A stretch of DNA of 64,000 nt, from the NCBI GenBank assembly GCA_963740355.1, contig CAVUDW010000003.1, forward strand, positions 1,824,001 to 1,888,000. The letters run 5' to 3'. Below are positions 1 to 64,000 of the stretch, piece after piece. A program made the position numbers and the translations under genes. The notes under the pieces were generated by a model. That model had not been told where the DNA came from and did no database searches. It was given only the letters and a program-made list of their open reading frames with translations. The DNA is from an uncultured Gemmatimonadaceae bacterium. Lineage in GTDB: Bacteria > Gemmatimonadota > Gemmatimonadetes > Gemmatimonadales > Gemmatimonadaceae. Numbering within the stretch: position 1 is the stretch's first letter; each line of letters starts with the position of its first letter.

Positions 1-1
1 C

Positions 2-1123
2 TTCGGAATTGACGTACGCCGAGTCGCGTTCGGTGACGATGATGCGTCCAGTGCCGGTGTTCGCGCTCACCAGCATCAGGTCCAGTTGCACCTGTCGCCG
101 CGGGACACGCTGCACCGAGATCGAATCCGCATCGAGCCACTCGAGGCGCGTGATGTACTGCCCGGTATCGGGACCAACATCGAGCGGGTGTCGATTACTG
201 CCGTCGGCACCGATGACGTGAATCGTGACGCGGGAATTTGCCTCGCCAGCCTTGGGATACCGCAGCGTCGACACCTTTGGGTAGACGCCCAGTTCATCGA
301 CGATCGGCATGGCCGGCACGGCCGACTGATCGAAGCGCCAGAAGGCGATGCGCTTGCTATCCGGACTCCAGCGGAAGGCATCGCGAAGGCCGAGCTCCTC
401 CTCGTACACCCAGTCGGTGGTGCCGTTGATGATGTCGTCGCTGCCGTCCGCAGTGAGTCGCGTCTCGGCGCCAGTGCGCAGATCCTTGACCCAAAGGTCG
501 TTGGCACGTCCGTACGCGACCTTGCTGCCATCAGGCGAGAACTTCGCGAACATCTGCAGGTTCGGGTCTGACGCGCCACTTGCCAGCCCTGTCGCGAGAA
601 AGCTTGGACCCACCGGTGGCCGCGACGCGACCGGGCCAGCCGCGCTGACGAGTGGCGTGACGGTCCTGGTGGCGAAATCCACCACGTGATAGAGGCCGCG
701 TGTATTGGTGCGCCAGACGCGCACCGACGAGTGGAAGATCAACGCCTTCGATTCGTCCGGCGACAGCGTCACATCTTCGACATCGAGTGCTGCACCAGCG
801 GCATCCTTGAGCACACCGACAGGGACCAACACCGTCTCTGCGCCGGTCACGGCATCGACCTTCACCAGCATCGTGCCGCCGATGTCGCTCTTCACGTTCA
901 GGTAACTCCGCCCATCCTTCATCCACTGCACGAAGGGCAGGCCCTGCGCCATGAAGTCACGCGTGCGGAAGATTCGCTCGACGGTGAGTGATGGCGGGGC
1001 GGCGACCTGTGCGCGCATCGTCGGCGCGAGCGCTGTCGACAGGAGCAACACCGGCACGAGCAACGTCTGGGCGAAAACCGCGGGGGCACCACTGAGGCGT
1101 AGGGCTGGCTGCAGCGAGGGCAT
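2..1123 (-). CDS. Dipeptidyl peptidase IV (S9B) family peptidase, N-terminal part; runs off the window edge
   Basis: Not in the ORF track (no stop inside the window). Read by hand from ATG at 1123: LTVERIF, FAKFSPDGSKVAY, IINGTTDWVYEEE, FRWSPDSKRIAFWRFD, LRYPKAGEANS, typical DPP IV beta-propeller motifs. Confidence 0.85.
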   Translation of the reverse strand, partial: MPSLQPALRLSGAPAVFAQTLLVPVLLLSTALAPTMRAQVAAPPSLTVERIFRTRDFMAQGLPFVQWMKDGRSYLNVKSDIGGTMLVKVDAVTGAETVLVPVGVLKDAAGAALDVEDVTLSPDESKALIFHSSVRVWRTNTRGLYHVVDFATRTVTPLVSAAGPVASRPPVGPSFLATGLASGASDPNLQMFAKFSPDGSKVAYGRANDLWVKDLRTGAETRLTADGSDDIINGTTDWVYEEELGLRDAFRWSPDSKRIAFWRFDQSAVPAMPIVDELGVYPKVSTLRYPKAGEANSRVTIHVIGADGSNRHPLDVGPDTGQYITRLEWLDADSISVQRVPRRQVQLDLMLVSANTGTGRIIVTERDSAYVNSE

Positions 1124-1140
1124 GAACCGGGTCGTGAGCG

Positions 1141-1545
1141 TTATTTCGGGAGCGGCGGCATGCGACGCCCTTCCCCTTCGAGACGGAAGACGGCGATCGG
1201 CGATCGCCAGGCGGTCGAGTCGCGATCGCGATAGGCGGTGACGTACCAGCGGTAGTTCTGCGAGAGCGAATACTTCAACGAGTCCGGCACCGTGACCTGC
1301 GTGTCGGTCGTGACTGCCGTGAACAACGGCACCGCGACCGAGTCCGACACGACGACTTCATATCGTGAGATGCCGGGCGATGGATGCCACGCGATGCGGC
1401 GATCACCGACCTTCACGTATCCGATCGGCGATGCGAGGGCGACGGTCACGCCGTCCTTGCCGCTGGGAGTCGCGACTTGGTCGGCGGGTTTGCACGCAAC
1501 GAACAGGGTGAGCAGCAGCGGAACGACAGAGAGATTTCGGGACAT
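1141..1545 (-). CDS. Small lipoprotein with an Ig/Fn3-like beta domain
   Basis: Lipobox-like LFVAC; YRWYV motif; similar to the C-terminal domain of 5860..6588. Confidence 0.65.
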   Translation of the reverse strand: MSRNLSVVPLLLTLFVACKPADQVATPSGKDGVTVALASPIGYVKVGDRRIAWHPSPGISRYEVVVSDSVAVPLFTAVTTDTQVTVPDSLKYSLSQNYRWYVTAYRDRDSTAWRSPIAVFRLEGEGRRMPPLPK

Positions 1546-2718
1546 TCAGCGGCGACCGGGGCGCCGGGGTGATCTGGCTTTCGCCTTGGTGGTGGCGCTG
1601 CGCGTGGCAGGCTTCGATCGGGAGGCAGCGGGTGCGGAGACCCGTGCCGATGCAATGACGGGGACGCGGCCGAGCAGGAGCTGGCCGGCGATGGCATCAA
1701 CCGCGCGCGCCGTGTTGCTGAGCACGGCGGCCGCGCGCTGCCGCTGCGGGTCCATTGCGACGTAAGTCGAGAATCCCGCGGCGTCCTGCGCGTCGTGCCA
1801 GTAGATGTCGCGACCGTCGAGTGGCAGCACACGCCAGCCAAGTGCGACGGGAAGCGAGGAATCGGGACCCGGACTGCGAAGACGCATCATGAGAGCAAAC
1901 GTACTGGCCAACGGGCCATGGATGGTGTCGCTGGCAGCAGCGGCAAATCGTGTCAGGTCGACGACCGACCCGCTCCAACTCCCCTCGATGCGCGCCGCCG
2001 CCGGCACCGGGGTGCCGTTGGTGGCGTGCCCCACCGCGTCGCGGCCAGTCGCCGCACGCGTGGTCAGCAGGACCAGATCGGTGATCTCGAGGGGCCCCAG
2101 AATCCGGGACTGGATCGCCTGCGGCAGGGGCATCTTCAGGTGACGGGAGAGTGCCAGACCGAGGATGTCGATTCCAAGCTGCGAGAAGGCGTATTGGCTG
2201 CCGATGTCGAACCTGAGGGGCTGACTGCGGACCGCACGATCGATTCGCTCGACCGCCGTGGCGCCAGCCACACGCGGCGCATTGGGCAGACCGGAGCGGT
2301 GGAAGGCGAGATCACCAAGGGTGATGGCTCGGCCCCGACGGTTGGGCAGGCGAATCGGCGCCGGCAGGTAGCCCTGAGCCAGCGCATCGAGGGAGATCTC
2401 CCCCCGAACCACCATGTTGGCGAGGAGGGCCGCCGTCAGGACCGCGCCGGCCTCGCCCAGCTGGAACCGGGTGTCACCGGCGATCGGCGCGCCGCCTTTG
2501 GCTGCACTACCCGCAGCAGCGGTGCGGAAAGTGTCCCCTTCCCGCCATGCGGTAGCGATGCCGCGGAAGGTGCCGTCATTGACCCGTCGGATCAGGGCGG
2601 CCCGAACGGTCACCGGGTCGAGTGGTGGCGCGCTCTGTGCAGCACCAGTCCCCGGAAGCAGGCTGAACAGGAGACCTACGACCGGCAGGCAGCGGCGCGC
2701 CATGAACGTGGCGGTCAT
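1546..2718 (-). CDS. Beta-lactamase/serine hydrolase-fold protein with catalytic motifs replaced
   Basis: Scaffold motifs DTRFQLG, ITLGDLAFHRSGLP, ALGW and GFSTY are present, with a signal peptide. The SxxK position reads EAGA. Start uncertain (2703/2718/2775). Confidence 0.8.
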   Translation of the reverse strand: MTATFMARRCLPVVGLLFSLLPGTGAAQSAPPLDPVTVRAALIRRVNDGTFRGIATAWREGDTFRTAAAGSAAKGGAPIAGDTRFQLGEAGAVLTAALLANMVVRGEISLDALAQGYLPAPIRLPNRRGRAITLGDLAFHRSGLPNAPRVAGATAVERIDRAVRSQPLRFDIGSQYAFSQLGIDILGLALSRHLKMPLPQAIQSRILGPLEITDLVLLTTRAATGRDAVGHATNGTPVPAAARIEGSWSGSVVDLTRFAAAASDTIHGPLASTFALMMRLRSPGPDSSLPVALGWRVLPLDGRDIYWHDAQDAAGFSTYVAMDPQRQRAAAVLSNTARAVDAIAGQLLLGRVPVIASARVSAPAASRSKPATRSATTKAKARSPRRPGRR

Positions 2719-2862
2719 GCCAGGCAGGTCTCTCGGCAGAGGAGGGCGACGGTGCACGGTGTGTCCACGATTCATGCTAGCGGCGGCAGCGGTATGACGC
2801 AGCGGTGGGCCCCTCGGGCGCCCGACGCCATGTCGCTCGGTCAGTCATACATTACGTCCAAG

Positions 2863-5700
2863 ATGCGACGACTCCCCCGAGTGGTTTTTCCGTTGTGTGT
2901 CCTGCTGGCTGGATCGGCCACCGCGCTGGCCGCGCAAGCGCCGCTCCGGTCTCGCTGGCAGGATAGCCTGCCGCCGCGGGCGTTCTACCGACTCGCGGCC
3001 TTGGCCAAGCAGACCGACAGCGTCGAAGCGCGGTCCGCCGAGTGGCGGGCGTGGGCCGCCGCCGCACCAACCCAGGCCGCCCCGCGCCTCGCCCTGGCGA
3101 TGCTGTCTCGATTTGACTCGCGGTACGCCGACGCCGGCGCCTGGCTGGACAGCGCGACGCGTGTGGCCACGACGCCGGTCTGGCGGACGGCCGTGCTGCG
3201 CGAGCGGGTCGGCGCACTCCTCAGCCGCGGCGAATTCACCGGCGTGCGGGAGATGCTGCAGGGCATCGTGGCCGACAGCGCCTCGCTGCCGCAGGGTGAA
3301 TGGGCGGAGTCGAAGTTCGTGCGGCTGGCGTTCGAGCGGCGGACCCGTGGGCGCGTGACGCTGGCCGGGATCGACTCGGTGTCCAGCGCGACGCCGGCCA
3401 ACGACACGATTCTCCGTGCACGACTGGCGTGCCTGCGCGCGGTGGCGGATCGGCCACGCATGATGCAGCACGCGGAAGAAGCCATCGCACTGGCGACCGG
3501 CGCCAATGCCCTGTTCATCCGCGCGAACTGCGAACTGGTGGTCGGCTCGCTGTTGTCACAGGCCGGTGAAGTCGGCCAGGCGCTGCTGTGGTACCTGCGC
3601 GCGGAGGAGACGGCACGTACCGCGCGCGACTTCCCGACGCTGGCCGGTGCCCTGCAGTTGCACGGCTACACCCTTCGCACCGTCGGGTACATCCGCTCCT
3701 CGCGGATGCGCCTGACCGAGGCCATTCGCGTCGCGCAACGCATCGACGATCGCAACATCGAGGCGTGGTCGCTGCTCAACGTGGCCGCCACCGCGCGCCA
3801 GATCGGCGACGCCGCCACGATGAGCAGTGCCCTGCGCCGCGCACTGTTGCTGTTCGAGGCCACCGGCGACCGAATCGGCTACGAAGAGTCGCTGCTCGAA
3901 CAGGCGATGTCGTTCATCATGCTGGGCGACTTGGTGCAGGCGGAGAAAGTCGCAGTGCGCGGCCGGATCATGGGCGACTCGCTGGGCGTCCGGCAGATGG
4001 TCCTGCGGTCGCTCTACATGCAAAGTGACATCGCAGTGCGCACGGGTCGACTCGACGAAGCCACCACGCTGCTCGACTCGGCGAGCAAGGTGGTGACCAC
4101 GCTGGGCGAAGCGTGGCGCATGCAGTTGCAGGAGTATCGCGGCTTGCTGGCGTTGCGTCGCGGCAAGCAGGAAGATGCGATCCGCATCCTCGATGAGGTG
4201 AAGAAGGGGTATCTCGCCAACGGGCAGGACCTGTTCCGCTATGACGTGGACGGGGCGCTGGCGTTGGCCTGGCTGCAACTGGGTGATTCGGTGCGCGCCG
4301 AGCGCACACTGATCGAAGCCAATCGCGACCTCGATGCCGCGCGCGATTCGCTGGCCGAGAGTGGGCTGCGCAAGGTGCTGACGGCGGTGGATGCGTGGGG
4401 TGGCACGAACGGAAACGTGGACAAGGTGCTGGCGGCGTTCGTGCAATCGCCGAGATGGTTGCCGACCGTGTTCTCCGTGACCGAGCGCGCACGGTCTCGC
4501 GCGCTGCTGAACGGTGTGCTGGGTGCAGAGACGACGAGCGACTCCACCAGCATCAATGAAGCGCGGCGGCGCGTGCGGGCGGGGGCGTCGGTGTTGGCCG
4601 ATGTGCAGAAGTCGCTCAAGCCGACCACGGCGTTGCTCGTGTATGCTGGCGGAGGTGCGTCAGCACGAACCTCGCTGATGATCATCACGAACCGGAGCGC
4701 CCGCGGCATCACGCTGCCGCCAATGGATTCGCTCGATCGCGAGATCGTGCGCTGGCTGGCGCTGATGGAGAGTGGTGAAACCGGCGCTGGCGCGGGGCGA
4801 CAGGTGTCGTCGTCGGTGCTCTCGACGGCGCTGCGTGGCTTGCCGTCGAGCATCAAGCGATTGGTGATCGTTCCACATGGGCCGCTCTATCGCGTGCCGT
4901 TCCAGGCGCTGCCGGTCGGCAATGGTGTGTTGGGTGATCGCGCGGTCGTCACCATTTCGCCCTCGGTATCACTGGCGCTCGCCTACGCGGCGGAGCCACG
5001 CTCGGTACCCGCGCGGGTGCTGGCGCTGGGCGCGGGTGATACGGAGATCACGAGTGCCATACCGCAGTCGCTCGAGATCAACGTTGAACGGTCCGAACGC
5101 GGCAATCCGTTGGCACCGCTGCTGGCGGCGGCGGATGAAGCTCGTGCGGCGGCTGGTTGGGGCACGGAATCGCTGGCGCTGACCGGTGTCGATGCATCGG
5201 AGGCGGCGCTCAAGCGCGCGGCGCGCGGTCCATACACGGTGCTGCACGCTGCAGCGCACGCCCTCACCAGTGACCAGACGCTGGGCGCGAACTATCTCAT
5301 CCTGCGCGCCGACTCCAGCGACGACGGCTACGTGTCCGGCGGTGAACTGGCGCAGTTGAGTGTCGGTCGAGCGATGGTGGTGCTGTCAGGATGCCGAACC
5401 ACCGGCGACTTCGGTTCGCGCGGCGATGCCATCGATGGCCTGGTGGCGCCGTTGCTGGCGCGCGGGGTTCGCACCGTGGTGGCGAGCCACTGGGCCGTCA
5501 GCGATCGGTGGACGAAGGTGCTGATGGAGCGCTTCTATCAGCAACTCGCCGCCGGCGCGACGACGGCGGAGGCGATGAACACTGCGCAGACATCATTGCG
5601 ACGCGCTGGTGTGCCGGCGCGATTCTGGGCGGCGTTCAGCGTGATCGGTGACGGGGCGCTGACATTCTCACCGGTCACGCCTGTGGGCGGCGGGCGCTGA
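2863..5700 (+). CDS. Secreted TPR-repeat + CHAT (caspase-like) domain protein
   Basis: Signal peptide from ATG 2863; helical TPR-like repeats; CHAT motifs LVIVPHGPLYRVPFQAL, VLHAAAH, VVLSGCRT, VVASHWAVSD, FWAAFSVIG. Confidence 0.88.
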   Translation: MRRLPRVVFPLCVLLAGSATALAAQAPLRSRWQDSLPPRAFYRLAALAKQTDSVEARSAEWRAWAAAAPTQAAPRLALAMLSRFDSRYADAGAWLDSATRVATTPVWRTAVLRERVGALLSRGEFTGVREMLQGIVADSASLPQGEWAESKFVRLAFERRTRGRVTLAGIDSVSSATPANDTILRARLACLRAVADRPRMMQHAEEAIALATGANALFIRANCELVVGSLLSQAGEVGQALLWYLRAEETARTARDFPTLAGALQLHGYTLRTVGYIRSSRMRLTEAIRVAQRIDDRNIEAWSLLNVAATARQIGDAATMSSALRRALLLFEATGDRIGYEESLLEQAMSFIMLGDLVQAEKVAVRGRIMGDSLGVRQMVLRSLYMQSDIAVRTGRLDEATTLLDSASKVVTTLGEAWRMQLQEYRGLLALRRGKQEDAIRILDEVKKGYLANGQDLFRYDVDGALALAWLQLGDSVRAERTLIEANRDLDAARDSLAESGLRKVLTAVDAWGGTNGNVDKVLAAFVQSPRWLPTVFSVTERARSRALLNGVLGAETTSDSTSINEARRRVRAGASVLADVQKSLKPTTALLVYAGGGASARTSLMIITNRSARGITLPPMDSLDREIVRWLALMESGETGAGAGRQVSSSVLSTALRGLPSSIKRLVIVPHGPLYRVPFQALPVGNGVLGDRAVVTISPSVSLALAYAAEPRSVPARVLALGAGDTEITSAIPQSLEINVERSERGNPLAPLLAAADEARAAAGWGTESLALTGVDASEAALKRAARGPYTVLHAAAHALTSDQTLGANYLILRADSSDDGYVSGGELAQLSVGRAMVVLSGCRTTGDFGSRGDAIDGLVAPLLARGVRTVVASHWAVSDRWTKVLMERFYQQLAAGATTAEAMNTAQTSLRRAGVPARFWAAFSVIGDGALTFSPVTPVGGGR

Positions 5701-5765
5701 CGGTCGATATGGCGTTCGCCATGCGTTGACGCGTAGCGCTTTCGTCGTGCAGCGCAGCGCAAACC

Positions 5766-5806
5766 AGAAAGGGCCGGCACTCCATCATCGGAGGCCGGCC
5801 CTTCTT
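5766..5806. terminator. Probable bidirectional intrinsic terminator
   Basis: Inverted repeat GAAAGGGCCGGC...GCCGGCCCTTCTT between convergent genes. Confidence 0.65.
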
Positions 5807-5859
5807 CGTTCCTTGCACGTCATTCGCGTACATCGCTTCGCTTGTCGTGCCAAACGCGA

Positions 5860-6588
5860 TCAGCGTACCGTGAAGGAGTCGACTCGCGACCGGATTTCGC
5901 TGCGATCTGCCGCGCGAGCTCGCACATACCACCGGTACGTTCCCGGCTTGAGCGACTGGGCCGGCACCACGACTTCGCTCTTGTTGGTCTCGTTGGCGAA
6001 GACGGGTGCGTCGTTCACATCCAGGACTTCAATGCTGTAGCGGGCATCATCGCGCAGCGGCTTCCACCGGAGCGTGATCGGTGCCTTTGCCTCGACTGGC
6101 GGCACTGCCAGCAGTTCAACCGCTGACCCTGACGACCGGACTTCATCGCCCGCCTGCGGCAGGGTGTACACGTACCAACTGGTGCCTGCCACCAGCATCA
6201 GCGATGCGGCGAGCAGCAGCGGCTTGAGGCCGGAGAGTGCGTCGCGCCGGCGGGGGCCGATGGTCCCATCCACAAAGGCGCGCGGTGCGGCGGAGGGCGT
6301 TCGCTTGGCATCGAAGTATTCATCGGCACCAGCGAGCGACGACCGCGCAGCCACTACATGCGCCAAGGTCCGCGCCCCTTCCGGGCTGGCGAGCAATTGC
6401 TCGATCACCGCGAAACGCGCGTCATCATCGCTCTCGGCATCGGCCAGCGCATCGAGCGCGGCGTCGGCCGGGAGCGACTCAGGGGTTGAGACCCGTTCTG
6501 CGTCGCGCGCCCAGATGAACGCGTCGCGAAGCGGCGCGGGCATCGGGCCCGGATCACGTGGCAGTTGCAGGTCGTCCGAACTCGTCAT
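5860..6588 (-). CDS. Putative anti-sigma factor (single TM helix, extracytoplasmic Ig-like domain)
   Basis: Overlaps the ECF stop by 4 nt; TM segment PLLLAASLMLVAGTSWYV; C-terminal beta domain. Confidence 0.65.
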   Translation of the reverse strand: MTSSDDLQLPRDPGPMPAPLRDAFIWARDAERVSTPESLPADAALDALADAESDDDARFAVIEQLLASPEGARTLAHVVAARSSLAGADEYFDAKRTPSAAPRAFVDGTIGPRRRDALSGLKPLLLAASLMLVAGTSWYVYTLPQAGDEVRSSGSAVELLAVPPVEAKAPITLRWKPLRDDARYSIEVLDVNDAPVFANETNKSEVVVPAQSLKPGTYRWYVRARAADRSEIRSRVDSFTVR

Positions 6589-7151
6589 TCCTCATTCCCC
6601 CATTCGATACCGCGCGCTACCAAATACTCGCGCAGGTCCGACAAACCACGATAGAGCAAGTTGCGGGTCTTGGCTTCACTCCACCCGAGCAACGCCTCGA
6701 TCTCATCCCGGCGATACCCTTCGAGGTGGAGCTTGACCACGGTACGTCGTGCAAGGCCGAGCGATTCCACACCGCTGCGAACCACCATCCCGAGCGACGC
6801 CGCCTCGACGTCGGCGTCGGGGCCAGGGCCAGGTGCAGGCAATGGCAGATCCTCGACCGGATCGTGCGTCGCCACGCGGCGGCGACGGCGCAGCAGATCC
6901 AGAACTGCCGTCGTGACCACGCGTTGGAGATAGGACGCGGACAGCTTCGAAATGTTCTCAGGCGTGCCGCACACCCGCCATAAACGGATGCGGACCTCCT
7001 GTTCAGCCTCGGTGATGTCGCTCGGCGGCAGCCGGTAGCGGGCACCCGTGGCCCGGATCGAGCCTGCGAACCGCCGGACGATATCGTCCAGCAGGGCCGA
7101 CAGTTCACGATCGTCCGGCGGCGCGGCGGCGAGGTCCATGCTGTCTTCCAT
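6585..7151 (-). CDS. ECF (sigma-70 family) RNA polymerase sigma factor
   Basis: Region 2 (EAEQEVRIRLW...AVLDLLRRRRR) and region 4 (EGYRRDEIEALLGWSEAKTRNLLYRG). Confidence 0.88.
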   Translation of the reverse strand: MEDSMDLAAAPPDDRELSALLDDIVRRFAGSIRATGARYRLPPSDITEAEQEVRIRLWRVCGTPENISKLSASYLQRVVTTAVLDLLRRRRRVATHDPVEDLPLPAPGPGPDADVEAASLGMVVRSGVESLGLARRTVVKLHLEGYRRDEIEALLGWSEAKTRNLLYRGLSDLREYLVARGIEWGNEE

Positions 7152-7174
7152 CGCCCCGTGGTTCAGTTCGGTAG

Positions 7175-9349
7175 TCAGACGGGCTTCCCCGAGAGAGGAT
7201 AAAAACGCTCTCCCTGTTCAGCCATGCGGCGCAGGCTCTCGGCCGCACGATAGCGACCCGGGAATTCACGCTCGAGCTCGTCGAGCGTCGACACGACGTT
7301 CGCCGCACCCGTGCGATCGATGAACCGGAACGGCCCACCCCGAAATGGCGGAAACCCGATCCCGAAGACGGCGCCGATGTCGCCATCGCGCGCCGAGCGC
7401 AGGATTCCATCTTCGAGGCAGAGCACGGCTTCGTTGAGCATGGCGTAGACGCATCGCTGCACGATACGCGCCGCAGGCTCCGTCGTGCGCTTCTGGCCCG
7501 TGGGCAGCAGGTCGTAGACCGAGCTGTCGACACCACCCTTCTTGCCGGCGTCGTCGTACAGATAGAAGCCGCGCTTGCCCTTCCGGCCAAGGCGACCGGC
7601 CTTGATCACCCGCTGCACCGACTCGTTCGGGGACATGCGCGCGCCGAAGGCCTCGGCCACGATCGCACCAGCCTTGGTCGCCACATCGAGCCCCACTTCA
7701 TCCACCAGCGTGATCGGTCCCACGGGAAAGCCGAACTTCACCAGTGCCTCGTCGATGCTTTCGATCGAGACCCCTTCGTCGAGCAACAGCCCCGCCGCGT
7801 TCACGTAAGGCGACAGCACACGATTGGCAAAGAAGCCGGGGCCGTCGCGCACCACGATCACCGTCTTGCCGAGCTTGCGGCCGTACGACACCGCACTCAC
7901 CACCACCTGCGGATCGTTGCCCGGATGGGTGATGATCTCGAGCAGCGGCATCTTGTGCACGGGCGAGAAGAAATGCATGCCCAGCACCCGTTCCGGTCGC
8001 ACACTGGCACTCGCAATACGACTGATCGGGATGGTGCTGGTGTTGCTGGCCACGATGGCACGTGGCGGCACCACCGATTCGATCTCACGCAGGACCTGGT
8101 GCTTCACCTGCAAATCCTCGAACACCGCCTCGATCACCATGTCGGCGTTGCCGAAGCCGGTGTAGTCGGTGGTGCCGCTGACCGAGAGCAGCAGGTCGTC
8201 GAATTGCGGCCGTGTGACCTGCTTCTTCACCAGCTTCTCGCGCATTACGTCGCGCACGGCAGCAAGGCCTTTTGCAACACGCGCCGTATCCGCGTCCTTC
8301 AATCGCACGATGGTACCGGCGGGGCTGGCGACGCTGGCGATCCCCGCGCCCATGAATCCGGCGCCAAGAATGCCGAGCTTCGCGATCGGCAGTGCCTTCG
8401 GCATCGGATCGACGTCGTCCACACCCATGTCGCGCTTCAAGGCGGTGGTAGCGAAGAAGAGGAAGACGAGCTCCTGCGATTCCGGCGTCATCGACAATTC
8501 GCCAAAAAGGCGAGCCTCGGTCTGGTACCCGTCACCATCGCTGCTGTATCCCGCGGCGACGGCATCGAGCGCGGCCAGCGGCGCGGGATAGAGCCCCTTC
8601 GTCTTCGCCAGCACACCTTCCTTCGCCTTGCGAAACACGATCGCGCGACCGATCGGATTTTCATCCAGCAACATCTCGCCGGCGCCATGCTTGCGGGCCT
8701 CGCGACGACGTGTGCCATCGGCCAATTCCGTTGCGCGCTGGAGCGCCACACGACGCAGGATGCTGGGATGCACCATCTCATCCACCAGGCCAAGCTGCAG
8801 CGCCTTCTTGGCGCGTACGGCCTTGCCGGTGAGGATCATGTCGAGCGCAGCCTGCAGTCCCACCAGCGCGGGCAGGCGCTGTGTGCCGCCGGCGCCGGGG
8901 ATCAGGCCAAGCTGCACTTCGGGCAGTGAGATGGCGGTCTTCGGGTTGTCGGTCGCGATGCGCCAGTGACAGGCGAGTGCCATCTCGGTGCCGCCACCGA
9001 GGCATCCGCCATTGATGGCACACACGACCGGCTTGCCGTCGGCGAGGGCGGCGAAGTCTGCATGTCCGGCGCGGCAGGAACGCTCCGCATCGGCCGCGCT
9101 GGTGAATTCGAGGAAGGCCTCGATGTCGGCGCCAGCGATGAAGTTGTCGCGCTTGCCGCTGATGATCACCGCGGCCCGAATCGACGGCTCGCGCTGGATG
9201 GTCTCGAACGCATCACGCAGCTCGAGCTGCGCGGCCACGGTGAAGATGTTCACCGGTGATCCAGGCGAATCGAAGGTGATCACGGCGATGCCGTTTTCGA
9301 CGTCGAGGCTGATCGCGCGCGACGGTGCGGAGGTGGCTGTGGCGGTCAT
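7175..9349 (-). CDS. fadJ: Fatty acid oxidation complex alpha subunit (enoyl-CoA hydratase/3-hydroxyacyl-CoA dehydrogenase)
   Basis: FIAGADI, CLGGG, LPEVQLGLIPGAGGTQRL, GAGFMGAGIA, ASNTS, GMHFFSPV; adjacent to the thiolase. Confidence 0.9.
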   Translation of the reverse strand: MTATATSAPSRAISLDVENGIAVITFDSPGSPVNIFTVAAQLELRDAFETIQREPSIRAAVIISGKRDNFIAGADIEAFLEFTSAADAERSCRAGHADFAALADGKPVVCAINGGCLGGGTEMALACHWRIATDNPKTAISLPEVQLGLIPGAGGTQRLPALVGLQAALDMILTGKAVRAKKALQLGLVDEMVHPSILRRVALQRATELADGTRRREARKHGAGEMLLDENPIGRAIVFRKAKEGVLAKTKGLYPAPLAALDAVAAGYSSDGDGYQTEARLFGELSMTPESQELVFLFFATTALKRDMGVDDVDPMPKALPIAKLGILGAGFMGAGIASVASPAGTIVRLKDADTARVAKGLAAVRDVMREKLVKKQVTRPQFDDLLLSVSGTTDYTGFGNADMVIEAVFEDLQVKHQVLREIESVVPPRAIVASNTSTIPISRIASASVRPERVLGMHFFSPVHKMPLLEIITHPGNDPQVVVSAVSYGRKLGKTVIVVRDGPGFFANRVLSPYVNAAGLLLDEGVSIESIDEALVKFGFPVGPITLVDEVGLDVATKAGAIVAEAFGARMSPNESVQRVIKAGRLGRKGKRGFYLYDDAGKKGGVDSSVYDLLPTGQKRTTEPAARIVQRCVYAMLNEAVLCLEDGILRSARDGDIGAVFGIGFPPFRGGPFRFIDRTGAANVVSTLDELEREFPGRYRAAESLRRMAEQGERFYPLSGKPV

Positions 9350-9365
9350 GGTGAGATGAATGTCG

Positions 9366-10661
9366 TCAGACGCGTTCGATGACCATCGCGAACCCCAGGC
9401 CGCCCGCCGCACACACCGTCAGCATGCCGAACTGCCCGCCGCGGCGCGCCAGCTCGTTGCACAACGTGGTGGTGACACGGGCACCGGTGGCGCCGAATGG
9501 ATGACCGATGGAAAGCGAGCCGCCCATCACGTTCAACTTCGCACGATCTACCTCGCCGAGCGGCTTCGTCAAGCCGGCGCGCTCGGCCCAGAACTGGCTC
9601 TCGAATCCGCGAAGATTGCTCAGCACCTGCGCGGCAAAGGCTTCGTGCATCTCGATCAGGTCGAGGTCGCGCAGTGTCAGGCCCGCGCGCTCGAGCGCCT
9701 TCGGGGCCGCGAGCACCGGCGCCTGCAACAGCTGTTCACCCGGATCGAGCGCAGCGCTGGCGTACGATCGGATGTAGCCGATGGGCTGATACCCGAGCGC
9801 CTTCGCCTTCTCCTCGCTCATCAGCAGCACGGCACCGGCACCATCGGTGAGCGGCGAGGCGTTGCCGGCAGTCACACTGCCATAGCGCTTGTCGAATACG
9901 GGCTTCAGTGCGGCCAACTGCTCGAGTGTGCTGTCCTCACGCACCCCGTTGTCGGTGGTCGCGATCTTCTCGTACTTCGGCGGCACGTACACCGGAAACA
10001 TCTCGGCCGAGAGGCGGCCATCGCGCAGTCCCGCGGCTGCAAGGCGATGCGAGCGGAGCGCGAACTCGTCCTGCTCCTGCCGCGAGATGTCATTCAGCTT
10101 CGCCATCTTCTCGGCACTCTGCCCCATCGTCTCGCCTGTGGTCGGCTCCGAGATGGCGGGGGCCACCGGCACCAGGTCCTTCGGACGGACGCGCGAGAAT
10201 GCGCTGAGCTTCTGGCTGATATTTTTCGCCTTGCTGGCGGCCATCAGCACATCGGCGAAGCCGCGTGAGTGCAGGATCGGCACATTCGACAGCGACTCGG
10301 CGCCGCCGGCGATGACGCAGTCCATGTGGCCGAGCGCGATCTGGTCGGCGGCGTCGGCGATGGCCTGGTTCGCGCTGGCGCAGGCTCGACTGACCGACCA
10401 GGCATCCACGCCCTTGGGCAGGATCGGCATCAGCGAGACTTCGCGTGCGATGTTCGGCGCCTGCACATTCTGCACGACGGTGCCGAAGACGACCGCGTCG
10501 ACGTCGGCGCCGTTGAGATTGGTCCGCTGCATCAGCTCTGCGACGCAGAGGCGCCCCAGTTCGATGGCGGAGAGCGACTTGAAGAGTGTGCCGGCCTTGG
10601 CGAACGGGGTACGGACACCCGTGATGATGGCCACGCGCCGCAGCGATCCATGCGATGACAT
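9366..10661 (-). CDS. fadI: Acetyl-CoA C-acyltransferase (thiolase)
   Basis: RTPFAK, VSRACAS, MHEAFAAQ, GHPFGATG, CAAGGLG. Confidence 0.92.
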   Translation of the reverse strand: MSSHGSLRRVAIITGVRTPFAKAGTLFKSLSAIELGRLCVAELMQRTNLNGADVDAVVFGTVVQNVQAPNIAREVSLMPILPKGVDAWSVSRACASANQAIADAADQIALGHMDCVIAGGAESLSNVPILHSRGFADVLMAASKAKNISQKLSAFSRVRPKDLVPVAPAISEPTTGETMGQSAEKMAKLNDISRQEQDEFALRSHRLAAAGLRDGRLSAEMFPVYVPPKYEKIATTDNGVREDSTLEQLAALKPVFDKRYGSVTAGNASPLTDGAGAVLLMSEEKAKALGYQPIGYIRSYASAALDPGEQLLQAPVLAAPKALERAGLTLRDLDLIEMHEAFAAQVLSNLRGFESQFWAERAGLTKPLGEVDRAKLNVMGGSLSIGHPFGATGARVTTTLCNELARRGGQFGMLTVCAAGGLGFAMVIERV

Positions 10662-10694
10662 TCTCGTAACTTAGTCCAGTAACGCGCCGCAGTT

Positions 10695-12416
10695 ATGCGC
10701 GTCACCCTCCGGCAGCCCGGAGTTCCCGACCATCTTCCCTGTTACGTGTCCCAGCCCTTTCAGCACGATCCTCGGACCGCGCCGTCTCTCGGCCTCGCTT
10801 CCCGGGCAGTGGCACGGGCGCGGCTGCACGAAGGGACATTCGACCTGCTGGTAGTGGGCGGTGGCATCACCGGTGCCGGCACCGCACGGGACGCAGCACT
10901 CCGCGGGTTGTCAGTGGCGCTGGTGGAGGCCGACGACTGGGCGAGTGGCACCTCATCGCGTTCCTCGCGGCTGGTGCACGGCGGCGTACGCTATCTGGAA
11001 CATGGGCATCTGCACCTCGTCTTCGAGGCGAGCCGTGAACGCCGCACGCTGCTGCAGATCGCGCCGCACCTCGTGCGTCCTTTGCGGTTCACCTGGCCGG
11101 TGTACAAGGGGGCCCGCATTCCGCGTTGGAAGCTGCGTGCCGGCCTGCTGGCCTATGACGCCCTCTCCCTGTTCCGGAACGTGGGGCCGCATCGCGGCGC
11201 CTCAAGACGAGACATCCTGCAACGCGAGCCGCTGTTACGAAAGGACGGCCTGGTGGGTGGCGCGCAGTACTGGGACGCCAGCACCGATGATGTCCGCCTG
11301 ACGATCGCCAACGTCGTCTCGGCGTCCGAGGCTGGTGCGGTGACGATCAACCATGCGCCGATCACCGCCTTCGTGCACGACGGCACCGGCAAGGTGCGCG
11401 GCGCGCAGTTGCTGGATCGGACCACGGGCGAGGCGATCGAAGTGCGCGCGCGCGTCGTCGTGAACGCGACCGGACCGTGGAGCGACATCACGCGTCGGCT
11501 GGACGACGGTGTCGAGCACGACGCAGTGCTGGGGAGCAAGGGAGTGCACATCGCCATTCCGCGCGATCGTGTTCCAGTGACCGATGCGCTGACGTTGCTG
11601 CATCCTGACGATGGCCGGGTGTTCTTCATCCTGCCGTCACCGGTGCATACCATCGTCGGCACCACCGAAACGCCAAGCGAGGCTGGCCCCAGTGATGTGC
11701 GCGCCAATCGCCGCGACGTGTCGTACCTGTTGAAGGCGGCGAACCATTTCTTCCCGACGGCGCTGCTGGCCGAACGTGATGTGATCAGCGCGTGGGCGGG
11801 CATTCGTCCACTGGTGGCACACGCGGGAACGAGCGCCAACGATGCATCGCGCGAACATCACATCGCGACCGCTGAATCGGGGCTGATCTCGGTCACCGGC
11901 GGCAAGCTCACCACCTATCGCGCGATGGCGAGCGAGATCGTGGACACCGTGGAGCGTGCACTCGGTCGCGCGTCGTCCACCGTCTCGATGACTGGTGACG
12001 CCGCGCTGCCGGGAGTTGGGAACCTGACCCACGATGCGGAAGTGAATGCGGCACAGGCCATCATCCCGGAGTCGGAAACGGCGGATCAACTCGTGCGCGC
12101 GTATGGCGATCGCTGGCGCATGGTGTGGGGGCTTTGCGAGCGTGAGCCGCTGCTTGGTGACCGACTCGATCCCGACCTGCCGTACATCGCGGCTGAAGTG
12201 TTGTGGGCTGCGGTAGCCGAAGGGGCGTGGACCGTCGCTGACGTGTTGGTGCGTCGCATGCCGATCGCCTACGAACGACAGGATGCAGGGCGAGCGCTGG
12301 CGGCTGAGGTGGCGGCGCTGCTCGGACGTGTGCATGGATGGGACAACGCCACCGTAGCAGAAGCCACGGTGGCGTTTGACGCGGAAGCGGCGCGGTTGTT
12401 CGGCATCGACGACTGA
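10695..12416 (+). CDS. glpD: FAD-dependent glycerol-3-phosphate dehydrogenase
   Basis: GGGITGAG, GTSSRSSRLVHGGVRYLE, VVNATGPW, GGKLTTYR. Start may be GTG ~10746. Confidence 0.88.
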   Translation: MRVTLRQPGVPDHLPCYVSQPFQHDPRTAPSLGLASRAVARARLHEGTFDLLVVGGGITGAGTARDAALRGLSVALVEADDWASGTSSRSSRLVHGGVRYLEHGHLHLVFEASRERRTLLQIAPHLVRPLRFTWPVYKGARIPRWKLRAGLLAYDALSLFRNVGPHRGASRRDILQREPLLRKDGLVGGAQYWDASTDDVRLTIANVVSASEAGAVTINHAPITAFVHDGTGKVRGAQLLDRTTGEAIEVRARVVVNATGPWSDITRRLDDGVEHDAVLGSKGVHIAIPRDRVPVTDALTLLHPDDGRVFFILPSPVHTIVGTTETPSEAGPSDVRANRRDVSYLLKAANHFFPTALLAERDVISAWAGIRPLVAHAGTSANDASREHHIATAESGLISVTGGKLTTYRAMASEIVDTVERALGRASSTVSMTGDAALPGVGNLTHDAEVNAAQAIIPESETADQLVRAYGDRWRMVWGLCEREPLLGDRLDPDLPYIAAEVLWAAVAEGAWTVADVLVRRMPIAYERQDAGRALAAEVAALLGRVHGWDNATVAEATVAFDAEAARLFGIDD

Positions 12417-12479
12417 ACCGCGCGCCCTTCCTCGTCCATCCTGTTCGATCTGTGCTGAATTGCTGCCCTCGTCGCGCGG

Positions 12480-12917
12480 CTACTTGACCGTCACGACCTT
12501 CACGCCGGCGACACTGGCGCCAGCCGAGACGTAGCCGATGGCGCCGGGAGTCGCCTTCACGAACGCGATCACGTCGTCATCGGAGGGCTTCACCGCTGGT
12601 GGCAATTCACCGCCGGCGAAGATCTGCTGCTGCCAGTAGGCATCGACCGCAGATGCTGGGCGGCCGAGCAACTTGCGCGCGAACGCGCCGCGTGTTGCGG
12701 AGCCCTTCGACTGGTCGACCGGCATCGCCGGGCCACCGCCGGGAAACCGCGCGATCCGCTTCAGGAACAGCCCGGCGACATCAGCCGAGGACAGTTCCGA
12801 GAGGGGGTTGGCGGAATTCACGACGACTTTGACATCGCCGTCCTGCGCCGAGGCGCGGGAGGGAGCAGCGAGAAGAATGGTCGCGCCGAGCGCGATGAAT
12901 GAGAGAAGTTTGCGCAT
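12480..12917 (-). CDS. Small periplasmic binding-protein-like protein (phosphate ABC substrate-binding-like family)
   Basis: Signal peptide; VVVNSANP, YWQQQIFAG, FVKATPGAIGYV. Confidence 0.75.
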   Translation of the reverse strand: MRKLLSFIALGATILLAAPSRASAQDGDVKVVVNSANPLSELSSADVAGLFLKRIARFPGGGPAMPVDQSKGSATRGAFARKLLGRPASAVDAYWQQQIFAGGELPPAVKPSDDDVIAFVKATPGAIGYVSAGASVAGVKVVTVK

Positions 12918-12928
12918 GGTCTGGGGCC

Positions 12929-14045
12929 TCAGAAGCTGACGGCAAAACTGCCGAGCCAGTAGCCGCCGCTGGACTTCGGTGCGATGGTGGTGTTGGCACC
13001 GACCGTCGTGATGAGTGGAACGAATCGGTCGAAGGCGTACCCGGTGACCTGGTGACGTTCGAGACGTACCAGAGCCCCGCCACCGAGACGATAGGTGGCA
13101 CCGAAACCGTAGTCCTTGGTGGCATCGACATCGACGTTCTGCGCGGGTGGCGCCTGGAAGATGCGATTGTTGGTCAAGCTCGCCTGTGCCGCAACGTCGA
13201 AGCGTTCATGCAGCGTGACGACAGCCTCGCCGGAGTAGCTCTTGCGATCCTGATTGGGCGTGGTGCCGTAGACACGCAGCGCTTCGGCGCGAAGCACGGT
13301 GCGCGGGATGTAGCGGGTCTCGCCGGAATAGAGAATCTCCTGGCGTGTGCCACGTGCGCCATCGGTATCGATCTTGTAGTCGGCGAAGTAGGCGCCGAGC
13401 CGCGATTCACCGACGGGGAAGTTGATCCAGCCCTGCGCGCCCTTGAGGCTATTGCCGCGGAAGGCACGAATCGAGTTGCCGGTGGCGGTGATGACCTGAG
13501 TGCGCACTTCGTTGCTGCCGCCGAAGCCGTTGAAGTCGAAGCTGAAGCCGCTGCCAAGCTGCAGGCGCTTGGTGTAGACCACACCGTCGACCGTCTCGCG
13601 GCCTTCGCCGTAGATCTCGAATGACGGGCGGTAGAACGGCAACACCGTTCCGACGAAGCGGATCTCATTGAAGATGCCGCGCGGCATCGGTGCGCGCCCG
13701 ACCTTCACCGTGCCCCAATCACCACGTCGTTGCCAGAAGGCCCACTGCAATGCCACATCGGGCAGCGCGGCCTGCAACGGGCTGGTGCCGAGCCGACGAT
13801 TGAGCAGCTGCACGACGAACTGGTCGTGCTCATTCATCTTGTACCGGAATTGCACCATCGCATTCCGGTAGTCGTAGGTGGCGGCGCGCGGAATTCCGAG
13901 CAGCGGGAGACTGTCTGCGCGGCCGAAGCCGGCATTCAGCGCCGCGTGAAACTCGAATTGTGACTCAGCACCTTGTGCGTCGGAACGCTGCGGGTGCAGA
14001 GGCACCGGCAACGAGCGCAGCGGTGATCAAATGACGAAGTCGCAT
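12929..14045 (-). CDS. Putative outer-membrane beta-barrel/porin-like protein with an apparent frameshift near the 5' end
   Basis: C-terminal Phe (WLGSFAVSF), beta-strand pattern, VKVGR motif. A signal peptide starting at ATG 14045 is out of frame with the body. Confidence 0.65.
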
Positions 14046-14187
14046 ACAAACGTGGGTGGGGGTGAACCGAACGAGCCTGTTACTGATTGTCGGTTCCCCA
14101 GACGCGCGACTAAATCATTGCGCGACTTGCACGGCAGCGGTGTGTCCGTGTTGCGGTATTACCTGCGCGGCAATGTGAATTTCCGCC

Positions 14188-14205
14188 AATCTCACGCGTG
14201 AGATT
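14188..14205. promoter_or_regulatory. Perfect 18-bp palindrome, candidate operator
   Basis: AATCTCACGCGTGAGATT in a relatively AT-rich intergenic region upstream of the porin-like gene. Confidence 0.4.
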
Positions 14206-14467
14206 CTGCCAATTTTCGCACAGTATCCAGCAAGAAAATTGCGTTCGATTCGACACTGGTTTGTGTGATGAGTGTAACGACGAACGCCACCGCGCAGTAT
14301 CGGCGGTGGCGTGTGTCATCGAAGGAACGGCAGTGCAGAATATCGAGCGAACATCAGGACAGCATGACGTGTCGAGCGCAGAGTGAACCAGCGTGGGAAT
14401 TCCTGGAAGCCGTGTCGTGTCGACGTCCTCGCGCGCGGAACGGTGACGCTTCGGCGTGCGGGCGCCG

Positions 14468-14947
14468 TCAGTCCGCGACTTCGAGCTGATGGAACGTGAC
14501 GAGCTCGACGATAGTGAGCCGCCGCGTGCGGGCGGGCAGCTTGAACAGCACTGTTTCGCCGACTGCGCGGTTCTGCAGCGCGAGGCCGATCGGGGAGGAC
14601 ATGCTCACCTGCCCATCGACCAGTTCGCCGCCGTCACCAAAGACGAGCTCGTAGACTTCGCGCTCTTCGCTGACATTGTCCTCGACCGTCACTCGGCTGC
14701 CGAGCCCGACGCGATCGGTCGGGATCTGCGTGATGTCGATGTCGGAGAGCTTGCTGAGGCGCTGGACCAGCTGGCCGAGGCGCGCCTGGACGAAGCGCTG
14801 CCGCTCGAGGGCCGCCTTGTATTCGCTGTTCTCGCGGAGGTCGCCATGGTCGACAGCCTTCTTGATCTCCTGCGGGAGCGTCACCGCCAGCTCGTGTCGC
14901 AGTTTGGCGACTTCGCTGGAGAGCTTTTCCTTGAGGGCCTCGATCAT
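14468..14947 (-). CDS. greA: GreA/GreB family transcription elongation factor
   Basis: HGDLRENSEYKAA with the acidic pair conserved; VGLGSRV; SSPIGLAL. Confidence 0.85.
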   Translation of the reverse strand: MIEALKEKLSSEVAKLRHELAVTLPQEIKKAVDHGDLRENSEYKAALERQRFVQARLGQLVQRLSKLSDIDITQIPTDRVGLGSRVTVEDNVSEEREVYELVFGDGGELVDGQVSMSSPIGLALQNRAVGETVLFKLPARTRRLTIVELVTFHQLEVAD

Positions 14948-15090
14948 GGGACCAACCGTTGCTGCACGGGGAAACGACTGCGCCCGGCCAACAGGGGCCG
15001 GGCGGGAGAGCTGAAAGTACGTTCCGAGGATTCCCGGCACAATAAGGTCACGGCGAGGTCATCAGTGGAGCGGCATGGCAGAGTCAGGTT

Positions 15091-15885
15091 GTGATTGAGA
15101 TCATTGCGCACGATGGCGTGACCCAGTGGCGCACCGCCTCCTTCCTCAGCCGACGGTTCGGCTATTCGGCGAGCCTGTTCCTGACGGCCGACGGCGTGCT
15201 GGTGGATACGGGCATCCCGGTGGTGGCCCGCGAGCTGTCGGCGCTACTCGACCGCAACCCGGTGCGCGGGGTGGTGGTGACCCACCATCACGAGGACCAC
15301 GCGGGGAACGTGGAGTTGCTGGCCCGTCGCGGCCTGCCGATCTGGATGCCGGAGGCGACTCGACCGCTGGTGACGTCGGTGGAGCCGATCCGCGCCTACC
15401 GGCGCCTGACCTGGACCTCGATGCCGCCGCTCCGGTCGGCCGTGGTGCCGTTCGCGCTGGACCCGCTGGTTGCGATCCCGACGCCCGGCCATGCGCCCGA
15501 CCACCACGCGATCTGGGACGCCGCGACGCGCACCCTCTTCAGCGGGGACCTGTTTCTTGGCGTCGCGGTGCGCATCACGCATCACGACGAGGATCCCTGG
15601 GCCTCGATCGAGTCGCTGGAACGTGCGGCAGCACTGGAACCAGCGCGAATGTTCTGCGCCCACCGCGGGCTCGTCCCCAACGCGGCAGCGGCGCTCCGAG
15701 CCAAGGCCACCTGGACGCGCGCATTGATCGCCACATTGACCGAGCAGATCACCCGCGGCGCGACCGATGCGCAGATCCTCAAGTCCGTGATGGGCGGCGA
15801 ATCACTCACGGGCTGGATGAGCGGCGGCGAATACTCGCGCCGCAACTTCATCCGCGCGGTTCGTGCGCGGAGCAGTCCGGACTGA
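15091..15885 (+). CDS. MBL-fold metallo-hydrolase
   Basis: THHHEDHAG, TPGHAPDH, LFSGD, CAH. Confidence 0.88.
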   Translation: MIEIIAHDGVTQWRTASFLSRRFGYSASLFLTADGVLVDTGIPVVARELSALLDRNPVRGVVVTHHHEDHAGNVELLARRGLPIWMPEATRPLVTSVEPIRAYRRLTWTSMPPLRSAVVPFALDPLVAIPTPGHAPDHHAIWDAATRTLFSGDLFLGVAVRITHHDEDPWASIESLERAAALEPARMFCAHRGLVPNAAAALRAKATWTRALIATLTEQITRGATDAQILKSVMGGESLTGWMSGGEYSRRNFIRAVRARSSPD

Positions 15886-15944
15886 CTGAAACTGTGTCAC
15901 GCAGAGGACTGCAACTGCAAAACGCAGAGTAGCTGTGTTGAAAG

Positions 15945-17500
<1,556 letters not shown>

Positions 17501-17542
17501 CAGTTATCGATCGCTCAAGCATCACGAACCAGGAGAGTATTG

Positions 17543-18526
17543 ATGGAATACACGACGCTGGGCAAGACTGGACTGGTGGTCTCTCGGCTGGCGCTGGGAT
17601 GCATGAGTTATGGCGATCCGAAGTGGCGCAGCTGGGTGCTGGACGAGGAGGCGTCGCAGCCGTTCTTTCGGCGCGCGATCGAAGCCGGGATCAACTTCTT
17701 CGATACCTCCGACATGTATTCCATCGGCGTCAGCGAGGAAGTCACCGGGCGGGCGTTGCGGCGCTACGGCAACCTGGACGAGATCGTGATCGCGACCAAG
17801 GTGCATTTCGCGATGGGCGCCGGGCCGAACATGAAGGGGCTCGGACGGAAGCACATCGTGCAGGCGTGTGAAGCATCGCTCAAGCGACTCGGCGTCGAGA
17901 CCATCGATCTCTATCAGATCCACCGACTCGACCGATCGGTGCCGATGGAGGAAACCCTCGAGGCGCTCGATCATCTCGTGCGCAGCGGCAAGGTGCGCTA
18001 CCTAGGTGCGAGCACCATGTACGGCTGGGAGTTCGCCAAGGCGCTCCACACCAGCAATGCACATGGCTGGGCGCGATTCGTCAGCATGCAGAACCACTAC
18101 AACCTGCTCTATCGCGAAGAGGAGCGGGAAATGATGCCGCTCTGCGAGAGTTATGGGATCGGGGTCATTCCATGGTCGCCGATTGCGCGCGGGCTGCTGG
18201 CGGGGCGTCCGCGGGCGCAGGCCGGTGGCGTGACAGCGCGAGCGGCGTTCGATGCCTCGAGTGTGGACTACCTCTATGATCATCCAACCGACGACGCCGT
18301 GATTGCCGCGGTGCGTGCCGTGTCGGACGCGCGTGGCATTCCGATGGCGCAAATCGCGCTGGCGTGGCTGCTGCAACGCCCCGGCGTGACGGCGCCGATC
18401 GTTGGTGCGACCAAGGTGGCGCAACTGGATGATGCGATTGCGGCACTGGATGTCGAACTCACGGCCGACGAGTGTGCGTCGATGGAAGCGCCATACACGG
18501 CACATGAAGTGCGCGGGTGGATGTAG
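17543..18526 (+). CDS. Aldo/keto reductase
   Basis: LGKTGLVVSRLALGCM, INFFDTSDMY, IDLYQIHR, MQNHYNLLYREEE, PWSPIARG. Confidence 0.93.
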   Translation: MEYTTLGKTGLVVSRLALGCMSYGDPKWRSWVLDEEASQPFFRRAIEAGINFFDTSDMYSIGVSEEVTGRALRRYGNLDEIVIATKVHFAMGAGPNMKGLGRKHIVQACEASLKRLGVETIDLYQIHRLDRSVPMEETLEALDHLVRSGKVRYLGASTMYGWEFAKALHTSNAHGWARFVSMQNHYNLLYREEEREMMPLCESYGIGVIPWSPIARGLLAGRPRAQAGGVTARAAFDASSVDYLYDHPTDDAVIAAVRAVSDARGIPMAQIALAWLLQRPGVTAPIVGATKVAQLDDAIAALDVELTADECASMEAPYTAHEVRGWM

Positions 18527-18562
18527 CGCGGCAGCGCATCGCATCGAGAGGTGAGCCAAGCG

Positions 18563-18602
18563 AAACGGCACGCGCACCGGGACTCGGTGCGCGTGCCGTT
18601 TT
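18563..18602. terminator. Bidirectional intrinsic terminator
   Basis: AAACGGCACGCGCACCG-GGACT-CGGTGCGCGTGCCGTTT between convergent genes. Confidence 0.75.
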
Positions 18603-18650
18603 CATCTCGTGCGATGTCAGAGCCAGCCTTCGCGGCCGGCCAGTCGGTCG

Positions 18651-19148
18651 CTACTTCATCGCCTTCAGTTCGGCGGCCGTCCAGGCAGTGGTGCGCGTTG
18701 CATACTTCGCGCGAACCGCACGCACCTGCGCCGCGGTCACGGCTGCGCCCTTGTTACCCCACTGGCTGCGCGCGTAGGTCAGCGTCGCGGCCAGGTCTTC
18801 ATCATTCAGCACGCCGCCCCACGCCATCATCGCGCCGTTGTAACTCGCCCCCTTGACGGTGATCGGCCCCTGCAGACCATGGAGCACGATCGCGATCGGG
18901 ATGTCCGCGCGACCATTCAGCCACTCCGAGCCAGCCAGCGGCGGAAAGGCACCCGGCAGCCCGACGCCAGTCGCCTGATGACAAACCTGGCACACCTCGA
19001 CGTACTTATTGACGGGCGGTGCCGTGGGTGCGATCGCGTGCACGACCGGACGCTCGGCGGCGGCGGCCGGCTGGCGAGTACCAACAAACGCAGTGGCCGC
19101 GGCGAGGCAACCGGCGAGTACGAGGCTACGAATCACTGGCAGCGACAT
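18651..19148 (-). CDS. Cytochrome c
   Basis: Signal peptide; CQVCH; GAFPPLAGSEW; YNGAM. Confidence 0.9.
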   Translation of the reverse strand: MSLPVIRSLVLAGCLAAATAFVGTRQPAAAAERPVVHAIAPTAPPVNKYVEVCQVCHQATGVGLPGAFPPLAGSEWLNGRADIPIAIVLHGLQGPITVKGASYNGAMMAWGGVLNDEDLAATLTYARSQWGNKGAAVTAAQVRAVRAKYATRTTAWTAAELKAMK

Positions 19149-19216
19149 GGCGATTGACCAGGGTGAAGGACGAGAACCAGCTGAGTATACCCGGCGACTG
19201 CGAAAAAGGCTGCGGC

Positions 19217-20419
19217 CTACTTCGACCGCTCCAACGCCTGCTCGATGTCAGCGATGATGTCGTCCCGATGCTCGAGCCCGACGGAAATGCGGACCAGGCC
19301 CGGCACGATGCCCACCTGCAGCCGTTCCGCTTCCGACAGCTTGGAGTGTGTGGTCGATGTTGGGTGCGTCACGATGCTGCGCACATCGCCAAGATTGGGC
19401 GTGTGTGACAGCAACTCGAGCGCATCGAGGAATCGGCGCGCCCGTTCCAGGCCACCGCGCAATTCGAGCACCACGATACCACCACCCGCCGACATCTGCT
19501 TCTTCGCCAACGCGTGATCGGGATGGCTGGCGAGGTACGGATACCGCACGAAGTCCAGCTCAGCGTGATGCTCGAAGTGCGTCGCCACCGCCATCGCGTT
19601 CGCGCAGTGACGTTCCATGCGCACCGACAGCGTCTCGAGGCTCTTCGAGAGCACCCACGCGTTGAACGGCGACATCGCCGGACCGGTGTGCCGGATGAAG
19701 AACTGCAGTTCGGCGATCAGGTCCTTCCGGCCCACCACCACGCCACCAAGCGTACGCCCCTGCCCGTCGATGAACTTGGTGGCGGAATGCACGACCAGAT
19801 GCGCCCCGAACCTGATCGGCTGCTGCAACATCGGCGTCGTGAAACAGTTATCCACCACGAACATCAGCCCACGATCGGCGCAGAGTGTGCCGAGCATCTC
19901 CAGATCGATCAGCGCCAGGCCCGGGTTGGATGGCGTTTCGACGAACACGATCTTCGTGGACGGCAGCACCGCAGCGGCCCATGTCTCCGGTGACGCATCG
20001 GCATCGACGTAGGTGGCCGTGATGCCCCACCGCGGAAAGAGCTTCGTGAAGAGCTGATGCGTGGAACCGAAAAGCGCGCGGGACGCCACGAGATGATCAC
20101 CGCTACGCAGATAAGCCGCCATGCTGCCGAACACCGCCGCCATCCCGCTCGCGAACGCGATCCCAGCCTCGGCCCCTTCGAGCTGCGCCATCTTGGCCAC
20201 GAACTCGTCGGTGTTCGGGTTCGAGTAGCGGCTGTAGATGTTGCCCGTGATCTCATCCGAGAACAGTGCGCGCGCCTGTTCCGCGTCATCGAACACGAAG
20301 CTCGAGGTCAGGTAAAGCGGCGTGGAGTGTTCCCGCTCGGCCGTCCGCGCGGTTTGCGTACGGATCGCGATCGTATCGGGATGAAGCGGTCGGCGGGGTC
20401 GGTCGGGCTGGTCAGCCAC
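19217..20419 (-). CDS. metZ: O-succinylhomoserine sulfhydrylase (Cys/Met PLP-dependent enzyme)
   Basis: EHSTPLYLTSSF, YSRYSNP, ETPSNP, VVDNCF, HSATKFIDGQGR. Confidence 0.85.
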   Translation of the reverse strand: MADQPDRPRRPLHPDTIAIRTQTARTAEREHSTPLYLTSSFVFDDAEQARALFSDEITGNIYSRYSNPNTDEFVAKMAQLEGAEAGIAFASGMAAVFGSMAAYLRSGDHLVASRALFGSTHQLFTKLFPRWGITATYVDADASPETWAAAVLPSTKIVFVETPSNPGLALIDLEMLGTLCADRGLMFVVDNCFTTPMLQQPIRFGAHLVVHSATKFIDGQGRTLGGVVVGRKDLIAELQFFIRHTGPAMSPFNAWVLSKSLETLSVRMERHCANAMAVATHFEHHAELDFVRYPYLASHPDHALAKKQMSAGGGIVVLELRGGLERARRFLDALELLSHTPNLGDVRSIVTHPTSTTHSKLSEAERLQVGIVPGLVRISVGLEHRDDIIADIEQALERSK

Positions 20420-20628
20420 ACGGATCTCAGAACGGGTGCAGGGCACGACAACGCGAGAATGGAATCCTATTAGGCCGAGGCCGGTGTGGCACCGGGCGCG
20501 GCGCACAAACGGAAAGGAGCGGTTCGGGGTACTGTCTGATGTGGGCGCGGCGCCGAACGGTGATGCGCTCCACCTCTCCCCCGCAGCCGGGTGCGCTGCG
20601 GGGTGTCACAAATTCCTTGGAGACACGA

Positions 20629-21108
20629 ATGACGCGATTCATGCGCGCTGCAGCCCTCACGGCTGCGCTCCTGATCGGCACGAGTATCACGGCTGGCGCA
20701 CAGGGTGGTCCTCCGGGCGGTGGTCCGCCGGGTGGTGGAATGGGTGGACGTCGCGCGCCGGATGCGATGGCGCTGCTCGAGAAGCCACTGGCTGGCATCG
20801 ACGGCCTGACGGCGGCCCAGAAGGACACGCTGACCAAGATCGAGACCACGTACAAGGCGAAGTTCACGACCTCGAGCACGGCGATGCGTGAGGCGATGAT
20901 GGCCGCGCGCCAGGCCGGCGGCGCCCCTGACATGGCCGCGATGATGAAGATGCGCGAAGGGATGACCGCGATGCGCAAGGAAGAGCTGGCCCTGGCGCGC
21001 GCTGTCCTGACCTCGGCACAGACGGCCAAGTTCGACGAAAACGTCAAGGCCGAGGACGCAGAACGCGAGGCACAGCGTGGCCGGATGGGTGGCGGCCCGC
21101 CGCGGTAA
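20629..21108 (+). CDS. Spy/CpxP-like (LTXXQ) periplasmic protein
   Basis: Signal peptide; GLTAAQ and VLTSAQ motifs; Met/Gly-rich. Confidence 0.65.
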   Translation: MTRFMRAAALTAALLIGTSITAGAQGGPPGGGPPGGGMGGRRAPDAMALLEKPLAGIDGLTAAQKDTLTKIETTYKAKFTTSSTAMREAMMAARQAGGAPDMAAMMKMREGMTAMRKEELALARAVLTSAQTAKFDENVKAEDAEREAQRGRMGGGPPR

Positions 21109-21141
21109 TTCGGCGAAAAAGTCGCTGGACCGATGTAATTG

Positions 21142-21186
21142 ACGGGGTGGGGCGGCGGCGGAACTTGCCAGCCCCGCCCCGTTTTC
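21142..21186 (+). terminator. Probable intrinsic terminator
   Basis: ACGGGGTGGGGC...GCCCCGCCCCGT followed by a T run. Confidence 0.55.
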
Positions 21187-21284
21187 ACATTCTGGATGCA
21201 TTCTTCCGTTACGCCCCAACGCAACGGCGCCGCGTCGGTGCCGTCGTGTTGCGGCGCATTGGTCATTCCACGAGGAACTCACGC

Positions 21285-21791
21285 ATGCCGACATCTCGTC
21301 GCGCCAATCCGACTCGTCATCTGCTCGTCGCGCTCAGCCTCGTGCTCGGCAGCATGTGTGCCGGTGTGCACGAACTGCGTGCGCAGCAAGCCGTCGCCGC
21401 CCGTTCGGCCGGCCCTAGCCTCGACGAGCTCACCGCACAGTGGGCGTCGCTCGAACGGCCACTGCTTGGCGTCACAGACCTGACTGATCTCCAGCGCGAC
21501 GCGATCGAGCTGCTGGAGGAGAAGTACCGGAAGTTATTCATGGACGAGTCCGGCCCGATCCGCACGGCGCGGGCGGCGTTGTTGCAGAACAGCCAGAACT
21601 TTGCGCGCCAGGACGTGGAACGCGCACTGGACCGGATAACGACGCTGCGCAAGAGAGAACTCGAGCTGCTGCGCAACGTGCTCACCGAAGCGCAACGGGT
21701 GCGCTACGACGAGAACATGAAAGCGCTGGCGATCGAGGAGGAGGCGGCGCGGGCGAAGCGGCAGCGCGAGGAGGCGTTCTACACGCCCTGA
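21285..21791 (+). CDS. Second LTXXQ-type periplasmic protein
   Basis: Signal peptide; DLTDLQ and VLTEAQ motifs. Confidence 0.55.
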   Translation: MPTSRRANPTRHLLVALSLVLGSMCAGVHELRAQQAVAARSAGPSLDELTAQWASLERPLLGVTDLTDLQRDAIELLEEKYRKLFMDESGPIRTARAALLQNSQNFARQDVERALDRITTLRKRELELLRNVLTEAQRVRYDENMKALAIEEEAARAKRQREEAFYTP

Positions 21792-22885
21792 CGCGTGTGC
21801 ACCACCCAATCGACCGCGTCGCGGGCGCAGAGAGCGCCAACGACGTTGCCGGTACCGCTGTACGCCCCTATCGCGAATACACCGGGCCGAACCTCCTCGC
21901 AGATCGGTGCACCGGATTCGGCATAGGAGACACTGGCCGCCCAGCGGTGCGTGATCGGTGCCGCAGTCCCGATGTGCTCGCGGAGAAACCGCTCGAGACG
22001 AGACTGGATCGCCGGCGACGGTGTGCCGTCGAACGTCCACTCAGATTCGAGATCAGTGTCGCGGAATCCGCCTACCGCGACGGTGCCATCCGGCAACTGT
22101 TGCCAGTATTCATAGCCGTCCCGCCAGTAGACCGGGCGCGGGATGTGCACATCGGCCGCCGGTGCGGTGGCCAGCATCTGCAGTCGCGCCGTCCGTACTC
22201 GCGACGCGAGTTCCGGCAGGAGCAGTTCCAGGCGGCCATCGACCGCGACGATCACGCGTCGGCAACTGATCGCGCCACGATTCGTGCGCACCAGCGTGCC
22301 TTGAACCTCGGTGGCGCGGGTATCCGAAAATAGTCGAGCCCCATCCGCGATCGCGCGACGTGTCATCGCCCGCACTCGATTGAGCGGATGCATGACGCCG
22401 TCGCTCGGCACCAAGAGCCCGCTGCCCTCCGGGCCCTCGTACCACTCGACCGGCAATTCGTCGTGCAGCATCTGTGCGAACTGCGAGCGACAGTCAGCCA
22501 GCTCTTCTGGCGACGATGCGATCCGCAGGGATCCGGTGCGACGTGTGCACTCGGGGAAGTCTGCGAAGATGGTGTCGAGCTCGGATAGTGTGCGACGATA
22601 GAGCGTTACGGCGACGTCGTGGCCAAGGCGACTCACCGCGTCGTGGTGGAAGTCGGCGATGCCGGCGAGCAGGAATCCGCCGTTGCGACCAGCGGCGCCC
22701 GCGCCTACGTCAACGGCGTCGATGCCGATGACATCGAGACCGCGCGCGCACAGTTCCCGCACTGCCACCAGGCCGCTGGCGCCAAGGCCAACGACACAGA
22801 CATCGCAATTCATGTCACCAGTCAGTGGCGACAGTGGCTGCCAGCTCGCCTCGTCGTCCCAGACAGGCGTATTGCGATCGATCAT
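21779..22885 (-). CDS. FAD-dependent oxidoreductase (DadA/PuuB-like)
   Basis: VVGLGASG, GAAGRNGG, YSGTG. Confidence 0.85.
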   Translation of the reverse strand: MIDRNTPVWDDEASWQPLSPLTGDMNCDVCVVGLGASGLVAVRELCARGLDVIGIDAVDVGAGAAGRNGGFLLAGIADFHHDAVSRLGHDVAVTLYRRTLSELDTIFADFPECTRRTGSLRIASSPEELADCRSQFAQMLHDELPVEWYEGPEGSGLLVPSDGVMHPLNRVRAMTRRAIADGARLFSDTRATEVQGTLVRTNRGAISCRRVIVAVDGRLELLLPELASRVRTARLQMLATAPAADVHIPRPVYWRDGYEYWQQLPDGTVAVGGFRDTDLESEWTFDGTPSPAIQSRLERFLREHIGTAAPITHRWAASVSYAESGAPICEEVRPGVFAIGAYSGTGNVVGALCARDAVDWVVHTRQGV

Positions 22886-23076
22886 GGTGGCAGGCAGACG
22901 CGTCGTTGTGCGTCGTACGTTCGTCCCACCTGTTCACATTCGCGCTTCGGATCGACGCGGAAGGACCGGCTGGCCATCACGCGCAAGCCGATGAATGACA
23001 ATCCAGCGAGGCTGATCATCGCCACCATGATCTTGATGGCACGCTCGAGCTTCTGCATCGGGTCGAGCTGGGCCAT
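22882..23076 (-). CDS. Small membrane hypothetical protein
   Basis: Overlap-coupled to both neighbours; one TM helix; two Cys. Confidence 0.55.
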   Translation of the reverse strand: MAQLDPMQKLERAIKIMVAMISLAGLSFIGLRVMASRSFRVDPKRECEQVGRTYDAQRRVCLPP

Positions 23077-24119
23077 CAGCGCGCCTTGCCTCGCGGCGAC
23101 CGCGACTGCGCCGCGTGGGCTTCGATCACCGCGCGCGCCGCTTCCTGCGGATCATCGGTGAGCAGCATCAGGTCGAGGTCACCGGCGTTGATCTTGCGCT
23201 CGCCGAGTACGCGCGACTGCAGCCAGCGAATCAGTCCGGCCCAGTAATGGGTGCCGAACAGGACGACCGGGAACTGAAAGATCTTGCCCGTCTGGATCAG
23301 CGTCACCGCCTCGAACAACTCGTCCAGCGTGCCGAAGCCGCCTGGAAAGCAGATGAAGGCATTGCTGTACTTGATGAACATCGTCTTCCGGACCATGAAG
23401 TAGCGGAAGCTGACGAGCGTGTCGACATACGGGTTGGCGCCCTGTTCGAACGGCAACTCGATGTTGCAGCCGATGCTTGGGGCACCGGCGAGACGAGCGC
23501 CCTTGTTGGCCGCTTCCATGATGCCGGGGCCGGCGCCGGTGATGATCGAGAACCCGGCTTCGCCGAGCAGGCGCGCGACTTCGGTGGCGGCGATGTACTG
23601 CGGATCATCAGGCGAGGTGCGGGCGGAGCCGAAGATCGAGACACCCTTCTCGACCGAGGCGAGGGCGTCGAACCCTTCGATGATCTCGCCAGTCATGCGC
23701 AGCACACGCCACGGGTCGGTGCGGGTGAAGTCGTCGCGCGGCCCCGGCGCGGCGAGCAGCTTCGCGTCTTCCGTGAGCGGCACCTGGTCGCGGATGTCGG
23801 TGTCGATGGGCGGGTGGATCAGCGGCGCCGCCTTCTTCGCGTCTGGCTGCGCGGTGGTCTTGATCGGCGCCTTGGTGCGCGAGATGACGGGTGTGCTGAG
23901 GGGCGTCTCACGTCCGGCGCTGCGATGCCCTTCGACATGGCGTTCCATGGCACCCTGAAGCGCCTCGGCCTCGGCCCGCTCCATGGTGGCGACGGTGGCC
24001 TTCTTGCCGCCAGCGGTGGTGGCCGCGGTCTTTTTCGCGCCATCGGCCACGCTCCGCTTGCGCGGCTTCGGGGCGGCGGCGGGCGGCTTGGCGGCAGGCT
24101 TCGCTTTCCTGGCGGGCAT
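23076..24119 (-). CDS. LOG family (TIGR00730-type) nucleotide phosphoribohydrolase with a Lys/Ala-rich N-terminal extension
   Basis: SIFGSAR, GAGPGIMEAAN, PGGFGTLDELFE; start set at ATG 24119. Confidence 0.88.
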   Translation of the reverse strand: MPARKAKPAAKPPAAAPKPRKRSVADGAKKTAATTAGGKKATVATMERAEAEALQGAMERHVEGHRSAGRETPLSTPVISRTKAPIKTTAQPDAKKAAPLIHPPIDTDIRDQVPLTEDAKLLAAPGPRDDFTRTDPWRVLRMTGEIIEGFDALASVEKGVSIFGSARTSPDDPQYIAATEVARLLGEAGFSIITGAGPGIMEAANKGARLAGAPSIGCNIELPFEQGANPYVDTLVSFRYFMVRKTMFIKYSNAFICFPGGFGTLDELFEAVTLIQTGKIFQFPVVLFGTHYWAGLIRWLQSRVLGERKINAGDLDLMLLTDDPQEAARAVIEAHAAQSRSPRGKAR

Positions 24120-24272
24120 ACGGACGGGGGATTGAGGTCGCGCTGGATTCAGTGACTCGTCGCCCGCACATCCGCGGCCGCGCTGAACGGGTAGAATTGT
24201 AGCTCCCTGCACCTCCCCGCCCCGCCTCGTCCGTGACGGTGGTGCGCCCTTTCCGACGCTCTCCCCGTCGCA

Positions 24273-25646
24273 GTGCCCCACGTCATCATCGTCGTCGCTG
24301 ACGGCGCCCGTCCCGATACGCTCGCTGCCGCGATGGACGCGGGTGAGGTGCCCGCGCTGCAGGCACTGCGCGAGCAGCAGGGGACACACACGCTCACGAC
24401 CGTCTTCCCATCGGTCACAGGGCCGGCCTACGTGCCGTTCCTGATGGGCGAACATCCGGGACATGTGGGTCTGCCCGGATTGCGCTGGTTCGACCGCAGC
24501 CGTCGCGACACCGGCTGGCCGCACTACACGCGCAGTTACATCGGCAGCGAGATGCGGAAAGTCGATCGCGACCTGACGCTGGAGAAGCCGACGGCGTTCG
24601 AGCGCACAGGCGGTGGACTGGCGATGATGAACATGATCGGCCGAGGCCTGCCGCACCGGAACAAGCTCACCAATAGCGTGCAGTTCGCACTGCGGGCCGG
24701 GTACACACACTTCCGCGGTGACGTGGCGGGCTGGCTGGACGTGGATCGTGCGCTGTCGAAGCAGATGCTGGGCCGCGTGCTGGCTGAACGGCCGCCCTTC
24801 ACTTTTGCGAGCTTTTGCGGCGTGGACAAGACGAGCCACAGTGTGGGTCATAAAGCGAGGATCGTGCGCGATGCGCTGACGATCGTGGACGGCTTCGTGT
24901 CGGACGTCACGGCGGCCGCAACTCGCGAGGGATGGATGGACGAGCTGGCGTTGTTCGTGGTGAGCGATCATGGCCACGTGGATGTGCAGGCGCACGATGA
25001 CCTTGCCGACCTGTTTCGCGATGCCGGGCTGCGCGTGCTGGCGCATCCGAAGATCTTCGGCGTGCGCGATCCGGAGATGGCGGTGATGGTGAGTGGCAAC
25101 GCGATGGCGCACCTGTTCGTGGAGCTGGAATCGCGCACCCGTCCCTGGTGGCCAGCGCTGACGGATCGCTGGAATGCCACGGCCGAGATGTTGTTGCAGC
25201 GGCCGTCGGTGGACTTGCTGCTGTTGCCACACAGCGAGACGAAGGTCGAGATCCGCGGCGGCGCAGGCCGTGGCGCCGCGATGACGCAGCGCGACGGCAA
25301 TCGCTACCACTATACGCCCATCACCGGCGATCCACTCGGTCTTGGCGAAGTGCATGACGCGTCGGAAGCCGAGGTGTGGGAGCGATCGCTGGGGACGGAC
25401 TATCCCGATGCACTGGTGCAGATCCTGGCGTTGAACGATTGCAATCGCTGTGGCGACTTCATCATCAGCGCGACGCGGGATTGGGATTTCCGTGGGCGAT
25501 TCGAGCCGATCCCGCACAAGTCGTCACATGGCGCGCTGCATCGTGATCACATGCTGGTGCCGATGCTGACCAACGTGCCGTCGGTGACGCCCTATCGGCG
25601 AACGCAGGATGTGTTTCATCGCGCGATGCAGTTTCTTGGGGTCTAG
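24273..25646 (+). CDS. Alkaline phosphatase-superfamily nucleotide pyrophosphatase/phosphodiesterase
   Basis: VADGARPD, FPSVTGP, DKTSH, VSDHGH, SSHG. Confidence 0.85.
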   Translation: MPHVIIVVADGARPDTLAAAMDAGEVPALQALREQQGTHTLTTVFPSVTGPAYVPFLMGEHPGHVGLPGLRWFDRSRRDTGWPHYTRSYIGSEMRKVDRDLTLEKPTAFERTGGGLAMMNMIGRGLPHRNKLTNSVQFALRAGYTHFRGDVAGWLDVDRALSKQMLGRVLAERPPFTFASFCGVDKTSHSVGHKARIVRDALTIVDGFVSDVTAAATREGWMDELALFVVSDHGHVDVQAHDDLADLFRDAGLRVLAHPKIFGVRDPEMAVMVSGNAMAHLFVELESRTRPWWPALTDRWNATAEMLLQRPSVDLLLLPHSETKVEIRGGAGRGAAMTQRDGNRYHYTPITGDPLGLGEVHDASEAEVWERSLGTDYPDALVQILALNDCNRCGDFIISATRDWDFRGRFEPIPHKSSHGALHRDHMLVPMLTNVPSVTPYRRTQDVFHRAMQFLGV

Positions 25647-25855
25647 TTCGATTTGCTTGCATACAGATCGCAAGCTGAAATGCGACGACACTGGCGCCGT
25701 GCCGGCGATTTCGGTCCACACTCCCTCACGCGGAGCCGCGGGGGACGCGGAGTCGCGGAGAACTGCATGAGACCATGGTGTCCGGTGGCTGAGCTGATCC
25801 GGGTGGTTTTCACGCGTGTGTGGGAGAGCAGGTCTTCTCATCTCAGGACAGGACG

Positions 25856-26593
25856 ATGACTGACAGTGGCGGGCGGGGGTCGAGTACGGGGTTGATTGCG
25901 GTGGCAGTGGCGATCGTGGTGGGGGCGTTTCTGGTGGCGGGGGCGGCGCGGGATGTGGGGCGCAAGAATGACGTGATCGAGGTGACGGGGAGTGCGCGTC
26001 GCGCGATCGTGGCGGACCTCGGCATCTGGAAAGGGACCGTGACCGTGCAGTCGCCGACCGTGCAGGGCGCCTACGGCGAGGTGTCTGGCTACGGCGACCG
26101 CGTGCGGGCGTGGCTCAAGGCGCGCGGGCTGGCGGATAGCGTGATCACGGTGCGGCCGGTCGAGACGCAGCGGATGATGGTGGTCAACAATGAAGGCCAG
26201 GAGACCGGCCAGGTTGCGGGCTACAAGCTGTCGCAGACGCTCGAAGTACGCCTCACCAACCCGAAGGCCATCGAGCTGCTGGCGCGTGAAGCCGGTGCGC
26301 TGGCTGGACAGGGCATCCCGATCGAAGCCTCGTCGCCGCAGTACCTCTACACCAAGCTGGCCGAGTTGCGGATCGCGATGATGGGCGAGGCGACCGTCGA
26401 TGCGCGGGCGCGGGCCGATGTGATCGCGAAGGCGGCGGGGTCGAAGGTCGGCAACGTGCGCAGCGCGAACACCGGTGTGGTTCAGATCACGCCGCGGTTT
26501 TCGACCGAGGTGTCGGACTATGGCATGAACGATGTGACGAGCATCGAGAAGGACATCACGACAGTGGTGAAGGTGACGTTCGCGCTGCAGTAG
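25856..26593 (+). CDS. SIMPL (DUF541) domain protein
   Basis: N-terminal TM; IEVTGSA; DARARA; KVTF at the C terminus. Confidence 0.85.
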   Translation: MTDSGGRGSSTGLIAVAVAIVVGAFLVAGAARDVGRKNDVIEVTGSARRAIVADLGIWKGTVTVQSPTVQGAYGEVSGYGDRVRAWLKARGLADSVITVRPVETQRMMVVNNEGQETGQVAGYKLSQTLEVRLTNPKAIELLAREAGALAGQGIPIEASSPQYLYTKLAELRIAMMGEATVDARARADVIAKAAGSKVGNVRSANTGVVQITPRFSTEVSDYGMNDVTSIEKDITTVVKVTFALQ

Positions 26594-26609
26594 TTTCGCG
26601 TGGTTCCGT

Positions 26610-26697
26610 CACGGGCAACTGCCTTGACGCAAAACTGCTGAAGGCGAACCGCGACAGCCGCAGAAGGGCGAACCGCCGCAAACCGGCAACAGCTTGT
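26610..26697. repeat. Degenerate member of the 17.1-17.5 kb repeat family
   Basis: Shares CCGCGACAGCCGCA, GGGCAACTGC and GCAAAACTGC with 17157-17220. Confidence 0.55.
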
Positions 26698-26706
26698 GAA
26701 TGGAAC

Positions 26707-26753
26707 AGCAAGACCTCACGCCCCGTCCGTCGACTGGGGTGTGGGGTCTTGCT
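26707..26753. terminator. Hairpin, possible terminator
   Basis: AGCAAGACCTCACGCCCC...GGGGTGTGGGGTCTTGCT. Confidence 0.45.
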
Positions 26754-26764
26754 AGCTTTGGGGC

Positions 26765-27016
26765 ATGTCCTGGCCTGGCCTCGTCTTGGCGCTCTGCGTG
26801 CGCTGCATTCGCGAACCATCGCTGATCGGGCCGTTGCTGCTGGTCGGGTGGCGGTTCCGGCGGCGGAACTGGTACGCGCGCGCGCCCTTCCTGCCCATTC
26901 CCGCCTGGGAGTATGTGCAGTGGCGCATGCACACCGCGTACGGCGATCATGCGGCCGTACCGCCCGTGGACGACATCGCGAACTACGCGCGGTGGACGTG
27001 GAACCTGCCCACCTGA
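26765..27016 (+). CDS. Small hypothetical protein
   Basis: Clean ORF ending 1 nt before queG; WRMHTAYG motif. Confidence 0.6.
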   Translation: MSWPGLVLALCVRCIREPSLIGPLLLVGWRFRRRNWYARAPFLPIPAWEYVQWRMHTAYGDHAAVPPVDDIANYARWTWNLPT

Positions 27017-27017
27017 C

Positions 27018-28037
27018 GTGACGCTCCAGGCACCCGCCGGCTTTGCGCATCGGTTGAAGGCCGAGGCGTATGCACGCGGGGCGATGTTGGCGGGGATCGC
27101 GCGGCTCGGTCCGATGGAGACCGCAGCCGCATACGACGACTGGATCGCGAAGGGCTATGCCGGCGAGATGGCGTATCTCGATCGCGGCGCCGAGAAGCGT
27201 CGCGATTCGACGTTACCCGTGCCGGGTGCGGTGAGTGCGTTGGTGATCGCGGTCAACTACGGTGGCACGGAGCCGGATGGTCCGGTCGCGCGGTATGCGC
27301 GTGGTGATGACTATCACGATGTGCTGGTGCCGATGTTGCGCGGGATGCAGGACTGGATCTCGTCCGAGCTCGGCAGCGCGGTCGCAGGCAAGGCGTACAC
27401 GGACACCGGGCCGATTCTGGAGCGGGATCTGGCGCGACGTGCGGGGCTGGGGTGGTTCGGGAAGAACACGATGCTCATTTCGCCGAAGCATGGGTCGTTC
27501 TTTTTTATCGGGGTGCTGATGTTGGCGCTCGAGCTCGAGGCGGATGAGCCGTTTGTGGCGGATCATTGTGGTACGTGTACGCGGTGTCTCGACGCATGTC
27601 CGACGGAGGCGTTCGTGGAGCCGCGGGTGATGGATGCGCGGAAGTGTGTGTCGTATTTGACGATTGAGGCGAAGGGGGAGGTGCCGGATCACTTCCGCCG
27701 TCCGATGAGCGGGATGATATACGGGTGTGATATCTGCCAGAGCGTGTGCCCGTGGAACGTGAAGTTCTCGCAGGAGTTGGCGGACGACTCGCCGTTCAAC
27801 ACTCGGGAATTCATTGCCGGGAAGGACGCGGTCACGCTCGCGACGGACATCCTTTCGTGGGAGCCGGAGCAGTTCAGCGCAACGTTCCGTAAGTCGCCGA
27901 TGAAGCGGGCGAAGCTGGCGGGGCTCAGGCGGAATGCGACGGTGGTGCTAAGCAACATAGAGGCCGCCGTAAACGTCCCGCCGCAAGTGCAAGCGTTACC
28001 GGACTACGATCCTGTACTGCGCTCGCACCACGTTTGA
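27018..28037 (+). CDS. queG: tRNA epoxyqueuosine(34) reductase
   Basis: ARYARGDDYH, DTGPILER, GWFGKN, CGTCTRCLDACPT, CVSYLTIE, YGCDICQSVCPWN. Confidence 0.95.
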   Translation: MTLQAPAGFAHRLKAEAYARGAMLAGIARLGPMETAAAYDDWIAKGYAGEMAYLDRGAEKRRDSTLPVPGAVSALVIAVNYGGTEPDGPVARYARGDDYHDVLVPMLRGMQDWISSELGSAVAGKAYTDTGPILERDLARRAGLGWFGKNTMLISPKHGSFFFIGVLMLALELEADEPFVADHCGTCTRCLDACPTEAFVEPRVMDARKCVSYLTIEAKGEVPDHFRRPMSGMIYGCDICQSVCPWNVKFSQELADDSPFNTREFIAGKDAVTLATDILSWEPEQFSATFRKSPMKRAKLAGLRRNATVVLSNIEAAVNVPPQVQALPDYDPVLRSHHV

Positions 28038-28413
28038 GCGCGCACAACGGAGCATGCGCACATTACTCTCGGCGACTACTTGCGAAGCGAAGTGCACAAG
28101 ACAGTGCGATGCGCCCGACGCGCGGCACTGGAGTAGCAGTCAGGACCGGGTCTGTGGAACTCGCTCGAACTGCTCGTGGAGGTGGTCTGTGACGTGCGGC
28201 CCGTTCCGAGGACACCGCGCGCCGACGTTGAGCAGCGGCTCAACGCGAAGGTTGCTTCAGCACAAGGCGTGATGACCATAGAGTTGCTTGATGAAATGCG
28301 ACGCGAGGTAGCGGTCGGCTTTCCGCAACGGGCGCGGCACGCTCTGAGAGCATGCTTCGGCGACGAAGGCAACCACTACTCCCATGTCCTGTTCGACACC
28401 GTGGAACACCGCC

Positions 28414-28833
28414 TCATGTTCGTGCGAACGGCGCGAGATCTGCGAGCGCCAGCCCGGACACCCGACGGAACTCGTTCACGTTCAGCGTCGCTACCTCGCT
28501 GCCCGCTACGAGCGCGGTCGCGGCGATCTGCAGATCGTGCGCGCCGATCAACGCCCCTGCTGCCGCCAGCTCGGTCCAGATCCGTGCGTGCGCGCGTGCT
28601 TCTGCCAGACCGAACGGGATCACCGGTACGTTCTCCAGCACACCCTCGACGAACGCGCTGCGTCGCTGCCGGACGGCGCTGTCACGCGCCCGCTCGACAC
28701 CATGCAGCAACTCGGAGGCGGTGATCGCGGCTACCGCGACAGGGGCGTCACAGAGCGCTGCGAGATAGCCTGGCATGTCGAACGTCCCCCGCTCCGCAGC
28801 AATGAGCACTGCCGTATCGAGGAGGACGCTCAC
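28414..28833 (-). CDS. vapC: PIN-domain toxin (VapC family)
   Basis: LLDTAVLI, TASEL, HDLQIAATAL, TLNVNEF. Confidence 0.9.
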   Translation of the reverse strand: MSVLLDTAVLIAAERGTFDMPGYLAALCDAPVAVAAITASELLHGVERARDSAVRQRRSAFVEGVLENVPVIPFGLAEARAHARIWTELAAAGALIGAHDLQIAATALVAGSEVATLNVNEFRRVSGLALADLAPFART

Positions 28834-28837
28834 CAGG

Positions 28838-29119
28838 TCAGGACCACGGATCGGCCGGCGCTGGAAGCTCGGCGAGCGCCGCACTTATGTCTTCCCCGAA
28901 TGCAGCCGCGTCCGAGGGCGTCAGACGCGGCAACAGCGCCCAGCGATGCGCCAGTTCGGCCGCCGGAATGCCCGATGGCGCCATCGGTGCGACGAAGGCG
29001 ACCGGCACGCCGTTCTTAAGCAATACGGTCGTCTCATGGCGGTAGAACGCCCGATTCACGACGTCGGCGAAGCGGCGGGCGGCGTCGGTAACGGAGAGGG
29101 ACCGGGTCGGACTCGACAT
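28838..29119 (-). CDS. Phd/YefM-family antitoxin
   Basis: SVTDAARRFADVVNR...LLKNGVPVA; immediately upstream of the PIN toxin. Confidence 0.8.
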   Translation of the reverse strand: MSSPTRSLSVTDAARRFADVVNRAFYRHETTVLLKNGVPVAFVAPMAPSGIPAAELAHRWALLPRLTPSDAAAFGEDISAALAELPAPADPWS

Positions 29120-29252
29120 ACACATAATATGATTTTCAGCATACGTCAGCGCAAGCCTCTCTGCGGGACACGCTCGCGCTCAGTGCGGCGGCCTGGAGGC
29201 ACTCGCACTCGCGGGTGCACACCATGCGGCTCACCGGCAGCGTCGCGCTCGA

Positions 29253-31484
29253 TCAGAGCCCCATGGCCCGCAGCAGCTCCGCGTACCGGGGGTGCGCACG
29301 AATCGCATCCGTGGCAAATGGCGGTCGCGTCCACCCGGGGTTCAATGCGTCGCAGCGCTCCACCGATTCGAGTGCGTAGGCGATGGCGTCGTCGACGCGG
29401 CCCAGGTAGCTGGCAGCGATTGCCAGCGCACTGCGCTGAACGGTGTCGACTTCCGCGCGCGCCTGCAGTTCCGCATACGCGGCATCGGCTCGCCGGGCAT
29501 CGCCGTTGATCAGATGCGCCCGTACCAGGAACATCAGGAAGAGCGGATGCCGACCGAACCTGACCAGCATCTCGTTCACCGCCGCAATCGCGGCACTCGC
29601 GTCATCCGAGTTCGTGATTGCAATCGCGCGGCCGTACGCGGCGGTGAAGGAGTCCGCGTCGATTGCCTGCGCACGCTGCGCTTCGGCACGGGCCGCGTCG
29701 GGTTGTCCGGTGAGTGCCAGCACGGCGCTGTGGATGCCGGCGAGGTTGGCACTGAGCGGATCGTCGGCCACGGCGCGTGCGAGTTCCTCGAGGGCCCGCA
29801 CGTCGTCCTGTGCAATGCAGAACAACCCGTTGACGGCGAAGCTGCCACGCACTTCGCTGAGGCGTGGCTGGAGCGCCAGTGCGCGCTCCCACCAGGTGAA
29901 CGCCGCACCGGGATCGTGTTCGATGAACAGGCTGGCGAGCGCCATCGCGCCCATCGCCTCGGCATGTGCGGGGGCCAGCTCGAGGGCACGTGCGAGTGCC
30001 GCCTTCGCCAACGGGTGCCCCTGCGTGACCGACATCAGGCCGTAGCGCACGAAGTTCACCAACGTCTCGCCGAGCAGCGCATGGGCGTCGGCGTTTGACG
30101 GATCGAGACGAATCGCGGCGGCAAAACAATCACGCGCGGCCATCAGGCTGCGCCCGCGCTGCGCGAACAGCGCGCGCCCCTTGGCGACCAGCTCGAACGC
30201 CTCCACCTCGGCCGTCGTGGCCTTCAGCACCGGCTGCGCGGGCGGCACGAACGTGACCTGCAGCCGTGCCGCGATGGCCTGCGCGATTTCGTCCTGCACC
30301 GCAAACACATCCGTGAGTTCGCGGTCGAACCGTTCCGACCAGAGGTGATAGCCGTCAGCCACCGATACGAGCTGCACGGCGATGCGCATGCGATTGGCCG
30401 CCTTGCGCACACTGCCCTGCAGCACCGTGGCGACATTCAGCACCTCCCCGATCTCGGTCAGCGCCACCGCCTTGCCACGGAACGAGAACGCGGAGTTTCG
30501 CGCCGCGACGTGCAGCCCGTCGATCTGGACCAACGCGTCGAGGATATCGTCCGCGATGCCGTCGGCGAAATAGCGGTTGTCGGGCTCGGCGCTGAGGTTC
30601 TCGAATGGCAGGATCGCCAACGATTTGACCGGCGCGGCCGGCGCCTTGGAGCGCGTTTCCCGCTCGTTCAGCGCCGCGATGAACACGGCGGCGGTTTCAT
30701 GGCGATCGACGGCCACGCGCGAGAGGGACTGCTGCACTGCGCGCGAGACTGGTCCCGGCACGCCTTCGCGCAGCGCCGCCACTTCAGGGGGCGTTTGCAC
30801 GAAGCGCTTCGCGATCACGGCCTGTATCGTCGGTCCCGTGAACGGTGGCTCGCCGACTAGCATCTCGTACAGCACGCACCCCAGGCTGTAGAGGTCACTG
30901 CGGCCGTCGACGTCCTCACCCACGGCCTGCTCAGGACTCATGTACGCCGGCGTGCCAACGCTCATGCCCACCTGTGTGAGCGTGTCGCCCGGCGCGTCGT
31001 TGATCGCTTTCCCGATGCCGAAGTCGGCCACCAGCACGTGGCCGTCCTGCAGCATGATGTTCTCTGGCTTGATGTCGCGGTGAATGATGCCGAGGCGATG
31101 CGCGTGCTCGAGTGCACCCGCGACGGCACTCGCGATGCGCACCGCGTCGGCGATGGGTAGCTGGCGCTCGGTCTCGAGGCGATCGCGCAGTGACCGCCCC
31201 TGCACCACCGGCATCACGTAGAACAGGGTGCCGTCTAAATCGCCCGAGTCGTAGAGCGGCAGGATGTGCGGGTGACTGAGCTTCGCAGCGAGCTGGATCT
31301 CACGCAGGAAGCGCTCGCGGCCGACGGTGGCCGCCACGTCGTTTCGCAGGACCTTGATGGCGACGGGGCGGTCGTGCTTCCGGTCGTGTGCGAGGTAGAC
31401 GGTGGCCATGCCGCCCTGACCGAGTTCGCGGTTGAGGCGATAGCGATCGTCGAGGGCCGCAGCCAGGCGATCCAGGGTCGTCAT
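29253..31484 (-). CDS. Ser/Thr protein kinase with TolB-like and TPR domains
   Basis: LGQGGMATVY, VAIK, HRDIKPEN, DFG, GTPAYMSPEQ; SLAILPFENLS module; TPR tail. Confidence 0.92.
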   Translation of the reverse strand: MTTLDRLAAALDDRYRLNRELGQGGMATVYLAHDRKHDRPVAIKVLRNDVAATVGRERFLREIQLAAKLSHPHILPLYDSGDLDGTLFYVMPVVQGRSLRDRLETERQLPIADAVRIASAVAGALEHAHRLGIIHRDIKPENIMLQDGHVLVADFGIGKAINDAPGDTLTQVGMSVGTPAYMSPEQAVGEDVDGRSDLYSLGCVLYEMLVGEPPFTGPTIQAVIAKRFVQTPPEVAALREGVPGPVSRAVQQSLSRVAVDRHETAAVFIAALNERETRSKAPAAPVKSLAILPFENLSAEPDNRYFADGIADDILDALVQIDGLHVAARNSAFSFRGKAVALTEIGEVLNVATVLQGSVRKAANRMRIAVQLVSVADGYHLWSERFDRELTDVFAVQDEIAQAIAARLQVTFVPPAQPVLKATTAEVEAFELVAKGRALFAQRGRSLMAARDCFAAAIRLDPSNADAHALLGETLVNFVRYGLMSVTQGHPLAKAALARALELAPAHAEAMGAMALASLFIEHDPGAAFTWWERALALQPRLSEVRGSFAVNGLFCIAQDDVRALEELARAVADDPLSANLAGIHSAVLALTGQPDAARAEAQRAQAIDADSFTAAYGRAIAITNSDDASAAIAAVNEMLVRFGRHPLFLMFLVRAHLINGDARRADAAYAELQARAEVDTVQRSALAIAASYLGRVDDAIAYALESVERCDALNPGWTRPPFATDAIRAHPRYAELLRAMGL

Positions 31485-31507
31485 GGCGTGCTCGTGCCAG
31501 AGGGTGT

Positions 31508-31921
31508 TCAGCGCGTCGGAACAGGTACAGCCACCACTTCGAGGCCGTCGATCCCGGCAAAGTCATCGGGATTGCACGTGTACACCGGCAGCGCATGCGC
31601 CAGCGCCGTTGCCGCGATCATGGCGTCGTAGGACCGGGCCGCCGTCTTCCGTCCCGACTGCCGGAGTGAGGCAGCCACGCGGCCGAAGGCACGGGCTGCG
31701 CTGGCATCAAAGGGCAGCGCATCGAAATCAGATTCGGCCTGCTGAAGATGCGCCTGTCGCGCCGCGCGCTCCCGATCCGTCGTCGCGACCAGCGGCCCCA
31801 CGGTCAACTCGGCGAGCGTGATCGCGGTGATCAGCGGTTGATCTGGGAGCACCGCTGGATCATCCAGTCGGCCGAGCATGATGACCGTGCTGGTGTCGAG
31901 GATGCCGCGCGCGTGACTCAC
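31508..31921 (-). CDS. vapC: PIN-domain toxin (VapC family)
   Basis: ILDTSTVI, TLAEL, YDAMIAATAL, TCNPDDF. Confidence 0.9.
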   Translation of the reverse strand: MSHARGILDTSTVIMLGRLDDPAVLPDQPLITAITLAELTVGPLVATTDRERAARQAHLQQAESDFDALPFDASAARAFGRVAASLRQSGRKTAARSYDAMIAATALAHALPVYTCNPDDFAGIDGLEVVAVPVPTR

Positions 31922-32166
31922 CCGTCAGCCCACAGTGAGGCGTTCAACACGCGGTCCAGGTCAGCCCGGAGCTGCTGCGCGTCGACAGGCGGCAGCCGGC
32001 GCCACCGCTGGAGCAACGTGGCCGCTGTGAGCCCGCGCCCCGGAATGGGGCGCAGCTCGGCGATAGGTTGGCCGTCCATCGTGACAGTGAGCGTCTCGCC
32101 GCCGGCGACGCGCTGCAGGACTCGGCCACCGTTATTGCGGAGTTCTCGGACGGAGATGTTGTCCAT
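31918..32166 (-). CDS. Phd/YefM-family antitoxin
   Basis: ISVRELRN...VAGGETLTVTMDGQPIAELRP; overlaps the toxin start. Start 32166 or 32181. Confidence 0.85.
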   Translation of the reverse strand: MDNISVRELRNNGGRVLQRVAGGETLTVTMDGQPIAELRPIPGRGLTAATLLQRWRRLPPVDAQQLRADLDRVLNASLWADG

Positions 32167-32261
32167 TCCGGATTGTATCACGCGTGAGACGGCGAGGCAA
32201 GCGTGGTTGTTTTTCGGCCGGTCTCCAGCCCGATCTCAAAACGGGTATACCGACACAGCTC

Positions 32262-32445
32262 CCAGAGCGTGTGCCCGTGGAATGTGAAGTTCACGACCGA
32301 GCTGCGTGAGCCGGCGTTTGCGCCGTGCGACCTCGTCGCCGAGCGCGCGTCGCGCGACGACTCGCGAGCGCTGGCGCGCGAGATCCTGATGATGGAGCCG
32401 GTCGACTAAGCGAATACGTTCAAGGGTAGCGCCATCACGCTCGCA
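32262..32445 (+). pseudogene. queG: queG 3' fragment A
   Basis: First 31 nt match queG 27737-27767 at 30/31; reads QSVCPWNVKFTTELREPAF...LAREILMMEPVD*ANTFKGSAITLA. Confidence 0.9.
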
Positions 32446-32535
32446 GCAGGGATCGCGCGCGGCATCTTCCGCCAATTTCCATGCGGGCGGCGGCGAGTAT
32501 GCGCGCCAGCGACTGGAGGATGCGAACGCGGGAGT

Positions 32536-34725
32536 CTACTTCCAGCGATATCGGAGGGCCACGTTCGCCATGAACCCTTCCAGCGGCGCCCAGACGTCGG
32601 TCGTCCACCGGCCACCCATGCCCCTCGTACGTCGTACCAAGGAGTCAGTATCCGTCTGCCGCACGTTGAGCAGGTTCTCGAAATTGGCCACCAGCTCGAC
32701 GGGTCCAAACTGCTTCGCCGCGATGGCCATCATGTACACGTAGGGCTTCGACGTGGTGCGGAAGGGATTGTCATCGAGAGGCTGTGCGCCAAACCACGTG
32801 CCTTCAATGCCCATGCGATAGACACCGGGGCGCTCGAGCATCAGATCACCGCCCACGCGATGACGCGGCAGCAGCGGCATCGCTTCGCGCGTCCCCGTGA
32901 ATGCATCGGGCCGACTGCCCCGGGAGTAGCCGTAGTTCGCGATGAACTTTCCGCCGGAGAAGCGCCAGACCGCGAGCGTTTCGATGCCGCCGACGCGCGT
33001 GCGCGCTGGGGCATTCTGTAGCAACGTCTCCCCTGCCGTCCCCACCCCGTCAGTCAGTTGCACGGCATCGGCGATGCTCGAGCCATACACGGTGAGCAGG
33101 ACTTCAGCCCGGAGCAGCGTGCCGTTGATGTCCAGCATCGCGCCGAGACTGCGTTCGGGATCGAGCGGTTGCGTCACGCGGACACCACGTAGCCCAGTCG
33201 CCTCCGTCTCTTCAGTCCGTCCAGTCAGTGCCGCGTACCCGTTGCCAACACTGCCGCGCACGGTCCATCCCTCCACTGGACGCGCGAGCAGCGCCACGCG
33301 CTCCGTGAGCTGCAGCCCCGCGTCGGGATGTGCGTCGGCGCGAACACTCGCGGAGACCGTCACGGGGCCGACGCCGCGTTCTGCCGTCACGAAGGCACCG
33401 GGAATGACCCAGCGATGATCGAACGTCGCGTTCAGTACGTTTTTGTAGTTGTCGAGCTGCACGACGCTGCCCAGCACGACTGCGCGCCGCTCCGCATCGA
33501 AGGCGCGCGTGACCTCGAGGAACCCTGTCGTGGTCTCGTCGTCCTCGCGTGCGCCCGGGCCGAACGCCCGCGCCCTCGCGCTGCCTGCAACGGCGAACCG
33601 CATCGACAGGCTGCCGCCCTTCATCGGAAGACGTGCTGTTCCGCCGATGTCGGCGCGCGTGCTGCGAAGCGCTTCGCGAAACGGCGTCCCATCCGGTGCG
33701 TTCGCCCCGCCGACGGTGCCGCCGACCCGATCATCGTATCCGACGCCCACCGTGAGGAACAGCGACCTCCCACGCGAGTCAACCGCGTGCAGTCGTGGAC
33801 GCAGGCTCCACCGCGACGCGCGCGATTGGTCCGCCCAGCCGTCGTCGTCGATGTCCTGCGCCGCCTGCGTCGTGCCGGCTGCAAGCAGCGACACACCAAC
33901 GCCCCTGCCGAAGCGATGACTGAGCCACGTCGCGCCGTCGGTCACGCCCAGCGTGCGGCGATTGAGCAGCAGCTCGTTCTGCCCGGTGGGTGGCTTCGAC
34001 ACCATGTTGATCACGCCACCCAACGCCTGTCCGCCGTACAGCGCCGACGCGGCGCCCTTGATGATCTCGACGCGCTGCAGATCGACCGGCGAGATGTCGA
34101 GCGGGCCCAACGCGCTCGCGCTGGCGCCATAGAGCGGCAACCCATCGGCGAGCATGACGGTGTACTGGCCCGGCAGTCCGAGAATACGCACGCTTCCCGT
34201 GCCCAGTCCGGGCGCTGCCGCCTGCACACGCAGCCCTGGCGTTTCGTTGAGCAGCATGCTGATGCCGCTGGGAGACATCAGCGTCTTCTCGTCGACTTCC
34301 ATCTCGTCGACGACTTCGACGCGGATCGGCGATGCACCGGCCAGACGTTCGATGCGCGTCGCGCTCACGCGCACCTCCGGCATTTGCATGGCCATCTCGC
34401 CCATTGCCGTGTTGCTCATGGTCGCGGTCACGATGACGGTGACTAGGCTATCGCGAACCACTCGCGTGGTGAGGCGGATGGGGGCGAAACCGATGCGCGT
34501 GACGGTGATGAGATGGCTTCCGACTGGCAGCACGAGCCGTGCAACGCCAGCGCTATCGCTCACGGCGCTCCGCCCGACCGACTGCACGAGAAAGCCCGCG
34601 ATCATTCCCATGGATTCCTGCACGGTGACGTGGACGCGTCCACTGTCGGCTTGCTGGCCGGAGAGCGGCGTGGCGCCAACGAGCAACGCGACAATGGCGA
34701 GCAGAGCGAGCAGTCGGTGCGTCAT
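32536..34725 (-). CDS. TonB-dependent receptor
   Basis: Signal peptide; plug LNETPGLRVQ and RVEIIKGAASALYGGQALGGVIN; FENLLN near the C terminus. Confidence 0.9.
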   Translation of the reverse strand: MTHRLLALLAIVALLVGATPLSGQQADSGRVHVTVQESMGMIAGFLVQSVGRSAVSDSAGVARLVLPVGSHLITVTRIGFAPIRLTTRVVRDSLVTVIVTATMSNTAMGEMAMQMPEVRVSATRIERLAGASPIRVEVVDEMEVDEKTLMSPSGISMLLNETPGLRVQAAAPGLGTGSVRILGLPGQYTVMLADGLPLYGASASALGPLDISPVDLQRVEIIKGAASALYGGQALGGVINMVSKPPTGQNELLLNRRTLGVTDGATWLSHRFGRGVGVSLLAAGTTQAAQDIDDDGWADQSRASRWSLRPRLHAVDSRGRSLFLTVGVGYDDRVGGTVGGANAPDGTPFREALRSTRADIGGTARLPMKGGSLSMRFAVAGSARARAFGPGAREDDETTTGFLEVTRAFDAERRAVVLGSVVQLDNYKNVLNATFDHRWVIPGAFVTAERGVGPVTVSASVRADAHPDAGLQLTERVALLARPVEGWTVRGSVGNGYAALTGRTEETEATGLRGVRVTQPLDPERSLGAMLDINGTLLRAEVLLTVYGSSIADAVQLTDGVGTAGETLLQNAPARTRVGGIETLAVWRFSGGKFIANYGYSRGSRPDAFTGTREAMPLLPRHRVGGDLMLERPGVYRMGIEGTWFGAQPLDDNPFRTTSKPYVYMMAIAAKQFGPVELVANFENLLNVRQTDTDSLVRRTRGMGGRWTTDVWAPLEGFMANVALRYRWK

Positions 34726-34784
34726 GTGTGAACGTTAGCAGCCGTCAGCAACTCGCGGCTCGTGGCACGATCCCGCCTCCCGTG

Positions 34785-34881
34785 TCGCAGAATCTTTCAC
34801 GGACTCGCCGTTCCGGGCGCGATCGTTTTTGGACGGGAAAGACGCGCTGACGCTGGCGATGCCGCGGTGGTGCTGGAGAAC
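34785..34881 (+). pseudogene. queG: queG 3' fragment B (internally deleted)
   Basis: DSPFRARSFLDGKDALTLA joined to AAVVLEN; queG has DSPFNTREFIAGKDAVTLA...NATVVLSN. Confidence 0.75.
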
Positions 34882-35157
34882 TCGAGCAGGGAGCGCCCGG
34901 CGGCGCGCATGGTCTGGCGTTCTGGGTTCAGAATCGAGGAACGATCATGGACCCTGACCGCATGGCTTCGACGGGCATGCTGCCGGACTACCCGTCAACC
35001 ATGGACCCGGGCAATACCGTCGCAAGTGACTAGGAATGTCCTATTCGTCGTGTTCGCCATGCGGCGAATTCCGTATGGGCGCAGCACCTAGGCTGGCGGC
35101 GTCATACGAAAGAATCGCTAGCTTTCGTCGCATGACGCTTCCACACGCCAGCGCCCA

Positions 35158-36096
35158 ATGAGCGCCGGCCTCCTCGCACTCGTCGACGATCTCACCGCCC
35201 TCGCCAAGCTCGTCGCATCCTCCGTGGACGATGCCGCAGCGCAGGGCAGCAAAGCCATCGGCAAGGCCTCGGGCATCGTGATCGACGATGCCGCCGTGAC
35301 GCCACGTTACGTGATCGGATACGCGGCCGACCGTGAACTGCCGATCATCGCGAAGATCGCCAAGGGTTCGCTGGTCAACAAGCTGGTGATCCTGACGCCG
35401 GTCTGCCTGCTGCTGAACAGACTGGCGCCATGGCTGCTGACGCCGCTGCTCATGCTCGGCGGCCTCTATCTCGCCTTCGAAGGCTACGTGAAGGTGATGG
35501 AAATGGTACGAGGCAAGACGGTGACGACCGCTTCCGCAGCGGGTACGACGGCGGAGACTGGCGCCGCATCCGAAAAGGCGAAGGTCGCCGGCGCCGTGCG
35601 CACCGACTTCATCCTGTCGGCCGAGATCATGGCCATCACGCTCGCGACCGTGGCCACGGCGCCGTTCGTGACGCAGGTAGTCGTCCTGGTGCTCGTGGGC
35701 ATCGGCATGACTGTGCTGGTGTACGGCACCGTGGCGCTGATCGTGAAGGCCGACGACTTCGGCGCCTATCTCGCGCAGACGGGCAGTGGTGCCGCGCGCG
35801 CACTCGGTCGCGGTATCGTGGTCGGGATGCCGAAGCTGCTGGCCGCGCTCGGCTTCGTCGGCATGCTGGCGATGCTCTGGGTCGGTGGCGGCATCATCAC
35901 GCACGGCCTGCATGAACTCGGCGTGCATGGGCCGGAGGAGTTCGTGCAGCACCTCGGCGCGCTGGCAGGCGGCGCGGTGCCTGCGATGGCGGGTGCCGTG
36001 TCCTGGCTCGTGACGGCCGCAATCTCCGCCGTCATCGGTCTCGCGCTCGGCGCGATCGTCTCACCGATCGGACACAGGGTGCTGCCGGCGCACTGA
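35158..36096 (+). CDS. DUF808 family inner-membrane protein
   Basis: GLLALVDD, GIVIDDAAVTP, RELPII, GAVRTDFILSAEIM, AMLWVGGGI. Confidence 0.88.
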   Translation: MSAGLLALVDDLTALAKLVASSVDDAAAQGSKAIGKASGIVIDDAAVTPRYVIGYAADRELPIIAKIAKGSLVNKLVILTPVCLLLNRLAPWLLTPLLMLGGLYLAFEGYVKVMEMVRGKTVTTASAAGTTAETGAASEKAKVAGAVRTDFILSAEIMAITLATVATAPFVTQVVVLVLVGIGMTVLVYGTVALIVKADDFGAYLAQTGSGAARALGRGIVVGMPKLLAALGFVGMLAMLWVGGGIITHGLHELGVHGPEEFVQHLGALAGGAVPAMAGAVSWLVTAAISAVIGLALGAIVSPIGHRVLPAH

Positions 36097-36123
36097 CGTC
36101 GCGCGCTGTTTGTTCTCAGCGTC

Positions 36124-36380
36124 AGAACTTGCGGGTGTAGCCGACACGAACGACCTGCCTCTCCAGGCAGTCGGTGCGCAGCAGTTGAAAGTTCGTCAAG
36201 CGGATCGTGCGTCGCCTGATTCGTGTTCAGCACGTCAGTGGCGTTGACCACGATCTCACCCTTGCCACTTTGTACCGAGACTTTCGCTCGAAGATCGCGC
36301 GAAAAGCGGCTGCCGATGCGGCCCTGCGGCAGCAGGTCCGGCGCGAGATACTCGCCCGACACCTGCGCTTGCCTGTCATG
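36124..36380 (-). pseudogene. Frameshifted C-terminal remnant of an outer-membrane beta-barrel/TonB-type receptor
   Basis: YLAPDLLPQGRIGSRFS...GKGEIVVNATDVLNT, then in another frame RQVVRVGYTRKF*; no 5' part. Confidence 0.6.
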
Positions 36381-36400
36381 GGGCAGTCGCAACACGGGCG

Positions 36401-36553
36401 CGGGAGTTCATCGCGGAGAAAGACTTGCGCACGCTGGCGCAGGACATCCTCGCGCCGGATCGGGAGCAGTTCAGCGCGGCGCTCCGGAAGTCACCGATGA
36501 AGCGGGCGATATTGGCTGGATTGCGGCGGAATGCGGCTTTGGTGGTCACCAAC
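36401..36553 (+). pseudogene. queG: queG 3' fragment C
   Basis: REFIAEKDLRTLAQDILAPDREQFSAALRKSPMKRAILAGLRRNAALVVTN, collinear with queG 27804-27956. Confidence 0.92.
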
Positions 36554-36905
36554 GATGCCGAACGGTGACGTTCGTCAGGCGCGACCCATTCTCGTGGCCT
36601 GAAGTCATTGCGCCAGTGATGGTTTCCGTGTGAGCGCGGCCGGACGAGACGTCACCACCGGGCACGCGGGAATGCGTGCGTCAGACCGGCTGACACGGTT
36701 TCCACGACGCTCCGAGTCAAGTCGCAGACCCCACGCTACGTGGCCAACCGGTCGAGGCCGTCTTCGCCCGCGAGAGAATACGCCTCCATGACGCGGAGCA
36801 GGAACTTTGTACTGAAACTTCCGTACGTCATGCCACGCGTGACCCATCCGACAGGCAGCCTCTTTGTCACACTCGACGTCGTCTCCTCTCTCACCCGACA
36901 GCCCG

Positions 36906-38135
36906 ATGACCATCAGCATGCTCGTCCGGTCTTTGATCGCCGCGGCGTTATTCGCACTGCCCGCCGTTGCTCAATCGTCGAGAGCACGTTCGGACGGGCG
37001 AGTGGAAATTTCGATCAACTCGACTGTGCTCGGTGCGAGTCGACGCGTCATTCTCGCGCCACCATACGGCGGAACGAGTACCGAGGCGCATGCGGTGCTG
37101 CTGCTGCTCGACGCGGATGACGAGCCGCAGTTCAACGCCGCTGTCGCGAACATCCGCTTCCTCGAGGATCGTGGAGCGATCCCGCGGCTGCTCGTTGTGG
37201 GTATTCCGAATGGTGCGACGCGCAATCGAGACCTTGCCCCCGCAGCAACCATGCAGACAAATGTCGCAGATCCGGCATTACGCGAGGGCCCGGAACGTTT
37301 CGCTCGCTTCCTCGAGTCGGAGGCGCTGCCCGCAGTACGCGCGAGGTTTCGTACCCTTCCGTACACGGTCATTGCCGGACACTCGCTTGGCGCGCTCTTC
37401 GTATTGCAGCTGATCGCGAACCGACCCGGACCCTACGCAGCGGCGATTGCGATGAGTCCGTCGCTGTGGTGGAGCAATGGCGCGCTCGGTGCGCCGTTCG
37501 CCGATGCCATCAAGCGTCTGCGATCGCCGTTTCGCTTATTTGTGTCGAGTGGTGCGTTCGAGCCGCGCATAGACAAGCCGACGCAGCAGTTCATCGCGAC
37601 ATTGGAATCCAACCCACCATTGGGTTCGCTCGACTTTCGGTCGCGACACTACCTGGACGACTCTCACGCTCTCACACCGCTCGTGAGCCTGACTGACGGG
37701 CTACGCTTCATCTTCGAACCGATCGGCTTGGCCGTCAGCGCGATGAACAAGCTTGACGGCGAGTCCGATTCCACGAGCATCGTCACGGCATTCTCCGGCG
37801 TGACGAAGCGCTACTCGGCCGGCGCAAGGGCAATCGGCCTGGATACGTTGCTCCCGGAGTCCTTCGCCCTCCAATCGGGCGCGTCCGTGCTGCGGAATAT
37901 GCAGAAGCCTGGCGCCGCGCGTGTCATTCTCAACTGGGCCGTGCAGGCCTATCCTCAGTCTGCCGCCGCCCACGAAACGTTCGCCGACGCGCTGGTAGCC
38001 GCTGGTGACACTTTGCTGGCCCACACGGAATACGCGCGAGCGATCGTGCTCGCGAGTGCTGCCGGCGATTCGTCGGTCAGTGGCATTCGCGCCAAGCAGC
38101 GCGCCATCAAGCAACCGGTTCCACCGCCCCGCTGA
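36906..38135 (+). CDS. Secreted alpha/beta hydrolase (IroE/Fes-like esterase) with TPR-like tail
   Basis: Signal peptide; RNRDL, GHSLG, SPSLWW. Confidence 0.85.
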   Translation: MTISMLVRSLIAAALFALPAVAQSSRARSDGRVEISINSTVLGASRRVILAPPYGGTSTEAHAVLLLLDADDEPQFNAAVANIRFLEDRGAIPRLLVVGIPNGATRNRDLAPAATMQTNVADPALREGPERFARFLESEALPAVRARFRTLPYTVIAGHSLGALFVLQLIANRPGPYAAAIAMSPSLWWSNGALGAPFADAIKRLRSPFRLFVSSGAFEPRIDKPTQQFIATLESNPPLGSLDFRSRHYLDDSHALTPLVSLTDGLRFIFEPIGLAVSAMNKLDGESDSTSIVTAFSGVTKRYSAGARAIGLDTLLPESFALQSGASVLRNMQKPGAARVILNWAVQAYPQSAAAHETFADALVAAGDTLLAHTEYARAIVLASAAGDSSVSGIRAKQRAIKQPVPPPR

Positions 38136-38172
38136 TTCGCGACACGATTCGTCGCAGGCAGCAGCAGCCAGT

Positions 38173-38232
38173 CCCCTGGAACGCGCACATCAGAAGAACG
38201 CGCACATGTCCAGCGCGACGCCGTAGTCGCCG
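38173..38232 (+). pseudogene. Possible highly eroded queG 3' fragment D
   Basis: CCCTGGAAC (PWN) and GTCCAGCGCGACGCCGTAGTCGCCG versus queG GTTCAGCGCAACGTTCCGTAAGTCGCCG. Confidence 0.4.
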
Positions 38233-38428
38233 CGCATTGCAGCACCCCAGAAGCCGAGCGAGGTGCGCCCGTATGCGCATCGATGCGGTTTCGTGGCGCG
38301 AAAGGGGAGTGCGCCGTGATCCCTCGAAACTTTGGCGCCCCGTAGCCACGCACGCACGTCGGCCTACGGCTCGCAACGACCCACTCGTCCCGTGCGGCGT
38401 CCGTGTCGCCCCTTCGCGGTGACACCGA

Positions 38429-38980
38429 TTGCCGCGCGCACCTACGTTCGGCGCATCCCCAACCCCGAACAGGAGCGCATCATCATGCCCACTGCTATGG
38501 ATCGTCACCATCGTCGCGCGTGCGAGGCTCTCGGCGGTGTCCGGTGCCGCGCTGGCCGCCACCCTGCTGGCAGCTGGGACGGCGCGAGCGCAGTCGACAC
38601 GGTCACTGGCCGTTACGCGCCCCGCGCAGGCCGCTGCAGATACGACCATTCTTTCGAGCGGCCCTGACCTGCAGGGGCTCTGGGACTTCGCAATGCGCGT
38701 AGGCGACCGACCGTCCACCGGCTTCTTCGCGCTCGGCCCCGTCGAACGGGGATGGGCTGGCTCGCTCACGCCATACCTCACGAACACGCTGGCGATCCGC
38801 CTGCTCACCGTGGACGGGGACTCGGTGCGGATGGTCGTTGCGTCGCGGGAGGGCGATGTGCGATTTCATGGGCGGCTGACCGACAACGGACGCACGATGG
38901 AAGGCATCGTGGACTATCACGGCGGCGTGCGCGTTCCGATGACGGCCACGCGCCGCGCCCAGCCTGTCGCGCCACGCTGA
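38429..38980 (+). CDS. Hypothetical secreted protein (start uncertain)
   Basis: Signal-like ALAATLLAAGTARAQ; beta-rich domain; upstream of LytS/LytTR. Confidence 0.55.
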   Translation: MPRAPTFGASPTPNRSASSCPLLWIVTIVARARLSAVSGAALAATLLAAGTARAQSTRSLAVTRPAQAAADTTILSSGPDLQGLWDFAMRVGDRPSTGFFALGPVERGWAGSLTPYLTNTLAIRLLTVDGDSVRMVVASREGDVRFHGRLTDNGRTMEGIVDYHGGVRVPMTATRRAQPVAPR

Positions 38981-38990
38981 GCCCAGCCGC

Positions 38991-40199
38991 ATGAGCGGAA
39001 TGGCCGTCCCCAATGCCCTTGATCGCACCGAGTCCCTCCCCGGATACTCAAAGGTGACGACACGCGCGCAAGAACTGGGGGATGTCGGCTCTTCGGAGTC
39101 GGCCACGGAGCGGCGTATCGTCCCGGTGGGGGCCGTCGTGCTGACGACGTTCTTTGCCCTGCTCTACGGGCTGCGCGGCAGCATCGCGGCCCTCGACCGT
39201 GGCGAGGATCCGCGCTGGGCGCAGCAGGTCGGCTGGTCACTCGCCATGTGGTGGACCTGCCTGCCACTGCTACCGCCGCTGGCGTCCCTCGTCCACCGGT
39301 TCCCGGTGGGACGCCCGCATCCGTGGAGGAACGCCGGCATCCTGCTGCTCGGCACGGCGACGGCCGCCTGGCTCCGGCACGTTGTGATGACCCCGGTCGT
39401 GGTGGCGATCACCGGTGTCCCCGACGTAGCGGCGAGCGCTGCCGCGCGGACTCTCACGTACTTCACCGTCTTCCTCGTGATGGTCGCGCTCCTCCACGCC
39501 TCTCACTACTACCGCGCGGAACGAGCCCGTGCAGTGCGCGAGGCAGCCCTTGCCCGAGGGCTCGCCGAGGCGCGGCTCGCCGCGCTGCGGACGCAACTGC
39601 ATCCGCACTTCGTCTTCAACGTGCTCAATGCGGTCACGACCCTCCTGCACGCCGACCCGATGGCGGCCGACCGAATGCTGACCCGCTTCGCGGCTCTATT
39701 GCGCGAGATACTGCACGAGGGGGCAGAAGAGCACGCGCTCGAGCGCGAGCTCGAGTTGTTGGCGCGCTACGTCGAACTGATGCAACTGCGTTTCGGTGAC
39801 CGCATCGTCGTGGAATGGGCCGTGGCCGATGCACCACTCGGCGCACGCGTGCCCTTTCTGGTCTTGCAGCCGCTGGTCGAGAACGCCTACGAACACGGGC
39901 TTGGCGGACGGGAAACGGGCGGACGCGTGCAGATCAGCGCGACACGCGCGGGCGACAGGCTTGAACTCGTCGTCGAGGACGATGGCGCGGGTCTCAGCGC
40001 TGAGGCAGGGTCGATCATCGGTCGAGGGAATGCGGAAACGGGTACTGGTATCGGCCTGCGCAACACGCGCGATCGCCTCGTGCAGCTCTACGGCGCGCAC
40101 GCCTCACTCGTGCTGGAGCGACCGTCGGATGGCGGTACGCGCGCGCGGGTGACGCTGCCGTTGATCGATGGACCGCACAGAAACGGGGCGCATCCATGA
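38991..40199 (+). CDS. LytS/YehU-family sensor histidine kinase
   Basis: TM helices; QLHPHFVFNVLN, LQPLVENA, VEDDG, GIGLRN. Confidence 0.9.
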   Translation: MSGMAVPNALDRTESLPGYSKVTTRAQELGDVGSSESATERRIVPVGAVVLTTFFALLYGLRGSIAALDRGEDPRWAQQVGWSLAMWWTCLPLLPPLASLVHRFPVGRPHPWRNAGILLLGTATAAWLRHVVMTPVVVAITGVPDVAASAAARTLTYFTVFLVMVALLHASHYYRAERARAVREAALARGLAEARLAALRTQLHPHFVFNVLNAVTTLLHADPMAADRMLTRFAALLREILHEGAEEHALERELELLARYVELMQLRFGDRIVVEWAVADAPLGARVPFLVLQPLVENAYEHGLGGRETGGRVQISATRAGDRLELVVEDDGAGLSAEAGSIIGRGNAETGTGIGLRNTRDRLVQLYGAHASLVLERPSDGGTRARVTLPLIDGPHRNGAHP

Positions 40200-41113
40200 A
40201 CGAACCGACGCGCGATCGGCGCGCGAGTCTTGCCGCCGAAAATCGAGGTTCCTGGAAGGTGCTGATTGCCGATGACGAGCCCCTCGCGCGCGCGCGCCTG
40301 CGTGCGCTGCTTGCGCGACATCCCGAGTTCGAGCTCACGGCGGAATGCGGAAGCGGCGCGGCGGTTCTCGCTGCGCTCCGCAACGGCCCCGCCGATGTGC
40401 TGCTCCTGGACATCCGCATGCCCGGCCTCGATGGCATCGCGACGGTGGAGGCTCTTGCCCAGGAAGCGCCATGGTCGGTGGAGCGGCCCCCATGCGTCGT
40501 CTTCGTCACGGCGAGCGAGGAGCACGCGATCCGTGCATTCGATCTGGATGCGGTCGACTACCTCGTGAAGCCGGTCGACATCGATCGCTTCGATCGGGCG
40601 ATGCGGCGACTGCTCGAGACGCTCGGGTCACCGTCCCACGCCCCCGATGCCGCAGCCATCGCGGCGGCCGATGCGGCGCTTCGGGGCGCGCTGCAGGCCC
40701 TGCATGGCGACGCGCCCGCGCCAGCCAGCGGCATCGCCGGGGGCTCCGCCTCCCACGCACGAACTGGGGCCGTATCGGAGGACAGGTATGCGAAGCGATT
40801 CGTGATCCGCGACGCGCGAGGGATGCATTTCGTGGCCGTCGCGGACGTCGACCGTGTCGAGGCGGAGGGCAACTACGTGGCGGTCTTCGCCGCGGGGCGA
40901 CGGCATCTCGTGCGTGAGTCGCTCAATGCCATCGCATCGCGGCTCGACCCGGCGGAGTTTGTGCGGGTGCATCGGTCGCATGTCGTACGGATCGACCGGA
41001 TTCGCCGCCTGGAACCCTGTGGCCATGGCGAGTACGACCTCACGCTGGGAGACGGCACCCGACTGACCTCGAGCCGGAGCTATCGGGAGCAAGTACGGCG
41101 ACTGCTCCGCTGA
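40196..41113 (+). CDS. LytTR-family response regulator
   Basis: IADDEPLAR, LLDIRMP, DYLVKP, FVRVHRS. Confidence 0.92.
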   Translation: MNEPTRDRRASLAAENRGSWKVLIADDEPLARARLRALLARHPEFELTAECGSGAAVLAALRNGPADVLLLDIRMPGLDGIATVEALAQEAPWSVERPPCVVFVTASEEHAIRAFDLDAVDYLVKPVDIDRFDRAMRRLLETLGSPSHAPDAAAIAAADAALRGALQALHGDAPAPASGIAGGSASHARTGAVSEDRYAKRFVIRDARGMHFVAVADVDRVEAEGNYVAVFAAGRRHLVRESLNAIASRLDPAEFVRVHRSHVVRIDRIRRLEPCGHGEYDLTLGDGTRLTSSRSYREQVRRLLR

Positions 41114-41209
41114 CGGAAGCGCGAGCCATGCTGCGAAATGCCGTGGGCATCACACGATGACGCGGTCGTCAGAAGACACGCGGGACCCGTGTCGGGACGC
41201 GGCAGCCGC

Positions 41210-41296
41210 GAGCTCAGCGCGGCGTTCCGGGAGTCACCGATGAAGCGGGCGAAGTTGGCGGAGCTCAGGCGGAATGCGGAGGTCGTACTCACCAAT
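41210..41296 (+). pseudogene. queG: queG 3' fragment E
   Basis: ELSAAFRESPMKRAKLAELRRNAEVVLTN, collinear with queG 27870-27956. Confidence 0.9.
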
Positions 41297-41383
41297 GCCG
41301 AGGCATGATCACGACGAAGTGAGACCGCCGGGGCTGCATGCATCGCCGCGCGCACCATGACGCTCGCCGCAACGGTCTGTCAT

Positions 41384-41779
41384 TCACAGCGACAAAGGAA
41401 CGAGTCGTGCGCGAATCCAGTCGGCCAGCAGCGCCTCCGTGACTTCTCCTCCCGCCAAGGCGACCATCATCTGCACCACATCCACCTCGGTCGCAGACAG
41501 CTCCTTCCCATTGAGTCCGAGGAAGGCCATCATCGTGACGAAAGCAGTGCGCTTGTTCCCATCGCTGAATGGATGCGCGCGCGCGAGTCCAAAGGCATAG
41601 GCTGCCGCCAGCGAGGCAAGGTCGGATGCCGGCTCGTAGGACCACTGCTGCCGTGCACGAGCAAGCGCGTCCTCGAGAGCGTTCTCGTCCCGGACGCCGG
41701 CGAGCCCTCCGTGCTCCCGCAGCTGATCGAGATGGATGGAATCCACGACGATACGCGGCACCCAGCGGGGCTCTCGCAT
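41384..41779 (-). CDS. doc: Doc (death-on-curing, Fic-family) toxin
   Basis: HGGLAGVRD, HPFSDGNKRTA. Confidence 0.92.
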   Translation of the reverse strand: MREPRWVPRIVVDSIHLDQLREHGGLAGVRDENALEDALARARQQWSYEPASDLASLAAAYAFGLARAHPFSDGNKRTAFVTMMAFLGLNGKELSATEVDVVQMMVALAGGEVTEALLADWIRARLVPLSL

Positions 41780-41788
41780 GACGCCGGT

Positions 41789-42016
41789 CTACTTGGCCAG
41801 CTCGCGCAACGCGTTGCGGTATTTCTTCGCCGCATGGGCCGCGACCGCGAGTCCAGCCTCGACGTCGGGATCGAACGGTGTCAGGAGAATCCCCTGTGCA
41901 GTCTCGATGGCGAGTACGCGGTCGCCCGCCTCGAGGTGGAGGCGGTCGGCCATATCCTTCGGGATGGTCGCACCAATCGACCCGCCCACCTGGCGCAGTG
42001 TCAGTTCACGGACCAT
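41789..42016 (-). CDS. AbrB/MazE-like antitoxin
   Basis: LRQVGGSIGATIPK, LTPFDP, YRNALRELAK; upstream of doc. Confidence 0.85.
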   Translation of the reverse strand: MVRELTLRQVGGSIGATIPKDMADRLHLEAGDRVLAIETAQGILLTPFDPDVEAGLAVAAHAAKKYRNALRELAK

Positions 42017-42221
42017 CGGTACACCCGCATCATCGGGATTACACCAGAGATTATCGCCAGAACGAAAGTAGCATTATTATGCTACCGATGCAAGCACGCC
42101 CTGCCGGCAGCGTGAGAACGCAGAGAGTGAGGCAATCATCACACCGCGACGGCGTCCGCCGACGGACGGTCCGGGCTCCTACGTTGAGCGGGATCTCAAA
42201 ACGGTTATGCCGACACATCGC

Positions 42222-42420
42222 CCAGGCCGTCTGCCCGTGGAGCATGAAGTGCTCGCAGGAACTGGCGTAGGACTTCACGTTCCGGGAGCGGGCGTTCATC
42301 GCAGGGAAGGATGTCGAGACGCTGGCGTCAGACATCGTGGCGCTGGACCAGAACGTGTTCAGCGCGGCCTTCCGGAAGTCGCCGATGAAGCGGGCGATGC
42401 TCGTTCGGTTGCAGCCCAGT
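42222..42420 (+). pseudogene. queG: queG 3' fragment F
   Basis: QAVCPWSMKCSQELA*DFTFRERAFIAGKDVETLASDIVALDQNVFSAAFRKSPMKRAML; in-frame TAG at 42268. Confidence 0.92.
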
Positions 42421-42484
42421 GTCACGCGCCGGCTGTACCCTCGCCACAGCTCCGTGCGACGTCATGGACAGCGCGCGTCACCTG

Positions 42485-42514
42485 ATGAGCCGGTTTGCGC
42501 AGCATTCGGGTTCT
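42485..42514 (+). promoter_or_regulatory. Candidate ECF-type promoter, copy 1
   Basis: ATGAGCCGGTTT-N9-TCGGGTTCT; the same bipartite motif occurs at 48842-48871 (minus). Confidence 0.5.
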
Positions 42515-42565
42515 GGACGAGTGGAGGTACTGATCGCCGGTACCGAACCCGATCAGGAGAACCGC

Positions 42566-43243
42566 GTGCGTCTGACATCTGCCATCACTGGAATCCTGGT
42601 AATCAGTGTGATCGTCACCGATGGCGCAAAGGGGCAGTCGTCGGGCGTGCATTGCGAGCGTCGGGCACCGCTGGTTGCCACCACCGACACGTCACCAGTG
42701 ACAGATGCATCGCGTTTCACAATGGACTCGATGGCGCGGTCGTGCCCGGACCCGGCGCGTTTGTCACACATTGACCCCATGCCCCCCAGCCGACTCCGGG
42801 TGCTCAGCGGAATCGGTGCCGCCGCGGCCGTCGCGCAGGCCATTGACTCGCCGGAGCAGTGGCCGCGGACCACCGTGGGCCTGTTACAGCGTCTCGCGGA
42901 TCGGTCGGGCGCCGTGGCGATTCAGGCACTCACGTACCACGCCGTCAGCCAGCGCCTTGGGTGGGTGCCGGACCAGGTCTCGTGTCCGACGGGCGCACTG
43001 GCACGCGCGCAGTGCGCGATTGCCAGTACGCTGGTCGTGCGAAACGCCCACGGCGCACCCCGCCCCGATGTCGCACGGCTCGCCGGGCTCACACTTGGCT
43101 CGGCTGCCTCGCTGCTCTGGCGCCCTGAGCGTCGCTCGGGCGGTGACGCCGCGCTGTTCGTCCTGACGCGCGTTGGGAGCGGACTCGCCTTCACCGCCCT
43201 GCGCCACGCGGTCGCCCGCCGACGGCCCTCCGGCCAGCACTGA
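42566..43243 (+). CDS. Hypothetical protein, probably exported or membrane-associated
   Basis: AGGAG RBS before GTG 42566; signal-like N terminus. Confidence 0.5.
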   Translation: MRLTSAITGILVISVIVTDGAKGQSSGVHCERRAPLVATTDTSPVTDASRFTMDSMARSCPDPARLSHIDPMPPSRLRVLSGIGAAAAVAQAIDSPEQWPRTTVGLLQRLADRSGAVAIQALTYHAVSQRLGWVPDQVSCPTGALARAQCAIASTLVVRNAHGAPRPDVARLAGLTLGSAASLLWRPERRSGGDAALFVLTRVGSGLAFTALRHAVARRRPSGQH

Positions 43244-43388
43244 TCCGCCGTTGTCGTTCCACACGTCCGACCGCTGGGCGGAACCAGCGAGCCCCATGAA
43301 CCCCAGGCCAATCCGTACGCTCCGGTGCCGCGATCCACGTCGAACGTCCGTGCATGTTTTTCGCCCATCACCCTCTGCCCGAACGACG

Positions 43389-43838
43389 ATGCGACATCCC
43401 TACCTCTCGGCGCTGGCCGTCACGCTCCTCGTGCTCGGCTGTCGCGCGGATTCACCGCCGACGGCGCCCGACGCGGTGCCACTCGATCCCGCTGGCAGCA
43501 TGACGATCGGCCCCGGAGTGTCCGGGCGCTGGGTGCGTACCGGCTACGCCGTCACCGGTACGGCCACGCTGACCATCGACGGGACCACGGCCCGGCTCGA
43601 TCTGTCGAGTGATTTCAGCATCGGACAGGCCCCCGGCCCCACGCTGTACCTCAACACGCAAAGCAATCCGAACGGAGGACAGCCGTTGCGCATCGGTGCG
43701 CTGCGCAGCCGCAGTGGCGCGCAGTCGTACTCGTTTCAGGTGCCAGCGGGCATACGCTACACACACATCATCATCTGGTGTGATCCGTTCAACGTGGCGA
43801 TGGCGGAAGTCGTGCTTCCGGCCAGCGGCGGGTCGTGA
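43389..43838 (+). CDS. DM13 domain lipoprotein
   Basis: Lipobox VLGC; APGPTLYL, IGALRSRSGAQSY, IIIWCDPF. Confidence 0.8.
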   Translation: MRHPYLSALAVTLLVLGCRADSPPTAPDAVPLDPAGSMTIGPGVSGRWVRTGYAVTGTATLTIDGTTARLDLSSDFSIGQAPGPTLYLNTQSNPNGGQPLRIGALRSRSGAQSYSFQVPAGIRYTHIIIWCDPFNVAMAEVVLPASGGS

Positions 43839-43925
43839 CGCCGTGGCGCAGCCAGTACGATTCCATTGATGTGTAGAAGGAGCACCGGCACGGGTGCATG
43901 CCTCGGCGATCTGCGCGAGTCCTCC

Positions 43926-46900
43926 TCAGGAGCCGCCGGAGCCTCGCTGCCCGGCGGCGGCCGCTGCAGCGAAGGGCACGCCGGTGACGCCCGGCCCCTC
44001 AAGCAGCGCGCGATACCATTCACGCGACTCACTGGACCGGCCGCTCCGATGCAGGCAGTCGGCCAGCGCGAGGCGCTCGGGATACTGGCTGAGAACGGGG
44101 TGCCGTGCGCGCAACGACGTCGGGAGGTCGAGCATCGCCTGCTGAAACGCGCCAAGCGCGCCGGCCACGTCGCCGCCGCGCAGCATGCGGTGGCCCGTCA
44201 GCGCGGCGAGCAATGGCGCTGCGACCCGCGAGGGTGTCGCTGATCGCGTCGCCAGCGCACGGAGGGCTCCGGCCAACCCGGTCGAATCGCTGATCCGGAT
44301 GCTCAGCATGCCGAGCAGATATTCCCGCACGTCGCGCTGCTCACGTCCCGTGAGCCCACTGCCCGCATCCACCGGGGTGACGCGGCGTGTCAGGAGTTCG
44401 TTGCGCAGCGAGCGAAGACTGTCGACGGCGATCGTGACGGATGGCGCCAGCGCGAAGAAGGCGCGATCGTCCACACCGCGTGCCGGATCGAGCCCCTCGG
44501 CGATTCGGAACCGCGACGAGGCCGCGACCCAGTTGCCGTCGGCGACATCCAGTGCCGCGAGGGCCCGCAGTCCTTCCGCCCGCGTGTCGGGGGTGGGAGC
44601 TGCCGCCATGGTGTTGGCGTAGGCACGCGCTGCTGAGCGATCGCGCAAGTCGTTCCCGATGCGCTGCAGACCGACGCGGGCGATAGCGGGGTCATCGCGC
44701 AGGTCGACCGGAAGCGTGTTCGCCGGCGCACCAGCGATGCGTCGGCGGTAGAGCGCCATGTACGCCGCACGGATGCCTGGCTGCTCACCGGCGCTGTTGG
44801 GACTGAAGTACATGCTGTACAGCGTGTCGAGCTGGCCGAGCCGATTGGCCTTGGCAGCGAGATCCATCAGGTACACCGTCACTTCGCGATTGCGCGGATC
44901 GAGCGCCATGACCGACTGGAATGCCTTGCCCGCATCCTGAATCGACCGGCCGCGATAGGGATTGCTGCCGAACTGCGTTTCGCCGAGCAGCATCCACGCC
45001 TCGACATCAGTCGGATAGTCGCGGACCATCTGCGCCAGCCGTCGCTCGGCAGCCGTCGGGCTACCGAAGCGCAGATCGTGATAGGCGCGGATCAACGCCT
45101 GCTGACGCGGCGGCAAGGTGCTCGCCAGATCGTATGCACGTTGGGCCGCCGATGAACTGAGGGATTCCACTTCGTTCCAGCGGGCGGCGCGGGCGAGGCG
45201 ATACCATGCCAACGCGAACTGCGAATCGGCCGCCACCGCTTGCTGAAAGTTCTCGACGGCTGCCGCCGGGCGCGCATCGCGAAGCTCGCGCTCGCCGTCG
45301 AGGAAGGCGCGCAATGCGCGCGATGACGATGTCGTCGCCGCGGCGATGCCGGCGACAGTATCAGCGGGCGCCAGCAGTGCGCTGGCGATGAGCTGGCGCA
45401 CGATCGCGTCGACGCCTCGCGCCAGGCTGGCCGTATCGTCCACGGCAGCGAAGGCGCGACCGATCTCACGGCCGTCGATACTGCGCAACGAGGCGCGGAA
45501 GCTGAGCATCCGGCCGCTCTTGACGAGACTCCCGACGACGTATCGATGGGCTTTCACGCGGACCGCAAGCGCACGCGCATCTGCGGAATCGAGCGTCGTG
45601 GCCCCATCGGTGCCCGCCGCGCCGATGATGGTGTTGGGATCGATGCCGCGGACGAGGCCCGTGCCATCGAACGCCGGCGTGAGCAGGTCGACCATCCCCT
45701 CACGCAGGTACGCGATGTCACTGCCGCCACGCGTCGAGAACGGAAGGATGGCGAGCGTCGGCAACGGCTCGTCGGTTCGCACGACTTCCACCGCTGGCGG
45801 CGACACGCCTGCGGCGGGCGTTCGCCGCGTCCACCACGCCGCACCAGCCAGCGCCGCCGCGACGGTGAGGGCAACGAGCGGCGTGCGAACACCACGCGTA
45901 CGGTGCGCCGACGTCGGGAGCGAGCGTGCTGCCTCGCTGTCAGGTGGCAGTTGGACGTCGCGCACGGGCACCGTGGTCCCTGGCATCGCCTGCAACGCCG
46001 CGAGGACGGCGGCGCCGTCGGCGGGCCGGTCATCGGGTGCGGCGCTCAGCATGCGCCGGATCACGGCTGCAAAGGCTGGCGTCGGAGTCGTTCCATCCAG
46101 GCGTGCGAGCGGCGGTAGCGGCCCGTCGATGATCGCGGCGGCGAGGGTCTCCGGGTCGGCCCCGGTGAACGGGCGCCGACCGGTCACCATCTCGAAGAAC
46201 GTGACCCCGAGCGCCCACACGTCGGCGCGCGCACTGCGCGGGGCGCCACGCCAGAGCTCGGGGGCGAGGTATGGGAGTGTCCCGATCAGCCCCTGCCCGC
46301 TCAGCGATGCCGCCTCGTGTTCATGCACGGCGACACCAAAATCGAGCAGACGCGCAACATCACCCTCACCGAAGCCGACATTCGCCGGCTTGATGTCACC
46401 ATGCACGATCCCGGCGTGGTGTGCGCTGGCAAGGCCACGTGCGAGATGATTCGCGATCGTCATCACGTCATCGAGTGTCAGCAGGCCACTGCGCAAGCGA
46501 TCGCGCAGCGTGCCACCGGCGCAGAAGGCCATCACGATGCAGAGTGCACCGTCGGCCGTCGATTCGATCGCGTAAATGGCGCAGACGTGCGGGTCATCGA
46601 GTCGCGACGCCGCCTGCGCTTCGCGGACGAGCCGTGCGCGAGCCACCGCATCGCCGCTCACTGATGGCGCGAGCACCTTGATCGCCACGTCGCGTTCGAG
46701 GAGTGTGTCGCGCCCCCGATAGACGATGCCCGCACCGCCGCTGCCGATCCGCTCGTGCACGACGAAGTGCCGGATGCGGTCCCCGGGCGCGACGACGTCG
46801 GTGCGCGGCGCATCGTGGTCCGGAGACTGCGTGTCGCGCAGGTCATCATGTGCCAGCGCGGGCTGGATGATGTCCGCATGCAGTTCGTCGAGAAATGCTG

Positions 46901-47072
46901 TCGCGCCGTCATGCGCGGCGACCAACGATTCGAGCTCGGCGCGGAACGCTGCGTCGGACCCGTACGTCGTCGCGAGGTACGAGGCGCGCTGCGACGTCGG
47001 CAACGAGATGACGAGCTCGAACGCGCTGCTCAACCGCTCCCAGCTCGCGCGAGCCTCTGGCGGTTCAACCAT
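43926..47072 (-). CDS. Membrane Ser/Thr protein kinase with TPR domain (ECF-associated)
   Basis: IGSGGAGIVY, VAIK, HGDIKPAN, LLDFG, GTLPYLAPE; TM segment; start overlaps the ECF stop. Confidence 0.9.
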   Translation of the reverse strand: MVEPPEARASWERLSSAFELVISLPTSQRASYLATTYGSDAAFRAELESLVAAHDGATAFLDELHADIIQPALAHDDLRDTQSPDHDAPRTDVVAPGDRIRHFVVHERIGSGGAGIVYRGRDTLLERDVAIKVLAPSVSGDAVARARLVREAQAASRLDDPHVCAIYAIESTADGALCIVMAFCAGGTLRDRLRSGLLTLDDVMTIANHLARGLASAHHAGIVHGDIKPANVGFGEGDVARLLDFGVAVHEHEAASLSGQGLIGTLPYLAPELWRGAPRSARADVWALGVTFFEMVTGRRPFTGADPETLAAAIIDGPLPPLARLDGTTPTPAFAAVIRRMLSAAPDDRPADGAAVLAALQAMPGTTVPVRDVQLPPDSEAARSLPTSAHRTRGVRTPLVALTVAAALAGAAWWTRRTPAAGVSPPAVEVVRTDEPLPTLAILPFSTRGGSDIAYLREGMVDLLTPAFDGTGLVRGIDPNTIIGAAGTDGATTLDSADARALAVRVKAHRYVVGSLVKSGRMLSFRASLRSIDGREIGRAFAAVDDTASLARGVDAIVRQLIASALLAPADTVAGIAAATTSSSRALRAFLDGERELRDARPAAAVENFQQAVAADSQFALAWYRLARAARWNEVESLSSSAAQRAYDLASTLPPRQQALIRAYHDLRFGSPTAAERRLAQMVRDYPTDVEAWMLLGETQFGSNPYRGRSIQDAGKAFQSVMALDPRNREVTVYLMDLAAKANRLGQLDTLYSMYFSPNSAGEQPGIRAAYMALYRRRIAGAPANTLPVDLRDDPAIARVGLQRIGNDLRDRSAARAYANTMAAAPTPDTRAEGLRALAALDVADGNWVAASSRFRIAEGLDPARGVDDRAFFALAPSVTIAVDSLRSLRNELLTRRVTPVDAGSGLTGREQRDVREYLLGMLSIRISDSTGLAGALRALATRSATPSRVAAPLLAALTGHRMLRGGDVAGALGAFQQAMLDLPTSLRARHPVLSQYPERLALADCLHRSGRSSESREWYRALLEGPGVTGVPFAAAAAAGQRGSGGS

Positions 47073-47670
47073 GGTTCGTGGTGTCGGCGTCACGCAGCGC
47101 ACGATGCAACCAGGCCTGTGCGACGGCCCAGTCGCGCTTCACGGTCGCCTCAGAGATCTCGAGCGCGAGCGCGGTCTCGGGGATGGACAATCCCCCGAAG
47201 TAGCGGCACTCCACCACGCGACAGGGCCGCGGATGCAACTGCTCGAGACGTAGCAGCGCCGCATCGAGCGCCGCAACGCGATCGACCAGATCATCCGGCA
47301 CGACACCGAGTTTCTCGGCCAGCGCACCATCAAAGGTGTCGACGACCGCGGAGCCGCCACGCTTGAGTGCCTGTGCGTCACGGGCATAGTTGCTGACGAT
47401 CTGCCGGGTGGCCCGCACTGCGACGGCGAAGAAGTGACCACGGTTCTGAACCGAAAGCGAGCCGGCGCCCGCCAGCCGCAGGTAGACTTCGTGCACGAGC
47501 GCGGTCGTTTCGAGCGTGTGATCACCACGGGCGGCATTCCGCCGACGGAGCCGTCGCGCGATCAGCCGCAGTTCATCGTAGACGCGCGCGAACAGCTGGT
47601 CGCCGGCCTTCGTGTCACCATCGCCCCACGCCCGGATCAATCCGGTGACGGAGTCATCGACCTCGGACAC
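47065..47670 (-). CDS. ECF sigma factor of the Ser/Thr kinase-associated type
   Basis: VYDELRLIA, HTLETTALVHEVYLRL, HFFAVA, VECRYFGGLS, TVKRDW. Confidence 0.9.
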   Translation of the reverse strand: MSEVDDSVTGLIRAWGDGDTKAGDQLFARVYDELRLIARRLRRRNAARGDHTLETTALVHEVYLRLAGAGSLSVQNRGHFFAVAVRATRQIVSNYARDAQALKRGGSAVVDTFDGALAEKLGVVPDDLVDRVAALDAALLRLEQLHPRPCRVVECRYFGGLSIPETALALEISEATVKRDWAVAQAWLHRALRDADTTNHG

Positions 47671-47984
47671 CCGAACCTCGCACTGGTGGAAAGCGCTGCG
47701 AGCCGGGGCGTTCCGCCACGGGTCCGGAACTGTGGTGCTCCAGATTTCCGACAGACAGCGTTGCTCGACACAATCTATCGAGCGGCATCCAGGTGGCGAA
47801 TCGGTGATGGGTACCGATAGTGACCTGACGAGAGCGATGCACGCGACACCGCGGACACGATCGCCCTCCAGCACCAGGTGTTGGCGCTGCAGGGCGATGG
47901 TGTCCGCGACGTCGCGTCGCTGCGACGTCGCGGGGCGCCGAACGTGTAGCGTTCCCGTGTCAAGTGGTTCGGTAACGCGGCGAG

Positions 47985-48779
47985 TCAGGCAGACATGCGC
48001 TTCCGTCGCGCGATGACGCCGAGCATCAGCAAGCCCGAACCGAAGAGCACGTAGGTCGCAGGCTCAGGCACGACGGACGACGCGGTGAAATCGATGCGAT
48101 ACACCGCATCGGTGGCGGCCAGACCACTCGAGAAGACGTAGCCAGCGGCCGTCATCTGGCCGTCAAAGCCCATCAGTTCCGCGAAGTTGAACGAGACGAC
48201 GCCGTTCTGCGGCGTGCGGACGTCGTTCATGCCGTTGACCAGGAACGCCGCGCCCCCGACGCTGAAGGTTTCAGACCCAGCGTCCCAGATCTGACCGGCC
48301 GTCTGCGTGATGCTGCTGATCAGCAGATTTCCCGCGTCATCGAAGAGGCGGTATTGCTGCGGATTGTCGTTGCCGATGAAGAAGTCGTTGCTGGGGATGA
48401 CCATCGACGCGAACGAGAAGAACCGGTTCATCCCCGCATTGACGATGAAGCTCTGGCTGCGCGACTGTCCCGGCGTGAGGGCCCCGCCGATCGTGCCGCG
48501 GTTCGCCGTCGGATCCGCGGCGGCAAAGTCGGCTTGCCACTGGCCACCAGCACCGCCTTCAGCGACTGACACGATGCCGGGGCCGCCCGGGTTGCCGATA
48601 TTGAAGGCGTCGAACGCGCCATTGTGGAAGCCGAGGTGCAGTGGCGCGAAGCTGATGCTGTTCGGCTTCGCGAGGTTGGTGATCGTGACCGTCACCATCC
48701 GTTGCTGCGCCTGAATGGCGGATGCAGCGATCGTCAGTACAGTCGTGGCGCGAAACAGTGTCGACATGCAGCGGTTCAT
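47985..48779 (-). CDS. PEP-CTERM sorted protein with a spondin-like domain
   Basis: Signal peptide; VAEGG, FASMVIPSNDFF, WDAGSE; VPEPATYVLFGSGLLMLGVIARRKR. Confidence 0.88.
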   Translation of the reverse strand: MNRCMSTLFRATTVLTIAASAIQAQQRMVTVTITNLAKPNSISFAPLHLGFHNGAFDAFNIGNPGGPGIVSVAEGGAGGQWQADFAAADPTANRGTIGGALTPGQSRSQSFIVNAGMNRFFSFASMVIPSNDFFIGNDNPQQYRLFDDAGNLLISSITQTAGQIWDAGSETFSVGGAAFLVNGMNDVRTPQNGVVSFNFAELMGFDGQMTAAGYVFSSGLAATDAVYRIDFTASSVVPEPATYVLFGSGLLMLGVIARRKRMSA

Positions 48780-48841
48780 GTAGCGAACTCCCTCGATGCG
48801 GTGTGGGTCGGATCCGGGACGGGGCGTCTCCGTTGCAGTGG

Positions 48842-48871
48842 AGCACCCGATTCCGCGCAAAACCGGCTCAT
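48842..48871 (-). promoter_or_regulatory. Candidate ECF-type promoter, copy 2
   Basis: ATGAGCCGGTTT-N9-TCGGGTGCT, ending ~62 nt upstream of the PEP-CTERM start. Confidence 0.5.
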
Positions 48872-49286
48872 TGCCGCTCTTTAGCTTCGGATCAGCCGCA
48901 CTTTTCCGCTCGAGGGTCTCCGCCAGCCCCCACCGCAGGCGCGGCGCCGGGGTCCACTTTCCCCATCGGGTCGGCACACCACCGACAGCCGCGGCGCCAC
49001 GCCGGCCGGGCTCGGTGTGAGAAGCGCGGCGCCCTGCGCGCGCCGTTGTCACGCACGAGCACTGGATTGCCCACGGTTTCAATGAGCGACGTCCCCCCAC
49101 AAAGGGTTGAGGTCCCGTCGGCCATGCTGGTCCAGTTCCGACGCACGCCGGATCAGCCGACCACCTGTGGTTGATGCCAGGCTCGCACCGCATCAGGTTC
49201 TCTGTACGAACTTCGCGCGTTCCAGCGAGCTCCCAGACTCCGGACGCAAGCGGCAGTGTGCCGGCCACGATCATCCCGAGGACCCG

Positions 49287-49727
49287 ATGACGCCGCCCCG
49301 ACCGATTCACCCGGCCTTCCGCGTGCTGCTCGGTCGCAAGCAGCCCGAGCTGATCGAACTCTTCTCCGATCTCCGAACCTTCATCCTTGAACTGCATCCC
49401 GCGGCGAACGAACTGCTCTATCACACGCACGCGCTGACCGCTGTCTTCTCGGTGTCGGACAAACTGGGCGACGCCTACTGCATGCTTCCGATCTACACCA
49501 AGCACGTCAACCTCGGCTTCAACAAGGGCACGCGGTTACCTGACTCTCACAAATTGCTCGAAGGCACGGGCAACCTGATCCGACATGTGCCGGTGACGCA
49601 GGCCAGCGACTATCGGAATCCGAAGGTGAAGGCGCTGGTCAGGGCCGCCATTGAATTTGCGATGTCGGACATGGATGCACCCTCGTCGTCGGTCGGCAAG
49701 ACGATTTCGAAGATCACGAAGGGTTAG
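49287..49727 (+). CDS. DUF1801 domain protein
   Basis: KHVNLGFNKGTRLPDSHKLLEGTGNLIRHV. Confidence 0.8.
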   Translation: MTPPRPIHPAFRVLLGRKQPELIELFSDLRTFILELHPAANELLYHTHALTAVFSVSDKLGDAYCMLPIYTKHVNLGFNKGTRLPDSHKLLEGTGNLIRHVPVTQASDYRNPKVKALVRAAIEFAMSDMDAPSSSVGKTISKITKG

Positions 49728-49866
49728 CCGACTGGAGATGCAGCCCGGTGAAACCAACGGCGTCGCGTGGGCTCACGGAGACGATTCGCGTGTGAGCGGC
49801 GGTCAGCAGCGGGAGTCGTCGTCACTCGAATTCCGGATACGCACGAGACGCCGTAGCTTGTAATGC

Positions 49867-50388
49867 ATGTCCACGACCCCGCAAACCGTCGATTTCATCT
49901 GTGCGCAGTCCGGCCTCGCGCAGCGCATCACTGCCCGCAAGATGTTCGGTGAGTATGCGCTCTACGTCGATGGCAAGGTCGTCGCACTCGTCTGTGATGA
50001 CACGTTGTTCGTGAAGCCGACACCCATGGGAGCCGCATTGCTTGGTGCGGTCGACCTGCAGCCGCCCTATTCGGGCGCCAAGCCACACTTCTGCATCACC
50101 GAGCAGATCGACGACCGCGAGCTGCTCCAGCGACTCTTGCTCCTGACAGCCGAGGCGATGCCGACGCCCAAGGCGAAGGCGCCTGCGAAATCGAAGGCGT
50201 CGGCAGGGACAGCCACGAAGACACCGGCGCGGACTTCCACCTCCGTCGCGGCAACGCGACCCACCGCGAAGACCGCCACGAAGACCGCTACGAAGGCCGC
50301 CACGAAGGCCGCCACGAAGACCGCCACGAAGTCCCCCGTGAAGAAGTCACCAGCAAAACCGTCCGTAAAACCTCGCCCGACGCGATGA
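49867..50388 (+). CDS. TfoX/Sxy N-terminal domain protein with a Lys/Ala/Thr-rich tail
   Basis: ARKMFGEYALYVDGKVVALVCDDTLFVKPT, PPYSGAK. Confidence 0.85.
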   Translation: MSTTPQTVDFICAQSGLAQRITARKMFGEYALYVDGKVVALVCDDTLFVKPTPMGAALLGAVDLQPPYSGAKPHFCITEQIDDRELLQRLLLLTAEAMPTPKAKAPAKSKASAGTATKTPARTSTSVAATRPTAKTATKTATKAATKAATKTATKSPVKKSPAKPSVKPRPTR

Positions 50389-50509
50389 TGGCCAGAACAC
50401 GCACGTCCGAAGCGCTCGGCCTGTTCGGCTCGCATGCAGGCGGCACCGGTGGCACTCGAACCCTTGCACGAATCGCCCGCAGATCGCAACACCGACCGTG
50501 CGGGTCGAA

Positions 50510-51202
50510 CTAGAAAGTCGCGCAGCTCGCCGGTGGCGTGGAATCGTTGGGGAATCGCGCGAGGCATGCACTGATGTCTCGCGCCACGCGCGACAACGCC
50601 GCATCGAGGCCGGTCACGAGACCGGCATAGTCACCTACGCGAAACGCCGCGCCACGATCGTCAGTGCTGCCTCGCACCATCACTGTACCGTCGAAGGGAC
50701 GGATGATGTCCCAGCCAGCCATCACGTGGACGCGACCATCGCGCGCCGCAGAGTCGGCGACGACGCCCTCGAAGCGCGTGACGTGCAGCTGCACCAGCAG
50801 GTCGTGCCGCACGCGCGCCGTCCATGGCGCGACGTCCACGGAGCGTATCCGTGGGGATCCCGCGAGATACGCGCCGACCGCGCGGTTGATGCCCTGATCG
50901 AGATCCCCGCCCCATCGGTGAAACTGCGAGACGATCAGCTCGTTTGCGCCGCGCCGCATCATGACGGAGGGCACGGACAGATACGACGCCATCTCGACGC
51001 GGCGCAGGCCGATACGGAATGCCTCGCCCCCCACCGAGGGCGCGCCGGCCGGGGGCGTCGGCAGTCCGCTCGCTGACCCTTCGCCGAGCGCGTACAACCG
51101 CAGCATTGGCGACTCGCGCGCGAGCTTGAAACAGCCGGTGAGCACGACGGGAACGACGAGCGTCAGCAAGCAGGCAATACGGGCGTGGGTTCGCATGGTC
51201 AT
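50510..51202 (-). CDS. PqiC-like ABC transport auxiliary lipoprotein
   Basis: Lipobox LTGC; YL...HRW; VTRFEG; last gene of the Mla-type operon. Confidence 0.8.
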   Translation of the reverse strand: MTMRTHARIACLLTLVVPVVLTGCFKLARESPMLRLYALGEGSASGLPTPPAGAPSVGGEAFRIGLRRVEMASYLSVPSVMMRRGANELIVSQFHRWGGDLDQGINRAVGAYLAGSPRIRSVDVAPWTARVRHDLLVQLHVTRFEGVVADSAARDGRVHVMAGWDIIRPFDGTVMVRGSTDDRGAAFRVGDYAGLVTGLDAALSRVARDISACLARFPNDSTPPASCATF

Positions 51203-51209
51203 CTCCGTC

Positions 51210-52199
51210 TCATCGGGACTGCGGCGGCTTCTTGCCGCGGAGCAGCATATCGGGATTCTGTTCAAGCGCGGTGATGAGGACCTTCAGTGCATCCGCGGCC
51301 TCGCGCAGACTCTTGAGCGCGCCGGTGAGCTCATAGCCAGGCCCGGTGTCGGCCGAGAGCAGTCCGTGTGTCTCGTCAAGCGTCGTGCGCAGCGCTTGCA
51401 GCGTGGCGATCGCCTCCGTGGACACACCCGTGACCTGGGTCTGCATCGGGTCGATCGCCTGCGTGGCGCGCTCGGCCAACTTCTGCGCCTCGGCCATCGT
51501 GCTGTTGAGCTGCGCCGTGGCGCCGGGCATCTGCCTCAGCGTTGCGCGCAGCTCGGGCAATTCGACCAGCTGCTGAACCGCTTTCGCCGATTTCACCACC
51601 GCCGCGTTGACCTCGCGCACGTTCACGTCACCGAGCATGCCATTCACCCGGTTCATGACCTTCATCACTTCGCCCAAGAGGCTGCCGGCACCGCCCCCGA
51701 TCGCCGCCATGAGCGACGGAGTGATCGGAATCTCTGGCCATGCGGTCTTTCTCTTCTCGAGCTTGGGCCGCGTGGAATCAGCCCGATAACTGAGCTCGAC
51801 GTACAGCACGCCTGTCACGAAGCTCTCCATCTGCAGCTGTGCGCGGAGCCCCTTCGCGACCTGTTGCCGAAGCACCAGCGTGTCGGACAGATCCACGAAC
51901 GTGCCGCGCGGCGTCGTGAGACGCGGCAGGTCGATCTCGTACTCGACGGGCACCTGGAACGAGTCGTCTAACCGGTCGATCTCGATGTTGATCGCCGTCA
52001 CGCGGCCGATCGGCACCCCCTGGAACTTCACGGGCGCACCGTTCGCAAGTCCGTTCACCGACTCGGGGAAGAAACTGATGAACGTCGTGCGATCCTGAAA
52101 CCAGGTCGGCGACGCGAGCACGAACGTACCGGCGATCGCGATCACCAGCCCACCAAGCAGAAAGAAACCGATGGCGGTCGGGTTGGCGCGCATGCTCAT
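51210..52199 (-). CDS. MlaD/MCE (PqiB-like) protein
   Basis: IGFFLLG TM; SVNGLANGAPVKFQGVPIGRV; GLRAQL; LEQNPDMLLRGK. Confidence 0.88.
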   Translation of the reverse strand: MSMRANPTAIGFFLLGGLVIAIAGTFVLASPTWFQDRTTFISFFPESVNGLANGAPVKFQGVPIGRVTAINIEIDRLDDSFQVPVEYEIDLPRLTTPRGTFVDLSDTLVLRQQVAKGLRAQLQMESFVTGVLYVELSYRADSTRPKLEKRKTAWPEIPITPSLMAAIGGGAGSLLGEVMKVMNRVNGMLGDVNVREVNAAVVKSAKAVQQLVELPELRATLRQMPGATAQLNSTMAEAQKLAERATQAIDPMQTQVTGVSTEAIATLQALRTTLDETHGLLSADTGPGYELTGALKSLREAADALKVLITALEQNPDMLLRGKKPPQSR

Positions 52200-52960
52200 G
52201 AAGCACCTTTGCTGCTACGGGTAAGAAATTGATGCACCTGCGCGTTGGGCGGATGGTCGCGCAGCTCCGCCGGCGGGCCGAGAGCCGTCGCGGTTTTCGT
52301 GTCGATATCGAGGAACAGCGCCCGGTCCGCGACGCGAAAGATGCTGTCGAGATCGTGTGTCACGATCACGATGGTCGTGCCGAAGCTTGCCTTGAGCTCC
52401 AGAATCAGGTCGTCCAGCCGACTCGCGCTGATCGGGTCGAGCCCCGACGACGGCTCGTCGAAGAAGAGCACGTCGGGATCGAGTGCGATGGCACGTGCCA
52501 GCGCGGCACGCTTGCGCATGCCACCGCTGATGGCCGACGGATAAAAATCCTCGAAGCCGCGCAGTCCCACGAGCGCGAGCTTGAACGACACGGTTTCGGC
52601 GATCGCCCGCGCATCGAGCTCCGTGAATTCCTCCAGCGGCAGCGCAACGTTCTCGGCCAGTGTGAGCCCGCTCCAGAGCGCACCGTTCTGGTACAGCACA
52701 CCGATGCGGCGCAGCACGCGGCTGCGCGCCGTGTCGTCGGTGATGTCGAACGCCTTGCCCTCGAACAGGATCGACCCCTGTGCGGGTGACTTGAGACCGA
52801 TGAGATGCTTGAGCAGCGTGCTCTTGCCACTGCCGCTGCCGCCCATGAGCACGAACACCTCGCCGCGCGCCACGGTGAAATTGATGTCCTGCATGATGAT
52901 GCGATCGCCGTATGTCATGGTCAGGTCGCGGACCTCGATTGCCGGCGTTTCGTCGCTCAT
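52196..52960 (-). CDS. MlaF-like ABC ATP-binding protein
   Basis: GGSGSGKS, ISGGMRKRAALARA, FFDEPSSGLDP, VTHDL. Confidence 0.9.
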   Translation of the reverse strand: MSDETPAIEVRDLTMTYGDRIIMQDINFTVARGEVFVLMGGSGSGKSTLLKHLIGLKSPAQGSILFEGKAFDITDDTARSRVLRRIGVLYQNGALWSGLTLAENVALPLEEFTELDARAIAETVSFKLALVGLRGFEDFYPSAISGGMRKRAALARAIALDPDVLFFDEPSSGLDPISASRLDDLILELKASFGTTIVIVTHDLDSIFRVADRALFLDIDTKTATALGPPAELRDHPPNAQVHQFLTRSSKGAS

Positions 52961-54108
52961 ACTTTGAGCAGGGCCGCGAGCCAGTCGATGACCGCGTTGG
53001 CCGCGATGATAAGCGTGATGCCGAGGACGACGGCGGCGGTTGCGGCGCGCCCGACGGCACTCGCGTCGGAACCGCCCTGCAGGCCTTTCATGCACCCCGC
53101 AAAGCCAACGATCAGTCCGAAGACGGTGCCCTTCAGGAGGCCGAGGAGTGCATCGGAGATCGTGACAGCTGCCAGCAAACCGTTCATGAACTGCGTGTAC
53201 GACAACTCGAGCAGCGCCCGCGACACGAGCATGCCACCCGCAATGCCGACGAAATCGGCGTAGAGCGTGAGCAGGGGCATCATCAGGAACAGCCCCAGGA
53301 TGCGGGGCAGCACGAGATGGTCGATCGGCGACACACCAAGCGTCGTGTAGGCGTCGATCTCCTCGGTGACCTTCATGGTGCCCAATTCGGCCGCGAAGGC
53401 CGCACCGGTGCGGCCGGCGATGATGATACCCGTCATCAGCGCCGCCATTTCACGCAGCATCCCGAAGCCGACGAGATAGGAAACGTAGTAGCCCGCGCCA
53501 AACCGCTCGAGCACCACCACGCCGAGAAAGGCGATGATCACACCGATGAGCAGCGCGATCAGCGTCACGATCGGGAGTGCCCCCGAACTGTTGATCTGCA
53601 CCACGACCCAGAACTGGCGCCACCGCATGTGGTTGCTGCGCGTGAACAGCCTCGCGAAGGACAGCGCGACTTCGCCGACGAAGGTGATCGTGGTCACTAC
53701 GCTGCGCGACGCGCCGAGCACCGCGGTGCCGAGACGGGTCACGAACCACGCGCGCGGGGGCGGATCGGGCTGCACGTTGTCGGGGACCGCATTCGCGAGC
53801 GCAAGGAGCCGCTCAGTCCGTTCAGGGAGCCCAGTGCGGTCACACTCGAGCCCGTGTTCGTCGCAGTAGCGCTGACACTGCACCAGGAAGATCAGGAGAC
53901 TGCTGTCCCATGGTCCGAGCTCCGTGGCATCGAACGTCAGCCTGCGAAGCCCTGGCTCTCCGATTGCGCTACTGCCGACGAGCGCGTCGAAACGTGGCTG
54001 AGCCTGCTCGAGCGACCAAGCGCCACCGATCACGACGACCAGCGAGTTGCCCTCCGTCCGGAGCGCGGCGTGAGCAGCATCCATCACGCTGGCCTCGGTG
54101 CGGTGCAT
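52957..54108 (-). CDS. MlaE-like ABC permease with N-terminal STAS-like domain
   Basis: AGRTGAAFAAELGTMKVTEEIDA, LVLPR, SAVGRA. Start uncertain (54084-54141). Confidence 0.88.
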   Translation of the reverse strand: MHRTEASVMDAAHAALRTEGNSLVVVIGGAWSLEQAQPRFDALVGSSAIGEPGLRRLTFDATELGPWDSSLLIFLVQCQRYCDEHGLECDRTGLPERTERLLALANAVPDNVQPDPPPRAWFVTRLGTAVLGASRSVVTTITFVGEVALSFARLFTRSNHMRWRQFWVVVQINSSGALPIVTLIALLIGVIIAFLGVVVLERFGAGYYVSYLVGFGMLREMAALMTGIIIAGRTGAAFAAELGTMKVTEEIDAYTTLGVSPIDHLVLPRILGLFLMMPLLTLYADFVGIAGGMLVSRALLELSYTQFMNGLLAAVTISDALLGLLKGTVFGLIVGFAGCMKGLQGGSDASAVGRAATAAVVLGITLIIAANAVIDWLAALLKV

Positions 54109-54262
54109 GCTCTCCCTTTTCGATGATATGACGCGAGCCAAAAAACTGTCTGCCGATGATACGGCGCGAGCCGAAAACTGTCGTGCTGGCGGGGGTGTGC
54201 GCCCGATATCACGGGCAAGTTACTACCGAGTTCGAGCGTGCGGCCGCACGGCCGCCGACACC

Positions 54263-54358
54263 GGCAATTCCGGTGACAGTGCACTCATTGGCAATTCCGG
54301 TGACAGTGCACTCGTTGTGTAACAATGAGTGCACTGTCACCGGAATCACACCGGAATC
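54263..54358. repeat. REP-like element: two direct 27-nt units plus one inverted copy
   Basis: GGCAATTCCGGTGACAGTGCACTCRTT at 54263 and 54290; inverted CAATGAGTGCACTGTCACCGGAAT at 54323-54346. Confidence 0.85.
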
Positions 54359-56186
54359 ACCGACCTGACCAGAGCACCTGGTAGTCACGGTTGGCCGCTT
54401 CCTTCGCCTTGAAGTCCTTCAGCGCCGTGCGCAGCGCCGACGCGAAGTCGGCGGTGCGCATGACTTCGCGCAGCACGGCCGGTGTGACGGCCTCGTTCTT
54501 CTTCAGCGGTCGGCCGGCGCCCGTGATCGTACCGGTGACGAACTTCGTCGCGGCGGAGTGACCGTTGGGTGCACCGATCATCTCGAAGGCGAGCGTCGGA
54601 ATCATGCTCCCTCCATCCTTCTCGCTCAGTTCGAGATCGAGCGTGACCTTGAGCAGCGTGTTGGCGCCAGTCTCACGCATGATCCGCGAGTCCACCCGAT
54701 TCCAGCCGTAACCCACGGACACTGGCAGGACAGCCGAGAGCAGGGTCGTGCCCTTGTAGCTATGCGTGAACTGCACGTCGGTGGTCTCGTCGTCCTTTGA
54801 GAAAGGCGACAGCGACTGATACGCCGGCGAGGCGACGACCTTGTCGATTGGAAGCATGGTTGCGCCAAGCTCCGATACGAACACTGGGCTCAGCGCATCG
54901 TACAGTTCTCCCAGCGCCACGTCCCACACCGCGTCCGGCAACTGCGGGAATCGCAGCGTGCGCGTTTCGGTGGTGCGGGTGGTGGCGGTGCTGGTCGTGC
55001 GGCTCTTGCTCAGGTACGTCTTGCCACGCACCGCGAACGACAGCACCGCGATGCTCGTGGCCTGTGTGATCGGGCGTGACGCGAATGCACCCGGCTTGAA
55101 CAGCGAGTACTCCAGCTTCCCGCCGGGCAGTGATAGCTCGGCCTTCGTCGTGATCCCGGTGTTCATGTCGGCCGACGGCGAGGCGCGGAACATGCGCCCA
55201 TCGCTCTCCGAGGTCATGATCTGCAGGCCGGCGAATGCGCCAGTCGCTTCGAGCGCAGTTTCCCAGCGCTCACGACTCACCAGCAGGTAGCTGTCGTTGA
55301 GGTTCGCTCCGGCCTTCACGTTGCCTGGTGCGATGTTCAGGTTCCGGAAGGCCGCCGCCGGCACCGTCACCGTTGCGCCGGGCTTCACGTAATACGCATC
55401 GTAGAATTCGCGCAGGCCGAGCACACTCGTGATGACCTTCACGACGATTGGGGACGTATCCGCAGCCGTCACACCGGCGAGCTGGATCGTGACATCCTTC
55501 GTCACGTCGATCGTCTCGGGATTGGCCTGTCCGTTGATGGTGACGACGCGCAGTGTGCCGTGCGGCGCCGGAATCGTGAAGCCCGCCTTTTGCCCCGTCG
55601 TCGTGGTGACCTCGACTCGGCGGGTTCCCTTGGTTGCCGGTGCCAATGCCGAGTAGACGCCCATTGTCGCATAGTCGGCCGTGCGACCGTCCACCGTCAC
55701 GGTGCCGTCGATCTTCGACATCATGCCGCCCGTGCGCTGTGTGAAGTTCACGGTCACCATGTCGCCGCCGCCGTCGCCCCAGTTGGGAATGATCTTCGTT
55801 CCCATGGTACCGAGCGACTTCGGCCAGGTGTTCGAGACGCGATAGACAAGCGGCACGACGGTGCTGAGGTCGGCGGTGCTACCCGTCATGACATTGCCGG
55901 CGACCGAGGCGATCGTGCCAACGACGCGGCTCGTCGCGCCACTTACCATCCCGCCCAGTGAAAAGCCCCGCTTTCGGGGAGCAGCTGCCGGTGTGGTTGT
56001 GGTGTCGCCATTTGCCTTGGCGGTACTGTCCGCGCGGGCCTTGACGACGCTGTCGGCGCGCGCCTTGGCCAGTGATGCGCTGTCAGGCTTGGAGCCGCGG
56101 CCGAAACGACCGAGCTGCGCGTGGGCGTCCGCAGGGGCCGCGGAGCAGACGAGCGCCGCGGCGAGGAGCAGTTTCCGTGATGTCAT
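54357..56186 (-). CDS. Hypothetical secreted protein
   Basis: 609-aa ORF with signal peptide and host-like codon usage; family not recognised. Confidence 0.7.
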   Translation of the reverse strand: MTSRKLLLAAALVCSAAPADAHAQLGRFGRGSKPDSASLAKARADSVVKARADSTAKANGDTTTTPAAAPRKRGFSLGGMVSGATSRVVGTIASVAGNVMTGSTADLSTVVPLVYRVSNTWPKSLGTMGTKIIPNWGDGGGDMVTVNFTQRTGGMMSKIDGTVTVDGRTADYATMGVYSALAPATKGTRRVEVTTTTGQKAGFTIPAPHGTLRVVTINGQANPETIDVTKDVTIQLAGVTAADTSPIVVKVITSVLGLREFYDAYYVKPGATVTVPAAAFRNLNIAPGNVKAGANLNDSYLLVSRERWETALEATGAFAGLQIMTSESDGRMFRASPSADMNTGITTKAELSLPGGKLEYSLFKPGAFASRPITQATSIAVLSFAVRGKTYLSKSRTTSTATTRTTETRTLRFPQLPDAVWDVALGELYDALSPVFVSELGATMLPIDKVVASPAYQSLSPFSKDDETTDVQFTHSYKGTTLLSAVLPVSVGYGWNRVDSRIMRETGANTLLKVTLDLELSEKDGGSMIPTLAFEMIGAPNGHSAATKFVTGTITGAGRPLKKNEAVTPAVLREVMRTADFASALRTALKDFKAKEAANRDYQVLWSGR

Positions 56187-56591
56187 GACGTGGCGATGAG
56201 GTGTGCAGTCGTCCCGAGAGGACGCTCACGAATCATGCCCGTCAACACGCCAGCGGTCCGCAGGCTGCACATCGGCAGTCGGGCGAGAGGAGCGGGATGG
56301 AGACCGGCGACACGCGAACGCGTACGTCATAACACATAGTCGCGTTCTGTAACCGGCTGCATCCTCCGAACGGGTGAGGCGGAGCGGCGAGGCAACCTGC
56401 GTGATCTCCCAAGGAGGCGACGGCGGCACCGGCACTGAGACAGCCCCCAGTGCAGCTTGGCTCGACCGAGGGCGCCACTTCACGCGAGTACGACTTCGGC
56501 GATTCGTGCTCATGGCGGCAGTATCAGGGGACGCTACGCGAGGTAATCGCGCCGTGCTCGCGCCGATGTCGCCGCCGGCTCCCAGCCGCAC

Positions 56592-57983
56592 TCACGGCAC
56601 CGGACTGCCCGCCTTTGCCGGAACGCCGCCGCGTTGCAGCGCGGGAAACATCTCCGCGATCCCGTCGACGATAGCCGTCTCGGCACAGCCCGGCTTGAGG
56701 GTCGACGATAAGACCTCGAAGATGTTGAAGCCGAATGCCGCGTCGTTCGGGATGTAGCCGGATCGCGCCCACCCGTTCGTCAGCGTCGCCATCATCGTGT
56801 GCGCGTACGGTGACTGCCGCTTCAGGCGCTGCGCGACAAGGTTGAACACCTCGGCGTTCACTCCGCCGATCGCGACATCGCCGATCATCATCAGGCTGAG
56901 TCGTATCTCGATCGGCGCCGCATCCTTGTACGTGCCCGGAAAACCGGCCCGGCCGGAGTCAGTTCGTTCGCGACCCGGGCACACCACGGTCCGCTGATCG
57001 GCGTAGAGTGGTGCAGTTGGAACCGCCGCCTTGATGCCGCGCATCACGTGCAGCACTTCCTCTCCGAGCATCTGGCCCATCGACACCACCATCTGTCGCT
57101 GCTGCGACATCAGCTTCGCAACGCGGGCGTTGTTGCGATCCAACCCCTGGCCACCTGGCGGCATCGCGTTGCTGATGTCGACGCCACGCGCGGCATACTC
57201 CTTGATCCGGATGTCGCGCAGCTCGTACGTCTGGTTGAAGAACACCGGGTTCTGGTCACCTGCTGCACCCTCCGACCAGAGCGCGACCACGCGATCGTCG
57301 AAGTTGTCCTCGATGTATCGGGACGTGGCGCCCGGCGCATCGCCGCTCACTTGATCGAGAGCACCCGCGAGTACGGCGTGCATGGCGTAGTTGTAGTACA
57401 CGGCGATCGGCACACCAGCGGGCGTCTCGACCGTGATCACGGCCACCGTCTTGTCGGATGGACCGTCGTAGTTCGGGCCTTCCCACCATCGGTGCGTGGT
57501 GGGGTCGATGATGTTGCGATTGACGTTCAGGTACGAAACGCCGGTGCCGTAGCCGACACGCGCCGGCTGCAGCCTCCCGCTCGCCAGTTCGACCGCCGCC
57601 ACGATCTTGTCCGCCAGCGCGGGAATCGGCGTGTTCCACGGTACGCTGTGCGAATGTGTGGCGGTGATGAACACATTGCGCGCCGGAATGCCGAGCTTCG
57701 CTGACAACGGCGCGGTCACCGCACGCCAGAGCGGGTCGGGGATCCCGCCGGCGTCCACCGTGATCAGCGCCATCCGCTGCGCACCGTCGTCGACGACCAA
57801 CGCCCGCGCGAAGATGCGATCGAGCACACCGAGGTATCCTTTCGGCAGCTCAGCCGCCGACGGTGTGACATCCACCTTGGCAGCACCGGCGCGGAATACG
57901 CTTCCGGCTGGCGTCTGGCTGCCGAGCCGTGTTGCTGGCATGATCAGCAGCGCAGTGACCAGCACGGCGAGTTTGACGCTCAT
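56592..57983 (-). CDS. Neutral/alkaline ceramidase-like protein
   Basis: RAGAAKVDVTP, DRIFARALVVDDG, ATHSHS, NYAMH, GAAGDQNP. Confidence 0.8.
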   Translation of the reverse strand: MSVKLAVLVTALLIMPATRLGSQTPAGSVFRAGAAKVDVTPSAAELPKGYLGVLDRIFARALVVDDGAQRMALITVDAGGIPDPLWRAVTAPLSAKLGIPARNVFITATHSHSVPWNTPIPALADKIVAAVELASGRLQPARVGYGTGVSYLNVNRNIIDPTTHRWWEGPNYDGPSDKTVAVITVETPAGVPIAVYYNYAMHAVLAGALDQVSGDAPGATSRYIEDNFDDRVVALWSEGAAGDQNPVFFNQTYELRDIRIKEYAARGVDISNAMPPGGQGLDRNNARVAKLMSQQRQMVVSMGQMLGEEVLHVMRGIKAAVPTAPLYADQRTVVCPGRERTDSGRAGFPGTYKDAAPIEIRLSLMMIGDVAIGGVNAEVFNLVAQRLKRQSPYAHTMMATLTNGWARSGYIPNDAAFGFNIFEVLSSTLKPGCAETAIVDGIAEMFPALQRGGVPAKAGSPVP

Positions 57984-58103
57984 GGACGCTCTCCGGAGGT
58001 GCGCGGTGGCGGGCACGTCACGCGCTTGGTTACGTGGCGTGTGCGCGTGAACAATACCACGGGAAGCGCCTGTCGGTCGTGGCGTGCAGCGCGCCAGGCT
58101 CGG

Positions 58104-58709
58104 TCACGGCGCCGCGGAATCACTCCGCGTGATGGTTTCCGACAGTCGCGCCCAGGGTACGCCGAGTACGGTCACCTGCGCTTGATTGTCCACGGTGCGA
58201 GCATCGGCGTTGAGCGTCAGCCATTGCTCCATGTACACCGCTGGATGCCGCAGCAGATAGCGCAGATGGAACCGCGCGCCATTCGTCTCGGCCTGCACCT
58301 CGCCTTTCGCATCGCTGAGGGTCGCAGTGAAATGCGTCGCATCAACACGCCGCAGGTACCACACGCGCGTCTCGATGCTGCTGTCGCCAAAGGTGATCGT
58401 CTGATCGAGTCGAAAGCGACCATCGGTTTCGGTGCGACCGACTCCCTCGACACGCAAAGGTCGGTCGGTGCCGATGCGGACATCCAACCGGCCTTCGCCA
58501 TGCGTGTGTCCGGCGAAGAACTGCGTCGGATCGAAGATCGGCTGCGCAGCCGGCGCTGAGCGCGGCGGCAGGCTTGCAAGGCATCCGGCGAGCAATAACG
58601 CCAGCCCCACCGGAGCGACAAGCCGAGCTGCGCGCCGGCGAGAATCGCGGCACGAAATCGGATCGTCGCACCGACGTCGAGCTCCTGCGGGGAGCGAAGG
58701 TCGCTCCAT
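58104..58709 (-). CDS. DUF3833-like lipoprotein (true start probably downstream of 58709)
   Basis: Lipobox LAGC; FDPTQFFAG, LSDAKGEV, MEQWL, LSETI. Confidence 0.65.
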   Translation of the reverse strand: MERPSLPAGARRRCDDPISCRDSRRRAARLVAPVGLALLLAGCLASLPPRSAPAAQPIFDPTQFFAGHTHGEGRLDVRIGTDRPLRVEGVGRTETDGRFRLDQTITFGDSSIETRVWYLRRVDATHFTATLSDAKGEVQAETNGARFHLRYLLRHPAVYMEQWLTLNADARTVDNQAQVTVLGVPWARLSETITRSDSAAP

Positions 58710-58756
58710 CGGATCGCGACCTCCGAGCGAGCTGGGAGCGTGCTGTCGCAGCGCGG

Positions 58757-59059
58757 CTACGCCGGCAACTTTGATGCGAGCACGTCGGCGGAGAGGAGCC
58801 GCGGCGGGCTCGCCAGCAGTTCGTCTGCCGACGCCATCAGCGCGGCCGCGATCGGCCCCTGCAAATGTGCCTGACGACCGGCATCGGTCGGGAACGCATC
58901 GACGATCCAGAACGTGGTCGGGCTCGTACGGAGTGCGAACCAGGCGGTCGTCGCGGGTTCGGCCTGCGCGAGCGGCAGTGCAGACGCGAGGAATGCGGCG
59001 AGCTTGTCAGCCGTCTCGGCTTTCGCCTCGAGTTCAACGACCAGTGCAACCGTGACCAT
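58757..59059 (-). CDS. Antibiotic biosynthesis monooxygenase-family protein
   Basis: AEPATTAWFA, IVDAF, GRQAHLQGPIAAALM, DVLASK. Confidence 0.8.
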   Translation of the reverse strand: MVTVALVVELEAKAETADKLAAFLASALPLAQAEPATTAWFALRTSPTTFWIVDAFPTDAGRQAHLQGPIAAALMASADELLASPPRLLSADVLASKLPA

Positions 59060-59343
59060 GAATACTCCGGTGGATAACGCCATCTCCGCGCGAGACTGAG
59101 TATGAGGCGGAGAGGGCTAGTTGTGTCGGGTGCCGTGATGCGCGAGGAGCATGCGATCACGCGCGGCAAGGAACACTGCGGACGAACGTGGAGCATTGCG
59201 TCGCTGGTGCTCCTCACATGAAGTCGCGAGACACCAGTCCGTTCCACGCAATCGTCGCAGCAGATGAGGCGCGACATACAGCTGAGTCGGCTGTGGAGAG
59301 GCCTCGCCAACGCCGGAAGAACGGCGCGAGCCGACCCGGAGCG

Positions 59344-60351
59344 CTATTCGATGCGGTACAACCAGCCCATGTATCGCACCCACACCGCGCCATCTGCAGT
59401 CGTGAGATAGCGGTTGTCGGCGAATCCGATGCGCGCATCGTTTCGCTTCTGGTCAGTCGTCGAGAAATGCATCGTACGCGCGCCGATCGTCAGACCATAC
59501 TGCACGATTGATCGAAATTTGTAGTTCGGATAATCGAGTTCCCTTCCGCCGTCGAGCACCTCTTCCTCATGAAGCCTGACTGTCCCGTCCGTGATCGTGA
59601 ATTCGGCTCCCCCAGCGGTGGTATCGGCCGCAGGATTCATGGATGGACGCAGTGCGGGAAAGCGATCCCGGTATGGAGCAATATCTTCCTCCGCATACGT
59701 GAGCGGCGTCCACAGCGTGCGCTTCCCCACCGGCCCCGCGACATAGACAAACAATTTGCCGCTGGGCCACACCAGCCAATGGCAGTCCGTGCACTTTGCC
59801 ATCGCCGCATCGAACAACTTCATGTACGCCGGGATGTATTCATCGCGCGTCATCAGCTCGATGTCTTCCTTCGTCTGAAAATGCTGCTCGTGCCAGACCG
59901 GAATGTTTTCTGCGATCTTCAGCGTGGCAGTGTTGATCACGATGAAGTAGTCGCCTGAGTAGAACATCAACTCGTTGCCGAGCAATCCCATGGATGAGCC
60001 CCACGCATCATCCATGTCTTTCAGCTCGAGATGGCGCAGCACCTTTCCCCTGGAGTCGAGCTCGAAAATTCGGGCATCGATTCGCTCGGGTGGCCGCGGG
60101 TCATCCGGGTTGCGCTTGCCGAACGCCTTGTACGCCAACGCGTACAGATGCTGTTTGTCGGGCGCGATGAAGAACGTCTTCATCTGAAACCCGTCCGGGA
60201 GCTCGACATGCTCGAACCTGAGACCGGCAACATCCGTTTCCGGGAAGCGCTGGTACGGCTGAGAAGGAGCCTTATCCGGCTCCTTGCGGCCGCCAACGCA
60301 GCTGGCGAGAAACGTGAGCAGGGACATGGCGACCAGTGCGGGTTTCAGCAT
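59344..60351 (-). CDS. Hypothetical lipoprotein
   Basis: Lipobox LASC; 335-aa ORF with somewhat lower GC. Confidence 0.7.
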   Translation of the reverse strand: MLKPALVAMSLLTFLASCVGGRKEPDKAPSQPYQRFPETDVAGLRFEHVELPDGFQMKTFFIAPDKQHLYALAYKAFGKRNPDDPRPPERIDARIFELDSRGKVLRHLELKDMDDAWGSSMGLLGNELMFYSGDYFIVINTATLKIAENIPVWHEQHFQTKEDIELMTRDEYIPAYMKLFDAAMAKCTDCHWLVWPSGKLFVYVAGPVGKRTLWTPLTYAEEDIAPYRDRFPALRPSMNPAADTTAGGAEFTITDGTVRLHEEEVLDGGRELDYPNYKFRSIVQYGLTIGARTMHFSTTDQKRNDARIGFADNRYLTTADGAVWVRYMGWLYRIE

Positions 60352-60638
60352 GTCGCAAGCTCCGTGCGGTCACGGTGCTGCGCAACATGACGCGGACGAT
60401 TGATTACAAATCTGGCGGCGATGAGCGTTCGCTTCGTCATCCGTCAGAAACCTGATGTATGGTGCGCGAGATGCACGACTCGAGGTCGCCCGCGCATTCG
60501 GTATCGCCGCCAATGCCGACGTGCTGCTCATCATTGCGCTGTCGGCCGATCGAACGGTGGACTTGGCTCTCGTGGGTCGGCTCATGCGGCGCGCTCCACA
60601 GAACCGCCGGTGACCGCCGGCCTTTCTCGGTCCAACGC

Positions 60639-62642
<2,004 letters not shown>

Positions 62643-62646
<4 letters not shown>

Positions 62647-63857
62647 TTTGCGATGATCGGGCGCAGGCGTGCGCCGTCCGTGATGGTGGACGTTGCCGCC
62701 GGCACGACGCGATCCCCCGCGACGAGGCCGTCGAGCACCTCACACAGTCCATGGCTGCGAAGGCCAAGCGTCACCGCCTGCCGGCGCACACGCCGTCCCG
62801 CAACCTTCAGAACCCATGGTGACGCGGTCTCGATGTCACGCACCGCGTCCGCCGGGACCAGCACCGCGTTCGTGCGCCGCGCGATCTCGATGTCCACCGA
62901 CACCGTCATGTCCTGCTTGAGGTACCTGGGTGGCGCTGGCACGCGCAGCTTCACGGTGACCGCCCCACGCTCTGCATCGACGCCGGGATTGATGTACACC
63001 AGCTCGGCAGGGAACCGCTCCGTCGGGTACGCATCCGCCGACGCCAGCGCCGAAAGGCCAAGCCTGAGCAGCTGCAGGTTCTTCTCGTCGATGTCCACAA
63101 CCAACTGCGTCTCACCGCCGGGGGAGAGCACCATCAGGGCCCGCCCAGGCTGCACGACATCGCCCGGCTCCACGGCGCGGGCGATCAGTGTGCCGGCGCT
63201 TGGTGCCTTGACGGTGGCGTAGCCAAGCTTCGCACGGGCGAGGTCGACACCAGCCTGCGCCTGCTCGAGCGCGGCCGCCGCCGCGACAGCATCACTTCCC
63301 GACGGCCTCGCGCTCGCCGCCTGCTGGCGCGCGCCGCGTAGCTGCGCGGCGGCCACCTGTTCTGCACGGCGTGCGTCTTCGAGCGCCGCCTCTCCGATCG
63401 CACCACCGGCGAGGAGCGCCTGACTGCGGCGCAGCGCATCGCGAGCCGCATCATGGTTGAGCTCTGCCTCGCGCAGCGCCTGCGCTGCCAGCGGCGACTG
63501 GACTTCCTGCAGCTGTCGCAGACGCGCCGAGGCCGCCTGCACGCTGTGCATTGCCTGATCGAGCGCGGCACGCAACTCGGAGGATTCCAGTTCGATCAGC
63601 GTGACGCCGGCGGCGACGTTCTGGCCTTCTTTCACCGGCACGGCGCGCACCGTCCCGGTCACCTGAACGCCCACGTCCACGCGATGTGGCGTCTCGACGC
63701 GACCGCTGGCGACCACCGTCTGCACGAAGTCCTGCCGGACGACGGGCTCGACGCTCACCTGCGGGCCGAGCAGCAGGCGTGGGCCGACGAGCGCGCCGAC
63801 CAAAATCACGACGCCGACGACGATCAGCGCCGTCCGATAGCGAAGAATGGTGCTCAT
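62643..63857 (-). CDS. Efflux RND/MacA-type membrane fusion protein
   Basis: VTGTVRAVPVKEGQ, VKAPSAG, VEPGDVVQPG, VLDGLVAGDRVV. Confidence 0.9.
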
Positions 63858-64000
63858 GCCGGCGTCAGCCACACGGTGCTACGGCGCAAGAACGACGTGG
63901 CACTATTTGTGGGTCGAGGGCATGGCGAACTCGGGTGTGTGCAATCAGTTACCTGCGCTGGGGATGCGGCGGCGCCGCTCCGTCCGCTGTGCGCAAGGTC

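Follow-up and report, generated by a model that had tools for sequence, protein, structure and literature searches.

Displaced queG 3′ ends and stacked gene cassettes at a probable serine-recombinase attachment site in Gemmatimonadaceae

Results

The queG locus and its displaced tails

The stretch of DNA analysed (the window, 64,000 nucleotides) comes from a soil-type Gemmatimonadaceae genome of 5.45 Mb (G000), and all array coordinates are given as window positions. The tRNA-modification gene queG, which encodes epoxyqueuosine reductase, is intact on the forward strand (26913–28037, 374 aa; Pfam Fer4_16 and QueG_DUF1730, and translation), and the last ~100 codons form a tail, here termed type 1, without a Pfam HEAT_2 match. 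Junction tables placed a recombination site of the attB type (B-B′) at 27714–27763 (+), where the similarity of displaced tails to queG starts. The central CA of this site (27738–27739) lies within the codons for ...GCDIC-Q-SVCPWN and is part of the Gln codon, codon ~275 of queG. This form (attB) corresponds to an unoccupied site.

The original prediction stated that the 3′ end of queG recurs in the same orientation downstream of the gene, and five displaced copies were confirmed by tBLASTn of the 374-aa QueG against the whole assembly and by a DNA profile search (nhmmer) of all 5.45 Mb on both strands. The profile, built from the units of 54 relatives (45-nt arm and 231-nt tail), gave six matches, all on the plus strand between 27730 and 42417, namely the resident tail (27730–27957, E 7e-63) and the five displaced tails; the next-best match to arm and tail in the genome had an E of 0.09. 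Tail pieces were detected by tBLASTn solely downstream of queG (A 32230–32460, C 36401–36553, D 41210–41305 and E 42217–42426), with a weak match for B near 34785–34881. The sole further match with E<1e-3 was an Fe-S-domain paralogue on C2 (aa 167–283) that is not a tail, so the predicted restriction of the fragments to the region behind queG held across the assembly. A sixth, faint copy proposed at 38173–38232 had no match in either search, and a PWN-like triplet alone is visible there.

All five units lie on the plus strand. Unit A (32210–32460) comprises an arm (32210–32262), CA at 32263 and a tail of another allele type covering aa ~274–340 with one stop (nhmmer 32210–32403, E 5e-26, model 2–186; tBLASTn; tree). 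Unit B (34785–34881) is an internal piece only (aa ~286–311) without an arm (nhmmer 34785–34874, E 2.5e-10, model 85–176; translation). Two further armless units are type-1 tails, of which C (36395–36554) is 5′-truncated and covers aa 298–348 (nhmmer E 4e-37, model 115–274; tBLASTn 71%) and D (41210–41305) retains the last ~30 codons (nhmmer 41211–41297, E 6e-20, model 188–274; tBLASTn 75%). Unit E (42172–42426) has an arm (42172–42222), CA at 42223 and a type-1 tail of aa 274–343 with one stop (nhmmer 42172–42417, E 3e-60, model 4–249; tBLASTn 59%). The stops and deletions noted earlier in the copies were thus present: arms are kept in two of the five decaying tails (A and E, each with two mismatches to the arm motif), truncation at the 5′ end affects B, C and D, and stops occur in A and E. 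The joints at the two surviving arms are P-B′ (attR-type). Fragment A has a long branch in the tree and resembles tails of other genera, in agreement with the different allele type ascribed to it. In a simple series the most recent tail would lie beside queG and the native one at the far end; the order here does not fit this, because this ancestral-looking allele sits nearest queG.

Cargo of the array

The cargo identities initially assigned between the copies agreed with Pfam. Cargo 1 (28417–32181, −) contains two PIN genes (28417–28884 and 31511–31921), a Ser/Thr kinase-TPR gene (29256–31484) and phd (31921–32181), and from its sequence looks like two former cassettes fused through junction loss near 29136–29256. 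The stretch 28458–29136 matches arm-abutting cargo of G015, and the PIN and Phd proteins share 93/90% amino acid identity with G016 and G015; this pair stands first in G000 and G016 and second in G015. Cargo 2 is a TonB-dependent receptor (32539–34725, −; Plug and TonB_dep_Rec_b-barrel). Cargo 3 (35158–36395) includes DUF808 on the plus strand (35158–36093) and an outer-membrane beta-barrel remnant on the minus strand (35769–36395), and its DUF808 gene is 93% identical in nucleotides and 94% in amino acids to a bounded cassette of G016, compared with ~80% for the core flanks. Cargo 4 (36864–41110, +) encodes an esterase (36864–38132), a LytS-type histidine kinase (38991–40196) and a LytTR response regulator (40196–41110). 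Cargo 5 (41387–42016, −) consists of a Doc toxin (41387–41779) and an AbrB/MazE antitoxin (41792–42016) with 91/97% amino acid identity to a cassette in G019.

No recombinase family had a Pfam match within 22–49 kb of the window, and neither PF07508 and PF00239 nor homologues of the large serine recombinase (LSR) described below had a match anywhere in the G000 genome. As in CIME-like elements, the cassettes of G000 carry cargo alone according to Pfam, and tails, some armed and some armless, form their boundaries. An LSR gene beside one end, which characterises an LSR element, is absent from G000 and present in relatives. The earlier statement that the array lacks a recombinase therefore stands for G000 and fails for relatives, in which a queG-specific LSR occurs at the site.

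Arms, joints and tails in related genomes

The queG tail was matched in 41 of 41 related genomes, with 1–27 matches in each of the 19 other genomes of the genus, 1–4 in other genera of the family and one in each of the 16 genomes from two sister families; the array analysis also covered three further genera (G021, G111 and G178). In the arrays of five relatives and at 118 loci from a GTDB pattern scan, a conserved non-queG arm (...ATCTCAAAACGGTTATACCGACAC ATCTCC|CAG) directly precedes the displaced tail, and the displaced tails of relatives have TCC (Ser) in place of the TGY (Cys) codon of resident queG, which locates the joint at one CA dinucleotide, codon ~275. This joint and the differing allele types uphold the view that tandem duplication is unlikely. 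Per-site diversity in 54 cassettes was about 0.04–0.32 across the final ~20 arm nucleotides, averaging ~0.1, compared with 0.29 at third codon positions of the tail and 0.70 further upstream of the arm; the conserved arm spans ~45 nt and is longer than a typical half-site. The arm was also considered as an RNA element. A Rfam scan of 10 loci returned no credible family, no consensus structure emerged when 113 arms were folded, whichever strand was used, and single-sequence folds gave small hairpins only; hence no RNA claim is made for it.

Units in 15 stretches were all on the strand of queG (70/70; 52 armed, 10 resident and 8 5′-truncated), with a median spacing of 3.9 kb. The precise joints and uniform orientation support the original proposal that queG is a hotspot of serial site-specific acquisition, with a replacement tail for each block. 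Median dN/dS of the tails was 0.27 (1653 pairs, 58 tails), which suggests that they diverged as coding sequence under purifying selection. Resident tails were interspersed among displaced tails in the tree, as anticipated; type-1 tails formed a clade (support 100/98) separate from LSR-linked tails, which formed their own (99/94).

Cargo composition also varied between species, as had been expected, and one cassette (88% identity over 4.15 kb) has different neighbours in G015 and G014:C37. The recurrent real families among 781 flank ORFs were toxin–antitoxin modules (Doc, PIN, DUF4160/DUF2442, HTH with DUF6036, and a wHTH and nucleotidyltransferase pair), and clustering of these ORFs revealed no hidden recombinase and no recurrent unknown gene; the other large clusters were off-frame ORFs. 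IS91/Y2 transposase was rejected as the mover, its fragments beside a few tails being sporadic and degenerate. At most 0.24 of words were present in 15 public read runs. Contigs from four of the public runs were short pieces only, some identical to the window in X2; none bridged a cassette, and their joints linked homologous tail positions, with no side longer than 47 nt.

A large serine recombinase at the queG site

The LSR (PF07508; phrog_95 integrase, E 2e-40) is convergent with full-length queG and lies ~120–140 nt after it in 6/6 full-length orthologues (44–100% identity, five genera), and paralogues at ≤34% identity are located away from queG. LSR elements of 23, 27 and 34 kb all end in the common arm and a displaced tail. 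The motif PWNVK is recoded to P(Y/F)N(R/H)K in all six LSR-linked resident tails and in none of 12 LSR-less ones, with no recoding in G005:C60. Two displaced tails, one in G005:C77 and one in G014:C37, are followed by C-terminal LSR stumps, and neither tail is recoded.

When the start of the LSR-linked tail was reverse-complemented about the CA, the arm matched it at 21/24 positions in G111, 18/24 in G178 and 14/24 in G009, where the arm has a 1-nt gap in this comparison. Against the displaced, non-recoded right half, the corresponding values were 16/24, 14/24 and 7/24. ATGG occurs in both half-sites of G111, and ACGG in the others. The elements of relatives therefore have a palindromic attP, with two inverted half-sites around a non-palindromic central dinucleotide, and the P-B′ joints of G000 correspond to the hybrid joints expected after integration. 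Type-1 cassette sites are not palindromic (10–15/24).

The Pfam Recombinase family was present in 3/20 genomes of the genus, and the LSR query matched 9/301 genomes of the order. No intact LSR was found in G000, G016 or the richest arrays (G005, G019 and G012), many of which are fragmented MAGs. An LSR stump occurred in only 2 of ~120 cassette flanks, so that for most cassettes an origin by decay of an LSR element is not obvious. A scan of metagenome contigs for the LSR confirmed nothing, and a PDB sequence search with it had no match.

Discussion

queG as the probable attachment site of LSR elements

We consider it probable, at roughly two chances in three, that queG is the attB of LSR elements and that recombinase-less cassettes accrete behind it. 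A ~50-bp site within queG, with the CA of the Gln codon at its centre, would serve as the chromosomal attachment site of Gemmatimonadota integrative elements that encode the LSR and each bring their own copy of the last ~75–100 queG codons. As the element carries this copy, its insertion would rebuild queG and push the old tail downstream behind the right-end arm, which may be the P half-site of the recombinase. Repeated insertions, together with recombinase-less CIME-like blocks that have identical arm and tail joints, could then yield a co-oriented stack with cargo rich in toxin–antitoxin pairs, kinases, receptors and regulators. The LSR may have made the joints of the recombinase-less cassettes as well. 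With no LSR, an attB-type resident site and five decaying tails, the window of G000 thus contains the remains of earlier accretion, in part inherited and in part altered through deletion.

Several findings count against this reading. The LSR family is rare, and the cassette joints are P-B′ (attR-type) while the resident site is B-B′. Under canonical serine-integrase rules one integration destroys attB, so attP × attB cannot yield a series of P-B′ joints with a B-B′ resident. Also unfavourable are the few LSR stumps among cassette flanks, the lack of recoding in both stump-bearing tails, the length of the conserved arm (~45 nt) and the position of tail A beside queG. No excised circle or empty-site pair was observed.

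A serine-recombinase counterpart of the integron is a more tentative possibility, in which an LSR acting in trans would take up recombinase-less cassettes behind queG, stack them, and excise and reorder them without limit. Because every site has a queG-like right half and the native sequence persists in non-recoded cassettes, each recombination between a cassette circle (P-B′) and the resident site (B-B′) would restore a usable target. Such a system, if real, would explain why a genome can have as many as 27 tail matches, and why LSR-bearing left ends were themselves displaced by later insertions in G005:C77 and G014:C37. It would also be a second way of stacking genes as integrons do, by an independent mechanism, and a serine integrase that leaves its target usable after integration would bear on the directionality of these enzymes.

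It is unlikely that the type-1 recombinase-less cassettes were moved by another enzyme, with the LSR elements as a second user or parasite of the hotspot and arm. Most array-bearing genomes lack an LSR, the type-1 tail clade stands apart from LSR-linked tails, the type-1 sites are not palindromic and the conserved arm exceeds the length of an LSR half-site, all of which would suit such an enzyme. However, the arms of cassettes and LSR elements belong to one sequence family and the P′ half of the LSR mirrors the arm. A tyrosine recombinase occurs in none of the arrays of four relatives (25 PF00589 matches in five genomes), the flank ORFs contain no recurrent unknown gene and IS91-type fragments are sporadic.

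The array had initially been described as integron-like. G000 does encode XerC, XerD and IntI (TIGR02249, 386 bits; cut-off 265), and its cassettes, like those of integrons and IMEX, have no recombinases. Construction of the array by host IntI or XerC/XerD is nevertheless very unlikely, because IntI is served by a separate array, 480 kb from this one, whose classical attC sites (at least 12; GCCTAAC...GTTAGGC) are unrelated to the arm. The arms have no attC boxes at the joint, their sole GTT-like motif lies ~15 nt from it and their consensus fold gave nothing; a candidate dif, ACTTCTTATAAGAAGTATTATGTAAACT (C2:2388982), resembles neither the arm nor the queG site. Tandem accretion of serine-recombinase and CIME-like islands is the better fit.

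Local tandem duplication, homologous recombination of the queG 3′ end or an assembly artefact, which would suit co-oriented repeats close to the parent gene and short-read contigs unable to bridge cassettes, is hardly credible, given that the copies begin at one defined nucleotide with a non-queG arm and a Ser codon, differ in allele type and diverge as coding sequence, and that the architecture recurs in independent assemblies (tail matches in 19 other genomes of the genus; arrays in G021, G111 and G178).

Meaning of the queG arrays

Literature searches combining queG or epoxyqueuosine reductase with integrase, attB or serine recombinase found no report of queG as an integration target, and titles and abstracts on Gemmatimonadota genomic islands with integrase held nothing on queG arrays. 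In a phylum whose mobile elements are barely described, sequence alone defines the recombinase family, the chromosomal site, the element site and the crossover dinucleotide. LSR-driven accretion at queG would explain a major variable part of these genomes from soil and sediment. The element appears to have rewritten two codons of the donated tail so that its own site became palindromic, an att site evolving under coding constraint.

Comparison with known systems

The closest known systems are the ssrA islands of Dehalococcoides and SCC. The ssrA-GIs lie in tandem behind a single-copy gene whose 3′ end is repeated directly at the island boundaries, a dozen or more times per strain, and each repeat is just preceded by a conserved motif that does not align with the gene (McMurdie et al. 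2011, PMC3146451). The study also reports a 540-aa serine-recombinase integrase, DsiB, on the reverse strand beside attL, and 16 islands with an integration module and 15 without, the latter read as cis-mobilizable (PMC3146451). In these respects (tandem islands, many 3′-end repeats, upstream motif, reverse-strand serine recombinase and recombinase-less units) they resemble the queG arrays. The ssrA-GIs differ in their RNA-gene target and 20-bp repeat, compared with a protein-coding target and a ~230–300 nt coding tail of divergent alleles at queG. The queG arrays belong to a different phylum and have a far higher share of recombinase-less units, and only in the queG elements is part of the LSR site written into recoded codons.

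In SCC and SCCmec, the large serine recombinases CcrAB or CcrC integrate cassettes into the 3′ end of rlmH (orfX), forming tandem composites that are bounded by repeated integration-site sequences and include some units without recombinase (pseudo-SCC). The queG arrays share the LSR, a conserved RNA-modification gene entered at its 3′ end, the tandem composites and some recombinase-less units; unlike them, SCC replaces few codons, uses CcrA and CcrB pairs and forms short arrays. At fda of Streptococcus thermophilus, ICESt1/ICESt3 and CIMEs are reported to accrete by site-specific recombination (Pavlovic 2004). Insertion in the 3′ end of a protein gene and tandem recombinase-less att-bounded elements recall queG, but these are conjugative elements with a tyrosine integrase and one or two CIMEs only. 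Integrons likewise hold ordered, co-oriented, promoter-less or toxin–antitoxin-rich cassettes that lack their own recombinase and enter at one site, but their recombinase is a tyrosine enzyme, their attC sites are folded and they supply no gene tail. Tycheposons of Prochlorococcus build islands, leave partial copies of the target gene and include cargo-only units, as at queG, but they target tRNA genes and rely mainly on tyrosine recombinases.

The genes accompanying the recombinase differ as well, the ssrA-GIs having a 6-gene module, whereas the queG LSR is accompanied by a small ORF and, in G009, also by a partial serine-recombinase copy. This conserved ORF of 80–117 aa lies upstream of the LSR, has no Pfam match and is a candidate directionality factor only.

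Displaced queG tails in the genome under study

The intact queG gene (26913-28037, + strand; Fer4_16 and QueG_DUF1730 domains) is followed by left-over copies of its own 3′ end, or tails. When all 5.45 Mb of the assembly were searched with QueG by tBLASTn, every tail-like piece fell within the 15 kb downstream of queG and on its strand. A repeat-unit DNA profile, built from 54 copies in relatives and comprising a 45-nt arm (the conserved non-queG sequence just before a displaced tail) and a 231-nt tail, gave six matches genome-wide (E 7e-63 to 2.5e-10; next match E 0.09). These were the resident tail (27730-27957) and displaced copies A (32210-32403), B (34785-34874), C (36395-36554), D (41211-41297) and E (42172-42417), all on the queG strand. 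The co-oriented cluster described in the original prediction was thereby confirmed, and the cargo blocks between the copies were as identified there; a faint sixth copy proposed at 38173-38232 was supported by neither search. Arms were kept only by A and E, which both contain stops, and B, C and D are truncated; the array is decaying. As had been proposed, no recombinase family was found at 22-49 kb of the window. In the array of the related genome G019, cargo located between two units matches a segment at 49759-50443 of the window with 89% identity; the island may thus reach 7 kb or more past fragment E, its junctions having been lost. At 43929-47874, an ECF sigma factor (PF07638) accompanies a 1058-aa Ser/Thr kinase that carries TPR repeats; the arrays of relatives again contain this combination, along with many kinases, among their cargo.

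Joints and distribution among relatives

All 41 related genomes searched with the tail query gave matches: 1-27 per genome in the 19 other genomes of the genus, 1-4 in five from other genera of the family, and one each in 16/16 genomes of two sister families. In five relatives' arrays (G009, G015, G016, G019 and G021), fragments start at QueG residue 274 in most cases, and each is preceded by a conserved, non-queG sequence (…GAGCgggATCTCAAAACGGTTATACCGACAC ATCTCC|CAG…). Displaced fragments carry TCC where every resident gene has a Cys codon (TGY), which, together with the conserved preceding arm, places the joint just after the second base of that codon; the next two bases, CA, are common to all sites. 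Duplication of the queG 3′ end is ruled out by these site-specific joints, in line with the earlier view that recent tandem duplication is unlikely.

In the GTDB genome collection, the joint-spanning pattern occurred at 118 loci. Almost all of these carry the label Gemmatimonadaceae or Gemmatimonadales, some that of Longimicrobium, and a few come from bins with odd labels and seemingly gemmatimonadotal gene content. Across 15 array stretches, 70/70 units (52 with an arm, 10 resident tails and 8 truncated at the 5′ end) were oriented along the queG strand, at a median spacing of 3.9 kb (range 0.2-34.7 kb). Per-site diversity was about 0.04-0.32 in the last ~20 nt of the arm; third positions of the tail gave 0.29, and upstream sequence free of constraint gave 0.70. 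This part of the arm is more conserved than synonymous tail positions, and the arm is therefore a selected site. 'Solo' units, in which the arm is followed by no more than the initial ~45-90 nt of the tail, were present in the arrays of G009 (44098-44188, 66726-66812), G016 (49734-49822, 54469-54564) and G015 (15793-15853), and may mark the minimal site or have arisen by 3′ deletions.

A large serine recombinase linked to queG

In G009, the gene directly after queG, and convergent with it, encodes a large serine recombinase (LSR; PF07508; phrog_95 'integrase', E 2e-40). The 34-kb element that begins with this gene ends in the same arm and displaced tail as the cassettes, the cargo blocks bounded by such joints. 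Six full-length orthologues (44-100% identity, five genera) were recovered when 20 genomes of the genus and 301 of the order were searched, all six located ~120-140 nt after a full-length queG; paralogues (≤34% identity) were located elsewhere. The LSR elements of G178 and G111 (27 and 23 kb) also end in arm and tail, and further recombinase-less cassettes lie behind them. Little beyond the LSR and a small upstream ORF was common to these elements.

The attP half-sites of serine integrases are mirror images around a central dinucleotide. Centred on CA, the arm and the mirrored beginning of the LSR-linked tail agreed at 21/24 (G111), 18/24 (G178) and 14/24 positions (G009, whose arm has a 1-nt gap), compared with 16, 14 and 7 of 24 for the displaced, non-recoded right half. 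ATGG was found in both half-sites of G111 and ACGG in the others. The symmetry results from recoding of PWNVK to P(Y/F)N(R/H)K, present in 6/6 LSR-linked resident tails, 0/12 LSR-less ones, and absent from G005:C60. As read from sequence, the att-site logic of the queG joints fits a serine integrase. At the G009 locus L016, the LSR open frame runs on in antisense across the entire queG tail and terminates precisely at the crossover site (8622-9036, −), probably a GC-rich frame artefact. Beside the LSR, a 191-aa ORF (10754-11326, −; weak Resolvase match), 80% identical to the LSR N-terminal catalytic part, represents either a partly duplicated copy or a small partner of the DsiA/CcrA kind.

A search for a recombinase elsewhere in the genome had also been suggested, and XerC, XerD and an integron integrase are encoded. 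The integrase is a very unlikely array builder, since the classical attC array that belongs to it lies 480 kb away and has sites unrelated to the arm, and Xer/dif is likewise very unlikely, since the candidate dif site is unlike the arm. No tyrosine recombinase was found in four relatives' arrays. The chromosomal integron lies outside the window (L155:217-10244; G000:C3:2334217-2344244), with intI at L155:9144-10244 (−; TIGR02249, 386 bits) and a minimum of 12 attC sites, each ~97 nt long (GCCTAAC...GTTAGGC), at L155:217-7783; its cassette ORFs lie on the intI strand, an unusual orientation. IS91-type Y2 transposase genes or fragments (PF04986, PF14319), most of them broken, occur in 9/20 genomes of the genus, some just downstream of displaced tails (L088:1110-2684, L053:3624-4286 and L038:2-634, all −).

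Recombinase-less cassettes and comparison with known systems

Most cassettes lack a recombinase; an LSR stump was found in only 2 of ~120 flanks, and the LSR is rare, with Pfam Recombinase in 3/20 genomes of the genus. Their joints, arm plus native-type tail, are attR-type, and the resident site is attB-type. Canonical attP × attB integration consumes attB, and should therefore not build such a series. The native right half mirrors the arm at 14-16 of 24 positions, and LSR-bearing left ends with non-recoded tails have been displaced by later insertions in G005:C77 and G014:C37, which hints that non-recoded sites remain usable. Trans-mobilisation, co-transfer with LSR elements and decay are candidate origins of these cassettes. 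Public reads yielded no usable joints.

Cassette mosaicism is real, and cargo arrangement varies among relatives as expected: the PIN+Phd+arm+tail unit is first in the genome under study and G016 and second in G015. G015 and G014:C37 share a 4.15-kb cassette at 88% identity, yet different tails follow it, and the DUF808 cassette is 93% identical between the genome under study and G016, with core flanks at ~80%.

The architecture closely matches the Dehalococcoides ssrA islands (PMC3146451): tandem islands bounded by repeats of the gene 3′ end, a conserved non-gene motif before each repeat, and a serine-recombinase integrase on the reverse strand adjoining attL, with about half of the islands lacking this module and read as cis-mobilizable elements. 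Other related systems are SCC at rlmH and the accretion of ICESt1 and CIMEs at fda. Serial acquisition at queG, as originally predicted, was right in substance, with serine-recombinase accretion, not the integron, as the nearest model; the genome under study holds a relic of it. No description of queG as an attachment site was found in the literature searched, in agreement with the original prediction, which knew of none. Novel features are queG as the target, the phylum concerned, the scale of the arrays, the recoded half-site and the long coding tail with its different alleles.

Tails as former gene ends

No stop interrupted the 74 codons in 100 of 115 motif-selected tails, a set biased towards well-kept copies, and median dN/dS was 0.27 (1653 pairs among 58 intact tails of type-1, the allele class of the resident queG). 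By these values, the displaced tails were once working gene ends. In a 96-row tree, resident tails were scattered among displaced ones, and LSR-linked tails formed their own clade (support 99/94). The expected grouping of fragments with other lineages held in part: A, on a long branch, resembles the tails of other genera, and E was not beside the resident tail but fell within the large type-1 clade (support 100/98). Type-1 tails, which are resident here and in 10 further genomes of the genus, run to about aa 350 and then into a variable stub. HEAT_2 had no match in them (window 27950-28037 and the relatives' residents) and is kept in LSR-linked and Longimicrobium tails; most of the C-terminal HEAT domain may be dispensable for QueG function in this genus.

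Follow-up and report, generated by a model that had tools for sequence, protein, structure and literature searches.

A 26-bp motif at displaced queG 3' ends of Gemmatimonadaceae as a probable attP half-site of queG-targeting large serine recombinases

Two copies of a 26-bp motif in a 64-kb stretch of DNA from an uncultured Gemmatimonadaceae bacterium (the window) very probably represent the P half-site, i.e., the element-side recombinase-binding half (approximately 26 bp) of attP, for a family of queG-targeting large serine recombinases (LSRs). The copies, at 32232-32257 and 42192-42217 on the plus strand, were identical at 24 of 26 positions and each was followed by a 4-nt gap, CCAG and then queG-homologous coding sequence, the junction falling at the same nucleotide in both cases, as the initial annotation had described. 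No third site was detected in the window with a degenerate pattern that allowed up to 3 mismatches (100 shuffles also gave 0), and no copy other than these two was found across the 5,447,502-base genome with up to 6 substitutions allowed. The conserved non-queG sequence at each junction, referred to here as the arm, was longer than the motif (approximately 60 nt, at about 32203-32262 and 42163-42222), and the 26-nt motif is its core.

Both arms were located in an array headed by an intact queG gene on the plus strand (26913-28037, the start being given as 26913 or 27057; TIGR00276, 291 bits; Pfam Fer4_16 and QueG_DUF1730) that, as previously annotated, lacked the motif. The site centre in this gene was a CA (27738-27739) that forms part of the YGCDICQ Gln codon, and both half-sites, reading CPWNVKF, were host-type (B + B') when typed against LSR-adjacent queG genes, so that the array head resembles an unoccupied attB. 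Directly downstream, on the minus strand, were a PIN toxin gene with a small upstream ORF (VapBC-like, 28414-29125; Pfam PIN), which was 82% identical in DNA sequence to a cassette of genome G010 (C20) that still has an arm and was missing at the corresponding place in G083, and a gene for a Ser/Thr protein kinase with TPR repeats (29253-31484; Pfam Pkinase, 3.8e-50), which was common to G083 at the same position. Arm 1 (32203-32262, plus strand; conserved positions -36 to +23 relative to AAACGG), made up of the P half-site and a distal conserved tail and holding the first motif copy, was abutted by minus-strand genes for a PIN toxin (31508-31921) and a Phd/YefM-like antitoxin (31918-32181), identified by Pfam, a module that with its flank was also found beside arms in G083, G158, G010 and G171. 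Displaced queG 3' fragment 1 (32263-32460, plus strand), 3'-truncated and defined by tblastn (query positions 264-340), translation and B' typing, followed this arm with its centre CA at 32263-32264, a B'-type half-site and a stop at 32409.

Three further plus-strand queG 3' fragments, each 5'-truncated and without an arm, were revealed by tblastn. These were a weak match to QueG residues 288-326 at 34790-34906 (E 0.002-0.03) whose counterpart in G083 is the queG portion of a unit with an arm, a match to residues 298-348 at 36401-36553 (71% identity) that comes after DUF808 cargo (35158-36096; Pfam DUF808), the DUF808 block sharing 93% identity with a block of the G083 array, and a match to residues 320-351 at 41210-41305 (75% identity). 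Arm 2 (42163-42222, plus strand), delimited by positions conserved across units and consisting likewise of P half-site and distal tail around the second motif copy, was abutted by minus-strand genes for a Doc (Fic) toxin (41384-41779) and a MazE/AbrB-type antitoxin (41789-42016), and was followed by fragment 5 (42223-42495, plus strand; QueG residues 276-368 by tblastn, translation and typing), the last scar of the array, with its centre CA at 42223-42224; the B'-type half-site of this fragment is degenerate, and its reading frame contains a TAG. The toxin-antitoxin (TA) families to the left of the two motif copies were different by Pfam (Phd/PIN at 31508-32181 as opposed to MazE-like/Doc at 41384-42016), again as annotated. 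The five displaced queG 3' ends (three of them without an arm) span 15 kb and appear to form an accretion array, now decayed, that lies downstream of a queG of attB type. Both motif copies probably mark attR junctions (P + CA + B'), arm 1 and fragment 1 appearing as one attR-type scar, and the arm-less fragments have presumably lost the arm by later deletion.

Scans for the motif in this genome and its relatives gave matches that abutted queG fragments. In a separate tblastn search, QueG residues 276-348 alone served as the query, so that the finding of fragments was independent of the arm. Three of the 43 fragments that kept the 5' boundary were intact queG genes and the remaining 40, drawn from 8 Gemmatimonadaceae genomes, carried the arm at the identical junction (40/40), which supports the earlier description of the motif as an element end or att arm. 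A search of public genome assemblies with the junction pattern yielded 73 additional loci, almost all from records titled Gemmatimonadaceae or Gemmatimonadales, and the pattern gave 0 matches in viral contigs; 4 matches to a shorter pattern in viral contigs were all from a single unrelated coding sequence and were rejected. In 7 of 7 genomes with intact queG and displaced units on one contig (G000, G083, G132, G010, G061, G112 and G039), the units were downstream of intact queG on the same strand. Displaced queG 3' fragments numbered 5 in the window, at least 7 in the G132 array and at least 19 in that of G010, and 3 displaced units lay behind an LSR element in G039. The non-queG arm was near-invariant while neighbouring third codon positions varied, and its distal part was best conserved as a peptide read on the opposite (LSR) strand; conservation of the motif core was partly forced because units were collected with motif patterns, a bias from which the flanking positions and the fragment set obtained with the QueG query are free. 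Among 14 left-sharing and 4 right-sharing pairs, no consistent linkage between cargo and the queG part on either side was seen.

An LSR gene was located beside queG in relatives. Thus, an 822-aa ORF of G061 with PF00239 (Resolvase) and PF07508 (Recombinase) began approximately 1.3 kb downstream of intact queG and ran antisense into it, a split copy was found at the same place in G132, and close homologues in G107, G098, G039 and G073 likewise ran into intact queG. The C-terminal sequence ..YG(H/Q)TS, an antisense translation of the half-site designated P' below, was present in 58 of 68 database homologues, and 56 of these 58 stopped at the junction, stopped 6 residues later or continued into the antisense queG 5' part. 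A plausible series of decay leads from the split LSR of G132 through a remnant behind a unit in G010 (C77) and partial copies in G164 and G190 to G000 and G083, in which no LSR was found. The window's own genome gave 0 PF00239 matches and no LSR remnant by tblastn, and the link to an LSR is therefore drawn from relatives.

Sequences of the 6 LSR-adjacent queG genes indicated how the two halves of the site are related. In all 6, the right half-site was CC(G/A)T(A/T)(T/C)AACC(G/A)TAA, and the right half of the site was an inverted repeat of the 26-nt arm. Agreement of the arm with the inverted P' half-site of G132 averaged 19.4 of 26 positions over 93 units compared with 6.9 for shuffled sequence, the values for the window being 19/26 for arm 1 and 18/26 for arm 2. 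P and P' co-varied between elements; G061 had ATGG and CACCTCC on both sides, and its inner P and P' sequences matched at 21 of 22 positions. Four types of site were distinguished, namely attB (B + B') at the 3 heads of LSR-less G000, G083 and G112, attL (B + P') at all 6 LSR-adjacent heads, attR (P + B') in each of the 95 units typed (clear in 78, degenerate in 17, and with P' in none) and contiguous attP (P-CA-P') in metagenome contigs L143 and L144, each with an antisense LSR gene beside it. The attP contigs were located with a pattern predicted from the model; the LSR gene of L143 appears frameshifted and, the contig being short, a free circle and the integrated state are not distinguishable.

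Counted in nt from the centre, the ACGG box occupied 14-17 in B but 19-22 in P. This left-side shift would match the rule given for serine integrases in PMC3783163, by which the motif for the zinc-ribbon domain is nearer the centre by 5 bp in host half-sites than in those of the element; the right side was less clear-cut, with CCGT at 11-14 in both B' and P' and additionally at 19-22 in P'. The crossover was bracketed by the data between CA and the 14th base on its right, and symmetry of the site suggests that CA may be the crossover dinucleotide.

These results are consistent with a mechanism in which the LSR would catalyse recombination at the CA belonging to the YGCDICQ Gln codon, or immediately to its right. 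The incoming element would supply its own queG 3' end with a P' half-site, reading CP(Y/F)N(R/H)KF, to give attL, so that queG would stay whole, and the old 3' end would be displaced to the far end of the element, with the P arm now before it, to give attR. Given that the LSR frame runs antisense through the queG 3' end and across the crossover, the C-terminus of the LSR would change on integration. With an attB-type queG head and no LSR in the genome of the window, the two motif copies would be inactive fossil scars. Multiplication of scars may reflect repeated integration into regenerated attB and/or homologous recombination among the 225-400-bp queG 3' repeats, and TA modules may outlast decay of the element because they resist deletion. 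As deduced from sequence comparison, a new LSR family with at least 68 members would have its attB, attP, attL and attR defined, which makes the system directly testable; the family is also a further candidate among serine integrases employed in genome engineering. Such arrays occur widely in Gemmatimonadaceae of soil and freshwater and, in a phylum that has received little study, represent a major hot spot at which genes (TA modules, kinases, regulators) are gained. In a limited literature search, no publication was found that tied queG or epoxyqueuosine reductase to an integron, a serine recombinase or attB, and nothing relevant was found on integron attC in Gemmatimonads.

The arrays also pose a mechanistic question, i.e., how many attR scars come to lie behind an attB-type target despite a strictly directional integrase. 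Rules of attP x attB recombination alone do not yield many P + B' scars behind a B + B' head and an extra step is needed. Moreover, the shortest cassettes, of 0.8-1.1 kb (G010 C135), are hard to view as independently decayed elements of 23-27 kb. A speculative and rather unlikely extension of the LSR mechanism is that the arm-plus-queG units are working sites of an integron-like cassette system driven by the serine recombinase and not scars alone. An LSR element at the head would then pair the head site with any downstream P + B' unit, and blocks of cassettes could be excised, captured, re-inserted and moved between genomes. If so, the queG array would be a shared cassette reservoir, and the C-terminal tail of the LSR, differing between the free and integrated states, would act as a switch.

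The absence of a recombinase among 161 ORFs (75 aa or longer) from the arrays of G132, G083 and G010 and among the 27 ORFs of the window (Pfam), together with the short cassettes and the recurrence of the same cargo in different arrays, would also fit a self-standing integron-like cassette system in which the recombinase acts in trans or is elusive, or homologous recombination acts alone, and LSR elements share the hot spot. A unit-bearing circle that entered by homologous recombination would likewise be expected to reproduce P + B' units and B + B' heads. Such a system is nevertheless improbable given that the arm is the inverted repeat of P' in LSR-linked queG ends and co-varies with it, that attP and attL forms were found and that LSR remnants occur inside arrays; homologous recombination alone offers no reason for a near-invariant non-queG arm beside varying third codon positions. 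The loose resemblance of the motif minus strand to a XerC arm, on which the initial annotation had remarked, would suit a tyrosine recombinase, either XerC/XerD at a dif-like site or an integron integrase at an attI/attC-like site, and the genome does encode an integron integrase (TIGR02249, 386 bits) and Xer-like recombinases. However, no XerD-like arm or fitting spacer was evident and the single dif candidate of the genome (C2:2388975) was unlike the motif, so a XerCD/dif-type site was rejected. An integron integrase was encoded by 8 of 8 motif-bearing genomes, but a threshold of E <= 1e-30 gave the gene in 132 of the 201 family genomes (115 above the cut-off), compared with just 8 for the motif, which makes the association uninformative. 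Moreover, no tyrosine recombinase was found near any array in the 8 genomes, and the ordinary attC of the genome's integron is approximately 95 nt long, an HMM derived from these attC sites giving 27 matches in the genome but 0 in the queG array. Ungapped consensus folding of 45 units showed no structure on either strand, and an upstream stem of at least 6 bp was present in 13 of 95 units as opposed to 5.6% of shuffles. Membership in the integron class (IntI/attI/attC) was rejected, with intI not at the array, no attC matches in the array and no consensus fold, and a tyrosine-recombinase half-site of either kind is highly improbable.

It is exceedingly improbable that the motif is diverged upstream queG coding sequence from a donor lineage, as the initial annotation had considered, or the operator of divergent TA operons. 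The arm does bear a patchy resemblance to the queG 5' side (GAGCGGGAT, ACGG, ATCT) and both window copies are upstream of divergently transcribed TA operons, but the motif was absent from 9 of 9 intact queG genes, the Cys codon was TCC in every arm, tblastn extensions upstream of the arm (residues 227-273) were spurious, with no real QueG similarity, and an attP contig carried the arm with the queG 5' part missing upstream. Conservation of the distal arm as LSR-strand peptide is likewise contrary to both readings, and a shared TA operator, already discounted in the annotation, is contradicted by the many arms that adjoin kinases, regulators, metabolic genes and other non-TA cargo. A promoter or operator reading of the motif was looked at by eye only and dropped.

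Sites of serine integrases (Listeria A118/LI, phiC31, Bxb1 and similar) include, according to PMC3783163, an attP of approximately 50 bp with an imperfect inverted repeat around a central dinucleotide, and the queG site resembles this arrangement in its inverted-repeat attP, hybrid attL and attR, and LSR gene beside attP. Unlike in these systems, the target here is queG, within a stretch that encodes an Fe-S motif; the element brings roughly 225-400 bp of queG 3' end as a substitute, through which the LSR frame runs antisense, and attR scars pile up in tandem, up to approximately 20. In the queG arrays, co-oriented target-derived repeats separated foreign blocks, only some of which contained a recombinase. 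Composite islands of the SCC/SCCmec type are found in staphylococci at the 3' end of rlmH (orfX) and are moved by Ccr serine recombinases. In both cases, serine-recombinase elements occupy the 3' end of an RNA-modification gene that is restored, and as elements accrete in tandem they leave behind remnants that lack a recombinase, with a target-site repeat at the boundary of each. The likeness appears to be one of architecture, not of family; hosts and recombinases are unrelated, membership in the SCC family is not claimed, the queG repeat is approximately 280 bp as opposed to approximately 15-20 bp in SCC/SCCmec, and cargo of the queG array is mostly TA modules and Ser/Thr kinases.

Phage 21 and e14 at icd of E. 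coli, as well as ICEs and cis-mobilizable elements that accrete at the 3' ends of genes, depend on tyrosine integrases. As in those systems, the queG element carries a substitute 3' end, the old end persists as a pseudogene at the far junction and accretion is in tandem; in contrast to them, recombination at queG is ascribed to a large serine recombinase that acts on a palindromic attP. The queG arrays share with sedentary chromosomal integrons their co-oriented cassettes, repeated site, entry beside a fixed anchor and many TA modules, but differ from them in that the queG array has no intI, its repeat is a double-strand serine-integrase half-site plus a gene fragment and not a folded attC, and its cassettes hold several genes in both orientations. 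The genome also carries a true integron, separate from the queG array, with intI at a distance of approximately 0.49 Mb and an attC array of its own.

Two 26-mers at 32232-32257 and 42192-42217, both on the forward strand, were confirmed to be identical at 24 of 26 positions. The initial annotation was also correct in placing the start of queG homology at CCAG, which lies 4 nt past each motif and is followed by homology to the 3' part of queG. With up to three mismatches, a degenerate pattern matched nowhere else in the window (no match in 100 shuffles), and no further site appeared in the 5.45-Mb genome even when up to six substitutions were allowed. Intact queG (26913/27057-28037) lies upstream of both copies on the same strand and lacks the motif. 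Five queG 3' fragments, all on the forward strand and within the 15 kb that follow the intact gene, were located by tblastn with the window's QueG as query: 32230-32460 (QueG residues 264-340), 34790-34906 (weak; residues 288-326), 36401-36553 (residues 298-348), 41210-41305 (residues 320-351) and 42217-42495 (residues 274-368). The 5' boundary has been kept by only the first and last of these, and the motif is likewise confined to these two.

The same arrangement was evident in related genomes. A 24-nt pattern with up to three mismatches detected the motif in 8 of 201 genomes of the family, namely all five of the window's genus together with G061, G112 and G158; the reversed pattern, used as a control, gave no match anywhere. 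Motif copies share one orientation and are spaced 0.8-10 kb apart (19 copies in G010, 7 in G132 and 4 in G083), and TCTCCCAG and coding sequence of the queG 3' part follow every copy. A search made independently of the motif, with QueG residues 276-348 alone as query, returned 43 fragments with the 5' boundary, including three intact genes; the rest carried the non-queG arm at the identical junction (40 of 40). In a one-genome-per-species collection the junction pattern occurred at 73 loci, nearly all titled Gemmatimonadaceae, Gemmatimonadales or Gemmatimonadota, with four in otherwise named bins (Phycisphaerales, Sphingomonadales and two on one Acidimicrobiia contig).

Positions in the unit formed by arm and queG fragment were numbered from the AAACGG within the motif. 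The conserved non-queG arm spans about -36 to +23. Among 95 distinct units, 88-97% conservation was noted at positions outside any search pattern (GT at -30/-29, CC at -21/-20, GT at -18/-17, AG at -12/-11 and A at -6), and positions -4 to +23 were nearly invariant, which is partly forced by the way the units were found. From +24 onward, conservation follows a coding-type rhythm in which third codon positions vary. The Cys codon is TGC or TGT in the intact gene as opposed to TCC in arms, and the base directly before CA differs between arms and the intact queG genes that head the arrays in G083, G098 and G132; because of these differences, the exchange point is placed at the CA of the Gln codon or to its right. 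Upstream of the arms (-60 to -26), a short hairpin of the form TAAC, N11, GTTA was noted in 13 of 95 units (e.g., loci L020, L027 and L029); it ends at a conserved GTYCG box and occurs at about twice the shuffled expectation.

A search of five genomes for Resolvase domains gave no match anywhere in G083 or the window's own genome; in G061 and G132, matches lay directly downstream of intact queG. The G061 gene, an 822-aa large serine recombinase (LSR) with Resolvase and Recombinase domains, is antisense to queG and overlaps its 3' end; the same gene is split in two in G132. Other genes encoded in the approximately 23-kb segment between queG and the first arm of G061 include those for an AAA ATPase, a Rep_1 protein, a second resolvase, a DNA methylase and a helicase-like product. 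Close homologues covering the catalytic N-terminus were found family-wide in six genomes (G061, G107, G098, G039, G073 and G132), and all these homologues continue into the antisense of an intact queG. Partial copies are present in G164, G190 and G018, and many other family-wide matches span only residues ~560-822, that is, queG read backwards. The protein database held 68 LSR homologues, mostly of 700-750 aa, one of them attributed to Gemmatirosa kalamazoonensis by its source. A YG(H/Q)TS sequence lies near the C-terminus in 58 of these 68; 28 end at it, 20 end six residues on, 8 read on and 2 have a tail beginning WE.

Sequences flanking the CA fell into host-type left and right half-sites (B and B') and element-type half-sites (P and P'). 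To the right of CA, all six LSR-adjacent queG genes read CC(G/A)T(A/T)(T/C)AACC(G/A)TAA (protein P-Y/F-N-R/H-K), whereas LSR-less heads and displaced units read CCGTGGAACGTGAAG (protein PWNVK). The arm (P) resembled the reverse complement of the G132 P' at a mean of 19.4 of 26 positions (93 units), compared with 6.9 for shuffled sequence; the window arms scored 19/26 and 18/26. In G061, arm and P' were alike at 21 of 22 inner positions and shared the variants ATGG and CACCTCC, which are absent from other elements. None of the 95 displaced units carried a P' right half, and both motif copies in the window are P+B', the attR type. The predicted contiguous attP, used as a search pattern, retrieved two metagenome contigs, L143 and L144, in which arm, CA and P' are joined with an antisense LSR gene alongside. 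Thus, from attP contigs, LSR-adjacent heads, LSR-less heads and displaced units, all four combinations are represented: B+B' (attB), P+P' (attP), B+P' (attL) and P+B' (attR). The feature is real, and we infer that it consists of serine-integrase attachment scars within an accretion array. In B, an ACGG box occupies positions 14-17 nt from the centre, as opposed to 19-22 nt in P; this offset equals the 5-bp shift that PMC3783163 reports for the zinc-ribbon-domain motif in serine integrases, a parallel that is suggestive. No account of queG as an integration target was found in the literature searched. The sole queG of G039, G061, G073, G098, G107 and G132, which is LSR-adjacent, encodes CP(Y/F)N(R/H)KF as opposed to CPWNVKF in other genomes; the element alters two residues directly past the second Fe-S motif of QueG.

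Two other recombination systems were considered as sources of the units. The window's genome carries a canonical chromosomal integron outside the window (contig C3:2327941-2344244), with an integrase gene at 2343144-2344244 on the reverse strand (TIGR02249, 386 bits) and at least 18 attC sites of ~95 nt (C3:2327941-2341783); the arrangement is inverted, since these sites lie at the 3' side of the integrase gene, and scattered attC matches were also noted on contigs C2 and C3. No match to the attC model of this integron was found within the queG array, and the units lack a consensus fold. The integrase gene does not track the motif, because it is present in 132 of 201 family genomes (this tally and the family-wide one of LSR homologues take in the unpublished genomes G007, G034 and G134, on which no specific claim depends). 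Regarding a Xer/dif origin, the only dif candidate of the genome, a 28-mer at C2:2388975-2389002 with a Xer-type recombinase gene 18 kb away (C2:2407027-2407968), is unlike the motif, and no tyrosine recombinase was found near any array.

For the serine-integrase scars, the LSR reading frame was noted to be antisense to the queG 3' end that the element carries, and to extend over the crossover (L131:1567-4035, from G061; L143:240-280). Because the frame spans the crossover, the C-terminus of the LSR differs between states: in the integrated state the antisense strand of queG provides stop codons that end the frame at the junction or six codons beyond it, whereas in the attP state (L143) it continues for 34 codons, beginning WEMCRYNRF. 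No stop interrupts the frame between -50 and +26 in 85 of 95 units, and in the distal arm it is the best conserved of the six (mean identity 0.34; stops in 6 of 95 units). Conservation of the arm may therefore have two causes: the distal part would encode the tail of the free-state LSR, and the proximal 26 nt would be a predicted LSR binding site. A TAG on the LSR strand at -52 was noted in 29 of 95 units.

Integration into attB would account for a single attR but not for a series of them behind a B+B' head, since attL is no substrate for serine integrases. Integration into attL would produce P+P' units, of which none occurs among the 95. Arrays could possibly have formed by any of three routes: repeated integration once the head had reverted to B+B', Campbell-type insertion of one-unit circles by homologous recombination within the 225-400-bp queG 3' repeats, or non-canonical action of the LSR on P+B' units. 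Decay and reshuffling are indicated by the split LSR of G132, by a remnant of an LSR gene that follows a B'-type unit in G010 (contig C77), by window fragments without an arm whose G083 counterparts are still armed, and by the presence of the same cargo in different arrays. Linkage between cargo and the queG part on either side followed no consistent pattern (14 left-sharing and 4 right-sharing pairs).

Genes between the queG fragments of the window include a PIN module, a Ser/Thr kinase, a Phd/PIN pair, a TonB-dependent receptor, DUF808, an esterase, a LytS/LytTR pair and a MazE-like/Doc pair. No recombinase was found among 27 ORFs scanned at 23-49.5 kb of the window or among 161 array ORFs of G132, G083 and G010. 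Two kinds of cargo were strikingly abundant (arrays of G010, G083 and G132; window 29253-31484 and 43926-47102): Ser/Thr protein kinases bearing PD40 or TPR repeats, and type II toxin-antitoxin modules (VapBC, MazEF, BrnTA, HigB, Doc and DUF4160/DUF2442). A PIN module and the small ORF upstream of it (28038-29252), which separate intact queG from the kinase gene, are followed by neither arm nor queG fragment; this block is missing in G083 and has an 82% identical counterpart in G010 (contig C20), where the arm is still present. An ORF at 35766-36395 on the reverse strand overlaps the end of the DUF808 gene and matches the OMP_b-brl_3 profile over the final 60 profile positions only; it probably represents a gene remnant or a shadow ORF.
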